Shown here: one piece after another, positions 1 to 64,000 of the stretch
Numbering within the stretch: position 1 is the stretch's first letter
Layout of the letters: each line of letters opens with the position of its first letter
Source of the DNA: Epithemia pelagica
Taxonomy: Eukaryota; Protista; Bacillariophyta
Direction: 5' to 3'
Length of the DNA: 64,000 nt
NCBI GenBank assembly: GCA_946965045.2
Contig: OX337228.1
Location: 3,410,001 to 3,474,000 of the forward strand
Notes under the pieces: model-generated
Told to the model about the DNA's origin: nothing
What the model saw: only the letters and a program-made list of their open reading frames with translations
Databases searched by the model: none
Translations under genes and position numbers: made by a program

Positions 1-2517
1 GGTGTCTCATACCCTCTCACAGCTGAGGAAGAAGAGCCAGCCAGACGCGCTGAGAATGAGGCAATCCTCGAATATGGCAACCATGCCTCTGGTAAGAAAA
101 ACCCCGACGCTCTTTCCAAAGTCCTCCGAAAAGACGCGTCCAAGGGTTTTTCCCTCCCCATCATGTTTCTCTGCGCAACCGAGATCAAACATAACCGGAT
201 CAGTCCAATGGGAGTAGCCCACCAAATGGGCATCGATGCCAATGGCGATCTTGTTCCCAAAGACCGTCTGACCCACGATCAATCATTTTCCCTTGGATTC
301 TGCCCCTCGACAAACGACTTGATCGATCAAAGCAAATTGATTGACCTGGTGATGGGCCACTGTTTAGATCGAGTGATCCACCAAATTGTCGCATTGCGCT
401 GGCACTTCCCAAATGATCGTATCGTCATAAGCAAATTCGATTGGTCTTCTGCTTATCGTCGCGTTCACGGAGACGGCGATGTTGCAGCAAGGAATATAAC
501 CATTGATCCATCCAATTCCTTTGCCCACCTAAATCTCCGCTTGACTTTCGGAGCTTCAGCCAATCCAGCCGAATTTTCCATCGTCTCCAAAATTGGAACT
601 GACCTCTGCAACGATCTCGCCGATTTCGACGATTGGCAACCAACCGATTGCCAATCACCACTCCAAGAAGGCATTGGGGGACCCAAGTACCTACCAGAAG
701 AATTCCCCGTAGCTCCAGCATGCGAATTGGCTGTTTCTGTCCCAACTCGTCCTCATGGATTTCATGATTCATACCTGGATGACATGATTCAAGTCTTCCT
801 CGCCACCAACCCACATCTCGCCCGATGTCCCAGTATTGTCCCACTCGTTGTCCATCTCATGACAAGGCCCGTAGCCGACAACGAACCGATCCCAAGAAAA
901 GACATGTTGGAAGCAGACAAACTCGCAGCCGAAGGCGCTCCTGCCGAAGAGCAACGAGTTCTCGGGTGGATTGTTGACACAAGGTGACTTCTCCTTCGCC
1001 TCCCAAAAGACAAGTTGATTGGTTGGACACGCGAAGTGAATCAAATGTTATCCAGTCGACGGACAACCTTCCAAAACCTTCGCAGTCTCATCGGGAAATT
1101 GCTCCATGCCACCAAAGGCATTCCACACGCGTCCTTCTGGTTGTCACGGCTACGCGAATACCAAACATTCATCGAACAAGCGTTTCGGCAAAAACAGCAA
1201 TCGAAACCACCCGACACCAACAAGGATCCAAAACAACCAAAACAAAACAGAGATGTACCACCTTCATTCTATCGGTACTCCATCCCTGAGTCCATCGCCA
1301 ACGACCTCCAAGTGTGGCCGTCCCTCCTCCAACACTCCCACGACGGCATCTCACTTAACCGACTAGTTTGTCGCGTACCCACACATCTCTTCCATGCAGA
1401 CTCATGCCCTGAAGGAATGGGCGGTTACTCTGTTCGATCCGGCAGAGCATGGCGATTCCAAATCGACCAATCAAGACTCGAAGCTCTTGCCCAACTCGAC
1501 CCATCATCTACCAACACACGCGCCAACAATCTTTTTGAGTACATCGCAATTGTTGTGTCAATGTGGGTTGATTGTTGGTACGATGACATCGATGAAAACT
1601 CGGCCGTACTGAGTCTCTCCGACAACTCATCCGCCGTCGGCTGGATGTACAAATCGTCCTTCGGCTCCGACAAGCCGCTACAGGTCCAAGTCTCGAAGAA
1701 ACTGACCGACTTGATTCTCCACCACAAGTTTGCCCTTCAAGCGGAACACATCCCTGGGAGCAAGAACGACGTGTCAGACATCCTGTCAAGATACTGGTCT
1801 CTTAACGATAACGATCTTACCCTTTTTCTTCATGAAAATTTTATGTTGCAGATTCCAGAGAATTTTCACATCAGTCCCTTGCCCAACGAAATACTATGTT
1901 GGATCTCCTCGATCGTGCCAGCGTGTCCCGCATCTTCTTCGGCAAAACCGAAGGATCGCACCAAAAGCGCGACAAATGCTGGGAACGATGGACAGAACAT
2001 CTTGACAAGATCGGATTCGGTCACGACCCGCTCCTTGAATCCATCCGAGCAACCAACCACAGAGCCAGCATTGCATGCTCCTTCTTGCAATCCCTCCGCG
2101 ATGCCGAATTCACCCCCAATCGCGACCGCTCGAACCCTCTTCGAGCAAGCACTCTTGGCCAAGCCATTGGAGACTTGGCATCGTGCTTCCGGCATCACGA
2201 CCGGCCGAGCCCCTGCCACAGTCAAGACAGCCATCACCTCCACACCCTCGTCGCTTCCCTCAAACGCGCGTGGTCAAATCTGGATCCCCCCGAGAAACGA
2301 GAAAAAGCAGTCACCGCAAAGCACCTCCGCTTTCTCTGGTTCCATTGCTGTCGAACAAACAAACTCACCAACCCACCAAGAGTCTACGACTTCTCCACAT
2401 TCAAGGCCGTCGTCGCCGACCTTGCCGGCTGTGGGTTCTTCTTCGGCTGTCGCAGTTGTGAACTCACAACCGTGCCCCACCGAGGAAAAACAAAGCTCCT
2501 TACAATCGGAGATGTAG
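1..2517 (+). pseudogene. RT-RNase H polyprotein of the YR retrotransposon, with one in-frame TGA (985-987)
   Basis: Frame is open from base 1 (GNHAS). RT motifs KFDWSSAYRRV, LRLTFGASANP, YLDD, LGWIVDT. After the TGA the same frame gives RNase H motifs ADSCPEGMGG, NNLFEYIA, SDNSSAV, HIPGSKNDVSDILSR. No methyltransferase domain seen. Confidence 0.88.
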
Positions 2518-3260
2518 TCTTCTACACGGCAAAGAAACACGAAACAATCGCCGCCAATCACCCCAACTTTCACCATCTCGCGAAGTATGTATCCATAACC
2601 TTTCGCGACCAAAAGAACAACCACAAAGCAGAAACACGGACTCAAAGCCGGACCAGCGATCCCGTACTCGACCCTGTCCTCCTCTGGGGCCGAGTCATTC
2701 GCAGAATCCTGCACTACCGTCCAAAAGCCCCTCCAACCACCACAGTAAATTGCTGGTATGACCCAACCAACCCATCTCTTCCTCCCCGTTTCGTCCGACA
2801 AGAAGACACTCGCAACCTGTTACGAGAAACCTGTGTATTGGGCGGCGGATTCAACGCCTTTGGCTACCACCCAATGGACATTGGGACGCATTCCCTTCGG
2901 TCAGGAGCAGCCATGGCTCTCTTCCTGGCTGATTGTTCTGTCACCAAGATTATGATCTTGGGGCGATGGAGTTCGACAGCATTTATGAGATACATTCGAC
3001 CCCAAGTACTCGAATGGACAACCGGCATGGCTCAACTCATGCTTACAACAACGGACTTTCGCCATGTCGATAACTCCACAGCAGCTTCCCGCGTCGCCTC
3101 CTTGGAAAACCTGCGGAATCGACTCAACAACCTTCTTGATCCAGCGCTTCAAACCAACAGCGAAACTGGTCTCGAATCACCGGATGAAAACCTCTTTAAC
3201 AACTTCAATGGCCAAGATCCCCAACATCACTTCCCCAACACTCTCCATCTCGACTTCTAG
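1896..3260 (+). CDS. Tyrosine recombinase (phage-integrase fold) of the retrotransposon
   Basis: Catalytic motifs FFGCRSCE (R), GTHSLRSGAA (HxxR), LGRWSSTAFMRY (W...Y). Overlaps the pol frame by 622 bp. Confidence 0.92.
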   Translation: MLDLLDRASVSRIFFGKTEGSHQKRDKCWERWTEHLDKIGFGHDPLLESIRATNHRASIACSFLQSLRDAEFTPNRDRSNPLRASTLGQAIGDLASCFRHHDRPSPCHSQDSHHLHTLVASLKRAWSNLDPPEKREKAVTAKHLRFLWFHCCRTNKLTNPPRVYDFSTFKAVVADLAGCGFFFGCRSCELTTVPHRGKTKLLTIGDVVFYTAKKHETIAANHPNFHHLAKYVSITFRDQKNNHKAETRTQSRTSDPVLDPVLLWGRVIRRILHYRPKAPPTTTVNCWYDPTNPSLPPRFVRQEDTRNLLRETCVLGGGFNAFGYHPMDIGTHSLRSGAAMALFLADCSVTKIMILGRWSSTAFMRYIRPQVLEWTTGMAQLMLTTTDFRHVDNSTAASRVASLENLRNRLNNLLDPALQTNSETGLESPDENLFNNFNGQDPQHHFPNTLHLDF

Positions 3261-3312
3261 CCCAGCTGGACATCGTTGGATTGTAATATCGGGTTTGATG
3301 GTAGTGGAGCCA

Positions 3313-3901
3313 TTTTTGGTTTCAGAGGCCTTCGGCAAAACTATGTGTCTATCGTTTAGATTTAGAATCTTGTTTACAAATCTCAACGGACCAAGTTTTC
3401 GGTGACAGAACCGACTGCGATCTCTCGGACAGACTGAAACGGCACGTGCCAAGGATGTTTGTCGTAGTGTCTCTTCGTTGTCTGTACTGGGTGGAGTGAC
3501 GTGGCCGATGCTGGCCAGACTCCGCGACCGACAACAGAGGTGCGACTGCTCCGCCTCCTCGACGCGAGGCGAGCATCCGATTTGATTCCCACAATCGGAA
3601 GTTTTAGGATGACCCTGATGCAGAGTCGTTGGAGCGTGAGAAGAGCTCACTCTTCTTGGGTTCAGATCTTTGCAACGACTACGAGACGAGTTCGGGATCG
3701 CAACGATTCTAGTTAGCTAATCTTAAAATTTCCCCTTTTTTGGTTTCAGAGGCCTTCGGCAAAACTATGTGTCTATCGTTTAGATTTAGAATCTTGTTTA
3801 CAAATCTCAACGGACCAAGTTTTCGGTGACAGAACCGACTGCGATCTCTCGGACAGACCGAAACGGCACGTGCCAAGGATGTTTGTCGTAGTGTCTCTTC
3901 G
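3313..3901 (+). repeat. Split direct repeats: B1 3313-3477, spacer (putative A2) 3478-3736, B2 3737-3901
   Basis: Two 165-bp direct copies 424 bp apart, with one visible mismatch (agactgaaac/agaccgaaac). Confidence 0.93.
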
Positions 3902-4200
3902 GGCCTAATATTGGTCATGTCCTATCTAGTTGAAATGGTGTACCCAAAGAGCGCTCCCGGGGTGTAATGGGTACACCCAGGGACGAGGCACTACCTAGCT
4001 AGATGGTGGGTTTGGTGTTAGGCGAATCGGAAATTCTTCCTCTACTCTGGTGGAATTATTGTTTGTCTACTCATTCATGTTTACATTGTATAGCCTCTTG
4101 ACAAAGTCCACATTTTATCTCCAACATCTACTACCTCAAAAGAAAGTCCAGATTAATTCAGAGTGTGAACAAGGTAGGGTCACCATATCAAGATCAAGCA

Positions 4201-7200
4201 TCACGATGTCTCGTCCAGAGCGGTTGTTCGATTCGCGGTGCTCTTTGGAAATGGCATCACCCCAGAGTTACAAATCGTTGAAACAGGACTACTCTGAAGC
4301 TGCATAACGATGTCCGAGAGCGCTGAACAGGTCTCCTCTGTGGCAACATCTTGTTCGTCTTGGACCAACGCAAGGATATCCGAAGCAACTCGGAGAACTG
4401 TGTTGGAGTCTCTTCGAAGGTCAAGGTGCCCTCCCTTCACCAGATCACAAAAACCGGCATGGCATATCTTTGCTTCATCGTAGTCATCAGATAAAGGCAG
4501 ATTTGTCAAGAACAACGATATCGCTAGTTCCCTGCATAGTAGGCCTGAAGCCTGAAATGGTGCTTGACCGATAAGGAAAAGTGACGCCACGGCCGATACG
4601 CAATTCTCAAAAAGTGGCAAGTAAGAGGATTTGTTTCCTTGGACAATGGGAATGATCGCGTCGACAACAGCTGCTGCATGTGGTCCCAGGAGACCTGCAG
4701 AAGGTGACCTAGAAAGTTGAATCACGCCATAAACCGACGCCTTCTTCAATTCGTCGTCTCCTTCATTGGAGACGTCATTCAGACCGAGAAGTATTCCCGG
4801 GACTAGAAGAGGCCCAATCTCCATCTGAGCATGAGGACCGCAGAATTCCACGCAGTCGTCAAATAGCCATATAGCAGCCAAGCGCGCACGTACATCTTTG
4901 CCTTCTGTGAGGAAAGATCCCAAAGCAGGCACCACGTATTCTTTGAATATTGGGTAGAACGACGGGGCAAAAAGTTTGAGAGTATAGCCCACGGAATCGA
5001 CCAATGGAGTCAGTAGTTTTTCTTCTTGTTGAAGTATTTCAAGATATGACGCCCTCTCGTCTTCTCCCGAAAACTTGCCGGAGGATGACAACAGCGCAGC
5101 AACTTTTGCACGCCTTTCAAGGCACGGGGTAATCGACGACATCCATAGCTTCACCAAGCACTTCACATCGTCCAGGGTAAAGCTACTGAGGAGTCCTTCG
5201 ATTCGTTGTTGCCTTCTAATGTAAGTGCTGTTCAATATTTCGCTTGTCCCGTCAGCAAGAGCATAGAGAGCATCGATATCATCCTCCTTCGACAATTGAT
5301 TGGTGAGTTCGAGAAGGAGATTTCTTAGAGGAAAGCATAATGAAAAGTCACCGGTTTCGTCACCGTAGCAGCTGACCGCTTCGTAAACAGCCGCAAGAGA
5401 CTGGGCTGCTGTTGCGCGCACGTCAGCAAAGTAACGAAAATGAAGCAATGGAATGAGAGAATCGAAGCATTGTGAGCCATAGGAAGAGAATAGACTTTGG
5501 AGGGCGATTGCATGCTCGTAGATACCCCGAATAGCTTCAGCTTTCTCTTCGATTTTTGAAGTGGATATTGTGAGCTTCGTAAGTCCATGCCCAGGGACAA
5601 CAACAGACACGCTTTCTTGCCCAGCTTCTTCGTCCACTTCGATAGCATTACGTTGACTTCCGTCAACATCAGCGACGGCTCCCTCCTGATGAAAAGATTA
5701 TAAGACGGAACGTGTGAGAAAATAAAAAACACATTTTATATAAGTCAAATTCACTTACCGCAATTTCAATGTCAGTAGGTGCCTGGACACGCCGGAGCAG
5801 ATGAGGCATGACCACATTCGAGTACGATGCGTACGCCTCTCCTGCGACTGAGGCAATCCGAGCACAGGATGAAAGCAGTTGTCCCAAGGGAATATTAGTG
5901 TTTGCATCATCAGGGTCTTTTTGCAAAACTGGAATTATCCATTGCATTATCAGGGTCGCATCGGGTCCAAAGATATGTCTCGCCTCTTCTCCAATTGATT
6001 GACCGACAATAGTCGCTGCCTCAATGACCGTCCCTTGGAGCTGGAGATCTTCGTATTCATTCGATTTAGAGTGCTGCGCCAAAGATAGGAGACGTGGCAT
6101 CACTTCCGAGTAATATGGTATAAATGATGGTCCCGAAACATGTGCGAGACAGATAATCGATTGAACTGCGTGACGTTGTAGAGCTGTTGACCCAGATAGA
6201 GGGCTTTGAAGTGCAGCAATAAGCTCTTGCAAATATGGTGTTATGAAGCCCTTGCTTTCAACGGTATCGGGGGAATTGGGTCGACAGTAGGATGCCAATA
6301 CTGTGCACGCCATGACTTTCACGTGATCCGAGTTTGACCTTAGTCCAGTAACTAGCGTTTGGGTAATCCGCTGCGAAAACATATTCCATATGATACTATC
6401 CTCTGTCTCGCACAGTATTGCCAAAAGTTGCAGCGATTGATATTGAACACGGAAATTACCAACCCCACCCGCCAGCTCTAGGGACGCTTGGAGTGCTGTT
6501 GGAATGTATTTAGCAAAGGCCAGCGGAGCCTCTTCTGCGCACGCCTGAATGCATACAATGGCTGCCCACTGGTTTGCCCAGTCCATATCCAGGTGACGTT
6601 CCAGAAGAGGGAGCACGACGGACATGGCCAAGTCAGGGGATGTACAAATCCACGCCTTGATCTGTTCGAAGGCATAGCCAGCCTCTCCATCATCGTCTCC
6701 GAACGTGACTTTGTCCACGACCGAGAATGTGACCTCCTGAGTCGCCCATTGCTGCACGTCAGAGTCAACTTCACCATGAAGAATGTTCATAAGGCGCGGA
6801 ATAATCGAGCTAACGAGAGATTGACGCATCGTATCTGGTAATTTGTTCTTCATGTGACCAACAAGAAGGCTGAGTACGTGGACAGATTGAACTGCAAGTT
6901 TCCTGTCTACGTCTTGCTCTGCAATTTTTAGACAAACCAGGACTGTGCGCTCCCAAGCCAATGTTCCACTTCCAACAAAAAGCTGTGGGACTGAGTGGGC
7001 TGCTTCCATCCATATGGGGAGTATCTTCTCGACAATACTGCAGTCGGAGAGCATATCGTGAAAAGACAGGAGGGGCAGAAATGCCTCAGTCCCGAGTTGG
7101 CCAACAAGTGGATTATCCACAGGTTCTGACATTGGTTCTTCAGAAGGAAGCTCGCTTCCATGTGCTAATGCACAGGCAGTTGTAATAACAAGTTCTGTTG

Positions 7201-7904
7201 CGACAACATAGAGTCGCCCTTTGTCTGGCCAACTTTGGTCCATCTCTTGATTCGAGTCATTCAAAAAGACAGGATGTTCCAACACCGACCTTATCAGTTG
7301 TGGCAAGCTAGGTAGAGCCATCTGCGTGAAAGATAAGGGTGCTTCTCTCGACAGAGATACTAGAAGCTGAAGGTTTTCCACTTCTCCCGCGGAGGCCTAT
7401 AAGGTACAAGAATTTAGTTGGTAAGACTTGGCAAGAAGGACAGGGCATGTGGACCGGATCACTTACAGAGGCAGCAACGGAGGAAAGGATTTGCGAGATC
7501 ACGATGGAGGAAGTTGATCCGTTCTGATTAGCGTCTTTTTGTCCTGATGCTTCCAGAACCTGACATATGGCAGCCAAGCAATACCCAACGGCTGTTTTGG
7601 TGGATGGTGGCATTGCTGCATGGGCTTGTATCACTGGGCTCGCCATGCTCTGCAAGAGAGCAGCATCCGTTTCTCCATCCAACTTGAGAATGTCACGTCG
7701 AAGCAGAACTGCTGCCATATGAAGTAAGGGTCCGGAAGTAACAGAAGCTGACAAAGACATCAAGGTTTGAACAAAAACAGCAACTCGATCTGTGAGGCTT
7801 GTCTCCAGCAACTGCTTCTCAGCAGCCTTTCGTTCAACATCATTGCCCGTGATCAAGTACTGCAAGGTTTCCGACGACAAGCAGGAAGTCGGTGTCGACG
7901 ACAT
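4201..7904 (-). CDS. IPO5: Importin-5 / karyopherin beta-3 family HEAT-repeat protein; exons 7467-7904, 5759-7396, 4201-5685
   Basis: HEAT-repeat segments typical of IPO5/Pse1 (AAVLLRR; RVQYQSLQLL; GTVIEAATIVGQSIG; EEKAEA..IYEHA; LLHFRYFADVRATAAQSL). GT-AG introns 7397-7466 and 5686-5758 join three ORFs in frame (about 1186 aa). Confidence 0.85.
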
Positions 7905-8187
7905 TGTAGAGGAATGAAACCTTGATCGAAGCCCAAAAGCCAAGTAATTGTGAAATGTGAATGGAACTGGAGGTGCAATGAAGAAAATGAATGAAGAATG
8001 AAGCATTCCCGCGCTCATCTTTTGTGGCGGGCTACGTCTGCGTGGGCATGTCGCGCGTGCACCGTACGTGGATGGCGTGTAAAGTCTTGAAGGTTACCGC
8101 CCACATTTTCCCTCCAACAATGGAGAAACTTGTCACCCATAGTGTCCCTAATACTTTCAACTTTCAACAAACAGTTGCGGCGACAAA

Positions 8188-9441
8188 ATGATCACAACCG
8201 CATTGATATCTCCCTCATCTTCTAACGGCACCTCAAAACGTGTTATGTCTCCTGTGAACACGAAACAGAGAGAAGGAGGAAATGCTTTCGTATCTGCGAT
8301 GTTTCATCGTTATCCTTGGGTGACCTTTTGTGGAGGAATGATGATTGGCATCCTTCTTTCGTCGTCCTTTCTTTTATTTACGGTGGTGGAGTGGAGCGTC
8401 TGTTCAGAGCCCTACCGTCGCCATCATGACTTTTTGGGTCACCGCAGCAGTCGAGATTCACAAGTCAACAGTGACAACTCTCTCTATACCACCACTTCGG
8501 ACATGAAGTTACATCCGACGGAGCTGGAAGCAATGGTGATTGACAACGGGTGGTCCATGGGCTACTTTTTCACTGGCGACAATCGCCATATTGTGGATGC
8601 AAGCGCCATCCCTAGAGACTACTTCCAACAAGTCCACTGGTTTTCTCAGCTCCGACAAGATTATCTAGTTTCTGAGTTGTTGCAGAAAAAGAGAAATGGC
8701 TATTTTGTTGATCTCGCAGCCAACGACGCCATTCGGATTTCAAATACATATGGTACGTTACCTCTAAATCGTGAAGGCTTTTTGTTGTCAGTTGTCCTCC
8801 TGATCTTTCATCCTACAGCTCTTGAGCGGTATTTCAATTGGACTGGGCTCTGCGTCGAAGCAAACAGTATGTATTGGTCGAGTCTATCATATCGAAAGTG
8901 TACCTTGATCGGAGCGGTAGTAGGACGTACTCGAATGGAAGAAGTCGTTTTCAAGTTTAGTTCGCGGAAAGGCCCCCAAAGTGGTATTGTAGGTACCGAG
9001 TACGACAACCAGCTCCAAGATCACCCCATAAATTCTTCCTTCATCCGCCCCAACAAAGAGTACCAACGGCGATCGACTGTGACCCTGACCGAGATTCTAG
9101 ATATCTTTCAATCCCCCAAAGTCATTGATTACCTTTCTCTTGATTTGGAAGGGGCCGAATACTACGCGCTAGAAGACTTTGCATTTGATCGCTACCTCTT
9201 CTGTGCGTTGACCATTGAACGACCCACTCAATCACTGAAAGTTTTGTTGCAACAACATGGATACGTCATGTTACGAGACTTGCGCCAATGGGGTGAAACC
9301 CTTTGGATTCATCAAGGCTGCCATGACAGACTTGAGCACAACCAAAGCAAACTTCAAGCCATCGTTTCAATGGATATTCCAAAATACAGCGAGCGGCTGT
9401 TGAGTCGAAAACCACAGGGTGATCATGAGTCTTCGATGTAA
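8188..9441 (+). CDS. FkbM-family (Methyltransf_21) SAM-dependent methyltransferase with N-terminal membrane anchor; intron 8753-8818
   Basis: GYFVDLAANDAIRISNTY|ALE, GLCVEAN and IDYLSLDLEGAE motifs; hydrophobic stretch near the N-terminus. A 66-nt gtacg...tacag intron is in frame. Confidence 0.85.
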   Translation: MITTALISPSSSNGTSKRVMSPVNTKQREGGNAFVSAMFHRYPWVTFCGGMMIGILLSSSFLLFTVVEWSVCSEPYRRHHDFLGHRSSRDSQVNSDNSLYTTTSDMKLHPTELEAMVIDNGWSMGYFFTGDNRHIVDASAIPRDYFQQVHWFSQLRQDYLVSELLQKKRNGYFVDLAANDAIRISNTYGTLPLNREGFLLSVVLLIFHPTALERYFNWTGLCVEANSMYWSSLSYRKCTLIGAVVGRTRMEEVVFKFSSRKGPQSGIVGTEYDNQLQDHPINSSFIRPNKEYQRRSTVTLTEILDIFQSPKVIDYLSLDLEGAEYYALEDFAFDRYLFCALTIERPTQSLKVLLQQHGYVMLRDLRQWGETLWIHQGCHDRLEHNQSKLQAIVSMDIPKYSERLLSRKPQGDHESSM

Positions 9442-9993
9442 ACAGATAAATTTGACCTTGAAATTTGCCCATGCTCTGTTGTCATGAAAACACACAACCC
9501 CATTAAAGAACATGCAGAGAGGCCAAGGTTGAGGATCGAAAGAGTGATGAGCCAATAGCAGCTCAAAACAAGACATGTACTTCGATCTGGCAGAGTGGCA
9601 ACGGTATCATGTCCATTGGACCGTTTTGATCCAATCCGTTAAACCGCGCACAAGACTACGCTGTTGATGAGACAGCCCGAATGTAGTCCACCAACCGAAG
9701 CCATACGATAACAGTCACATGATTCTATTGCTCAAGATTGAACGGACCAGAAAGTTTGGTATTTGAACGTTCCGGCTAGCTGGATGAGCGCAAATATATG
9801 GAGAACAGATTCCATTTCTTACCTGTCTCAAGATGCCATGCTCCATGGTGCATGATCGTGGCGTATGCCGTCGCTATGCTGTCCGTCCTCCGTCCGTGCA
9901 TATCTGGAGCGAGTCGCGGGGCAATGCTCACCCGCTTTTGGTAGCTGGAAGCTGGAAGCAATATTTCGAACTCGACAACGCAGACAAAGCACG

Positions 9994-12900
9994 ATGAGTT
10001 TCGAATGGAACAGCGACGACGATGGAGCGGACAACAGCGATTGGACTGACAAGCCAAATAATACGAAAGGCGACTTCAATGATTCAGCTCACATTGATTG
10101 CATGATTCCATTGGAGGACATTGCAGAGAACAACCATAATGATTGGGACATGGAGTTTGCTACTGCCAACCAAAAGGATGACGGGTCGGATGACGAGAAT
10201 AGTTTTGTCGACTGGGAAGATGCTGATCAGCCGGAGATCAGCAAAGTTAGTTCCCCTAGTGGGGTTACGACCTCAACAGTGCCTGATACTCAGGGACCAA
10301 CAAGACAGAAATTTCCAGAGCTTAAACCAGTCACGGTCAACCTTAGCGATGCAGGTATCGATGAAAAACATGAATCTCTGGGTCAACAGAAAAGGAAGCG
10401 TCCCCGCAGGCGGAATATTTGGAAATTTGCGCAATTGTCGCACACGTTACAAGCTACCTTATCAAATCTTCAGCAAGCGCATCTCTTGAGCTGGATAAGC
10501 CATGTCGTCTTTGTTTCGACTTTGCACGAAGAAGGCGACGTAATCCCGACACTGGAACTTGCTCTCGCCGCAAGTGTCATTCCTAGCACGTTTATTAAGA
10601 GCATGGATATCTCCGATAAGCCCAAAGCTCCATCTGTTCTAATGGTTCAAGATTTTTGTACATGGTTTAAACAGTATCATCACCAAAAGCGCCATGATCA
10701 TCTTGTTCAGCGGCAACAGAATCGACGTGGTCGACGGCAGCAACGACGAGGTCACCGAAGTTCCCTCAGAGATGTAAATCCTTGCAACAATATATTACTC
10801 TCTACAGCATTTAAGAAATGGATTCATGCATCCTTTCTCGGGTCATCACCCGCTGAGAACAACGAGGATACGGACCCAACCGTCGAAGGTTATCCTGTTC
10901 TCCTGGACGGCCTCTTTTCCAACCTGCTGTGCTTAACTTTAATGAGGCATGCCTTCGGATGGCGTGTTCGATGGTGCATGGTCTTGGACAATGTTATTGG
11001 ACTGGATTTGACGGTGAATCACCCGTTTTTATTGGCAGGCACTCAATGCTTATCATGTTGGACTTCTCTTGCATCAGCTTGGAGAAACCAGACATGCCAT
11101 TCTGTGGCGTTTGCTTGTGATACCAACTCCACAAATGAAGACTCCCTCCACACAAAGAAACATGGCATCAAGAAGCGCAAGCGACAACACGATAGCAACA
11201 AAGACAAGAATAAAGAAGCAAGAAATGGATATAGTGCCCGACTTCCAGTGTCGCCAGCAAAGTTCCTATGGGGTTTTATCGAAGTTCAAGTTCTTGACGA
11301 GGTTGGTTCGTGGCAAAACGGCAAGACAACTAAACCTAGGACTGTGGATTCCAAAGCAACGCTTGATTCCCTGAAACGTCATCGTTGGACTCACGTAGAT
11401 GTCAGCGATGACTGTTTCGTCTCAGCCACAAACTCTATCAACAGGACTCCATGTGACTCGGTTCGAATAGATCAGCCAATGTCGGTTGGGTCAAAATTTG
11501 CAGATCTTCAGCTACAAGCGGACCGTTTCAGTGGCTCGAGTCGACGTGACAACACTGAAAACCTAATGTCGACGTCGTTTCAAAGAAACAAACAGAACTC
11601 GCGGCTTCATTCAAACTCTCGTCGTCCTCCTCGGAACTCTGTGGTGACACCTTCGCCTGTGGCATTTGTTGTAGCTGTTGAGCATGCCTTTATCCAGAAC
11701 GGTAATTGCGAAGGCATTACTTTTTCGTCGCGCTCAACGCCTCCCTTTCGGTGCACTGATGTGACTCCAAGATACTCCTCCAGCCGCATAACTACTCTAC
11801 AAAGACGTTGTCTTTCGCGTCTTGAGATTCAAAACGAACTGGCAGATAATGCTAGCCGGCTCTCTGTATGGTGGACATCCACGCTGGACGCAATAAACAA
11901 AAAAGCCAGTAAACGTGATTCGATTGGGACGTATGCTTCAAAGGCTGATTCGAAGCCGGTAACTGGAGCAGGCTCAAAAGACTTAATTGACAGACCTTCT
12001 TATCACGTTAACAGCACCAAAAAGGGCAGAGTCATGAGTACATGTGTGACGTACCCAAAAGAAGACAACGAGCTAGGTGACTTCCAGTGTTCCGAGACCT
12101 TACAATCAGCTGACTTTGCAAGACAAAACGATGACAATGACATTGTGTTTTCCAATGACGCGGAAACTGAACCAATGCCAACCAGCAAAACAGCATTTGC
12201 TAATCATCCTATATATATTCTGAAATCTCAGCTCGGGAAAACACACGTTGTTGAGCCATCCGCGAAAGTATGCGGTCTTTTTGCAGGGGAATTTGTATAT
12301 TTGCGTCGGGATGTTACAACTGCCCTGGAACCACGCGCTTGGTTATATAAAGGGCGCAAAGTGAAATCGTGCGAACAGGATAAACCTGCCATTCGGCTGT
12401 CTCCGAGGAAAAAACCGGCGTCGAAGCAACGTTTTAAGCCGCTTAGGACATATGGTGTTGGAGTGGACAACGACAACAGTGAAAGAAAAAATGAGATGGA
12501 AAATGCTTCGTCGAGTTGCAAGGAAGATGAATTCTTGAGGAGTGGTGATCGACGACTGTATGCACTGTGGCAGACCGTACCATGGGCCCCGGAACCAGTA
12601 GGCCCGCAAGATCCGATACCGTTGAATGAGCACAAGAATGTCGAATTGGGCTTGCTAAACCCAGGTCTGGTTCACATCGATATGCCTGGCGAAGCGGTTC
12701 ATGCTGCGAAAGTGCTTGGTGTACCCTATGCGCCATGCTTAATCGGATTCGGAACCAGCGGAAAGGGGGGTCCGGTCGTTCGAGGAATTGTCGTCCATTC
12801 TCATAATGCCGCTGTGATTCAACAGGCGACAGAAGAAATAAGACAACACAAGTATGAAAAAGAAAACGACGAACGACAAGAAAGAGCTAAGAAGCTTTGG

Positions 12901-12996
12901 AAGAAACTTATGGTAGGTATACTTGTGAAGCAACGTGTTGCACGAGAGTATGGGGTAAAATCATCCGACTCTGATCAAGCAATTTGCTTGAACTGA
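9994..12996 (+). CDS. XPC: XPC/Rad4 nucleotide-excision-repair damage sensor
   Basis: C-terminal BHD1-3-like motifs: MPTSKTAFANHPIYILKSQL, FAGEFVYLRRDV, LYALWQT, IPLNEHKNVEL, YAPCLIGF, GPVVRGIVV. Start placed at ATG 9994; the ORF track extends to 9865. Confidence 0.85.
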   Translation: MSFEWNSDDDGADNSDWTDKPNNTKGDFNDSAHIDCMIPLEDIAENNHNDWDMEFATANQKDDGSDDENSFVDWEDADQPEISKVSSPSGVTTSTVPDTQGPTRQKFPELKPVTVNLSDAGIDEKHESLGQQKRKRPRRRNIWKFAQLSHTLQATLSNLQQAHLLSWISHVVFVSTLHEEGDVIPTLELALAASVIPSTFIKSMDISDKPKAPSVLMVQDFCTWFKQYHHQKRHDHLVQRQQNRRGRRQQRRGHRSSLRDVNPCNNILLSTAFKKWIHASFLGSSPAENNEDTDPTVEGYPVLLDGLFSNLLCLTLMRHAFGWRVRWCMVLDNVIGLDLTVNHPFLLAGTQCLSCWTSLASAWRNQTCHSVAFACDTNSTNEDSLHTKKHGIKKRKRQHDSNKDKNKEARNGYSARLPVSPAKFLWGFIEVQVLDEVGSWQNGKTTKPRTVDSKATLDSLKRHRWTHVDVSDDCFVSATNSINRTPCDSVRIDQPMSVGSKFADLQLQADRFSGSSRRDNTENLMSTSFQRNKQNSRLHSNSRRPPRNSVVTPSPVAFVVAVEHAFIQNGNCEGITFSSRSTPPFRCTDVTPRYSSSRITTLQRRCLSRLEIQNELADNASRLSVWWTSTLDAINKKASKRDSIGTYASKADSKPVTGAGSKDLIDRPSYHVNSTKKGRVMSTCVTYPKEDNELGDFQCSETLQSADFARQNDDNDIVFSNDAETEPMPTSKTAFANHPIYILKSQLGKTHVVEPSAKVCGLFAGEFVYLRRDVTTALEPRAWLYKGRKVKSCEQDKPAIRLSPRKKPASKQRFKPLRTYGVGVDNDNSERKNEMENASSSCKEDEFLRSGDRRLYALWQTVPWAPEPVGPQDPIPLNEHKNVELGLLNPGLVHIDMPGEAVHAAKVLGVPYAPCLIGFGTSGKGGPVVRGIVVHSHNAAVIQQATEEIRQHKYEKENDERQERAKKLWKKLMVGILVKQRVAREYGVKSSDSDQAICLN

Positions 12997-13040
12997 AACC
13001 AACCGGACGAGCTGACGACACCAAGAGCTACAACGAATGA

Positions 13041-15006
13041 CTACACGGTTGCGGTGTTCGGCTTTTCCCTGGTATCCTGGGCGTTCGCTGCGGCTTTCGT
13101 CAAAAGTTGAAGTCCTTGAAGGACTGCTTGTGGTGACTTTTGTTCACCCACTGCCTTTTCCCCTTCTTGTGCATCTGAAGCAACCGCAGCGGCTGCTGCC
13201 GCTGCTGCAGCGGCTGCCAATGCCACTTGCTCTTGCTGTGAAGATTCGTCTTTTGAGCCTGGCTCTTCTGATCGAGTAGTCTCCTCTTGACCATCAGTCT
13301 GTGTGCTCGGTGTCTGTGCGGGAATCGATCCCCCCGCCTTTGCTTGGTTTTCTTCACCAGCCAAAGACGGGTCGCCATTCGAGGAGGGGTCCTTCTTCTT
13401 TTGTTTCTGAGTAGGCAATGCTTGACCTCGTTTCTCTAAAAGAGTCGAGTTCGAGGCCTCAGCGGCAGCTTGAGTTTCGCCTTTCTCCTCCTTACTTTCG
13501 TCTGGTTTCTCTGCTTCTTCCAACGCAACCGTAGCCACTGGTGCCTCCTTTACATCTACTGAAATCGGGTTCTCTGTCTGCATATTATCAACCTTAACCT
13601 GTGCAACAGCTTGCTGAACGACCGGAGGAGTTACTTCTTGTTTCTCCGCCACATGTGGCTTCTTCAAGTCCCTGTCACTCAGGCTCCGGGCTTCTTCTCT
13701 CTTTCTTTTGGCCTGACGCTTCGCATCGCTAGTCCACGTCTTGGCGTCTTTCAGAGCTGAAATGACCAAAGGGCATCGTGAGTATAAGTACATGAATAGA
13801 ACTAACTTGACTCCGGACTTACCTTTCATCACCTTTAGAATCGATTTGGGACGATCCATGGGATTTCCATCAAGATCCAGAAACTTTCCTCCTCGATCGA
13901 TGATAGCTTGGTAAATCTTAAGTCCGATTTTACGCTTAGATATTTTGCTGGTAGTCGAGTCGTATGTTGGATAGGCGGCGGCAACCATGTTTCTGAAATG
14001 GCGGTTAAGCTGCTGTACCTTTCCACCTTTATACCAGGCAATGAGAATAAACAAACTTACGACCTCTAATCGTAACAAATCAGCACTTACCCTTGCCAGA
14101 CACAACGTCTTTACCGAGATTAATTTTGTAACTATAACTGGAGAGATCGACTATCAAAATATGGATTCGTGAGTACATGATTATGGCTCCTCTCCGAAAA
14201 GAAACGTTCCAACATAAATAGGACCACTTACCTTCTTCTTCTAAAGGCAGCGGCAAGTCAGTGTTGTCCTCCGTAAGATCAAGGGTGAAAAACGCATTGT
14301 TTGGATCGTTTGACACACGGGCTTGTGGACCTGGAGGGAGGGTTATCGTAATATTCTGACCTGGAGCAGCACCAATCGAAGCGGCAAAATTTGGTGGAGC
14401 AACTAGGTATGCTTGTGGGGGAATGGACGCCGGGGTGTCGCCATTGGGGGTCTGAATTTGGACCATGGTTGCAACTGGTGGTGGTGCGGCTTGACCGTCT
14501 CCCCCAGTAACAGCATTGGGTGCAGGGGGAGACCCGACAACTGAAACTGGCAAATTCGAACTCTCACCCTCTTTTGTTTTGCCGGCCGCAGATGCGTCGC
14601 TAGTAGGTGCCGGCACAGACTCTGCGGCAGTCGCCGCATCCCCCTGAGCCTGAGCATTTCCATTTCCGGTGGATGCCGCCTGAAGACTTGCAGCTGGGAA
14701 CCCCGTAGGAATAGAGGCGGCACTTAAAACAGCCCAGGTCAGACAAAGATATTTCACTGAATGTTCTTTGATGTTTTCTTACCTCGTCCCATCTCCAAAC
14801 ACAACCGTCGGGACGTACTGAAGCCTCCACACAACGCCTGTAGCTGGTGGTAGATTCACGGATGATGTCGATGGTTGAGCCTGCTGTGGTGTATCAGATG
14901 CAGCTTCCTCCGCCTTTGTTTCCTCTTTATCTTCTTTTGGAGGAGCTTCTACTGGCGCTTCGGCTTGTTGCTCTTGTGGTTGTTCTTGTTGCTCGTTTTC
15001 CGACAT
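13041..15006 (-). CDS. DUF6824-type domain protein with low-complexity flanks; exons 14783-15006, 14232-14722, 14091-14150, 13823-14026, 13041-13756
   Basis: Splicing four GT-AG introns gives a 564-aa frame containing KDVVSGKGGKVQQLNRHFRNMV...Y...K..I...I...IIDRGGKFL...KALKD, the pattern of the diatom-expanded DUF6824 domain. Confidence 0.75.
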
Positions 15007-15439
15007 CGTCAATAATCTAATTGTCGATCCTTCTTTTTTGCGTTGTAAGAGCGACACAGCGCGACCTCTTCTTTACGTATCTCTGGTACAAACTCTACGT
15101 CTCGCCTCTCGCCAGTTGGTCGAGAGAAAGAACGCTAATTTAGTAGCCAATAGTCGCGGATGATTCTCCAAAACCTCATATTGTAGAGCAAAGTGTACGA
15201 CTATTTACAAAGTAGTAGTAAAAAAAGTCAACCAAATTATTTCTACAAGACCCAGCCGTGGCTGCAAGGGCCAACTGCCATCTCTATTCTCTATCACCTC
15301 TAGAGTAGCTCGAGAGAGCTACTCCTACTCCTACAATAGGGTTTGGACTGTTTGGACGAAGACGGACAAAATAGATTATCGTAACAGAAATCAGGAGTAT
15401 GAAGCAACAGGAGGTAGAGACGATAATAGATAACGGCTG

Positions 15440-16702
15440 CTATATCTCGCTTGGATCATTTGTTCTGGTATCGTATCCATCGTCAATACCGCTGATGGGT
15501 TCATTGGATGATGCTGCTTGATGCCGATCTTCCGAATGTTGTATATCTCTTAGAATCTCGTCAATTCGTTGCTGTCTAGTGTTGATGTAAACTTCGTATT
15601 CGTCTTGTTCCACGTCATCTTCGACAACAATCGGTGGCTCCTCCGTACCGTGGACTGAATCGGAATGCGATGCACCAACAGCAGGTACGACATGCATTGA
15701 ATCCCTATTGGACTCACTTGACGAAGATTGAAGAGATGTAGGTGTGACAATTACTGCACCAAGAGCTGCCTCTCCACTTTGAACTGGTGTCGCTTCCATT
15801 TGTGCAAGCCGTCGTTCACGTTCTTCCGCTCGTTGACGCTGCAAGCGCTCTTTCTCACGTGTACGTTTTTCTTTGATGAGAGCCATTTCCCGAGCTCTTG
15901 CTCTCTCGATATCCGAAAGACCATAGTCGTCAACTCGGTTGTCGAGTGTGCGCATAAAGATGACAGTAATAAGGAAACCAGAGAGCCATAAGATTGTTCC
16001 AGCAATTAGGACGAGCCCACCTTCATCGATGCTGCAGGATGAATCTGGAAATATATTGTTACAGAGATCTGACCGTAAGAAGATGAATGATAAAGATGCC
16101 GCTACAGTGCCTGAAAGCAGCACAGTTGATAAGATGATGATCTGCCATGTGTTCCATGCGATGCACGAATTGACCACGGCCCATAGAACAACCACGATTC
16201 CAAGAAGAACAGACATGCTTCCTGCTATTCTCGCCATCTCAAAGTATTTCTCTGAAAACTCTTCTTTCATAGACTGCTGGTAACCAACACAAGTTCCCTC
16301 ATCCCAGTCCCGATCATCATTTGGTCGCAACCACTGAAAGAGGCCAAGGGCAGTCTTAAATTCTCTGAGAGAATCAGTCTGTACTGAATTGAATCGCGAG
16401 AAGGTTTGTTCAAAATTTCCAGAGTCCGATCGAAACGTCAAAACTACCATACGACAAGAAGCTACTGAGTACGTTGTTGCAACCAGAGCGGCGCATGAAG
16501 CCAAGAGAAGCCCAGCAGAAATGAAGCCTCCGTGGGGAAAAGTGCTGTCACAGGAAAACGCAGAAAGAGTTAGAGTTAACAATGAATAATTATTCTTTCC
16601 AAAAGGCAGCGCTATAGAATAGACCCGTACCAGATTCCGGTGAAGTGGGTCATCTTTAGTAGACTTGTTCTTTACTGAACTTGCGGTTGTCACTTTTGTC
16701 AC
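15440..16702 (-). CDS. Four-TM membrane protein (claudin/tetraspan-like topology) with coiled-coil cytosolic tail; possible 5' intron
   Basis: Four hydrophobic segments, GLF and Cys residues in the first loop, CxxxxxxxxC in the second loop, and a charged C-terminal tail. Confidence 0.65.
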   Translation of the reverse strand: MTKVTTASSVKNKSTKDDPLHRNLVRVYSIALPFGKNNYSLLTLTLSAFSCDSTFPHGGFISAGLLLASCAALVATTYSVASCRMVVLTFRSDSGNFEQTFSRFNSVQTDSLREFKTALGLFQWLRPNDDRDWDEGTCVGYQQSMKEEFSEKYFEMARIAGSMSVLLGIVVVLWAVVNSCIAWNTWQIIILSTVLLSGTVAASLSFIFLRSDLCNNIFPDSSCSIDEGGLVLIAGTILWLSGFLITVIFMRTLDNRVDDYGLSDIERARAREMALIKEKRTREKERLQRQRAEERERRLAQMEATPVQSGEAALGAVIVTPTSLQSSSSESNRDSMHVVPAVGASHSDSVHGTEEPPIVVEDDVEQDEYEVYINTRQQRIDEILRDIQHSEDRHQAASSNEPISGIDDGYDTRTNDPSEI

Positions 16703-17027
16703 AATGGTGCTGATACTTCTTGTGTCGTTGATTGATTTTTTGTTGTATTTTTGTCATGTGAAAATTGATTGTGTGCATGACCTGCGAGTTTGAATCGCGC
16801 TCCGATAATCCAAGAGTGGCATGCGACCATGTACGGTGTCTTCTCTTGCTTGGGCTTTGCCGCATGTGATCCATGACGAATCGTCCAACAAAATCAACGA
16901 TCTGGGAGGACGCGCGCGGTGCGCGGCAAAATATTGGATGACATGCGTGCACAATTTTTTACGAATTGGTCTTTGCATATATTATTGCATCCGCGATCCG
17001 CGCGTCTCTGCTAGGTTTTTATGAGTA

Positions 17028-17632
17028 AGGGCTGGGGATACCGATCCATGTACATCTAAGTAGTCTCAGTACAAAAGCTACGTAGAGTACATAAAATCAC
17101 ATAGTACACGTCACGCCGGAAATGGTCGGAATTTCAAAAAAATGCAAAAACGATCGACAATGATGGCGAGATCCGGTGACGCCGTATGCATTCACCCATG
17201 CATCGCATAAACATCCAACCACCGTAAGTCCTTTGCCTTTACCTTTGAAATTGTTGTCTGAAATTACAGAAGATTTGCCAAGTTGGCTGAAAAGGTACGC
17301 TGATTTTTCTGCAGTGATGAAATCGAACGACCGCCCTAACTCACTCATTTTTCAATCCTGACTCGACCGAATTGAAACCATAGTTGATCTAGTAGTAAAG
17401 AGTCTTATTCTAAAAGCGGTTTAGGCGAGCTCTATTATTGAGGAAGTTATGGCCATGGGGGTGATGGCTTCCACCATTGTCGAGCGATTTGCATTGTTTC
17501 TCGTGGCAGCAAGTTTTCAGTTTGCGACTCGGTGTGACCATCCGCCCCACTTCTTACACAGACGAAAATAGTACTACGTAGTTTAATGTACTGAGCCTAC
17601 TTAGATGTACATGGATCGGTATCCCCAGCCCT
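17028..17632. mobile_element. MITE, about 605 bp, with 46-bp TIRs
   Basis: 17028-17073 and 17587-17632 are reverse complements with 1 mismatch. Flanked by TA/TA; an alternative reading is TAA|GGGC...GCCC|TTA. No convincing internal CDS. Confidence 0.85.
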
Positions 17633-17746
17633 TAGGTAGTAGCTTTACCCCCCAGCGGGGGTAGCTTTGAGGGTGTAATTTCGTGTAGCCACCCCCATCT
17701 CTAAGAGCAAATAATAACCTATTTCTTGACGGTAGGCATATCTCAT

Positions 17747-18301
17747 TTCCTCCACCACGATAACAACACGGGCCATGGTGTTGCACAGGTTGTTGTGCAC
17801 CTATTTGGACTCTTGAAACCTGTCTTCCCAGTCATAGACCTCAAACCAATAGTGTAGAATGCATCTGCATCACCAAAATTTAAAGGTTAAGGCTATTATG
17901 CGTCAGACTCATAGGCGCCATGCCTCGTGGCACAGGCACGGAAGCGACGTCTCACAATTTCGAACGAAGCAACTCAAAGGGACAATATTATGGCTCTTAT
18001 CTTGCATTGTTTGAGCACCTATTGATACACAATACACATAGCAGTAGTAGTTACGTACAGCATTGATAACAAAACATCAACTCTCATGTATTTTCATGCC
18101 ATCATTGTCTCGTATTGTGCCCGTATTACGCGTCACTGTATTGGTCATTTCCTAGAGTGGCCCGTATCCACTGTGTCCCTCACAATGCACTTCCATGGTA
18201 CCATTATGAAGCATATGATGGTCGGATCATGATGGGGTGGCCATTGGAGGTCACCAGCAACAACAAAGTTTGATTGTCGTGTTGTTATCGTGGTGGAGGA
18301 A
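17747..18301. mobile_element. 555-bp MITE nested in the left inner TIR of the Harbinger-type element
   Basis: Perfect 24-bp TIRs (17747-17770, 18278-18301) with AT on both flanks (17745-46, 18302-03). Confidence 0.8.
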
Positions 18302-18648
18302 ATGGGTGTTTACTGAAAGTAGTTAACAGACTTAACGAACGAACACAAACTCAAATATTTTGTACCCATAACCTGCTCATTGGATGCTTATGTTAAGATA
18401 CAGCCAAGAAATGCTCGGCACCTCGGACTGCCGAGCAAACGAAACACCCTAAACATAACATCCTCAACGCACGTAAGACACCTTGCCACCTCTATAGATA
18501 TATATGTATTCGTATAAGATATACATCTTGCAACCCCCCAAACAAAGAAATTCCTTGGTTGTGGTTTGCACCTCCGCCTCCACCCTCCTCCTTCTGTTTG
18601 CACCTCCGCCTCCACCCTCCTCCTTCTCTCTCTCATGGTTGAATCACC

Positions 18649-19923
18649 ATGGAGGAGTTTCGTCCGGCTTCCTTGTCTCCAGACTCTTCCTCTGATGAAT
18701 CTACCATCATGCCGACACCAGTTGCAGCTGAAGAAGGGGTTGAAGAAGAGCAAGTGGTAGATGACAACGAAGAAATTGATGTCTCGGCAGAGATGCGACG
18801 ACTGGACGAGCTTCGATCCTCTCCAGGAGAAGGAAACTTGCCTATGAGGCGCCGTGAGTCTCCCCGTCTTGCAAAAAAGCGTGAGGATACAGCTGCTTCG
18901 GTCGCTGCGGCTATCAAGAAGTCCAAGCGCAGCAACAATCCAACTAACTTGAAGGCGACAACACAAGCCGCGAGGGCGACAACACAACCTGCGAGGACAA
19001 CACAACCTGCAAAGACAAGTACCAAGACGACCAAACCACCCCCTATGTCGGCAAACAAGAAAAAAGGAGGAAATGGTGGGGCAGGGCGGAGCAAAGGACC
19101 AACCTACAAGAAAGGGGAAGTTGACTTTCTCCTAGATCTGTTAGAAGACCTGAAGCCAGCCTGTTCTGATGAATGGGACATCGTCACTCAAGAGTACAAC
19201 AAGCAGTTTCCAGGTCGTGAACGAGACAGAGACTCGTTGCAACGAAAATTCAACACCTTACACAACAAGAAGGTACCCACAGGAAACCCCACAATGCCCG
19301 AGGATGTGGAAAGGGCCAAGATGGTCATTGGTTTGATCTGCGCAAAAGTTGATGCTGGTGGTGATGTTGATGAAGACGACCTTGGAATAGAAGAAGACGA
19401 AGAAGAAGAGGACGAACAACCTACAAGGATCCCGACGAACTTATTCAAGACTGGTGACGCAGAAGCCACCAATATTACAGAATCTTCAATTTCCACGGTA
19501 CGTTCCCTTAAATCCGGACGAACTCCACGTAGGAGGTCACCCAAACAAGAACAGGCCCAAGAGCAGAAGGACCTCATGACCTGGCTCATCATGAGCATGA
19601 ACAAAAAGCAGGAGAAGGACGACGAAGACAGGAAAGAGCGTGCAAAAGAGGCCCAGCAAAATGCAACAATGCAACAGCTGCTCTTCCAACAGATGCAGCA
19701 GCAAGCAACAATGGCCCAACAGCAGGCCACACTTGCGGCACAACAGCGCCAACAAGATCAACAACAGTTCATGATGTTTATGGCTGGTATGTTTGGAAAG
19801 AACGCCGACAACAATCATAATTTAAAGAAGAAACGAAGCCGTGAAGAAGAAGGAGAAAATGAGCACGATGAGCACGATGACCATGGAGGACACAATGACT
19901 ATCAAGATCACGAAGAAAATTAA
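18649..19923 (+). CDS. Myb/SANT-like (DUF6818-type) DNA-binding partner protein of the Harbinger-type transposon
   Basis: YKKGEVDFLLDLLEDLKP...EWDIV..EYN...RDRDSLQRKFNTL...PTGNPTMPEDVERAK; convergent with the transposase. Confidence 0.78.
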   Translation: MEEFRPASLSPDSSSDESTIMPTPVAAEEGVEEEQVVDDNEEIDVSAEMRRLDELRSSPGEGNLPMRRRESPRLAKKREDTAASVAAAIKKSKRSNNPTNLKATTQAARATTQPARTTQPAKTSTKTTKPPPMSANKKKGGNGGAGRSKGPTYKKGEVDFLLDLLEDLKPACSDEWDIVTQEYNKQFPGRERDRDSLQRKFNTLHNKKVPTGNPTMPEDVERAKMVIGLICAKVDAGGDVDEDDLGIEEDEEEEDEQPTRIPTNLFKTGDAEATNITESSISTVRSLKSGRTPRRRSPKQEQAQEQKDLMTWLIMSMNKKQEKDDEDRKERAKEAQQNATMQQLLFQQMQQQATMAQQQATLAAQQRQQDQQQFMMFMAGMFGKNADNNHNLKKKRSREEEGENEHDEHDDHGGHNDYQDHEEN

Positions 19924-19971
19924 GGATAACAATCAAATAAAATTTAGTAAGAGTTCCATTGAAAGGATATT

Positions 19972-21189
19972 CTAGAAATTACTAGTGGCACGAGCAGCAT
20001 TTTGACGGAGTTGTGGCATGTATGTCGTCTGGATTTGATTAAATCCAACAGTTGATGCTCTAAAGTTGTAAAGGAGAGCAATCAACCGTAGAATCACTCG
20101 GCGCTCTCCAACCTCTTCATAGGGGAGACGGTCTTTGAGGCGAGGGAAAGATGCCTGTAGACCTCTCATCCCCCACTCCGACAATTGCCGAACAGAAGTT
20201 GCGGCACGGAACACTACGCGTCTCATCCGCACATTACCATCGTTGTCAAAATTTGACTGATGCGACTTAAGCAAGGAGGGACGGTTTTCCCTTCCAAAGG
20301 CAGAATCAACTACCACACGGGCTCCACCATTATCTCTCTCCCGCTCATGTAGTTCATCTAACTTGTTGTAGATGTTTGAAATAGAGGCAAGTGTAGAGTC
20401 ATGCCATGAACCTGGAGCGTTTATAAAACAAGCACGGATTTTGCCATCCGGTGAGTAGACAAAGAGATTGGACACATAGTGGTCGTGAGTCCATCCATTG
20501 TAAAACATGTTTTGTGTCAACGGATTTGCGGCAACACAGAGCTTCAAACCATCCATGGCTGCCCAAATGTTGGCAAGACAGGGGTACTTGGCTTGGATTG
20601 ACTGTTTGAATACAGCAATTTCTTCAGGTGTTGGAAGCTCTACCTTGGCGTCTGGATGCTTGGCAAGGACCTTGACCAGGATCCTCCTTCCGAATCTAAG
20701 CCACACTGATAACGGGTTGGCTGTGAAGCCGAATATCAATTGTAGTACTTTCCTGGATCCTCGAGTACGGGTCCATGCCAGCACAAGTCCTAGACACATG
20801 ACCGCTGTTATTTTCCTGCGCCTACCATGATTCCTCCTTGTAAGTCGTCGCATGTGTCCCCGATTGTTATGTGACTGTGGGTAAGGAGTGTAGGCTTTGA
20901 ACATTGGTCTGAACAGGGTTAGAAGCCGATTGAACGCTGCATGATCAAAACCACAAAGGGTGATTAACGCGTCATCCTGCATTGACCTATAGAGGTGCAT
21001 AAATGCAGAGTTAAGGGGGTCATGTAACGCATTTCTGCGGATTACGGACCTACGCAGTTGGTTGTATTCGTCTATTTCGTTGTTGTTCTGTTGCTGGAGA
21101 AGCAACATCATCAGAATGGAAGCTTCCTCCATTGTCTTAGTTCTTGTATGGTGGAGGGAGACGAATGAGCATTGGGGGAGATTAGGCAT
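19972..21189 (-). CDS. DDE_Tnp_4 (PIF/Harbinger/IS5-related) transposase, apparently intact
   Basis: WAAMDG, FYNGW, PGSWHDS, VVDSAF and SEWGMRGLQASFPRL motifs; uninterrupted 405-codon ORF. Confidence 0.92.
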   Translation of the reverse strand: MPNLPQCSFVSLHHTRTKTMEEASILMMLLLQQQNNNEIDEYNQLRRSVIRRNALHDPLNSAFMHLYRSMQDDALITLCGFDHAAFNRLLTLFRPMFKAYTPYPQSHNNRGHMRRLTRRNHGRRRKITAVMCLGLVLAWTRTRGSRKVLQLIFGFTANPLSVWLRFGRRILVKVLAKHPDAKVELPTPEEIAVFKQSIQAKYPCLANIWAAMDGLKLCVAANPLTQNMFYNGWTHDHYVSNLFVYSPDGKIRACFINAPGSWHDSTLASISNIYNKLDELHERERDNGGARVVVDSAFGRENRPSLLKSHQSNFDNDGNVRMRRVVFRAATSVRQLSEWGMRGLQASFPRLKDRLPYEEVGERRVILRLIALLYNFRASTVGFNQIQTTYMPQLRQNAARATSNF

Positions 21190-21544
21190 GCGTGTACACG
21201 TGTATCCAAAGATAGGTTGTGTTTTTATTGGATTTGACCTATTTTGTATTCAGGACATACGATAAACTTAAACTTAAACCTAATGGTTGAGTTTGTGTTT
21301 ATGTTTGTGTCCATTGCACTTTCAGTAAACACCCAATAATGAGATATGCCTACCGTCAAGATCCAGCGAAAAGAGAAGGGGGTGTTTCAACGAAATTACT
21401 CCCTAAAAAAACCCCCGCTGGGGGGTAGTAGTAGCTTAGATACGAAACATCGTACTCCCTAGAGAGAGTACGCGGGTGAAGCAAAAAGCAACAGGTGACA
21501 ACTCTCTATCCAAAACTCCCTTGCGTAGCACAATGTCATAGACC

Positions 21545-22849
21545 ATGGCGAGCAACCAAAGCGACGACCGGATGAATGCTGGCATTGAAATCTCTGATGG
21601 AGCGAAGGAGGCCGAGGATCCACAATGTGACGCGGATGCCAAAAGATCCCCAACATTTCCAGGAGATCCACAATGTGACGCTGATGCCAACAGATCCCCA
21701 ACATTTCCAGGAGCCGCAGACATCGCGTCAATTCTACATAGCAGTGGACCCATCGTCAAGGCGGTTGTCCTACGGCATGGACTTCTTGACAGAAAGGACA
21801 CCGAACTGTGTACGAGTCAGTCAGTCGGTCCTGATTCGATGGACTCTAAATCAAGTGCTCAGTTGGACGAGGATGGAAAGGGGAATCACTCTCGTCCTTT
21901 GCTTAATGACTTAGTTGAAGAGATTGAAATTGACACCACTCCGTCAAGGAATCAAGTGGTGAAGATTTTGGGTGGCCCTTTCACCTTCTTGGGACAGTGG
22001 CCTTCAGAAGGAACAGTTGCAATGGTTCGGAAATCCTTTTTAGCAGATACATCTGAGCCTTTGCATAATCTCTCTGTCAAGACCCTACGGAAGAAATGCG
22101 AACTCCAGGGAATAGATACCTCGTCTATGATAGAAAAGTCAGAACTTGTGACAGCTCTTGAGGATTTTCAAAGCAAATGCTTGCCTCTCAATCCCCATCG
22201 GCTACAACCACCGCTACACAATTCAGCAGCGCATGGCGATATATTAATAATGAAGGTCGCTGAAACAAAAGAGGAACTTGATGAGGAGGATGAAATCGAG
22301 GCTTCAGAAGTTGACATTATGAGCAACGATGATTTCTTCCTCGATTACACTCGAGACGAATACCTAGAGTTTGCTTCGAGGACAGACATCGAAGCTCACG
22401 AACCACTTCATCATTCGGACGACAATGATGAAGTGACCGAACAGTGCGATGGTGATAGCGACGAAGCCGAGGACAGTGAGGATGACGAGGACTTTCGGCT
22501 AGAGGGGATTGACGAAGAAGAAAAACACGGCCTACTTAACATCATACTTGGAGGAGTCATTCAAAAGTTTCGTGAGGACAGCGGCCGTGGCCCAAATACG
22601 GAAGAAGTTTTAGAACTGCGTCGAGCCGTTGCTGCGGAACTGGAAATTCCTCTGCCATGTGAAAATGACGATAAAATGCTGTCATCTGTAGAGTCTTCCG
22701 TGCCTGACGGGGAAAAGAGGGGACGCGGCCCACTCTCTGACTCTAGACCACTGAAGAAGGTAAAATTTGCAGGCGATTCAACACGCTGTGAGAAGGAAAC
22801 CAGCGATAAAGACGAGCCCAGCCCATCGAGTGTAGAAATCAGGAAGTAA
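21545..22849 (+). CDS. Hypothetical acidic protein with a 16-aa tandem duplication and a short HeH/SAP-like helical motif
   Basis: 434-aa ORF; 48-bp unit x2 at 21617-21712 (DPQCDADAKRSPTFPG); LSVKTLRKKCELQGIDTSSMIEKSELVTAL motif. Confidence 0.7.
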   Translation: MASNQSDDRMNAGIEISDGAKEAEDPQCDADAKRSPTFPGDPQCDADANRSPTFPGAADIASILHSSGPIVKAVVLRHGLLDRKDTELCTSQSVGPDSMDSKSSAQLDEDGKGNHSRPLLNDLVEEIEIDTTPSRNQVVKILGGPFTFLGQWPSEGTVAMVRKSFLADTSEPLHNLSVKTLRKKCELQGIDTSSMIEKSELVTALEDFQSKCLPLNPHRLQPPLHNSAAHGDILIMKVAETKEELDEEDEIEASEVDIMSNDDFFLDYTRDEYLEFASRTDIEAHEPLHHSDDNDEVTEQCDGDSDEAEDSEDDEDFRLEGIDEEEKHGLLNIILGGVIQKFREDSGRGPNTEEVLELRRAVAAELEIPLPCENDDKMLSSVESSVPDGEKRGRGPLSDSRPLKKVKFAGDSTRCEKETSDKDEPSPSSVEIRK

Positions 22850-23501
22850 ATGTACCTAGGTTCGTGTTTTCGTTACTCCTCTAACGTATTGAGTTCAGGA
22901 TTTGTAAGTTGTCATTTGTCATGGGCTATGGCCTGCTTGGGCATGTTGATTTTGATCAACTACTCCTAGGAGACCTAATCTCTTGTTTCTCAGGTCTCTA
23001 CCTCTAGCTAGAGAGTAGAGAGGCGAGAGGCGTCCATATTATCTACCCGGGGTGCATGAGACACGAGGAGCCCGGGAGTGGAAATGAACGACGAAACACG
23101 CGAAACGCGAAACACGAAACCAGTTGTGAGACATGGTGTTTCTCACTATATCTCAGAGTGTATCCGTATCACTTAAATTGTACCGTGGTCATTTGTATCT
23201 TAAGGAGTAAGCACGCGCTCACAGTTTACCTCTGGTCACAACGGATCAGGAAGCTAGGGTGTTTTCCGTCGACTTGGTCGGAAAGCGCCCTGGCCGTGTC
23301 TGGCATTGTTTTGCTTTGTTTGTGTAACGTGGAGTCCAGTAGACTTTTCTACGCGGGAACCGCCCTTTTTGGTGGTGTTGGTTCGTGTATTGGCCACGGT
23401 CATTCTCAAAAGCAAGAAGATATCGAGTGGTGTGCACAAAAGTTGCCTTTGCCGCTGGACGTAACCTTCCCATTCCAAATTCCAAGGTAGGCTGAGAGTA
23501 G

Positions 23502-24080
<579 letters not shown>

Positions 24081-24385
24081 AGCAATGTCTGGGAAACCTT
24101 GACGAATATTCGATTGCCTCATAGGAACATCGGGCAACATAGCATAAGTATTGGTCTTTATTTAGTGATGTAAGCTGTCAGTTTCATTTTATTTTCGTCT
24201 CTTGTTGAGCTGGTAGCACTTTCCATTCGAAAGTTCACTTGAAGATGATTGTATGCATAGCCCTCAGTGACGGGTTTTGTTGCGATGCAAGACGACAAAG
24301 GTGCGGAGTCCCGGAGTGGAGACCGACAAAGATTTATAGTTGCTTGTACGCTTGTCTCAAAAGATTTCGTTTCTAATATACTTTC

Positions 24386-27300
24386 TCAGAACACAAGCTT
24401 TCTTTTCTTTGGATCTTTCTCTTGATCCCCAACAACCTTGGCGAAAAGTGAAGAGCGACCTTCGACATCAGGATTCTTCCTTTTGCTGGTTGCGGATGAT
24501 GCCGAAGAGGATGGCAATCCTGGTGACGACGCCATCAGGTTCAATCCCGATATAGCTTCTAGGTCATTTTCAGAGAGCGTCGAGGGGACGTGTCCATCCT
24601 TGAAAAGTACTTTTCTTCTCGAATTGACTGACTGTCCCGAGTGTGCCAAGTGCTGCATGGCGACCGTGTCCAGACTGTGAGCAGGCGGAGTTATTTCGGT
24701 CTGAGGAGACGAGTGTGGAGAAGGGCTAAACCCGACCATCTGGGATGTAGGTGGAAAGCTTGCAACCGATATGTTGCCCAATGCAGGGCTGGGTATTTTC
24801 GGCCAAAGTTGGGCTGGTGATGCCTGAAAAGCGGGTGAAAGTCCGATCTGGGTTCCGTCGGTGGAGAATATAGCGCCCTTGGTTGGATCCCGAGCTGGGG
24901 TTGTTCCTTGATCTTTCGTTTCCACGGCATCATCCACGTTTCTCGTTAGTTGGTGAACCGACCTCGTTGCTTTTTCGTCTACTGGCATTGGATCTGTTTC
25001 GGATTGCGACTGCTTTGCATGGTTGGGCTTTCCGTCAGACGCTTTAGAAACAGTCTCGTTTGAAACATCCGTCTCCTTCGTCTTCCTCAAAATTCCTGCC
25101 AAGAGACCAGCAGAATCGTTGGCATGTTCCGTACTACCTATCTCCTTTTTTCGTTTATCTGCTTCAAGTTTGGATGGAGACCGTGCTAGATCAACAGCCA
25201 TCGCGCTTGCAACCATATTTTCGGTCTTCATCAGCTCTTGCATTTGCTGCGACATTTGAGACCATCCTGTCGGACCTGTCGGATCTTCAGGAGATCCCTC
25301 CCGTGCCAACTTCTCGAATGCAGCGCGGGATTCATCTTCTGCTGGGTAGGTATCGTTATAATGCGGGGGTGGGATATGAACATAAGGAGAATAAGGAGGA
25401 TGGTGCGGATATGGGTACGGCGGTGGATACAGATGTGATGGAGAACCATACATGGGATATGGATAAGGGAAGGGATGAGGTGGATGATGAGGAGAGTACA
25501 TGTGAGGCGGAGGAATATGGGCAGTGGCTGAAGATGAAACATTTGCATCTGCCTCTGAAACACCAGCTTTGACTTCGGGGACGCTCTCAACTGGTTTGGT
25601 ACGTCCAGTTTTCACAGAAGGTTGTGACTTCACGGTTGGGGTGTGGCTGTGGGTAGATTCGTGAGTTGGGGGTCTCGTCTCAAGTTTCTGCTGGACAGAA
25701 ATACTCTTAGTATTGTCCGGCACCGTCGGAGCACGAACAGCGCTCTCCTCAAGACTCTTGAGGTATTCACGTTTGTTGGATCTTTCCACTGTTGACTTCA
25801 CTCGTCTCTCCAAAACCTGATACCTCTTTCTGAGGTGTCCGCGATCTCTGTGAGGAATCAGACGGGATCCAAGCTCGGCCCACATATGTCCCGTAATTGG
25901 AACAGCCTTGAGAAGCGTGAGATCCTCCTCCAGACTCCATCGATGAACGTTGAGGACAGCTGGCGCTGGCACTGGTTTGAGTCTACTCATGGAAGTCTCG
26001 TCAATGTCATCACTAGATTCGTGTTTCGGAGGCTTCTCCAAACGCCCTTCCGAATCAATTAAAATTCCGTTTGCTTTATACATAAGAACACAAAGCTTGC
26101 TGTACCGTTGTGAGATGATGTTCGTTGATCTCTCAGGAAGAAAGCGATCAGCAATCAACATCCACTGCTTTTCACCATAGAGATTTACTCCACGAAGGAC
26201 AAGATTATCTTCGCCGGCAGTGAACAGGTTTCTATTTCGTCGGCAGGCTGACTGCTGCTTCTCGTTGCACGGTGGTTTGAAGTTTAGCCCTAGGAACTCC
26301 TGTGGATCACTCAAGTTCTCCGAAACATCTCGGTTACCTGGAAGCAACGATGCATCAAAACTCTGCTGGGTAGCGTTCAGAACGTACTCACATGCCTCCT
26401 TATTTGATTCAATTTCGAGCAACTGGGGTTGGTCATTGTTTTCATCATGTTGGACGCTTCGGTCAATGAGAGCAAACGTATCGTCTAGTTTCAAGAGTCC
26501 TCCAATGTCGAATACTGTGTTCCCCACCCTTTCATGAATGCCTTGCTCAGCAAGCTTTCGCTGAAACTTAGAGCGAGTCAGTCTCATCTCTAACGTAGGG
26601 TCGCGAATTTTCCAAGGTTCGGCGCCAGTGGTATCTTTCAGTATGATGTTGCCGTCTTTCGCACGACTACCACGACGACTGGGTCGCCTCAGTTTGTGGC
26701 CTTTCCAAGAGTTGAACTGAAGCGAAAACCGAATTGCATCTGTTTGATTCTGCCTGAGATCATGGAGCAGACCAACTGCCGCGTCTAAAATTTCCACCAG
26801 GTCATCAGCAGTTTCACCTCCTGCCAGAAAATCAGTTCTATCGGTACGGCTTCGATGGTACTTTTGATAATGCGCGGCACGAACTGTCAGCACAGCTTGC
26901 TGTACAAGAAGCTGGTAGTGCTGTTGTAGCATTAAGGATATTTGTTTGTATTGATCGTTGGATACAACGCTTTTGTGTTTGAAAGGGAAGCTTGCAGCTC
27001 CGCTTCTTTGTCCAAGGATGTATCCTCCAGTTTGCCTTTTGCCTTTAGATCCCGTATCTGATCCTTCCCCCTTGGAATCCCTTAATGGAGATAGCTCAGT
27101 CACCGATGTACCATCACCGCTTGATCCGTGATCTAACAAAGATGCCACAGCAGCTTCGATGTCTTCTTCCTCTAGCCATCCCAGCTCCTCCGCAAGTTCT
27201 CTGTACAGTGCATCCTCAGAGCTGTCATGAGATACTGAAGACATGCAAGTAGCCTGAGTTCCTTCGACAGAGTTTCCGAAACTCGGATCAAGTTTCGCAT

Positions 27301-28312
27301 CAGCGATAAGTTTCGACGAATGTTCCTCGACACCATTTTCGACGTTGTCGTCGTCATCCTCCTCCTCCTGCTCTTCATCATCAATTTCATCCATTATGTT
27401 GTATTCATCTTCATCGTCATCTTGGAAAAGGTTGAGTACATCCGCAACCTTAAGGTTGAGTCCCTTCACCAAGCGATCGTAGTCATCGAGATCTTCATCC
27501 TCCAAAAGTCGTTCTGCAGTCAACGATGTTGCCTTCATCTGTTCTTGATCGTCTTTCTCAACTGAGAACGTTAATCCACTTTCCGTGCTTTCCTTCGCCA
27601 TGGGAGGTTTCTGTCCTGTAGTGTCTCGAGTGTCGGAGACCCGATTCTCAGGTTGCGGCATATGGGCTCGAGAGGGATTTCCGGGAGGCTTCGAGAACAC
27701 AGGGGGTTGCCGCGTGTGATACGTGTGATCTTGAGGAGGATATTGATATGAGAACGGAGGAGGAGGTGGCAGAGAGGTCGGCTTCTTAGCCGATCCTTTC
27801 GTGGATGTTGACGCCCCTGGACCATATTGATGCGGTGGTGGATGTTGGTAGTATGGATGCACGGGCGCAGAATGATGGTAGCCAGGTGGCACTGGTACAG
27901 GATGTTGGTAGAGGTGATAGGGATAGTGGCCGGGAGGAGGATACGGTTGATGATGTGGATGGTGCGGGTGCATTGGAGGCTTGACATGACTATATTGACT
28001 GGTTTGTGGCTGCGCGACTTTGGAGTTTGCATGATTCGATTTTTGTAACGGTTTTTGTTGTGGAAGTCCTTTGCGCCATGCTGGGACACGCTTCTTGCTT
28101 GAGGTTGTTGACGACAAAGCATATGCTCGCGCGGCAGCCTTGATTTCTTCCAGTGATTTTTTGGGAGCTGGTTCAGAGGGATTAATTTCATTGGAACTGC
28201 TTGTAGCAGCGACATTCGTTACTTTCGTGGTTGAGGATATATCCTTGTCGCGAGAATCGCTTTCACCCACCGACTGCCCACGTGTGGTTTCTTCCACATG
28301 TTTATCTCCCAT
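24386..28312 (-). CDS. Two-SANT/Myb-domain nuclear protein, GON4L/YY1AP1-like
   Basis: FTAGEDNLVLRGVNLYGEKQW..I..RFLPER and WSLEEDLTLLKAV...W..L...L.PHRDRGHLRKRY, preceded by QYKQISLMLQQHYQLLVQ; 1308-aa ORF. Confidence 0.8.
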   Translation of the reverse strand: MGDKHVEETTRGQSVGESDSRDKDISSTTKVTNVAATSSSNEINPSEPAPKKSLEEIKAAARAYALSSTTSSKKRVPAWRKGLPQQKPLQKSNHANSKVAQPQTSQYSHVKPPMHPHHPHHQPYPPPGHYPYHLYQHPVPVPPGYHHSAPVHPYYQHPPPHQYGPGASTSTKGSAKKPTSLPPPPPFSYQYPPQDHTYHTRQPPVFSKPPGNPSRAHMPQPENRVSDTRDTTGQKPPMAKESTESGLTFSVEKDDQEQMKATSLTAERLLEDEDLDDYDRLVKGLNLKVADVLNLFQDDDEDEYNIMDEIDDEEQEEEDDDDNVENGVEEHSSKLIADAKLDPSFGNSVEGTQATCMSSVSHDSSEDALYRELAEELGWLEEEDIEAAVASLLDHGSSGDGTSVTELSPLRDSKGEGSDTGSKGKRQTGGYILGQRSGAASFPFKHKSVVSNDQYKQISLMLQQHYQLLVQQAVLTVRAAHYQKYHRSRTDRTDFLAGGETADDLVEILDAAVGLLHDLRQNQTDAIRFSLQFNSWKGHKLRRPSRRGSRAKDGNIILKDTTGAEPWKIRDPTLEMRLTRSKFQRKLAEQGIHERVGNTVFDIGGLLKLDDTFALIDRSVQHDENNDQPQLLEIESNKEACEYVLNATQQSFDASLLPGNRDVSENLSDPQEFLGLNFKPPCNEKQQSACRRNRNLFTAGEDNLVLRGVNLYGEKQWMLIADRFLPERSTNIISQRYSKLCVLMYKANGILIDSEGRLEKPPKHESSDDIDETSMSRLKPVPAPAVLNVHRWSLEEDLTLLKAVPITGHMWAELGSRLIPHRDRGHLRKRYQVLERRVKSTVERSNKREYLKSLEESAVRAPTVPDNTKSISVQQKLETRPPTHESTHSHTPTVKSQPSVKTGRTKPVESVPEVKAGVSEADANVSSSATAHIPPPHMYSPHHPPHPFPYPYPMYGSPSHLYPPPYPYPHHPPYSPYVHIPPPHYNDTYPAEDESRAAFEKLAREGSPEDPTGPTGWSQMSQQMQELMKTENMVASAMAVDLARSPSKLEADKRKKEIGSTEHANDSAGLLAGILRKTKETDVSNETVSKASDGKPNHAKQSQSETDPMPVDEKATRSVHQLTRNVDDAVETKDQGTTPARDPTKGAIFSTDGTQIGLSPAFQASPAQLWPKIPSPALGNISVASFPPTSQMVGFSPSPHSSPQTEITPPAHSLDTVAMQHLAHSGQSVNSRRKVLFKDGHVPSTLSENDLEAISGLNLMASSPGLPSSSASSATSKRKNPDVEGRSSLFAKVVGDQEKDPKKRKLVF

Positions 28313-28444
28313 TCTGTGAGACTCCTGACATTGAATTCTTCGGAAGCCGAAGACGAGAAATCGGTCACTGCCCCTAATCAGATCATGCGCGAGAAAAGTG
28401 CTGTATCTTTCTCCTCAGCACTTGCCTGTTTGGACTTTGTGGAT

Positions 28445-28620
28445 TGCTTGTTTGCTGGTTGTCTGTTGCTTGTTGCTTGTTGCTTGTTCTGCTTGTTGTT
28501 TGTTGTTTGTTGTTTGTTGTTTGTTGTTTGTTGTTTGTTGTTTGTTGTTTGTTGTTTGTTGTTTGTTGTTTGTTGTTTGTTGTTTGTTGTTTGTTGTTTG
28601 TTGTTTGTTGCTTGTTGTTG
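28445..28620. repeat. Heptamer tandem repeat (TTGTTGT)n with degenerate TTGTTGC copies
   Basis: Period-7 array visible directly; it produces the spurious CCLLFVV and TTNNKQQ ORFs. Confidence 0.95.
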
Positions 28621-29176
28621 GGTCCGAGTGTCGAGGCCCGTACCGACCGTGACTCGTCTCTTTCACTTCCATTCGGACATCATTTTCAAACTGGCGCGCG
28701 CCGAAAATGAAGTCAAATCTCAAATTCTGACTACACTTCAGCGTGAGAGCTCAAAGTATCCCACAATGTTTCTACTAGTGATACATCGCTTATAGCCTTT
28801 GGGGGAGTAGTGTTTAAACCGGCGCGCCATTATTTCACGGGATATCAATATATATTTTTCAACATTCATACTCGTCGTACAACAGGTACGTAATAATATA
28901 AAGTATACGAAGAAGAGTACCTTGGTTGCTCAATACAAAAATATGTATGGATCTGTATGTACGGATATCGTTACAAGTACGACGATCGCGCATCCAAGAT
29001 CCAGAGTCCCGTTGAGGCCATTCCCACGAAAACTCCAAACGACCCGGATTTGACGTCACATTTACGTCTTATTTCCGGGTTCAATGCCATATCACAATTC
29101 ATACTGTCGAGATTGTAAATTCTGTGACAAAGTAGGAAAAATTCGCGCTTCTTCGTGCAGTGGTTCGTTTGCGTAA

Positions 29177-29667
29177 GGCCGTTCCTTGATATTCTGCAAA
29201 AACAAAAATCGACACATGACATCACCTTTTTGTAGACAATTGCGCGACACGCCGTCCTTTGGCATTTACAAAACCAAAACCTATAACCGCACTTTTTCCC
29301 CCAAGGCCCCCAATAGTCCCCATATTCACTTTGATGATTTGAATACTACAATTATCAAAGTAAGACATTAGGAGGACGTTCCGTCTTCCTCTTCATTGAG
29401 GTTAGGGGGACCGTTGAAGTCGAACGCGCGCCGTTCAAAAAATCCTAAACCGTCATTTTTGTTTCTGTAGGCCCAATGTACACTAGCAAAAAGAAAGCAC
29501 TATCCCTAATGTCTGTTCAGCTTTTGCCGGCCTGCAAAAGTTGGACCCAACTTTTGCAGCCTCAAAAGCTGAAACAGCGTCGAACCCGGATTTGACGCCA
29601 TATTTCCGGGTTTTTTGTGACGTGTCACCCTCCAACTTTTGTTTTTGCAGAATATCAAGGAACGGCC
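29177..29667. mobile_element. Tourist-type (PIF/Harbinger) MITE, 491 bp
   Basis: 31-bp perfect TIRs starting GGCC (29177-29207, 29637-29667) with a TAA target-site duplication on both sides. Confidence 0.92.
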
Positions 29668-30344
29668 TAAGTCGATTGTCCAGGCCATTGTGACAGTCCT
29701 ACTAATTGTCCATTGTCGAAAGAGCCATCCTCTAGATCATCTTTGGTTTGATTGTTGTTTGATGCCCCAACCCGTTCTTTAACCCAAACAAGATAGGGTA
29801 GATGTGCATACTGAAAGCCCCAATACGTCAGAATGGGTGAAGTCTAACGATGCATAATTTTCAGACTACCTCTACTACTAGAGGTAGGGGAAGCTTTCGA
29901 TGAGCGAGCTACGGATACTCAGCTAATCCTAGGTGGAGGCGGAGGGGACAAACGAGCGTTGAGCATACTCCCCTCATGATATCCGTATGCTGTTGGTTAG
30001 ATGTGACGCCCAGTTCGTTCCCACTTCCCACCATGAATTGTGCGGCAACCTTAGGTATACTACTCGTATTGGTGTGAGATGTCAGATATGTCACGTGACC
30101 AAGGTCCATGATAGGTGCCACTCGTTCCCCCTACGAGTACTAACTAGAGGAGCTACTACTTATAAGGAGTAGGTTTTTGTCACGAGCATCTGACTTGCTC
30201 TTCACTCCTTCGCAACTTTCGCACTCGCTCTTTTCTTTTTTGCGGTGTCGACTGTGAATTGACTTCGCGCATGGTGATAGAGCGGTAGACTGGGATTTCA
30301 GACAGACTTGACTTTGTGACTGTAGCGACTAGCGACAGCGTAGC

Positions 30345-30926
30345 ACCAAGGTTGCAAGTTCGTCGCGTCACCGACCCTCGGCCTGACGTGACGAGTTTGA
30401 CGAATGACGAGCTGCTGACGAACTAGACGAAATGTCGTCACCCCCTCGCCGAACTGGGAAACACAATGCAGACAGAAAGCAACATGGTAGTAATTGGAAA
30501 AGGTGGTAAACTTTCTTCTTCTCTACTCTGTCATCGATGCCCTGGTTTCTATTTCCCTCCTCTTCTTCCTCGTCGTCGTCTGCCGGGTCAGGTTAGTAGT
30601 CTTCGTCAGCAGCAGCAGTACCAGCACCGGCACCGCCGGCACCTGCGTCGTCATCTTCATCCGTCAAGGTCATCACCACTACCAAGTCTGTAGGGATTGA
30701 TGGTGCACCTTCATTGATGTGTGCCTCCATGTTTCACTTTTTAAAGTGTTTTTGAGCTTCTCTCGCCGTATCTGATCGCTATCAAAGAACTTCGGCGAAG
30801 TTTCTATGAATATCTTTTTTCGTCATCGTCATGTCAGGGGCCGATGGGCTGACGTGACATGGCCCGTTTTTCGTCATGTCAGGTGACGAAATGGATTTGT
30901 GACGCCGTCACAGTAGCATCCTTGGT
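30345..30926. mobile_element. Probable non-autonomous DNA transposon, 582 bp
   Basis: 11-bp IR accaaggwtgc, AGC on both flanks, and clustered subterminal cctgacRtgacga motifs in opposite orientation at the two ends. Confidence 0.5.
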
Positions 30927-31642
30927 AGCACCGCAGGACGGGAGGAATCGGAAACCGGATGCCCCGAATCCCGAAATCGATATGGATATCGACCATCAAA
31001 CATCTAACAGAAGAGCAAGAGCCACTCCCCCAAGATTAAAGAATGTTCCATAGGCAGCACTTGGTACCCCAAGTCGCGCGCATGCATCTCTTTTGGGCTG
31101 TCTCGACCATCTCAGAAACCCAAAAACTCACTATAGGCGAAACAGTGCAAAGAGTTTTTAGTTAAATACAACCCGATCCCAGACCCAAAAACCACTCTTG
31201 AGCATCTCCTCTCCATTGGATGCCCAAAACGAAGTCCATTGTATCCATGTAACGCTGATGTTAGTATCCAAAATCCTTCTTCTATGTATCTCCTTTGGAT
31301 TCCCGACCTTAGATCAGAGTTACCGGTCCAGCATTCGTGTTGCAAAGCCCAACGGAAACCCCCTCCAATTTATGAGAATAGAACCACTGCCGTGCTCGGC
31401 CTCCTCCCGAGCTGGACCATTCGTAACATTACTTTTTATATATCTACAAAGACAGCATACACCACTTAGTCGCACATTAATCGACATTTCTAAACTCTCC
31501 CTTTCTTATCCTAACGATTGGGCCTCTCTCTCATCTTTTGAGAGATGGACGAATGTAGAATGACCCCTCCCTCGTCTCTTTTACCTACAAGACATAGAAG
31601 CACTGTTTTGGTCGTCACTGATCTTATTGGATCCAAGCAACC

Positions 31643-34600
31643 ATGGCTCCTCAGCCAAAAGATGCCACACAAGGCGTCAAGGCACCTCCTGCACCCGTCC
31701 GTCGTTCCTCTCGTATCATCGAGGATCTTCCACCGTCGCCCAGCATGCAGACAAGAGCGATGAGAAGACAGAATGGAACGACGGTTGACAACAGTTTTAC
31801 CGAAAGGAAGAGGATGGCAAAAATACGACATACCTTCAAGCACCACTTCAAAAAACCTTGCTCTGTCTTTGGGCTTGAACGCGAAGCCCGATACCGAGGT
31901 GGATTTTTCTTTTGCTTGAATTGTGAACATGCCGACAACAAAGAAAAGGCATCTCCACATCTCTATGTCAATCGGTTCTCGGGTCTTTATGGCTGCAAAG
32001 CGTTCCACAAGAATGTGATCTTTCCCACCGATCGCAAGACAGATGAGAAGAAACGACAAGAAAAAAAGAAACAAGAAGAAAAGAGAAAGAGGCAACAAAA
32101 GAAACTCGCTGCTCTGAAAGGACTGCAAATTGAAACATCGCCATTGAAGAAGATGAAGAAATGCAATACTCCGCCATCCCCCAGTCAAATCTCCAAAGAA
32201 CCATCCACTCAATCCAGTCCATCGCCCAACACAACACCCAAGAACCCTCCCGTTGTTGCCCCACCTGACGATGCAAATTCTCCAAGACCGTCATCACCTC
32301 AAGTTACTGTTGAAGTTACAGACGGCCCCACCCCATCTCCCTCGAAAGATGATAGCGATAAGAAAGAAGCTGTCTCAACAAGGTTGACACCGACTGTGGA
32401 TACTGGGGCACGTACCCCCACAGAAATGGCAGAAACAGTCAGAATGTACTCCATTCCGTCGAATCTCTCTCACCTTGATGACAACGACGATGGAATTGAA
32501 TCAGACCGTATTCCTGACGATGATTTCCTTCCAGATTCCATAGATAATCCTGATGTATCTTAAGTCAACTCCCGCAACCCCTCTGATCCAACTCGAGGAA
32601 TGACCATTCCACAGATCTTGGATAGAGAAGAGAGTTCCATTGCTCCCACTCCAACCTCCCCGGACCAGCAAGAAGAGGAACGAAAGAAGTACACTGTTTC
32701 TCTTGTAAATGGACTTCTCTTGCAAGTTGAATCATTGAAAGTGAAACTTTCCAAAGAAGGTGAGAAGAACGCAACGCTCAAACGTCGTCTACAAGAACAA
32801 CGGTCCAAGAACAAAGCCTGACTTGACAGGATCTATTACCTCGAGAAACGCGCCCAAACCAATAGCTCTAAGGAGCTAAAGATTGTTCCAAAGAGTATTT
32901 CCAACGAGGAGAATGCGGAGATGATTGTTCGGCACATCAAGGAAGTGATAAAGGCATCTGTCAAGAACCACCAGATTGGAAGCCAGCGTTCGGACAAATT
33001 TTTTCGGATGCTCACTAACATGCTCATGAAGGACAACCTTCATGGCACACAGGCACGCAATATAATTGTAAAAGCTGTATCAAAACATTTACGTGATACA
33101 TGTCTTTCTCCCTTCAATCTTCTCCGTGAGATGGACATGAGTGGAGGTGTTCTGAGCTTATCCGGTTTGGAACTACTTCGGAAATGCGAGACCAATGGGA
33201 AAAAGGGAAAGCATACTCTAATCCCCAGTGCAGCAGCGATGAAGAAAGCCCAACAAGAAATAGAAAACTTCGCCGACAGTATTGTTCCGTTCCATACCAT
33301 CCGTAACACCAAAGACGGTTCGGAGGGATTCATCTTTCGTGGTGCAGACTCAATGACTGGAATTCTCCGGACGAACAATGCTTTGGATGGTCCGGCAAAG
33401 GAGCGAGAACACACTGTTGCCTCTACAATGGATGGGGCTGGTCTTACGAGATCTCTCCAACACACTCTAGGGGGATTAAAGTACAACGACGATTCAAACC
33501 CGCTTCAACGATCCCAGGCGGCTTGTGTACCTACCTGCTGCATCATTGGTCGGGAGAAGAAGAACACGGTACGAGGAATATTCTCTCGGGTTTTGAAGGA
33601 AAACAAAGAGGCAGCGGAGAAGGTCCTACCAAAAGCCTACGGCATCAAGAAAGTGTACAATCCACTAAATGCTGACATGGCATGTGACATGAAAGTAGCC
33701 GACAAAGGAGGTGCGGTCAAGGTAGCTAAGTTCCCTTGCGCGAAATGCCACATATCGAGTGACAACCTGACCAAAGGTCTAGGTTCACCCGAAGATTGTA
33801 AGTGGTGTGAGCATATGGGATACACCGAAACGGAAGAGGACTGGGTCTGTCGCCATTTTCCAATCTGCACTGGAGACTACGTGAGTGTACGCAAAGAAGA
33901 GATGGACAAATATGAGAAAGACATGCCGCATGTCACTAAACAGATTGAGACTATTTGGAAGAAATCTAAAATCCACATGACCAAGGCTATGGATCCACGA
34001 ATGCCTGATGACGATCTACAGAGAAGCACGATCACGTCCATCCATTTTGATGTCTCGTCAGCGTCCCAACAATCCAAGACAAAGTACTCTGGGTTTCTAC
34101 GAAAAGACCTGGAACTCCGGAAGTTGTCGACATTGGGAGATGTTCTCCAACGTCAAGAGAGACTCTGAAAGCAATTGATCTCCGAATGGCAGTACGTGGA
34201 TTGTTGCGACTGCTTGCGTCTATTCGGGAAAGGATCGTTGTGCACAGCATTGGTCATGGTAATGGACGCCCTACCATGCGTACTGCGTATGGAGATGCGA
34301 ATGGGCCAGAAAATACTCACTATGTGTTTTCGAACTGGTTTGGCCAACGCAAAGAACAATCTACTTCCTTGGATTGAAATTGGTGCCCGTTCTTTGGTTG
34401 ACAAGCAGTGCAAGGCATTCCTGAGGGGCGTTCAAAAATGTATCAACACAGAAGTATTGGGGACTGGTGACTTAGCCTTCCAGTTCGAGATCCCATTTGA
34501 GAACACTACAAAGACTATTGGCGTAGTCTCAATGACCAATGTCCAGATTCGGAAACTCATAGCTGACATATCCAAGTTGGTCAATATGTGTATTGTGGAC

Positions 34601-35308
34601 GTCGAGGACAAGAAGCTATGGGACAGATGCATGGTGCACTACTCGGCGTCTTTTGATGTTCTCAAGATTTGGGAACGACTGTCGGACGAACAAATCTTCC
34701 AGTACCAGAAGCACGCGGACTTGTGGTACCGAGATTGGATCGACCTCTACGGTGACGACGGAATCACGAACTATGCCCACTACATCGGCAGTGGGCATAT
34801 TGGGGAGTATCTGTTACATTGGCGTAACCTGACGAATCACTCTCAACAAGGATGGGAAGCTTTTAACTCTGCCTTTAAAAGCTTCTACTTCAACCGAACG
34901 CAACGAGGTGGTGCCGTAAACAAGGGGCAGGGTCATAGGTCTCGGTTGCGTCCCATGGCACGATGGATCCAGAGACGCATGGTCTTCATACTCGGATACA
35001 ATCTAGAAACAATGAGAGCAGAAGTCAATGCACGAACACCCGCAGAAGAAGCCAAGTTCAAGACATGGGTGAAGGACAATGGGGGCACGATCGAATTTGG
35101 GCAACTCAATCGAAGTCGGACAACAGATCAGGCCAATGACGATTCCAAGGAGGAGGATGATGAAGACGATAATGAAATAAAGGAGTACCAATTCGACTGG
35201 GACGTTGGGGTCGAAGTCTTGTACGACCCACGCTTGGATGACACCAACGATTTGGATACGGACTCTGAAGAGTCCACTGACTGGGACGACGACTATGAAT
35301 CTGAGTAG
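31643..35308 (+). pseudogene. RAG1/Transib/Chapaev-like DDE transposase, 1221 codons, three in-frame stops
   Basis: Four track ORFs (31643, 32600, 32921, 34175) share one frame, separated only by TAA 32561-63, TGA 32819-21 and TGA 34166-68. Motifs STMDGAG, NADMAC...FPCAKC, PCVLR, TNYAHYIGSGH, SQQGWEAFNS; N-terminal CxxC...CxxxH cluster. Confidence 0.72.
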
Positions 35309-35365
35309 AAGTGAATAATGTTTAGTAGTTACGTTTGGATCGAATGAATGAGCATTGGCGTCCAT

Positions 35366-37036
35366 CTATTTATTATACTTCTCCACAAGGGACGAAACCC
35401 AGGATAGATCGGTAGGAAAGACCATGTCCTGAAGGCCTGATGAGATACCGTCTTTGAATCGCTTCCCTCCAACCACGGAACATCCAACAAGACAACCATC
35501 GGAGGGATGAAGAGTACCCAAGTATTCAAATCCATCTATGCCACCTTCTTTGTCATATCGGTCGGGGTCATTCATGGTGAAGATTGTTTCTTCCTCCTGG
35601 TGGCGTAAGACATATAATTTGGATTGTGTCTTGGGGAATATCATGGAAACCACGAATTTCGAGCCATCGTGTTCGTACTCGTCGCCATGACTGACAGGGC
35701 AGTCAGAAGAATCCGTGGACTGGGGTGTCGCGTCCTGAAAGAGCAAATTGGATGAAGGCATCCCAGATGTGTTGGGAGATTCATAGACAGTTGGGTTGCT
35801 CGAGTCGGTTTACGAGTTGGTTCTATGAGTGGACTCAGCAGTAGAGGCATCTTCGGGGACAGGGAAAGGACGGAAAAGAATATTGTCAGCATGGTATTCC
35901 TTGGCTCTGAGAATACAATCCAAGTGATCAATTGGAGGAGTGGTGCGAAATTGACCACTCCTGCTACGATCATATCGGAATCGTTGAAAGTTGGCCGTGA
36001 CACGAACTTGGAAGGGCGAAAAAACCACATCAATTCGCTGTTCGTAGCAGCGACGCTTGAATTCGCTTGCCTCTTCACTACCCTTGATGACTGTCAGGAA
36101 ATGCCCTCTCTTGAGGGTCACTCCGGCATCTCCATCTTGTAAAGTGGGACGAACTTCACTGGAACCATAAACCGCTGCAAAGCCTAGCATGTTGCGAATA
36201 AAATTAAGATCAGATTGTGTCGCGAAGCGGAGAATTTCGTTTTGGAACGACATTCTGATCTTGCGACGTGTCATCTTGTCGTCGATGTCCTGGTAACTTT
36301 CAGAACCATCGACAAAATGACAAGAGAGAAACTTCATGTGAGAATTAGAAAGAATATAAATGTAGTTGAAGGTTTCCGTCGGGATGTTACCGATGGAAAC
36401 AGTCTCGGAATCGCGTCTCTCAGCTTGTCGACCTCGTCGATTCAGTGCCTTCACAAGAGCCTTGCGCAACAGAAACAGTCCGTGCCAGGTATTCTTGTGA
36501 AAGCATCTTGGTGAGGCGATGAGATTTTCGCCCAGTTTAACATTGTCCATGGGGAAGCAACAAATCTCGGAGTCTTCTACTGGCACGAGCTTTCCGCCAT
36601 CTCCGGGCTCTCCCGGCACTTGCTTGTAGCGAATGACATAGACGTTTTTGATCCCTTCAGCCCAGACATTCGAGGGAGAACCAAGTTGGGAGGGTGTAAA
36701 GCAAAACGTGGGATAGCGAATGGCGATGTCGTCGTTCTGGGCTTCGTAGCGAGAGATGACGTCCCAAGACTTGTACAATTCAATCTGACGACAGCCTGTT
36801 TCGTTCTCGAGAGGTAGGAAGTCGTGCTTTGGAATGGACGGGTGACATTTCAGCTTAGTTTTCGGAAACAAAGGGTAAAACAACGACAACTTGACATTTC
36901 CGTCCCAGTGTTTGTTCAGTTGGCAAATTGTGGTGGACCATTTGTCTTGGTCCTTTAGTTTGACGTGCACGAAGGTCCCAATACGGAACACATCGTTGAA
37001 CAAGGGCACGTACACAGGTCCTTCGTTCTCGTACAT
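35366..37036 (-). pseudogene. Unknown accessory ORF of the transposon, 556 codons, one in-frame TAA
   Basis: ORFs 35810-37036 and 35366-35761 share a frame with 16 open codons between the TAA (35810-12) and the next ATG. No family recognised. Confidence 0.65.
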
Positions 37037-38221
37037 GGTTTAGCAACTATTGTGTTGGATTGCTGAATGGAAAGAGTCGCAGTCAAGGCATGGAAATGGT
37101 CGTGTTGCAACAAGAATCATTATCCACCATTGGCATCCATTCGTCTAAGCCTCGGATGGTTGGTTCCGAGTACGAAGTACCGTATGAGAAATAGACATTG
37201 GTGGGATATGTTCCACCAGAAACTGTAATAATTAAAAATGATCAAAGTGGTATTCCGGAATTCTGTGGGGTCGGGGTTACATATGAGCGCAAGCATAGCT
37301 TTTGGGTGAAAATTGGGGAAAGGCCGGCTCGAAAAGCATGTTTTGTCGGAATGGATGGGATCCCAAGTGCTCCTTATGCCAAGGACGAGCAGACCGGCGG
37401 ATAGTCTATACTCCGAAGCGGAAAGCAGTCGTTGTAAGATCGCGTTTTTACCGAGGAATAATTATCAATCCTTGTATCGGCACTGACAAGATATGACCGC
37501 TGAGAGAGAGATATTGCACATACGAATACCGAATCCGCTCTATGGTGTACGGTAGTACGTACGGACTCCGGGGGCCGAAAAATTCCCCCACAATATCCTG
37601 TGTTTCACGTTCGTGAGACTTCCGGCCCTACGAGATTCATGACTCCATTCATTTTCTCAAAGTAAAATGAATTGCCCCTCATCATCCACAAGACGTTCAC
37701 GTATCTCGCAGTCGTGATGAACCTTTTCACCATGACGAGGCGCTTACCCTTCCTGTGCGAGTAGTAAACAACAATCATACAAGTGCAAAATATACGACCC
37801 ACTTATTAATTATAAGCCTTTATTATGTAGTCACCACCACTGCTGCTTGTTGTCATGGGTATAGGTGATGGTTTCACTTGGAGTTGGTTGTTGCATTTGT
37901 TGTCGTTGTCGCGGCACAGGATTGTCTCGTTCGGCCGAAACAAGGCGTTGATCGTTGTGTTTGTTGTAGAAACGTAGAACTGAAAGAACCAGAGATGGAG
38001 AGCAGTTGATTGTTGCTTTTGGTGCCATTGTCATTGTCGTGGCCCCGGATTGTTTTGTTCGGCCGAAACGATGAGTTGATTGTTGCGATGGGGGCATGCA
38101 TGCTACGCGAGGCCAAAACCAGTTGGTTGTGTGGTTGGTATCTGTTGTCATGTTTGTGGGTGTCGTATCATCATTACCATCCGATGGCTTGCTCGTTGTG
38201 GCTGTTGGTTTTGTCGTCAAG

Positions 38222-38489
38222 TCTCATTGTGAAGGAGTTTTCTGTTCCACCCGACGAGTTGTTCGTAGAATGTCCGAATGAGGCGGCCGTTCCGTTGAGG
38301 GAGGTTCCCATGGTCATTCGGAAGAGTTCCGGTTTGCAGTTCGTAAGATTCTGCTAGGGACGAATGTAAACTGTAGTGCAAGTTTTGTTACTTCTCAAAT
38401 TATGACTAGGAGCTAAGTTGGGTGTAGTGCGAGGTCGATATTTTGTTGCATGTGTGGGAGTGAATGGAAGAGGCGCATGAACGCTGATA
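38222..38489 (-). repeat. 3' LTR of Copia A
   Basis: Matches 45007-45274 with one visible mismatch (gaatgaggc/gaatgtggc). Confidence 0.95.
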
Positions 38490-38507
38490 CTCGCCCTTGA
38501 CCGAGGG

Positions 38508-41500
38508 CTACCAACCCATAATCTTTTTACGAGCCGTTTCGAATGGTCCTGTGTCCAATGGTTTGGTAAAGGCGTCGCCAAGTTGATCTGTCGTTGCGAT
38601 CGCTTTCATGAAGATGCCGTTTGGATCAGTACTGTTGGGTGAGTTGATGTGTGTGCGGAACCAGTGATATTTGATTCCAATGTGTTTGCTACGCGGTGTC
38701 ATTCGTGGTGGATCTTTCGTTGCCAGTTGTAAGGCGGCTTGATTGTCCTCCCAGACGGTGCAAACGAAACTTGGGCCCGCTGGATTCAGATGCAAATGAG
38801 TAATTATCTTGGCCAATTGATTGCGTAGTGGAAGGAGTGTACGCATGCTGGTTGAGGCAGCGATATACTCGGCTTCCATGGTTGAGAGTGCAATCTCAGT
38901 TTGTAGTTTACTGCTCCATGTGATGGGGGATTGACCGATGGTAATGATGAACCCAGTGCGCGACCGTACGGAAGTTGGATCATCGGGATTCTCGTTACTC
39001 CACAGGCCAGCGAAATCGGCGTCCACATAACAATGCAGACTCAGATCCTTGGATGGTTTTAGGATTAGGCCCCTCTCCGCGGTTCCCATGAGGTAGCGAC
39101 CGATTCGTTTTAGTGCCTCTCCATGTAGTGCTGTGGGGTTGTTGCTGAATCGTGCCGTTTGGTTGATGGCGAATGCGCAGTCGGGTCGCGTGTTATTCCC
39201 AAGGTAGAGGAGCATGCCCACCACGGATCGGTAATTGTAGTCGGCGTTGAGTGGTGTTCCGTCCAGGTCTTTTCCAATTGTTTTCGTGGCAGGTGTAGCC
39301 TTGGGATTGGATTTTTCGAGTCCCAATGCGCTGATGATGCTACGAGTCAAGTGCGGTTGTTGTAGCTCGACGGTGCCATTCTCATGATGCTTGATTTCGA
39401 CTCCGAGGTACGTTGGAAGATCTCCGAGATGTTCGTAGTCCATCTTCATCTGTGTCAGTCCCTCGAGGATTCGATTGACGCTTGCTTCGTCGTGTCCACA
39501 AATCACTGCGTCGTCGACATACGTGATCATCACACAGCCCATTCCGATGAAGAGACATGGGTCGGAACCGTCAGGCTTGAGTCCAATTTGTTCCAGTTTG
39601 TTGCGTAGGTAATCGTACCATAGTCGTGGTGCTCGGCAATCGCCGTAAAGACTCTTGGTCACTTCTAGGACTTTGTCGCTCTGGCCTGCCCCATATCCTT
39701 GTGGCAGATTGACATAGATCGGTTCGGGTAGATCCGATTGGACAAAGGCGTTCTTGAAATCGATTGAGACCGTGTGTAGCTTGTGTTGGATGGACAAGTT
39801 GAGAAGAAGACGGACGGTTGGCCAATCAATCACCGGTGCGAAGGTATCGTCTCGGCTAAAAGATGCCTTCTGCTGATCTCCACGGACGACCAATCTTGCT
39901 TTATACCGGGAGATGGTCCCATCTGGTTTCCGTTTCCGTACAAAGGTCCACATAACATCTACGATCTCCTTTCCTTTTGCTTGGATACGAGGGACAAGTT
40001 TGAATGTTTTCTTGTTCTCGAGCTCATTTAACTCCTTGTCCATAGCAGCAATCCACTTGTCCTGTTCTTCCTGAGGCAACAAACGGATGTCAAAGTAGGA
40101 TGACGCGTCTTCGTTAATGGCTTTGGCACTGAAGTAGAGTGGATGCCAATCGTCGATGATGCCTAATGGCGACTGGATTTGAGCCAGGAGGCGTGAATCG
40201 AAGGTAGATGTGAGCTTGTCTGGGTCTAGTCCGTTAGGAAAATCCCACTTGATGGAGTTGGCATAGTGTCCAAAAGCTGTTGGATCGTCGTTGATAGCCG
40301 TCATGGAGAAACGTTGCTCTGTGACACTTGTGTGTGCCCAAGAGCTGTCTTGATGGGAATCCACATTGTCTGGAAATCGTACTGGAGCGCGACGTTGACG
40401 GTGAGGTCGGCCTGTAGTGGGTTCATGCGTCGCATCAGAGGCTGAACTTGGTGACGACTCGCCCATTTTTGAACGAGGTGACGACTTGCCCGTTTTTGAA
40501 CGAGGTGACAACTCGCCCGATTTTGAACTGGGTGACGACTCGCCCGGTTTGGATCAAGGTGTGGTAGGCATGTCGTCGGAAGTGGAATCGAAAGAGTCAG
40601 TCTCGTCAGTCTCGGCAAGTGGTGACAGAGGAGTGATATCGTCCAATTGGATGGGTGTCACGTTAGGATGAGATTCAAGAGTCGTCCGGCGATGGTTACG
40701 ACCAAGATCTAATGGTGTGCTTGGTGTAGTAGGCTGGTCGTGTGACGGTTGCTCTGCTCGCTCGCCCTCGGGGACATTCGGAACTGGAAGGGACGAAGTG
40801 TCGTCAAAGGATACCTTGGGAAGGGACCAGACTGAATCCAAGTCGGGTAACGGTCCATCACGTGTCGGATCGTGGTCGTCGAGATAGTGATCGCGGGTGA
40901 AGAAGTCGGGTAAACTGTTGTCTTGGGGGAATGACCACGTGCTGTTGACAGACATAAATAATTCGTCGTACACCACATGAAACTGGGGGGAAATGTGGCC
41001 AGTGTCCAAATTCCGAATCATGCCCACCAGACTAGAATGTTGGGGAGAGAAACCCAAGAACTGACCACGACGAGACCGGCGTGCCCACTTGGGAAGTTTC
41101 TTACCGTCCTGCAATTTTGGATCCAAGACGTAACTGGGACAACCCCACACACGAACTCGACGCAACAGAGTACAATCGATCTTGGTGCCAGAGAACACTT
41201 CCATTGGACACATGTCGTTGTCTTCTTGAGGGACGTGATTGTAGATCCAGGTGGCGTATTCAAGGGCCATGGGCCATAAAGACGGTGAAAATGCTGACGG
41301 CCATCGAATGTGACAATGGATCATCATGGCTCGGGCCATGTATGTAACTGTTTGAATCGCCCGTTCAGCACCTGCATTGGCATGATGAGCTCCGACACCA
41401 GAGAGTGTGCTCAAGGGAGAAGGAAAAGTGTTCCGATTGGTCTTGAGAGATTCCTGAAAAGCGTCTGAGGTAAAGACACCGTTATCAGAATGGTATCGAG

Positions 41501-43244
41501 TAACCTGTCGGCCAGCCTGATGGAGGGAGACTTCGAATTGGTTCTTGGAATTAATGGTGTCACTGCTACCAAGGGAGACTTGTGGATAGCAGAAAATGGC
41601 TTTTGAACCATGGTCAAAGAAAATGGTACCACCCACAAAGCGATGCTCTGGTCTTTCACGGCCTCGTGTGTGCCAAAGGCGGCCTCGAACGGTGGACTCG
41701 AAGTGATCCATTGAAACCAATTCACTGGGAGAGAGTTTTCGGTCTGTTGGAGTCAAATGGCCTGCTTGGGAGTGTGGTACATTAGCCTTGGACTGGGTTG
41801 GCCGACGTCGAGCTTTGGCGTACAAGCATGCCAGGCATTGTGGTGCATCACAACTACCACTGCTCTTGAATGTGGAAGGTAGACATGATGTTGTGCCATC
41901 GCTTGGGTCAGAGTTCGAGTTGTCACGATAGAGCCTCTGGATACAACGCATATGAATATGTCCCAAGCGTTGATGATCCAACAACAATTGTTTCTGTGGT
42001 CGGCTCAAGTTCCGATTCGTCTCGTCCAAGGGATTTTCGTCATGTTCGGCCAAGAACTGATGCAATGTGAGCTGATTATTGGTCACAGATGCAGTTTCCA
42101 AGGGACATCGACACCACTGATTAAATCCGCAACGACAATCAACCGGTCGGTGCTGGGCCGTTGCTTGAGTGTGATTCTTGATGTGCTTCACTCGAACGAT
42201 GGGAAGATTACTAGAATAGTCGATGGGTACAGTAATGCGCCGTTCGGATTCCTTGTCAATCATAATGCTCGCGAATGATTGGTTGCTGACGAAAGTTGGG
42301 AAACGTTGGTCTTGACGGAGGTAAGCAGCGTTAATCTGTGGAGAGCAAAGTCTTGTACCAGCTGCCTTACAGAGGTTGGCTGGATAGACCCATCGTCGTA
42401 CAGTGCCGTCTTCGTGAATGGCGTCATATCCAACAATACCGGCGCCGATGATAGGAAAGCGGTTGTCACTTGCGGCAGTGGACATGGATCTGTAATTGCC
42501 GTATACCAACTCAACAAAATCATCCTCACTCATGGTTAAGCCATTGGAGGCGCCAGTGTCAAGGATAATGGGTACCACTGGATCACTTGGAGCGTCGTCA
42601 GTGTGAGCGGCTTGAGATACGATCATGGTCGGATCGATATGATGCATGGCATAACGGTATGTGAAACGGGGTGTCTCACAATTCGCACGTAGAAGGTTGC
42701 TAAAATCTGGACCAAGGGTGTAGATCTTGGGATCTCTTGACAAAGGTAACAGCTTGAGCTTGTCGTAACAATCAACCGTGTGATTGTGCAAACGTAAAGC
42801 ACGTATCGTGGGCCAATGGTTCTAATTCGTGGCAGATCTTGACTTGGACCATGTGCGTCTTTGTGTTCTCGTACCATGCTCGCCCCTGACCCGTGGAGGA
42901 GTGAAACTCATGACTCCCAAAGGGTAAGTTGACGACGTGAACATGAGGAGATGAAAGGCAAGGTAAAGGACCGAAAGTGGAGTCAAACAAATCACGTGAT
43001 CGGATAAGCAAAGGCGACTATCGAAACCACTAGGAGGAAAATGGAACGGAGGTTTGGGAAGCAACCGATTGAGGTGACGAAGGTGAGCTCGACTGGACGA
43101 CGTAAACCGATACAAACAACCAACCAAAGTCAACACAAAACAATCAACCGTCGAGATCAAACAAAACCAACCACAGAGGCATAGCCAACAAAGAATGGTG
43201 TCCAACCAAGGAGGATAGAGGGCATTGGAGTGCTGGAGAAACAC
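38508..43244 (-). pseudogene. pol of Copia A (PR-INT-RT-RNase H) with in-frame stops at 42822-24 (TAG) and 40554-56 (TGA)
   Basis: IILDTGAS protease; HQRLGH...CDAPQCLAC, SMDHF, SDNGVF, AERAIQ integrase; YKARLVVRG, DFKNAF, SLYG, YVDD RT; YVDADFAG, STMEAEY, DQLGDAFTK RNase H. 27-bp x4 repeat at 40444-40551. Confidence 0.93.
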
Positions 43245-43249
43245 CCGCC

Positions 43250-44632
43250 CTAGCGAAAATCCCGCAAGGAGGTAAGGGCAACATTGACGTAAGTCTGGGG
43301 TGGTGCAGCAGTCGGTGTAGCAGTGGCACTGTCGGTCAAAGGGGTGTCGGCGGCTGGAGGAGAATCCGTAGTGTTCGCAATGGCAGCCGTGTCAGAGGGT
43401 GTGGCTGCAGGAGAGCGACTGGAATTCACCTTGGTGGGGTGATGACGGTCTGTGCTGTGGTTACCCCAACGGCCGATGCCGCTTGGAGTACCATTCGGAC
43501 ACAAGGCACACCACCACAATTTGCGCTTGGGATTCGTCGGATGAGGCTTGGAGTTGGCCTCACCAGGACCAGGAGGAGTAGTGTCGATCGGTAAAGGTGG
43601 ACGACGACCATTGTTCGACTTGGGGGTTCCAACCGGAGCGGCTTTCTTGGTCTCAGTGAGAGCAGGAAAAGCGGAGGTATCGGTCTTGACGGTCGGAAGC
43701 CATTTCTCGGACAACAAGAGAGAATGGTATTTTGCCACAACACGTTCGCGTAATCCGAAAAAGTCGTGAAGGATGGGGTCGTCATGATTCTCCAAGTAGT
43801 CCATCGTGCTGAGAAACTTTGGAACCGTGCAAGTGAGAAGTCGTTCGACGAAGATACTGCAAATGTCGGCCGGGACATGTCCACTCAAGTTCAAACGTAG
43901 AACCACATTGTTAAACGTAGAGCAAAACTGATTTATGTTTTCACCAGGATAGGCAGTGACACTGTGTTTCTCCAATCGGCGAACAATACCACGAGCGGCG
44001 TCGGTAGTAGTCGTCATGAGTTGCGTGAGGATCATATGAAGAACCAAGGGCCCACCCTGCTCGTTGTCAGGGATCGTGACCAAGCGATTTTCAAGATCGG
44101 CACGAAGAGTCCCATCACAGGAGGCAAGCAACAAGTCCTGAGTCCAAGACAGATTCTGCGGGTGCAGACTGTCGGTGGTGCGTTCGGCATAGATCTGGTT
44201 GCTCAAGCGGACTTGAGCCTCAGAGAGCGAACAGGCATGGTCGAGTAAACTCATAGTAGCACCTGACGAGTCCAAATGCCGGTTTCTTCATCAACAGGAA
44301 GGATATCAAACACCGAATGCATGCAGTACGTCGTAAGACGTGTCTTGAGTGCATAAAGTTGCATCATAATCTTGTTGTTGTCGTCGAAGAAGGACTTGTC
44401 ATCGGTCGTACTGACAACAGCCCAGGTGAAAGTGAAGGGAGGAGTAAGTCCAACAACGGCTTCGTTACGAAAGTCAAACAGGGTCTTCCCGGATAAGGAA
44501 CTGCGATAGGCTGGAGAGACCGTGTCGGCGAAAGCTCCGAGTTCAAAAGTATGACTCTTGGCGGCAGTCAGAGTGATACCATTCATCTGGGTATCGGCTG
44601 AAAGGGAACCGACTCCAGAGGTCTTCTTGGTC
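43250..44632 (-). pseudogene. gag of Copia A with a 1-nt frameshift near 44275-44285
   Basis: Two overlapping ORFs (44251-45102 and 43250-44275). The CoDi-type gag tail has WWCALC...WGNHSTDRH. Start position is approximate. Confidence 0.72.
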
Positions 44633-45006
44633 GTTGAAACAGGAGTAGGGATCTTCATGGTCTCAAAGATAGTAGGCAAAGGCAAGGAACTCAACAGCAA
44701 AGGTAAGCGGAAAGTATGAGTCTGTTTTGGTTTGGACCAAAAAGTGAGTGTTAGTTCCCGTGCTCCAAGTTGTGTTGGGCCCAGTAACGGAGTGTTCTGG
44801 TTGGTGGACCAAGTCTCCAGCTGCAATGTTGACTCCCAGTTGCCGAATGTCGGTCGCGTCAGGGTTCGGATTCGTGTAGGGGGCACAAATGAAATTTGTC
44901 GTACCACGAATGAATCGTTAAGTAAAACAATTCTTGTCGGTAAGTAAACGGTCATCAGTAAGGTGAATACTGTTACAACCCAGTGGAACCGCTTGGGCTC
45001 ATAACC

Positions 45007-45274
45007 TCTCATTGTGAAGGAGTTTTCTGTTCCACCCGACGAGTTGTTCGTAGAATGTCCGAATGTGGCGGCCGTTCCGTTGAGGGAGGTTCCCATGGTC
45101 ATTCGGAAGAGTTCCGGTTTGCAGTTCGTAAGATTCTGCTAGGGACGAATGTAAACTGTAGTGCAAGTTTTGTTACTTCTCAAATTATGACTAGGAGCTA
45201 AGTTGGGTGTAGTGCGAGGTCGATATTTTGTTGCATGTGTGGGAGTGAATGGAAGAGGCGCATGAACGCTGATA
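45007..45274 (-). repeat. 5' LTR of Copia A
   Basis: Directly abuts the PBS; bounded by the TCAAG TSD. Confidence 0.95.
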
Positions 45275-46182
45275 TCAAGATCCTCCCGCTTTTGATTGTT
45301 GCATTGGATGTTGTTGTCGTTGTGGCCAAAACGAGGAGTGGATTGTTGCATTTAGGTTTTGTTGGAGGTCTAGAGTAGTTGATTGGTGCATTGGTGCCAT
45401 TGTCTTGTACCATCCAATGGATTGGTCGTGGTGGATGTTGGTTTTGTGGTCGTGGGCTTCACGTCGTTGGGAAACAAGGGTTCACTTCGCGTCCAACTCG
45501 TCGTGTGGTGCCACAAATCAGTCGCTGTCTTTGTTGTGGCTGAGGTTGTTGCGGTTGTTGCAGCCGTGATGATGGAGTCGACCCTTCACTTCCACAAGGC
45601 GGCCGGTTGTTGTTGGGTTCTTGTGGTCTCGCAACATTGAGAGACAGTCTGTTGTTGGTGTTGTCGTTGTTGCGGCCGACTGTTTTGTTCAGACGAGAAT
45701 CCTCCAGTTGATTGCCGTGTGTCCTTGCCACTGCTCTCCCACGACTCATCCATCCATTTAGAAGCTTCCACTGTCGTCCCTCATTGCAATCTTTGTTCAT
45801 TACATCATTCTCCGACTCCAATCTTGTGTCACAAAGTGGGGCGTACTGTCCATCAGTGGGGTTGACGGGCAGTCTTGTAGCGCGCGTGTCGGCATGGGAA
45901 AGTAGATAGATTCAAATTCCCACTGTCACCATAATTTCCAAATCTGTTGTTTTGATCTTCCTTTTTCGTCGTTAGCCGCATCATCAGACCAAGTTGACCA
46001 TAGTGAAGCATCAACTCTTCGCTGCGTACGACTTCGAGCAACAGCGATATCGTCTGTTGCGACAGGTTATGAGCCCAAGTAAAGGGTTGTAAGCTTGCTT
46101 TTGTTATCGAACAAGAGCTGGAGGAGAAGAAGACTTCGCGTACCATCGACGAAACGAAACGGACTCGACGCTGAGAAGAACC

Positions 46183-47673
46183 ATGGCCTCTGGAGGGGAA
46201 TTGCCACCGCCACCGGGACCACCTAGCACGCCTCGAGCGCCGCGTTCCCCTACACCACCACGGCTTGGAGGATTGACCGGAATCCATCCATGGACTGGAG
46301 GCCGACCGACTGATGTGACGTTCACCGCAACGACACAAACCGTTCCGCGGAGCCCATATTGCTATCAGTTGCAAGATCCGACGGAAGCGCACAAGGCGTT
46401 GAAACAGAAGACGACCATTATGGATGGTAATGAAAGCGAGCCGCGCAAGTTCACACGAGATGAAAAAAGCCTCACAATTGAGCAATTGGCAGAGATGGTC
46501 GCCGACCACATGGAGTTTCATGGGATGGACAGTGAATTCTACCTTCCTGATCCACAAGATCCCACCAGACTTGTTGACATCCTGCAAGAAGACTCCGAGT
46601 TCACCCCAGTCTTTGTTGTCAATCACTTCAAGACTGGAATGGGAGCAACAACACCCTTGTACGATGACTACTCCACCAACAACATGGACCTTGCGTATAA
46701 GGCCATTATGTCACTGTTGGATGACTCAGTGAAGAACAGTATTCGCCCACTGCTACCACGCGATTTGAAGTATGGGCCGATCCTCTGGATTTACGTCGTG
46801 CGTGAGGTTAGAACCGCCTCCTTCCAGCGAATCAAAGCGTTGAAACAACAACTGGAAGCCCACAAACTTCGCCAAACGGCTGGAGAAGATGTGAAAGTGT
46901 TTACCACCAAGTTTCTACAGACTTGTGTGGAGCTTGGAAAGAACGTGCCAAGCGACGCTCCATTTCTCCTGAATGAACAGCTCTGTACATCGTCAGTGGA
47001 GCAATTTCGTGTGAAGTTTATGGCTCGGAGCACAGCTGTCAATCAATGGGTCACCAAAGTCCATGGCCTCTCAAGAGCCACCATCGAAGGACGAGCAACC
47101 GAACCCGACTATATCTCAGTGCAACAGCTTGTCGAAGAAGCGAATGCAGAATACACCTTGTTGTTGACGGCCAAGCGTTGGGGTCCGTCTGGAAAGAGCA
47201 ACTCTGGAAATCCGCCAGAAGCAATGATGTCGTTCACGAAAACCGAGATTAACAATCTCGTTCAGAAGAGTGTCTCTGCTGCCTTGAAGGGCGGCACCAA
47301 CAACGGAAAGGGCACGTCCAACAATGGCGATCGCAAGTGTCATATCTGTGGATCACCGGATCATTTAAAGAAAGACTGCCCCAAAGCCAACAACAACGAC
47401 GGCAAAGGAGGCGAACGAAAGTCGAAAGCTCCGAAGGCTCCTTAAAAATCCAAACCACCAGGTGAAGGAGAGCCTGAAACGAAAAATGTGAACGGAACAA
47501 CGTGGCATTGGTGTGCCATTTGTGGATTCTGGCGACTATCGCACGGAACGGCGACGCATGATAACGATTATGCGAAGAAAGCGAATCAAACTGGCGGTAC
47601 GAAACCGGCCGCATCGCTTGCATCTCTAAAATATTGTGGAGCTGCAACTATCTTAGACGAAGACGACGAATGA
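46183..47673 (+). pseudogene. gag of Copia B with a CCHC zinc knuckle; in-frame TAA at 47443-45
   Basis: CHICGSPDHLKKDC. The same frame resumes after the TAA as KSKPPGEGEPETKNVNGTTWHWCAICGFWRLSHGTATH. Confidence 0.85.
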
Positions 47674-47685
47674 CTCATCGGGCGG

Positions 47686-50600
47686 ATGCTCATTGCTATG
47701 TATTCTTATTTGGTGATGATGAATCCGTTGCCCATTCTCTTCGCTTTCATTCGCTTGTTCCTCTCTCTTTGGTGCACCGTCTTGCCACAACGAAAACCTC
47801 GCCGTTCAACCACTCGCAAAACCCGTCGCTGCTTTCGCCTCTCGCCGATCTTGGTATTGCCTGGTCTGTTCTGTTGCTATTCGGGTGTGATGATGAGCAC
47901 ACATTCCTTCGTTTTGGGAATTGATGCACCGCTCACCAAGTTTCCATCGCTTGCCTTTGCAAGTCGCGTCTACCATCGACGCTTGTTTGGGCAACCCAAT
48001 AGCAAAATCACCCTTGCTTTCAAGTATCAACGACGAACCTTCTACCTTCCACCACGATGGCGTAGACGACGGAGACGCAAGCGTCGTGACCTTGACGACG
48101 CAAGCCCAGCAGACGACGATCCTCCACCTTCTCCGTTTCCAAAACCTCCTGACCCTGACCCGTTTGAGGAATTGTCTTTCTCCCTTCTGTTTCCAACGGC
48201 CGTCCCTCATCAAGCACAAGCAAACACCGCCGAGCCGTCAACAGAGGGAGCACCGTTGGCTTGGAACTTTCTTTCGGAATCCTCCGCCTCAACCTTTTCG
48301 GTCACGATCGATTCTGGTGCAACAATCACCATCACCCCATTTCGAGACGATTTTGTTGAATACTCTGCCCAAACTGGTTCAGTGCTGCAAGGATTGGCTA
48401 AGGGCCTCCCAATAGATGGAACCGGAATCGTCCGCTGGAGAATGCAACTTGACGACGGGAGCTACACCGAAATGGAAGCACCGGCTTACCATGTCTCCAC
48501 CGCTCGTTGCCGATTATTTTCTCCGCAAAGCTACTTGCAACACAAAGAAGCCACGTCCGACGAGAACGTGCTTGAAAGTTTTGTGATCCGTGGTTCGACT
48601 CTCCGGTTCGAAACCGCAGACGGCAAAGTTGCAAGCATCTCATACCATCCAGAAAACAACCTTCCTACGTGCACTATGGCGAATGTTCAACCTTCTCCGT
48701 CGGTGAATCAAGCATGTGTCACCCACACACAAAATCCAAACCTGACGACCGCACAAAAAGAACTAATGAAATGGCACTATCGGTTGTGCCATCATGGTTT
48801 GGCGGCTATTCAACGTCTTATGCAATCTGGAGCCCTTGGTCCGTCCTCTCTCATCAAGGCTGCATCCAAGTGTGAATTGCCCAAGTGCGCCAGTTGTCAA
48901 TTTGGCAAAGCAAAACGGCGTCCGACTGATACCTCCACGAAAACGATTGTCCGCGAGAGGGAGTATGGCTTGAAGAAAGACCAGTTGTTCCCCGGTCAAC
49001 GCGTTTCCATGGATCATTTTGTCGTCAAGCAAAAGGGCCGCCTCTATTCGTCTCGAGGCCAGTCTCACGAGGACAGCATGTACTCTGGTGGGTGTATCTT
49101 TGTCGACCACGCCACCGGGGACATCCATATTGAACACTTGGTCAATTTCACCGCCACCGAAACCATCGCCGCAAAACAGCGTTACGAAAAGCGCATGTTC
49201 GATTTCGGCATTACCGTGCAAGCGTACCAGTCGGATAACGGAATCTTCGCGTCGAAAGCCTTTGTCAACGAAATTGAATCTGGCTTGCAAAACATAAAGT
49301 TCAGTGGCGTCGGTGCCCATCATCAAAATGGGATTGCCGAACGTGGAATCGGAACCATCCTTTCAAAGGCACGCACCATTTTGCTCCATGCAGCCATTCG
49401 GTGGCCAGACGCTGCCGATACAAGTCTATGGCCGATGGCAGTTGACTATGTTGTATTCCAACATAACCACATGCCGCGTACCAGCACCGGCATGATGTCT
49501 CCCATGGAAATGATTATGAAATCAAAAGTGGGCAGACAAGCTCTTGAAGACATGCATGTATGGGGATGCCCCTGTTACGTCTTGGATCCAACTCTCCAAG
49601 ATGGACACAAGCTCCCAAAATGGAAGCCAAGGTCACGTCGTGGAATCTTCCTTGGTTTTTCCAAACGACATTCGTCCAGGGTGCCACTAGTCCTCAACAC
49701 GAAAACGGGACACATTTCACCGCAGTTCCACGTCGTCTTCGACGATTGGTTCTTAAGCGTGATCGGAACTGCATTGGACCGCCCATTCGATGAAGCTGAA
49801 TGGACTCAATTGTTTGGTGACTCCCGCTACCACTATGCATTTGATGAAGACGACCCGGTTGCTTTAGCGGATGAATGGGTGGAGCATCAACATGACAACG
49901 TTGACCGCTCATCTCAAATTCGGAAAACACAACAACGAGCTCGGTTTGAAGAACCAACCGATCCCATCAATGACGGGATGCAACAACAGAGGGAGCAGGA
50001 TGTGCCTACACCAAACCAACCGTCCGATCCAACTCAACCTCAACAACAAGAGGAACAGCCTTTACCACCTGTTGAAGAAGAACCTCCAGCCGCTGAAACT
50101 TGAAGTTTACCACTAAATCAAAAGGGCAAGCCGTGATAGGCTTTTCGAGACTTTTAGTATCTAAAGTCAGAGTAGAGCTGTTCCTTAACTCTCCCTCTCA
50201 GAACAGCGGTTTCCCAAGCCGCTTTACTGCCTTATCCAGTGTGCCACCTCACCTGGACCCTCCCCGTTGTACTGTAGGCTTGCTCTTTTTGCTAAAGAAG
50301 CTTACTCTACAGTCTCGATCTGTCGACCTCACTAGGGGGTTAGCCATGTGTGAACGACGAACCGCTACCAACTTGAAGTTTACCACTAAATCAAAAGGGC
50401 AAGCCGTGATAGGCTTTTCGAGACTTTTAGTATCTAAAGTCAGAGTAGAGCTGTTCCTTAACTCTGAAGAACCTCCTCTTCAACCACCACAACAACCACA
50501 ACCAGATACCGAGGAACCACCACCGACTCCTCCCCGTCGCTCCGGTAGAACGCGCAAGGCGCCACTCCGTTGGGGATACGATGGCACACGAGGTGCAGGC

Positions 50601-52268
50601 TACCGAGCCTTGGCGAGTTTCGCTGCATTTGTTACCAACGCTATGACAGGCACAGCCTATCAAGTGTACGTCAACGTGGACTCCGAGTCAGACACCTTCG
50701 GTTTTCGCGACCCAATTGCCTTTCAAGCTTCAAACAAAAAGAACAACCCAGACTTGCCGTCCTACTACGAGGCAATGACTGGTGATGACCGTGAGGGCTA
50801 TATCGCAGCCATGGGCAACGAAGTAAAGGAGCTGGAGGACAAAGGAACATGGGTACTTACTCTACGGTCCGAAATGGAAAGACGTGGCGGAAAGGCCCTG
50901 CCATCAACCTGGGCATTTCGAAGAAAGCGCTACCCCGACGGATCAGTGCGAAAATTGAAGGCAAGATTGTGTGTCAGAGGAGACAAACAGACGTACAGGC
51001 TCGACTACTTCGAGACTTATGCACCTGTTGTCCAATGGATAAGGATTTGGCTGGTATTGTTGATGGTCCTTGTCTTTAGTTGGGAGACAGTCCAAACGGA
51101 CTACACCAATGCCTTCGCTCAAGCATTCCTCACAGAGGATGTCTACATGGAGTTGCCGAAGGACTTTGCACCGGACACCGAAGACGGTGAAGAATATGTG
51201 TTGCACTTGAAGAAAAGCCTTTATGGCTTAAAGCAAGCGCCTCTCTCGTGGTATGACCACCTAAAGAGTCATTTGGAACAACGTGGATTTAAACAGAGTC
51301 CGTTTGATCCATGCCTATTCTACGACCCAAACAAACGGATCCTATGCCTTGTATACATTGACGATGTAATTTGGGCCGGACCGGACAAAGCACGCATTAT
51401 GAAAGTATTGGAATCGCTCAAGGACGATTTGGAGATGACGGTTGAGGGAGACGTATCAGCGTACCTCGGCATCGACTTCGAACGTCTCAGCAACGGCCAA
51501 ATCAAACTGAAACAATATGGCCTCATTGACAAAGTGTTGAACGCAACAGGGCTACAAGATTGTAACCCAGACAAGACTCCAGCGAGTCAAAAGCCGCTCG
51601 GTAAAGACCAAGACGGAGAGGACTACGCAGAACAGTGGAGCTACGCGTCAGTGGTAGGCATGCTATTGTATTTGGCGTCCAACTCACGCCCAGAGATTGC
51701 CTACGCCGTGCACCAGTGTGCAAGATTCACACACAACCCCAAGGCATCACATGCCAAAGCAGTCAAACGCATCTGCCGATATTTGAAGGGAACAAGAGAT
51801 CAAGGGATGATCCTGACTCCCTCAAAGGATTGCCTGTCCGTTGATTGCTACGTGGATGCTGATTTTGCAGGGCAGTGGAACAGTGAGGATCCGCAGGATC
51901 CGCTTTGTGTGAAATCACGAACCGGCTATGTGTTGATGGTTGCAGATTGTCCAGTTCATTGGGTATCCAAGTTGCAAACAGAGATTGCTGTATCAACCAT
52001 GGAAGCTGAGTACATCGCCCTCAGTCTTGCCATGAGAGACCTCATTCCACTTCGAGGTCTGGTGGATGAAATCAAAACCATGTTTGACATTGATGAGCTC
52101 CCTTGCAGAGCATACTCGAAAGTATTTGAAGACAACAATGGTACGATCCTTTTGGCGACTTCACCACGCATGACTCCTCGCTCCAAGCATATTGCAGTGA
52201 AATATCACTTCTTCAAGGAGCACGTATACAACTTTCAACGAGCGAGAAAGATGCTGGCTGGATGGTAA
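47686..52268 (+). pseudogene. pol of Copia B, interrupted by the TRIM and truncated in RNase H
   Basis: TIDSGAT protease; WHYRLCH..CELPKCASC, SMDHF, SDNGIF, AERGIG integrase; LKARLCVRG, DYTNAF, YIDD RT; YVDADFAG, STMEAEY RNase H. Removing 50098-50468 fuses the two ORFs in frame. Confidence 0.93.
50098..50463 (-). mobile_element. TRIM-like miniature LTR retrotransposon, 366 bp
   Basis: Identical 93-bp direct repeats (50098-50190, 50371-50463), CTGAA TSD (50093-97, 50464-68), PBS TGGTAGCGG (50362-70) and PPT CTGAGAGGGAG (50191-201), all on the minus strand. Confidence 0.88.
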
Positions 52269-53285
52269 TCATGCACGACTATATGTTTACGCGGCTACTA
52301 CGTCTGAGAGGGAGTGTCACAAAGTGGGGCGTACTGTCCATCAGTGGGGTTGACCGGCAGTCTTGTAGCGCGCGTGTCGGCATGGGAAAGTAGATAGATT
52401 CAAATTCCCACTCTCACCATAATTTCCAAATCTGTTGTTTTGATCTTCCTTTTTCGTCGTTAGCCGCATCATCAGACCAAGTTGACCATAGTGAAGCATC
52501 AACTCTTTGCTGCGTACAACTTCGAGCAACAGCGATATCGTCTGTTGCGACATCTTGGTAATCTTGTTGCTTCCTTCCCACCAGGATTTGGAAGACTTCA
52601 AAACCTTGCCTTCGGTCCACCAAAATGGCCAACCCATCGCCGCCCGTTCATTCCGTCACAGTACACTTGATTCTGAGGACTCCGTGGTGGTCGGAGGAGT
52701 GCTAGCACCTTTAGTTGGAGGTGCACACCGGCTTGAGTTTGCCATGTTGGTGCCATGCAGTGTATCATGACCGTGGTTTCCTAAACCACCGGCCCAGATA
52801 ACTATAGACAATAGAGTACAATTATGAAAAGCACGGCTAACTGTGGGGGAATTTTTCGGCCCCCGGAGTCCGTACGAGTAGTAACCTTATCACGAAGAGA
52901 CGACTCGCAATCGCAACGGGAACAGGAACAATGTTTTCTGTGCGTCCGTATTACGACAGATGCACCTTGGACAACCTGTACAATTCACACCATAAAAATC
53001 GCCTTCCGCTTCCGCCTCTTTGGCATCATAGATATCTGCATACTCCACGCTCTTTCGCGATATAACCTCTACTATTAGGAAGGAGTAAAAAGATCCCGGG
53101 GCTAAGCGAAGCACGAACACAGGACCACCTGCCACGAGGATAGTATGAGCAAATAGGTGCCGGTGGTACGTCATTAATGCAACACTTGTGTCCGAAGTGT
53201 ATCTTCCAGGTTTCTGTCCTATTCGAGGTAGACGCTTGCATTCTGTATCGCGCAACTTGTCTCAAGTCTGTATAGAATACCGACA

Positions 53286-56081
53286 ATGAAATGTGTCAAC
53301 AAGGCAAATCCGCACCGTTCATCTGCCAAGTTTCACAAGCAGGGAAAGAACTCATCGGGGAAGGATGAATCACCCAATGTTGGCAAAGGAAGAACGAATC
53401 GAAGCAATGACGAGCGTCAGGTGAAATCCCCATCGTCCCCGTCGAAATGGCAAAAGAAGAAGAACAGTTACTCTTCCTCCATTCGTCGTTCGTCGTCTTC
53501 TGTCAGCAACTGGCGAGTAATAGCGACAAGTCCGAGTTCACGGCATCTTATGAGAGCTGTGTCTGGTCTCGGCATGGAGGATCCCGTTCTTGAAACCAAG
53601 GAATTGAAAACCATCTCAAAGCTTTATCCATGTCGGGCCATGGATGATAATGGAATGCATGGTGATGTGAGGAGCACTGTGTCCGTTGCAAGCGACCCTA
53701 CTGCCGACCTGCAGACTGGAATGGATACGGCACTCTTTAAATCTTGCGTGGGAGATCTTGCAAGACTTTCGAGCTTTTCACGGGCAGTCCTAGGTCGCTC
53801 CTTCCATTTGCCTGCCCGTACCAAAGATGGACGAACAACGGATCCACCAAATTCCAATTGCAAAAATGATGCGCGAAAGAACGGACGAGGTATCCGTTGT
53901 AACTCACCTTTGTACCGAGGTTTGACGTTGGACGACGTATTGCGCGGCGCCTCGGCCGGGAGAGGCATTGATGGCAACGTAAGAACTCGTGGAGACAGGT
54001 ACAATGACCCTCCGAAACGTGCCGTACGAAAAAGCTCCTTTGTTGAACACAATGAACGAGACAAAGCTCCACACATTGCTCAGAGACAAGCTTCGCTCAA
54101 AGGAATACTAAGAAATGACATATGTTTAGATGAACTCAACGATCAGTCGATGTCGACGGGAGTGAGCGAGAGTTCCTCAGAGTCATCCTCACAGTCTCCG
54201 ACCAGACAGGAGAGTATGGGGCAACTGGAGTTGCAAGTCGTTGTGAAATCCTCGGCAATGGCGAATTCAGAGAGTGCTGACATGCCTCCAAAGATGGCGC
54301 AACGAATGCAGTCAGGATCACCTGACGAGTTGAAAGAAGAGAGAGGTCTAGGACCATTAACTCCGTGTTTCCATGAGAGTAAACAAAGCGAATCTTGCAA
54401 AGCTCCCGACGAAACACCAAGGCGTGTGATGGAAGTTGCACAAAGAAAAGAATTTGTGTTGTCGACGTCCGCTGGTGAGTGTCACCGCCGAGAGATGGTC
54501 CAAGCTCAAACATCCCGCACAAGCAAGACAGACCCATCGTCTGACGAGGAGCTTATCCATGAGGCGAATGATCGTACTAACGCGCGTGTCAAAGATAGGG
54601 CAGCTGTCACTGCCCTAGCGCCACGAGAGTACCGACACTGTATTCAAGAACGGCCCCGACAAAGTATTCAAGAACGGCCTCCAAGACGCATTTTGAACCG
54701 AGCCTTGGTCGGACTATTCAATCCCTTCAAGCAAAGTGCCCCTGAGGAAGAGGCTTTACCGGAACTGAAAAACTTGCCATGTCAAGGAGATAAAACCGAT
54801 GACCCTTCAGACGATGTGATGCAGGTTTTCACTGAGTCCATGCCAGAAATTTATTCAGATGAACTCAGTGATTTTTTCGATACCCCAGAGGTTTCATTGT
54901 TCAACAAGAATTTGGAAGGTACGACAAAACCCATCTTATCAACAAGAAAAGCTACTGTTACACGTCATTGCATTTCTGCCATGTGTAGAGAGAAGCCTCG
55001 GAGAGCATCTGTTCTATTGAATGTGTCTTCAGGGTCCCAACATATCCATAACAAGCCAAGGGAAGAATTGGATCCGAACATTGAAGAAGTCCATACTGAA
55101 TTGAGCCCCAGTCTCCAGGCGGGTAGAGCTTTTAAGAGGGATTCCTCTCTTGAAGGTCCTCGACACTCTGCAATTTTCCATCAAAGACGGCGAGAAAAAC
55201 TCTCATCAGAAACGTCACAAAGGTTGAAATCCCAGACAGAAAATAATAATGAACCAATGAGAAGACCAGTGAGAAAAGACTCCCCAAACACGCTATCTCC
55301 AGTAAGAGCTGCGTCATCTCTGAATGGACCACTCGAACTGCCTCTGTCCTCCCCTCCAAGAGACTGCATCATGGGAATTCCGCAACGAGTGGAATCCGGA
55401 GACATTAGGTTGTATTTGAATGAGAAAACTACAACTTCGACTATCTTGTCATCACCAGACACTCCTGCAGACGAAGGAGAATCTACAGTTGTTATTAACG
55501 ACACGGAAATAACCTTGTCGGCATCTGTCGACGAAGAGCTCTCCATACCGACTTATGGGAGCTATCTATCAGCTGACGAAGAGCTATGTGAAGGTCGACA
55601 TGGGACACAAGCAGATGGCACTTGCATTAGTGCTGCGGAATCTACCATTGCTTTGAATTTGACCGTGGATTCAGATCGGGACGGGTCGTTTCTACAGGCT
55701 ATACACAGCAGTAGCAACCACGCTCAGAGCAAAGCAAAGAAGAACAACCGAAGAGGGGGAGAATTGACACATGAAAGTTACCGGAGCACAGATTCGACCG
55801 TGTCCTTCCCCATGCAAAGATGGGATGCTCTGAACTTGACAAGGCATTCCGAACTAAATGCACCGTCCTTCCATCGCACATCAACACACCATACCGCTCT
55901 AACGCGTCAGACTGATTCCACAATTCATATGCCGGGGAGTAATATGAACACTACAAATCATACGACGGATAGCTTCGGTGCATCAAGCTGGATAACTGAA
56001 GAAAGTTTGGCTAGCTACAGGCTGGACATTCTTGAAGACTTCCCACCTCAATATGTTGAGGATGCACATTTTCAAACTTGA
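53286..56081 (+). CDS. Hypothetical Ser/Arg-rich, largely disordered protein with recurring PPxxxxRxxS-like motifs
   Basis: 931-aa uninterrupted ORF; PPKRAVRKSS, PPKMAQRMQS, PMRRPVRKDS, GIPQRVES. No domain recognised. Confidence 0.7.
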   Translation: MKCVNKANPHRSSAKFHKQGKNSSGKDESPNVGKGRTNRSNDERQVKSPSSPSKWQKKKNSYSSSIRRSSSSVSNWRVIATSPSSRHLMRAVSGLGMEDPVLETKELKTISKLYPCRAMDDNGMHGDVRSTVSVASDPTADLQTGMDTALFKSCVGDLARLSSFSRAVLGRSFHLPARTKDGRTTDPPNSNCKNDARKNGRGIRCNSPLYRGLTLDDVLRGASAGRGIDGNVRTRGDRYNDPPKRAVRKSSFVEHNERDKAPHIAQRQASLKGILRNDICLDELNDQSMSTGVSESSSESSSQSPTRQESMGQLELQVVVKSSAMANSESADMPPKMAQRMQSGSPDELKEERGLGPLTPCFHESKQSESCKAPDETPRRVMEVAQRKEFVLSTSAGECHRREMVQAQTSRTSKTDPSSDEELIHEANDRTNARVKDRAAVTALAPREYRHCIQERPRQSIQERPPRRILNRALVGLFNPFKQSAPEEEALPELKNLPCQGDKTDDPSDDVMQVFTESMPEIYSDELSDFFDTPEVSLFNKNLEGTTKPILSTRKATVTRHCISAMCREKPRRASVLLNVSSGSQHIHNKPREELDPNIEEVHTELSPSLQAGRAFKRDSSLEGPRHSAIFHQRRREKLSSETSQRLKSQTENNNEPMRRPVRKDSPNTLSPVRAASSLNGPLELPLSSPPRDCIMGIPQRVESGDIRLYLNEKTTTSTILSSPDTPADEGESTVVINDTEITLSASVDEELSIPTYGSYLSADEELCEGRHGTQADGTCISAAESTIALNLTVDSDRDGSFLQAIHSSSNHAQSKAKKNNRRGGELTHESYRSTDSTVSFPMQRWDALNLTRHSELNAPSFHRTSTHHTALTRQTDSTIHMPGSNMNTTNHTTDSFGASSWITEESLASYRLDILEDFPPQYVEDAHFQT

Positions 56082-56171
56082 TTCAGTGCTTCCTGTGGTA
56101 GCCGAAACAATCTTTCAATGATGGTTTGCCTTGCTGTGCCGTGTGTTCAACGAGATAGTATCAAACAGCTT

Positions 56172-56621
56172 TTATTTAGCAAATGGGGATACAAATTCAA
56201 CGACGCCCGTCTTTGGATTCATGCGAGTCTTCTTCATTTGTCTTAATTTCTTTTTGGACATTGTCTTGAGTTTGAGATTGGCTGTATCGTAGTTGAGCGT
56301 TTGGGCAGATTTCTTGATGTTACTGTATTCATTTTCGGCTCGTCTTCTTTCATTCTCCAGTCTTCGTTCTTTCTTTGCTCTAATCTCGTTTACCTTGGCT
56401 TCTTTAAGCTCATTTTGTAAAGCAAGGATTTCTTTCCGTGCACGTTTTTCTTCCAAACGATCTTGCCATGGCTTTGACTGATTGTTTTTCTTTGTGATGA
56501 CAAGAGATGAAGCTCGTTTTTGGGTACGCAACTTCCACGACCGCCCAGAGACATTTCGAGCCTTTTCACCAGGTATGTGCGATGATCCATCTATTCCTCC
56601 ATCGTTTTCGTCGAGACTCAT
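56172..56621 (-). CDS. CGR1: Cgr1/CCDC86-family nucleolar rRNA-processing protein
   Basis: NVSGRSWK, W..R...K.......LQ.ELKE, RRLENERRRAENE, KLKTMSKKKLRQMKK motifs; start at ATG 56621. Confidence 0.8.
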   Translation of the reverse strand: MSLDENDGGIDGSSHIPGEKARNVSGRSWKLRTQKRASSLVITKKNNQSKPWQDRLEEKRARKEILALQNELKEAKVNEIRAKKERRLENERRRAENEYSNIKKSAQTLNYDTANLKLKTMSKKKLRQMKKTRMNPKTGVVEFVSPFAK

Positions 56622-57782
56622 TTTGACAAAAGAATCAGAGACGCAACAAGAACTCAGTGTCGAAAAGTACAAACTACAATGGATGTTGTCCCGTGGTATG
56701 GTGGTTGATGTCGTTGGAGTTGTGTTCGTTGGTGGAGATTGGTGGTTAGGGTGGGTCTTTCTTGAGTAAGTCACATTAGAGACGCATTAAATAGTGTTCT
56801 GCAGGAGTACCTCTCTACTCTAGCTAGCTACTCTCTAGAGTAGAGAGTAGTAGAGATTATTGTAGGAGTAGCTACTAGGAGTACTCTAGCTAGGAAGTAG
56901 AGCTAGCTTTTAGAGGTAGTAAAAATAGCTCTTCTTTCTCTCTACCCATATCTTATTATTACTCCTCTAGCTAGCTAGCTAGATAGTAGCTGGAGATTAG
57001 TTCCGTTGTCACTTCTGCCTTCTGTTGCCTTCTAATCTCCGGCCAATGACGGTTCAAAAGAAATGTCAAAGTACGTCATCCCATCGTTCGTTTCGCGCAT
57101 CCTCTGTTCCTGAAAGAAGCCAATACGGGGGCCCCTATGAACTTTGACTCTCGGTAGGAGATGCGTGAGACAGAAGACAAAGCAAACAGAAGACATCGCC
57201 ATCGCAAAGATACAAGGTCAATGTCGTTGGGGAGTAGCTCTTCTGATTTCAGACTTACAATTTTGGGGGAACGGGTCCTGGAATGGATCAGAATTATTTG
57301 ATTGTTCAACCGAAGGATACTTTTCGTGCGTTTCTGTGTCTTTATTCATCATTCATCATCGAAGTCTTGAACGACCAGGGATATTCCATTGGACTAACTA
57401 TACTCCTCATCACTCCACTTAGTATCGAATTTAGAAAACTCATCTATTTTCTATTGTTGGTGATAGGAGGAGTTTGATCCCGTGCTCAATTCCACACCTC
57501 AGATCCACTCCTTTCTATTTTTAATACTTGTCAAAGAAATTACAGGCCTTGATAACTCTGGAGATTATTTGGAGTGACACCACGGGCCACGGGGGCAAGT
57601 GGGCAATGTCAGGGTGAGCAGTGATTCAGCTGTAAGCCATCATTGGTACTTCAAAATAAGAATTCTTGGCTGACATCTGCAATCTCCACTCAACTCTGAA
57701 ATCAGGTCAAACACAAAAAATTGTGCAGCGATTGGAGGCGTTGAAGGAAGAGCAGTAGTTAGCTGCGGGGATAGGCAGCAGT

Positions 57783-59016
57783 ATGTCTGCTCCTGATCCA
57801 CAGGATGTTACTCATCTCGTCGCCTGTCTGCTCAGCGTAGAACGAGGAGAGGATGGCGATGTTGGCAGTTCACGGGGAGAAGGTTCTGAACTTCATACCC
57901 AGTTCGTCTCCCGTTTCTCAAAGGACAATGACCACATTGAGTTCAGTTGTCCGGCCATGTCACTTGTACACGACGATCCGTTGAATTTTAACCACGAGAA
58001 TCCAAAAGAGGCGGAAAAGTCGGCTTTTCAGCTTCTTTCTCGTCCCATGGGTTTCGAATTTGCTGGTGAAACCTCCAATTTAAGTCAAGGGGAACTCACA
58101 TACGAAAAGCTAGTGGAAGTACGCAGCATTCTTTTGATGAATATCAGTGAGTCCTTTGCACTGCTAGTTGACAGTCGTCTTCGTGCGCATGGAACGTTCA
58201 TGGAAATGCATGGTCTTTCAGTCGCGGAGAAAAAAGTTGGGGAAAGCGGCGGACTTGACCAAAAGCTACAAACTCTTCTGGAAATCGGAAATAGAGTTAC
58301 TGTTGGTAGGACCAAGGTAAAAGTCAATGTTCGCGAATCGCGGTCTGCAACGAAACAGATGGCTTCCTCTGATGTATCGTTTGAGGTTTTGATGGAATTG
58401 CACATTGACTCTGTTGATGAAGCACCAAGTACATATCTCAACATTCGATTTGAGGCACAAGGCTCACTGAAAGGTACGTTCGTGTTTGGCGTAAAAAATT
58501 TGGTTGGTAACAATAACTTACATGAAGCGTTTTCTGGCCATAGCCTTCTCCAGTTCTAGTAGGTGGGATGTCAAACTTGAAGTTGATACCTCGTTTCTTC
58601 TCTCGCAGATGAAAGCTAGTGCCGCTGAAGTGGTTTCACGCGTTGTAGACATTACCAATGCACTATTCGGCTGTCCTGATCAATCGTTTGGCCATCGAAA
58701 GAGTTCCACAGCCGCCTTGCCTTCGGACCAGGAATCAACATCTGAGTCGCGATCACTAAGTACTAACAATCAGGCGCTGGTCTCACCTGATTTCTCTGCC
58801 TTTTCCCACGGACAAGAAATTCCTCACATGATGTTGAATGATGAAGTTTCAGAAGCATCTGACCTTTCACCAGATCAGTGCGCAAGCATATTGGACGATG
58901 TGTTCGAAGACGTGGATATTGCAGTCTTCTCATCGTCACCAAGCGAAAGCACACAACCTGCTGATCGCGATTACCGCATCAGTCGTCCGCAAAAGAAGAT
59001 GAGAACTGCAAAGTGA
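57783..59016 (+). CDS. Hypothetical protein; exons 57783-58473, 58544-59016
   Basis: A 70-bp gtacg...catag intron (58474-58543) joins two overlapping ORFs in frame. Confidence 0.7.
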
Positions 59017-59444
59017 ACAACAGAAATTCAATACTCTCATTCTTTTGCCTTACAAAACTGAGCAGCTCGAACATTCACATTTCGCTGTACAAATCCATTC
59101 ACGCCGAGTAAACACGCTCATAGCGCTCTGCAACCAGATCATTTTGTTCATACCCCTGACGATTTTTGCGAAAGAGCACACACTCGCTACTACATGTTGA
59201 AACAATATTGCCACGTAACTGACATGCTTTGGCATTGTGATCTTAAGATACCCAGACAAGCTCAAGACTACAAATGGGAACATGTCCCCTTGTATTGGAG
59301 TGAAGTACATAAGGAACCGCATCGATTATAGTAGAGATACCACTCAATCAAATAATTCATTTAATCTTAGTCATATTTTTCTTTCGCTAAGCCCGTTCGC
59401 TGCATTTTGTCCATGATTGTGTCAAATCAGGACCAGCCTAATAA

Positions 59445-60028
59445 TCAATCTTCTTCTACTTTCCTATCCTTTTTAGGGATGGCCCTTTCTGGATTGAACC
59501 TTTTTGGTGGAGGCGGGAGAATCCCAAATCTTTTCCAGTGAAACCAAGAAGTTGGGGAGATGAGAAGATCCAACAGTTGATACCAGAAAGTCCCAAGCTA
59601 GTACTTACTTTCCCAAGATCCACGCAACTCGCTCCGACGGTTGGGCTCCCACGCTTTTGCGTGTGACACAGTCCATTGTGTGAGTAAACAAGACTTCGCG
59701 AGAAGAATAACAACAGAATCGAACGAGCTCACCTTATCCAGTATCTTGGTGAAAAGATGGTAGACCCAAATTATAATGGAACATGATGGATCATGTGTTT
59801 AGAGAAAATTTCATCGAAAAGAAAGTTAAACCAACCATCACTCACTTACTTGAGCCTATCCGTCTTCAGTCTGATTTCTTTATTCCCTGCCTTATTCGGT
59901 ATGGGATTGTAAGTGCCAAGAATTTCGAAGAATTTGCCATCGCGTGGAGCCTTCGAGTTTGCAGCCACCATTCGATAAAAAGGCTTGTGTATACGCCCGA
60001 AACGTTGCAATCGTATCCGGACTACCAT
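59445..60028 (-). CDS. rps16: Bacterial-type ribosomal protein S16 (nucleus-encoded, probably mitochondrial); exons 59850-60028, 59733-59744, 59609-59653, 59445-59529
   Basis: [40 protein letters not shown]. Three GT-AG introns restore [26 protein letters not shown] (106 aa). Confidence 0.9.
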
Positions 60029-60499
60029 GGTACCACTTGCTGTGACAGGGGAAGCGGTGCACTTTTCTACTTTCCTCCGGTCGAACTCACGATAGCAGCT
60101 ACTCCCACACCTCAAACGACCAAACGGTGAGTGATGTTCAGACTTGTCGACAAAGGTATCCTTGGTCCTTGGGCGCACGGCGAAACCTGCTCGGCAGCAC
60201 AGGGATGTAGAAATCCTACCATAAAATTCTTACTGTTTTTCTATATTAGACGTCAGCAGCGATTTACGATTTCGTTTTTCGTTTCTGTCTCAGGAACAGG
60301 ACGAACTTATCGTGTACAACTTCATCTGAAGACCCTGTAGACGTGTTTCTGTACGGAGTAGGTAGCTCTAGACTCATATTGTCCTTCCCATGCGATTTAT
60401 CACAACAACAATCAAACATTCTATCTTCTATGTGCAAATAAACCTGAGTGCAAAACATAACTTTTTCTCTATGCATAAAAATATCCCTGTGTTAACTCT

Positions 60500-61537
60500 T
60501 CATGCCGCTTGGTTAGTAGCAGATCTGTTTTGGACAAGCTTGGCATCGATACGATTCTTGTAGTCGCCTGGGGCCATGAGGGGAATGCGTTCAAGGACCG
60601 TGTTGTGATCAAGCATTTCCGCCAATGCGTCGAATCCACTGTTAGAGATTTTCACATTTCCCCAAAGACGCAAAAACTTGACCGACTTGTTACCCGTCAA
60701 GGCTGTGGCGATGGCAATGCATCCTTCGTCGGAGATATTGTTACACGAGAGATCGAGAGATTCCATTTTATCACTATCATGAACAGCGACCGCAATTGCC
60801 GAACATGCGTCGTCATGAAGGTTGCAATGAGAGAGGGCGAGAGACTTCAGGGCGGGGGATGTCGGGATCGCCTCAGCCAAAGCTTTAATATCGTCGGTCT
60901 TCAGCGCGAGACGACTGATGGACAGATCGCTTACTGTTTTCGACGAAACCAAGGAAGCCAAGGCTTTCCCAGTCAGCTCGACCTTGACCTTCTGTTTAGC
61001 AGCTTCCGAACCCACAAGGCTTCCGCGCTTCTGGTAAGTTACCTCCAACTTCACCTTCTCGAGTTTAGGGAGTCCAGCGAGAGCGACTAGAAGTGGGTCG
61101 ATCGAGATTGATTCGTCATCCATGCTAAAGTCGCTAAGTTCAAATGACCGAAGATTTGGATGCCCTTCCATTGCCTTGGTAATACCGACAAAGTCTGCTT
61201 CGGAACCTTCTAGATGCAGGACGCCAAGTTGCAGATGTTCGAGACCCTTTGCCTGTGAAATAAAATCACTGAGAACGTTGATGGGCAGAGAGGCATGCCA
61301 GATAAGAGTTTCCTTTAGATTCGGTAATGATCCAGCGGCCTTAAACAGTTCACTCGCCATCTCAGGCTTTAGACCAGGCAAAAAGTCGCGATCGAAACGA
61401 ATGTATTGGATGACTGTGTTAACTTTGAGTGCCTCAATAAGCTGAGACATATCATTCGTGTACGCTTCCGGAATCTCCGTCAGCCGGAGATCAACTAGCT
61501 CCGGATCATTGCTCTGAATACGATCGACATAAGACAT
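60500..61537 (-). CDS. RNI-like leucine-rich-repeat protein
   Basis: N-terminal RIQSNDPEL motif and repeats such as LKSLALSHCNLHDDACSAIA, LDLSCNNISDEGCIAIA, LRLWGNVKISNSGFDALA. Confidence 0.88.
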   Translation of the reverse strand: MSYVDRIQSNDPELVDLRLTEIPEAYTNDMSQLIEALKVNTVIQYIRFDRDFLPGLKPEMASELFKAAGSLPNLKETLIWHASLPINVLSDFISQAKGLEHLQLGVLHLEGSEADFVGITKAMEGHPNLRSFELSDFSMDDESISIDPLLVALAGLPKLEKVKLEVTYQKRGSLVGSEAAKQKVKVELTGKALASLVSSKTVSDLSISRLALKTDDIKALAEAIPTSPALKSLALSHCNLHDDACSAIAVAVHDSDKMESLDLSCNNISDEGCIAIATALTGNKSVKFLRLWGNVKISNSGFDALAEMLDHNTVLERIPLMAPGDYKNRIDAKLVQNRSATNQAA

Positions 61538-62002
61538 GGTTGCGTTTGGTTTAGAAGCTTTTGCAAAGAAAGATTTTGATCGATCCTTGCGCGTGAATTT
61601 GTTTGAAATAAGAACGAAGTCTTTTTTGATAAGTTGTTGCAGTTGTCAATTCTAGTCATAAAGGGTTAAATAAATTAAAGGGCAGGATGACCGAAATCCG
61701 AAATCCACTATCCCCCCACTACGAGCAATGAGAATCTAACCGAAAATGACTCGTTGCTGGTTGATCCCGATTTCAAAGGGCGAATTCATAGAGGTTGGAC
61801 CCGCACCGCGGTGCCGCGGATCGGATCCGCGGATCCGCGGTGCTGATCCCTGGCACCGCAACGAAAGTGACTGGCTGATCCGATCCGCGCTACCCGCACC
61901 TACACACAGTAAAGGCGACGTCTATAACATTCGCCGTCGTTCTCTGCCTTTCTCCTCGCAACCACCAATCAACCGTGTACCATGTAACCCGTAGCAAGTG
62001 GT

Positions 62003-62485
62003 GTGGGGAGGCTTCTCACGGATTGTCCAAAGATGGAGCTCGAAGACACAGCATCCGATGAGACATCATCCGATGAAAGTGTAGTGCTTGTTTCAGCACG
62101 TGTCAAGCCACAATCAAGTAAAACACAAGAACCTGAGTCGATGGACACTGAATCAGATCCAGAGGAAGAAACTGTTTCAGCTTCGGTGGCAGCTAGAAAA
62201 AGAAAAGCAGCAATGCATCAGAAAAAAAAGAAAAAGAAATCATCCCAGAAGAAGGCAAAGAGCATCACAAAGACTCTTCCCAATGTTTCCAATTGCCTGA
62301 GGACACCCATTGTGATACAAGACCCCAATACTGGATTGGACATAGACATCACAAAACCACATTCATCAACAGCCAGTCTCTCATTGTCTATCCCTGATTC
62401 TCAGAAGACTGCATTATATTGGAATTTTTTTCATTGTGGCCAGAAGGAGATTCATGTTAGAATTCTCACCGTCTATGGTGGTTAG
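62003..62485 (+). pseudogene. Possible truncated 5' part of a transposase-like gene (acidic/basic N-terminus, YWNFFH motif)
   Basis: Short ORF with an NLS-like poly-Lys stretch, downstream of a palindromic ccgcgg/ggatcc cluster. It stops just before a switch to C-rich sequence. Confidence 0.3.
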
Positions 62486-63273
62486 ATTCTACATCTCATC
62501 GATTCCCCATGTCACATAGCCACGTGCTATCGCATCATGCCCTCTAGCTTCGAGCTATGTTCCCTAGCTTCGCGCTATATCGACCTATATTTCTTCGCAA
62601 ATCATGAAAAGTGAGAATAGATTGACGAACTCACTCTCAAGACTAAACTGGGTCGTGCGGTATCACAACGGACATAAATTTGGCCGTTGCTCGGACATTA
62701 TACTAACGCCCTAAGCGTACGCGCCCGAAATCATCGAGCGCGCCCAAGCAACATCCGAGCGCTATCGGCATCTATCCGATCCAACGGTCTAAGTATCCCA
62801 AGCACGACACACGATCACGCGAGACCATATTTCCATTCCCACAATCTCCAAATTGTCAACAAGCTGCGCGCCATGAAAACAACTATGCCAACCCAAAGCA
62901 AGAGCTGTTGACCCTGTATATGTTATCCGCCCACATATACATGTCATATACATCACATGAATCAACTCCAACTATTCCAAACCTGTTGCCGCCAAGAACC
63001 TATGACACATGACCCTTGGCAGGACCGAACATTTCACGTAGACCTATCGTAGTAATCAACACACAATCTAACAATATCACCATTTATCACATCCTCTTTT
63101 GTGTCCCGACTATCCTTCTGATAGACTTCGACTTGCTTGCTTCTCTGACCCTGAGAAGCTTGTATCGGTTGGTGACCTACCTGATTGTCTGCTCTACCGA
63201 GCATCAATGTCCCTACGATTCAGAAAGAATTGTAACAGATTAACAGTCTCAAAGCTTATTTCCTTGTGGTTTC

Positions 63274-64000
63274 ATGGATACTAACGAGATTATCACTCCT
63301 GTACGACAGATCTATCGAGCCAACCTGCATCCCGGGCAGCCCGATACCCTGGTGCAGCAGGAACTGGTGCCGACGCCGAAGGCAGCCAACACATCGGTCA
63401 ACATCTCCGTCGACAGTTCCAACAGCAACCCATTCGAGACTCCAACCCAGCCTCACGCTCCAATCCCTGCGCCGTTGCTTCGGCCCCCGAGTCCGCCTCG
63501 TCGGTTCGCCCCTTCTCGATCCCGTCGTACCACCCGGTTGATTGCTGATCATATCAAGTACTTCCGCCAACCAACTTGTTCGACCTTCGATCCCGAGATC
63601 ATCCGTGGGGAGACCCAGATCGAACGCCAGTTCCAATCGGTGACCCACATCGTCGATCAAGAAGACATTGACCGTCTGAACGACCAACTTCATCGTTCTC
63701 CGAGGCGTCGCCTCATCTTTGCCGCCCTCTCGGGCAACCCCATCCGTACTGTCCACCTCCGCTTCCTAACCTTCGAGCGCCCAACTGGATACTACAATAC
63801 CATCCACGTCGTGAACGCGACGACTTGCCCTCTGCCTCCTAACGTTGTACGCCTAGATAACTACGTTGCCTACATACACGAGGTCCATACCATCGAGGAC
63901 CATCGTGCAACTATCTACCCTTTGCGTACCGAGGTCGAGAACCACCTGGCTGAAGGTGATACCCCTTCTTCTGTTGCTTGTGCTGCCCCATCTGAGCCTG
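63274..64000 (+). CDS. Partial ORF running off the window end (242 codons), possibly ORF1/gag of another retroelement
   Basis: Open from ATG 63274 (MDTNEIITPVRQIYRANL...) to base 64000 with no stop; C-rich composition like the YR element at the window start. Absent from the track, presumably because it has no stop codon. Confidence 0.55.
   Translation, partial: MDTNEIITPVRQIYRANLHPGQPDTLVQQELVPTPKAANTSVNISVDSSNSNPFETPTQPHAPIPAPLLRPPSPPRRFAPSRSRRTTRLIADHIKYFRQPTCSTFDPEIIRGETQIERQFQSVTHIVDQEDIDRLNDQLHRSPRRRLIFAALSGNPIRTVHLRFLTFERPTGYYNTIHVVNATTCPLPPNVVRLDNYVAYIHEVHTIEDHRATIYPLRTEVENHLAEGDTPSSVACAAPSEP

Follow-up and report, generated by a model that had tools for sequence, protein, structure and literature searches.

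What kind of gene, and of what element, lies behind the four open reading frames that follow one another on the forward strand between 31643 and 35308 of the window (the whole stretch of 64,000 nucleotides of Epithemia pelagica DNA analysed here)? The earlier note had read them as one frame of 1221 codons broken by three stops, and both translation and alignment to a relative bear this out: the frame has 1221 sense codons and three internal stops (TAA at 32561-32563, TGA at 32819-32821, and TGA at 34166-34168), against about 64 stops expected in a random frame of equal composition. It carries no frameshift, as all gaps in its end-to-end alignment to the intact 1208-aa relative are in frame; identity to the intact 1208-aa transposase encoded by the copy L005 is 84.4%, and that gene has TTA (Leu), CGT (Arg), and AGA (Arg) at the three stop sites. 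The motif positions given in that note were all correct on recheck. We conclude that the four fragments very probably make up one transposase gene, with a core predicted to be RAG1/Transib-like, inside a dead copy of a cut-and-paste DNA transposon that has two genes (31049-37378) and lies in a diatom-type genome. Profile searches in all six frames found no further copies of the family within the window, and a search among RNA runs returned none containing the stretch.

The first reading had missed that the fragments sit within a bounded element with two genes (Table 1). DNA similarity to two copies at other loci (L003 and L005) begins exactly at 31049 and stops at 37376-37378, and the window copy aligns over its full length (1-6330) to two intact elements (L009 and L010) at 85.6%. 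Logan contigs break at 31048/31049 and then run into differing flanks. The terminal inverted repeats (TIRs) are 23 nt long and imperfect, with 19 of 23 positions complementary between 31049-31071 and 37356-37378; the last 51 nt of the window copy are 98% identical to those of L003, while the whole elements are only ∼70% alike. The element ends read 5′-CATAGGCAGCACTTGG / CATAAGGAGCACTTGG, and L004 has CAATACGAGCACTG; T or A, not C, stands in third position. All of these termini have the form 5′-CA..TG-3′ (CATAGG...CCTTATG in the window copy, L005, L009, and L010; CAATAC...GTATTG in L004).

Table 1. Features of the transposon copy, in positions of the window
Feature	Position	Strand	Details
Whole transposon copy, 6330 bp	31049..37378		Limits set by DNA similarity with copies elsewhere
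1-bp target-site duplication	31048 (C) left, 37379 (C) right		Identical base on both flanks
Left TIR	31049..31071	+	5′-CATAGGCAGCACTTGGTACCCCA; same letters in L005, L009, L010
Right TIR	37356..37378	-	Reverse complement 5′-CATAAGGAGCACTTGGGATCCCA
Transposase pseudogene	31643..35308	+	1221 codons, three stops
N-terminal conserved module	31736..32026	+	C73, C91, C94, C118, H122 invariant in 14 full-length relatives
Region matching RAG1 core	33086..35020	+	Model of a relative superposes on RAG1 core
Putative first catalytic Asp, D204, in D-G-A	33431..33433	+	At least 90% conserved; beta-1 of RNase H fold
Putative second catalytic Asp, D285	33674..33676	+	At least 90% conserved; just after beta-4 (model strand 282-284)
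C306-x-x-C309	33737..33748	+	At least 90% conserved; 21 residues past second Asp
Second Cys/His cluster, C326, C329, C343, H345	33797..33856	+	At least 90% conserved
P-C-x-L-H-M-E motif	34277..34294	+	P-C-V-L-R in window copy (R codon CGT at 34286-34288)
T-N-Y-x-H653-x5-H659	34766..34798	+	At least 90% conserved; T-N-Y-A-H-Y-I-G-S-G-H in window copy
Putative catalytic Glu, E679, in S-Q-Q-G-W-E	34856..34858	+	At least 90% conserved; model helix 676-692; 20 residues past H659
Convergent partner gene	35366..37036	-	556 codons with a single in-frame stop, TAA at 35810-35812 (+ strand)
BAH-like domain of partner	36542..37036	-	Residues 1-165

A target-site duplication (TSD) of 1 bp flanks 7 of 7 copies (C/C in the window copy and L009; A/A in L005, L010, L011, and L003; T/T in L004); duplications of 2-9 bp were looked for at the ends and are absent. 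Five loci (L001, L002, L006, L007, and L008) were left out of this count because TIR searches there gave no trustworthy ends. We also considered extending the TIR outward to a CAC start (L003, L005, and L011 read CA before CATAGG), and rejected this because the window copy, L009, L010, and all right ends read otherwise.

Conservation was scored on an alignment of 50 family members (23-92% identical), with residues numbered from 32822. D204, D285, C306, C309, C486, H489, H653, H659, and E679 are each at least 90% conserved, as are L488 and E491, which together with C486 and H489 form the P-C-x-L-H-M-E motif. The homologues therefore retain the residues on which the earlier note had built its case, with the D, D, E, and Zn ligands at least 90% conserved in the 50, and, judged from this alignment, the conserved Asp, Glu, Cys, and His residues of the motifs are not a product of chance. 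The N-terminal module, for which there is no Pfam match, is probably a zinc-binding, DNA-binding module, and the cluster of C326, C329, C343, and H345 may form an additional zinc site.

The L-R of the window copy and its His spacing of five residues had been taken as signs of a dead copy or of a distinct subfamily. The first half of this holds: the window copy was recently broken and is no longer functional. Three nonsense codons interrupt its transposase, whose LH motif also shows an H-to-R change, and one nonsense codon lies in its partner gene. By comparison with its relatives, the L-R is a private substitution of this dead copy, since L005, L003, P0001, P0003, and P0004 all have H at this position; the spacing of five, however, is a trait of the whole family and not a mark of decay.

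The second gene of the element is transcribed toward the first, and its product in the window copy is 94% identical to an intact 556-aa protein (P0006). All 11 relatives' loci examined have a convergent gene after the transposase; the layout is like that of the window copy in L001-L005 and L009-L011, and the gene is likewise present in L006-L008. A Pfam scan of the partner gave nothing relevant, a language-model search with it gave no usable match, and the BAH-like partner profile misses the convergent gene in the Seminavis robusta copy. The partner appears chromatin-reader-like and unrelated to RAG2. We found no description of a BAH-encoding transposon in a limited collection of papers.

How close is this transposase to RAG1? 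The reading of it as a divergent member of the RAG1/Transib/CMC clan gains support from structure prediction and fold search, from the conserved D/D/E and Zn ligands, and from named relatives in diatoms; this support for clan membership is at the level of predicted fold and motifs only. None of the Pfam RAG1_* models matches any of the 50 members at E<=1, nor do Transposase_21, Transposase_24, DUF4218, or any Pfam family at the same threshold, and Pfam scans of the four ORF pieces gave no relevant match. Searches against all PDB chain sequences, one with a single sequence and two with profiles, returned chance matches only (E>0.3), with no RAG1 or Transib among them. Since no sequence method ties RAG1, Transib, or CACTA to the family, what links them is the predicted structure together with the order and spacing of the motifs.

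Among the closest known systems, RAG1, the amphioxus ProtoRAG RAG1-like protein, and the Transib transposases have solved structures (4WWX, 6DBO, 6B40, and 6PQX). The parts of the RAG1 core matched by the model are the dimerisation/DNA-binding domain, the pre-RNase H and RNase H domains, ZnC2/ZnH2, and the C-terminal domain. In the model, D204 (in the D-G at 33431-33436) lies on the strand 197-207, and retroviral integrase cores align from residue 197; the predicted arrangement is that of DDE enzymes in general, with one Asp on beta-1, one Asp after beta-4, and a Glu on a later helix, all conserved. With its CxxC/H..H zinc site, the predicted core has the RAG1-type fold that is also expected of a Transib transposase. 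The spacing of the motifs is close as well: C727/C730 of RAG1 lie 19 residues past D708 (PMC4914335), compared with 21 in the family, and the distance from the last His to the Glu is 20 residues in both (H659-E679 and H942-E962). The His pair is H(5)H in the family and H(4)H in RAG1 (H937/H942), one residue longer at an equal position relative to the Glu. The stretch inserted between CxxC and H..H is ∼140 residues longer in the family than in the RAG1 group and contains the extra conserved CCCH cluster. The TM-scores by query, 0.53-0.55 for RAG1 and 0.52 for a predicted CACTA cluster, make these two about equal matches to the model; the latter is a cluster of predicted structures with Transposase_21/DUF4218 (TM 0.52/0.50 over 483 residues).

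It is highly improbable that the RAG1 match is an artefact, whether one produced by an over-confident AlphaFold model or one that any RNase H fold joined to a helical bundle would give. The transposases of P elements (THAP9-type) and of hAT (Hermes), which are likewise cut-and-paste elements, also have an RNase H-like DDE core that holds a large helical insertion domain. That the locus is a decayed, non-mobile pair of host genes (a domesticated recombinase or a locus-specific duplication) is extremely unlikely. The strong purifying selection on the transposase lineage would fit such a pair, as would the database names of the relatives, all of which are “hypothetical protein”; but the element has sharp boundaries with inverted ends and a 1-bp duplication around each copy, copies lie at many loci between unrelated genes, two intact copies are 98.8% identical, and the short-read contigs of the element are repeat-collapsed and break at its end.

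An ordinary member of the CACTA/EnSpm-Mirage-Chapaev (CMC) group, whose likeness to RAG1 would be the fold that CMC and Transib have in common, is a more serious candidate, although still an unlikely one. CACTA elements likewise encode two proteins, and the predicted Transposase_21/DUF4218 cluster matches the model. The CMCT clade (EnSpm/CACTA, Mirage, Chapaev, Transib, Plavaka, ESTA, as well as Lanisha; Kojima 2025) is characterised by C(2)C, LH, H(3-4)H before the E, 5′-CA..TG-3′ ends, and TSDs of 2-5 bp (PMC12730594), of which the family has the C(2)C (C306-x2-C309), the LH motif, and the 5′-CA..TG-3′ termini. On the other hand, its His spacing is 5 and not 3-4, its TSD is 1 bp and thus shorter than in the clade, in CMC (2-4 bp), or in CACTA/EnSpm (3 bp), its ends are CATAGG/CAATAC and not CACTA, 0 of 50 members match a Pfam CACTA or Plavaka model, and the BAH-like partner gene also sets it apart. 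The named language-model neighbours of the transposase consist of RAG1 families together with DUF1280, and include no CACTA family. The family resembles ESTA in that its likeness to RAG1 is recognisable only by structure-aware comparison. Direct kinship with RAG1, as a true Transib-superfamily element, is very unlikely. Transib is defined by 5-bp TSDs and by RSS-like ends with a 5′-CACAATG heptamer, a spacer, and an A-rich nonamer, and has a transposase of ∼700 aa in an element of 3-4 kb (Kapitonov and Jurka 2005, PMC1131882); the element described here has 1-bp TSDs, CATAGG ends, a 1208-aa transposase, and two genes in 6.3 kb, and neither the RAG1 Pfam models nor the solved Transib and RAG1 chains are detectably similar to it in sequence. 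The 5-bp TSD and the heptamer and nonamer are common to RAG1, ProtoRAG, and Transib, from animal hosts; the host here is a diatom. It has in common with ProtoRAG and the RAG1-RAG2 unit the two tail-to-tail genes inside TIRs, but the partner there is RAG2-like (a six-bladed Kelch propeller with a PHD finger), whereas here it is BAH-like.

We therefore place the family as having a RAG1/Transib/CACTA (CMCT)-like predicted fold in an undescribed lineage, since it has no sequence link to any of these and its ends, TSD, H(5)H, and BAH-like partner fit none of them. A limited collection of papers contained no account of a Transib or RAG1-like element from any diatom or stramenopile. The further step, which we take only tentatively and at somewhat less than even confidence, is that the family may be a superfamily-level lineage of RAG1-fold transposons, so far found only in diatoms, still active in this species, making 1-bp TSDs, and needing its own BAH-type chromatin reader.

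An intact copy encodes a transposase of ∼1200 aa in which a Cys/His module at the N terminus is followed by a coiled-coil linker and then by a core of ∼650 aa that is predicted to be built like that of RAG1 and Transib, with D, D, and E on an RNase H fold and a zinc site made from CxxC and HxxxxxH. By analogy with RAG1 and Transib, the enzyme would bind the conserved 5′-CA..TG-3′ ends and cut the element out through DDE-catalysed nicks, perhaps forming hairpins; insertion through cuts staggered by one base would then leave the 1-bp duplication. The BAH-like partner may help in targeting or regulation on chromatin.

RAG1 is the enzyme that assembles antibody genes, and RAG1/Transib is the classic example of a transposase that became domesticated for immunity; to our knowledge, its known kin are almost all from animals. 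The PHD finger of RAG2 reads H3K4me3. If the proposed reading is true, a RAG1-type enzyme would have gained a chromatin-reading partner independently of RAG2, which would make such a pairing a recurrent solution and not an accident of the vertebrate lineage. The window copy itself contributes only a dated example of decay. The family to which it belongs is large, selectively maintained in diatoms, and recently mobile, and combines a RAG1-like predicted core with different ends, a different stagger, and a different partner; it would thus serve as an outgroup for asking which features of RAG1 are ancestral to the fold, and as a natural experiment on the reasons for which enzymes of this kind are accompanied by a second protein. 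The family also shows that proteins labelled “hypothetical” in diatom genomes and marine metagenomes, hundreds of them, are transposases, and it may provide a new transposon tool for diatom genetics.

Translation joins the four ORFs listed separately in the earlier note into one reading frame of 1221 sense positions, as that note had proposed, and all of its motif coordinates were correct on rechecking. Three in-frame stops interrupt the frame, against about 64 expected in a random frame of the same composition; its product is 84.4% identical to the intact protein of a related copy at locus L005, where the codons at the three stop positions are Leu (TTA), Arg (CGT), and Arg (AGA). The ORF sits within a bounded element: DNA similarity to another copy, L003, starts exactly at 31049 and stops at 37376-37378, L005 gives the same limits, and the alignment with the intact copies L009 and L010 runs end to end (1-6330, 85.6%).

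Features of the transposon copy, related loci, and surroundings (window positions unless a locus is named)
Feature	Position	Strand	Remarks
Transposon copy	31049-37378		6330 bp
Transposase frame	31643-35308	+	pseudogene
In-frame stops of transposase	TAA 32561, TGA 32819, TGA 34166	+	from translation
Partner gene	37036-35366	-	one frame, 556 codons; one in-frame TAA at 35810-35812
Terminal inverted repeat			23 nt, imperfect; 5'-CATAGGCAGCACTTGGTACCCCA vs 5'-CATAAGGAGCACTTGGGATCCCA; 19/23 matching
Subterminal motif CTCG(A)CCATCTCAGAAACCCAAAAACTC	31097-31130; L001 6347-6363 and 12525-12541; L003 about 8906-8940		about 50-80 nt inside left end
Tandemly duplicated right end and flank	L003 15190-15550		261-bp unit
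Insertion near right end of L005	L005 4485-9871		5.4 kb; 1129-aa ORF inside
Perfect 32-nt inverted repeat	29176-29207 and 29637-29668		429 nt between arms
(TGTTTGT)n-type array	28432-28650		long; 7/14-nt units
Copia-type retroelement	38508-42791	-	RVT_2, retroviral SH3-like
Two adjacent long ORFs	4201-7381	-	478 and 570 aa
FkbM-type methyltransferase	8188-9441		host-type gene
Rad4/XPC homologue	9865-12996		host-type gene; BHD1-3
Myb-domain protein	24386-28312		host-type gene; 1308 aa

L005, L009, and L010 carry exactly these 23-nt ends, and the 24-nt repeat of a more distant copy, L004 (CAATACGAGCACTGCTGTATCAAT), has the pattern CA..A..G.AGCACT in common. Subfamilies that agree at only about 70% overall keep 98% identity in the right-hand terminal 51 nt, as would be expected of transposase-binding sites. 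Contigs from short reads of this organism split at 31048/31049 into several flanks, one of them the L005 flank. No target-site duplication (TSD) of 2-9 bp is present at the element ends; the base beside the left end equals that beside the right end in all seven bounded copies (C/C in the window copy and L009; A/A in L005, L010, L011, and L003; T/T in L004). The chance of such agreement is about 6e-5 for the seven copies, among which L003 and L011 are less clean, with substitutions in the right tip, and 1.6e-2 for the three cleanest alone; thus, a TSD of 1 bp is well supported. The subterminal motif is 84% conserved with a copy whose proteins share only 45% identity, and an inverted copy of its core is also present towards the right side of L001; the motif is a possible second site of transposase binding. 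The duplication in L003 yields two identical right termini.

In the surroundings, the 32-nt inverted repeat begins some 1.4 kb before the left end of the transposon and may represent a hairpin or a small insert of MITE type, and the Copia-type retroelement lies directly to the right of the transposon. Neither the 478-aa nor the 570-aa ORF matched a Pfam family or resembled a protein of the transposon. The insertion in L005, flanked by a 5-bp duplication (GTTCC), is probably a retroelement.

The short-read data also yield contigs with at least 95% similarity to the window, from which they diverge at about 0.8% of positions. At three of the window's stops these contigs carry sense codons: TTA (T at 32562) and CGA (C at 34166) in the transposase, and TCA (G at 35811) in the partner gene. 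The partner stop and two of the transposase stops are therefore private to the window copy; position 32819 has no entry among the differences listed. The window-specific differences are mainly C-to-T and G-to-A, with CpG sites making up 9 of the 16 transitions listed, a pattern that would fit methylated-cytosine deamination in a silenced element. The suspicion that this copy is probably dead is borne out by stops in both of its genes: it is both young and dead, and belongs to a family with intact members.

In an alignment of 50 family members (core residues counted from window 32822), at least 90% conservation was found at D204, D285, C306, C309, C326, C329, C343, and H345 (C326 to H345 forming a CCCH cluster for which we know of no RAG1 counterpart); at C486, L488, H489, and E491; at T649-N650-Y651, H653, and H659; and at S674-Q675-Q676-G677 and E679. 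The LR reported at the LH position is indeed present in the window copy, but is peculiar to it, since relatives carry LH. The transposase also has an N-terminal Cys/His module with invariant C73, C91, C94, C118, and H122. In mouse RAG1 the DDE residues are D600, D708, and E962, and zinc is bound by C727/C730 and H937/H942 (PMC4914335). The distance from the last His to the Glu is 20 in both, whereas the second Asp lies 21 residues from the first Cys (19 in RAG1), five residues separate the two His (four in RAG1), and CxxC to the first His spans 344 (207 in RAG1).

Pfam scans gave no match for the window ORF pieces or for 50 family members, nor did PDB sequence and profile searches with the transposase give a relevant one. 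The named protein-language-model neighbours were RAG1_RNase_H/ZnC2/ZnH2 clusters, except for DUF1280 and one SAP cluster. We folded residues 385-1150 of an intact relative, P0021 (sharing 92% and 88% identity with the two core pieces of the window), using an alignment of 50 diverse members (mean pLDDT 89.8, pTM 0.83). The model matches RAG1, BbRAGL, and HzTransib first: all 49 Foldseek matches in the PDB at E<=1e-3 are mouse or zebrafish RAG1, amphioxus BbRAGL, or HzTransib (best E 7.6e-12), and the next family, ISCth4, follows at E 0.014. In the model D204 is on beta-1, D285 after beta-4, and E679 on a helix, which is the canonical DDE layout; alignment with integrase cores begins at model residue 197, on the strand bearing D204.

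Structural comparison of the core model
Structure	Score	Residues	Deviation (A)
RAG1 (model 89-733 on RAG1 459-1008)	20-21	443-472	4.2-5.5
HzTransib hairpin-forming complex	20.9	412/480	4.3
BbRAGL	19.4	467	5.8
P element	11-12	342-356	5.6-6.2
ISCth4	8.9	265	5.8
Hermes	7.5	291	6.0
Retroviral integrases	about 6	121-160	3.2-5.6

Membership in the RAG1/Transib/CMC (CACTA/Mirage/Chapaev) clan, as first proposed, is thus supported by fold and motifs; the sequence-based searches are silent. A predicted CACTA cluster matches the core model about as well as the RAG1 clusters do and, to our knowledge, there is no solved CMC structure, so the fold does not fix the family's place inside the clade. Four features define Transib (PMC1131882), namely a 5-bp TSD, CACAATG-heptamer ends, a transposase some 700 aa long, and detectable RAG1 similarity, and the diatom element has none of them. 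With the CMCT clade (Kojima 2025, PMC12730594) the family shares C(2)C and CA..TG ends, but not the His spacing (3-4 residues in the clade) or TSD length (2-5 bp in the clade).

The partner gene converges on the transposase gene, an arrangement that recurs, with the same gene, at L001-L005 and L009-L011. In three distant members of the family, one of them the copy from Seminavis robusta, the transposase is likewise followed by a convergent gene; the partner profile matches two of these (E 4.7e-16 and 2e-5) and does not recognise that of S. robusta. A model of the window's own first 408 partner residues, from an alignment with 18 relatives, reached pLDDT 80.3. Up to E 0.001, Foldseek matched it only to BAH domains and to methyltransferases that contain one (from E 1e-4: EBS, BAHCC1, DNMT1, MET1, and DIM2), followed at E 1e-3 to 1e-2 by AIPP3, PBRM1, Rsc2, and Sir3. 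Residues 205-356 form a predicted beta-rich domain with no match among solved structures, and the model has nothing akin to the Kelch propeller of RAG2. Judging from this model, the partner may act in chromatin targeting. In the part of the literature covered, we found no description of such an element in diatoms or of a RAG1-fold transposon that encodes a BAH protein.

A word search found four relatives; an exhaustive profile search returned 2309 cluster representatives at E<=1e-3 and 1198 at E<=1e-10. The only name on family members is "hypothetical protein" (Seminavis robusta; a Bacillariaceae MAG), the others being unnamed metagenome contigs of about element length, and in one long-read assembly (ENA ERZ21939226) intact but diverged ORFs of 1000-1282 aa are numerous. 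On account of the named relatives, the host is taken to be of diatom type. The cluster of another member, P0079, comprises nine near-identical transposases on JGI and ENA contigs of 5.99-8.1 kb from different marine metagenomes, a picture expected either from an excised form or from a multi-copy element whose repeats were collapsed during assembly. With 98.8% identity over 6.28 kb, L009 and L010 occupy different loci and each retains two intact genes, which indicates recent transposition. Between the window and L005 subfamilies dN/dS is 0.08 (0.04 in the core) at dS of about 1.06, so the transposase has long been under purifying selection.

The element is bounded, with conserved inverted ends, a 1-bp duplication, and dispersed near-identical intact copies, and it encodes a conserved DDE/zinc core of RAG1 type. 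Its movement would involve DDE-catalysed excision at the CA ends, possibly via a hairpin as in RAG and Transib, and integration with a one-base stagger; the N-terminal Cys/His module would bind DNA, and the BAH-like partner may be a helper or targeting factor. On the predicted structure, we file the family as one that would fold and work like RAG1/Transib/CMC, yet as a lineage of its own.
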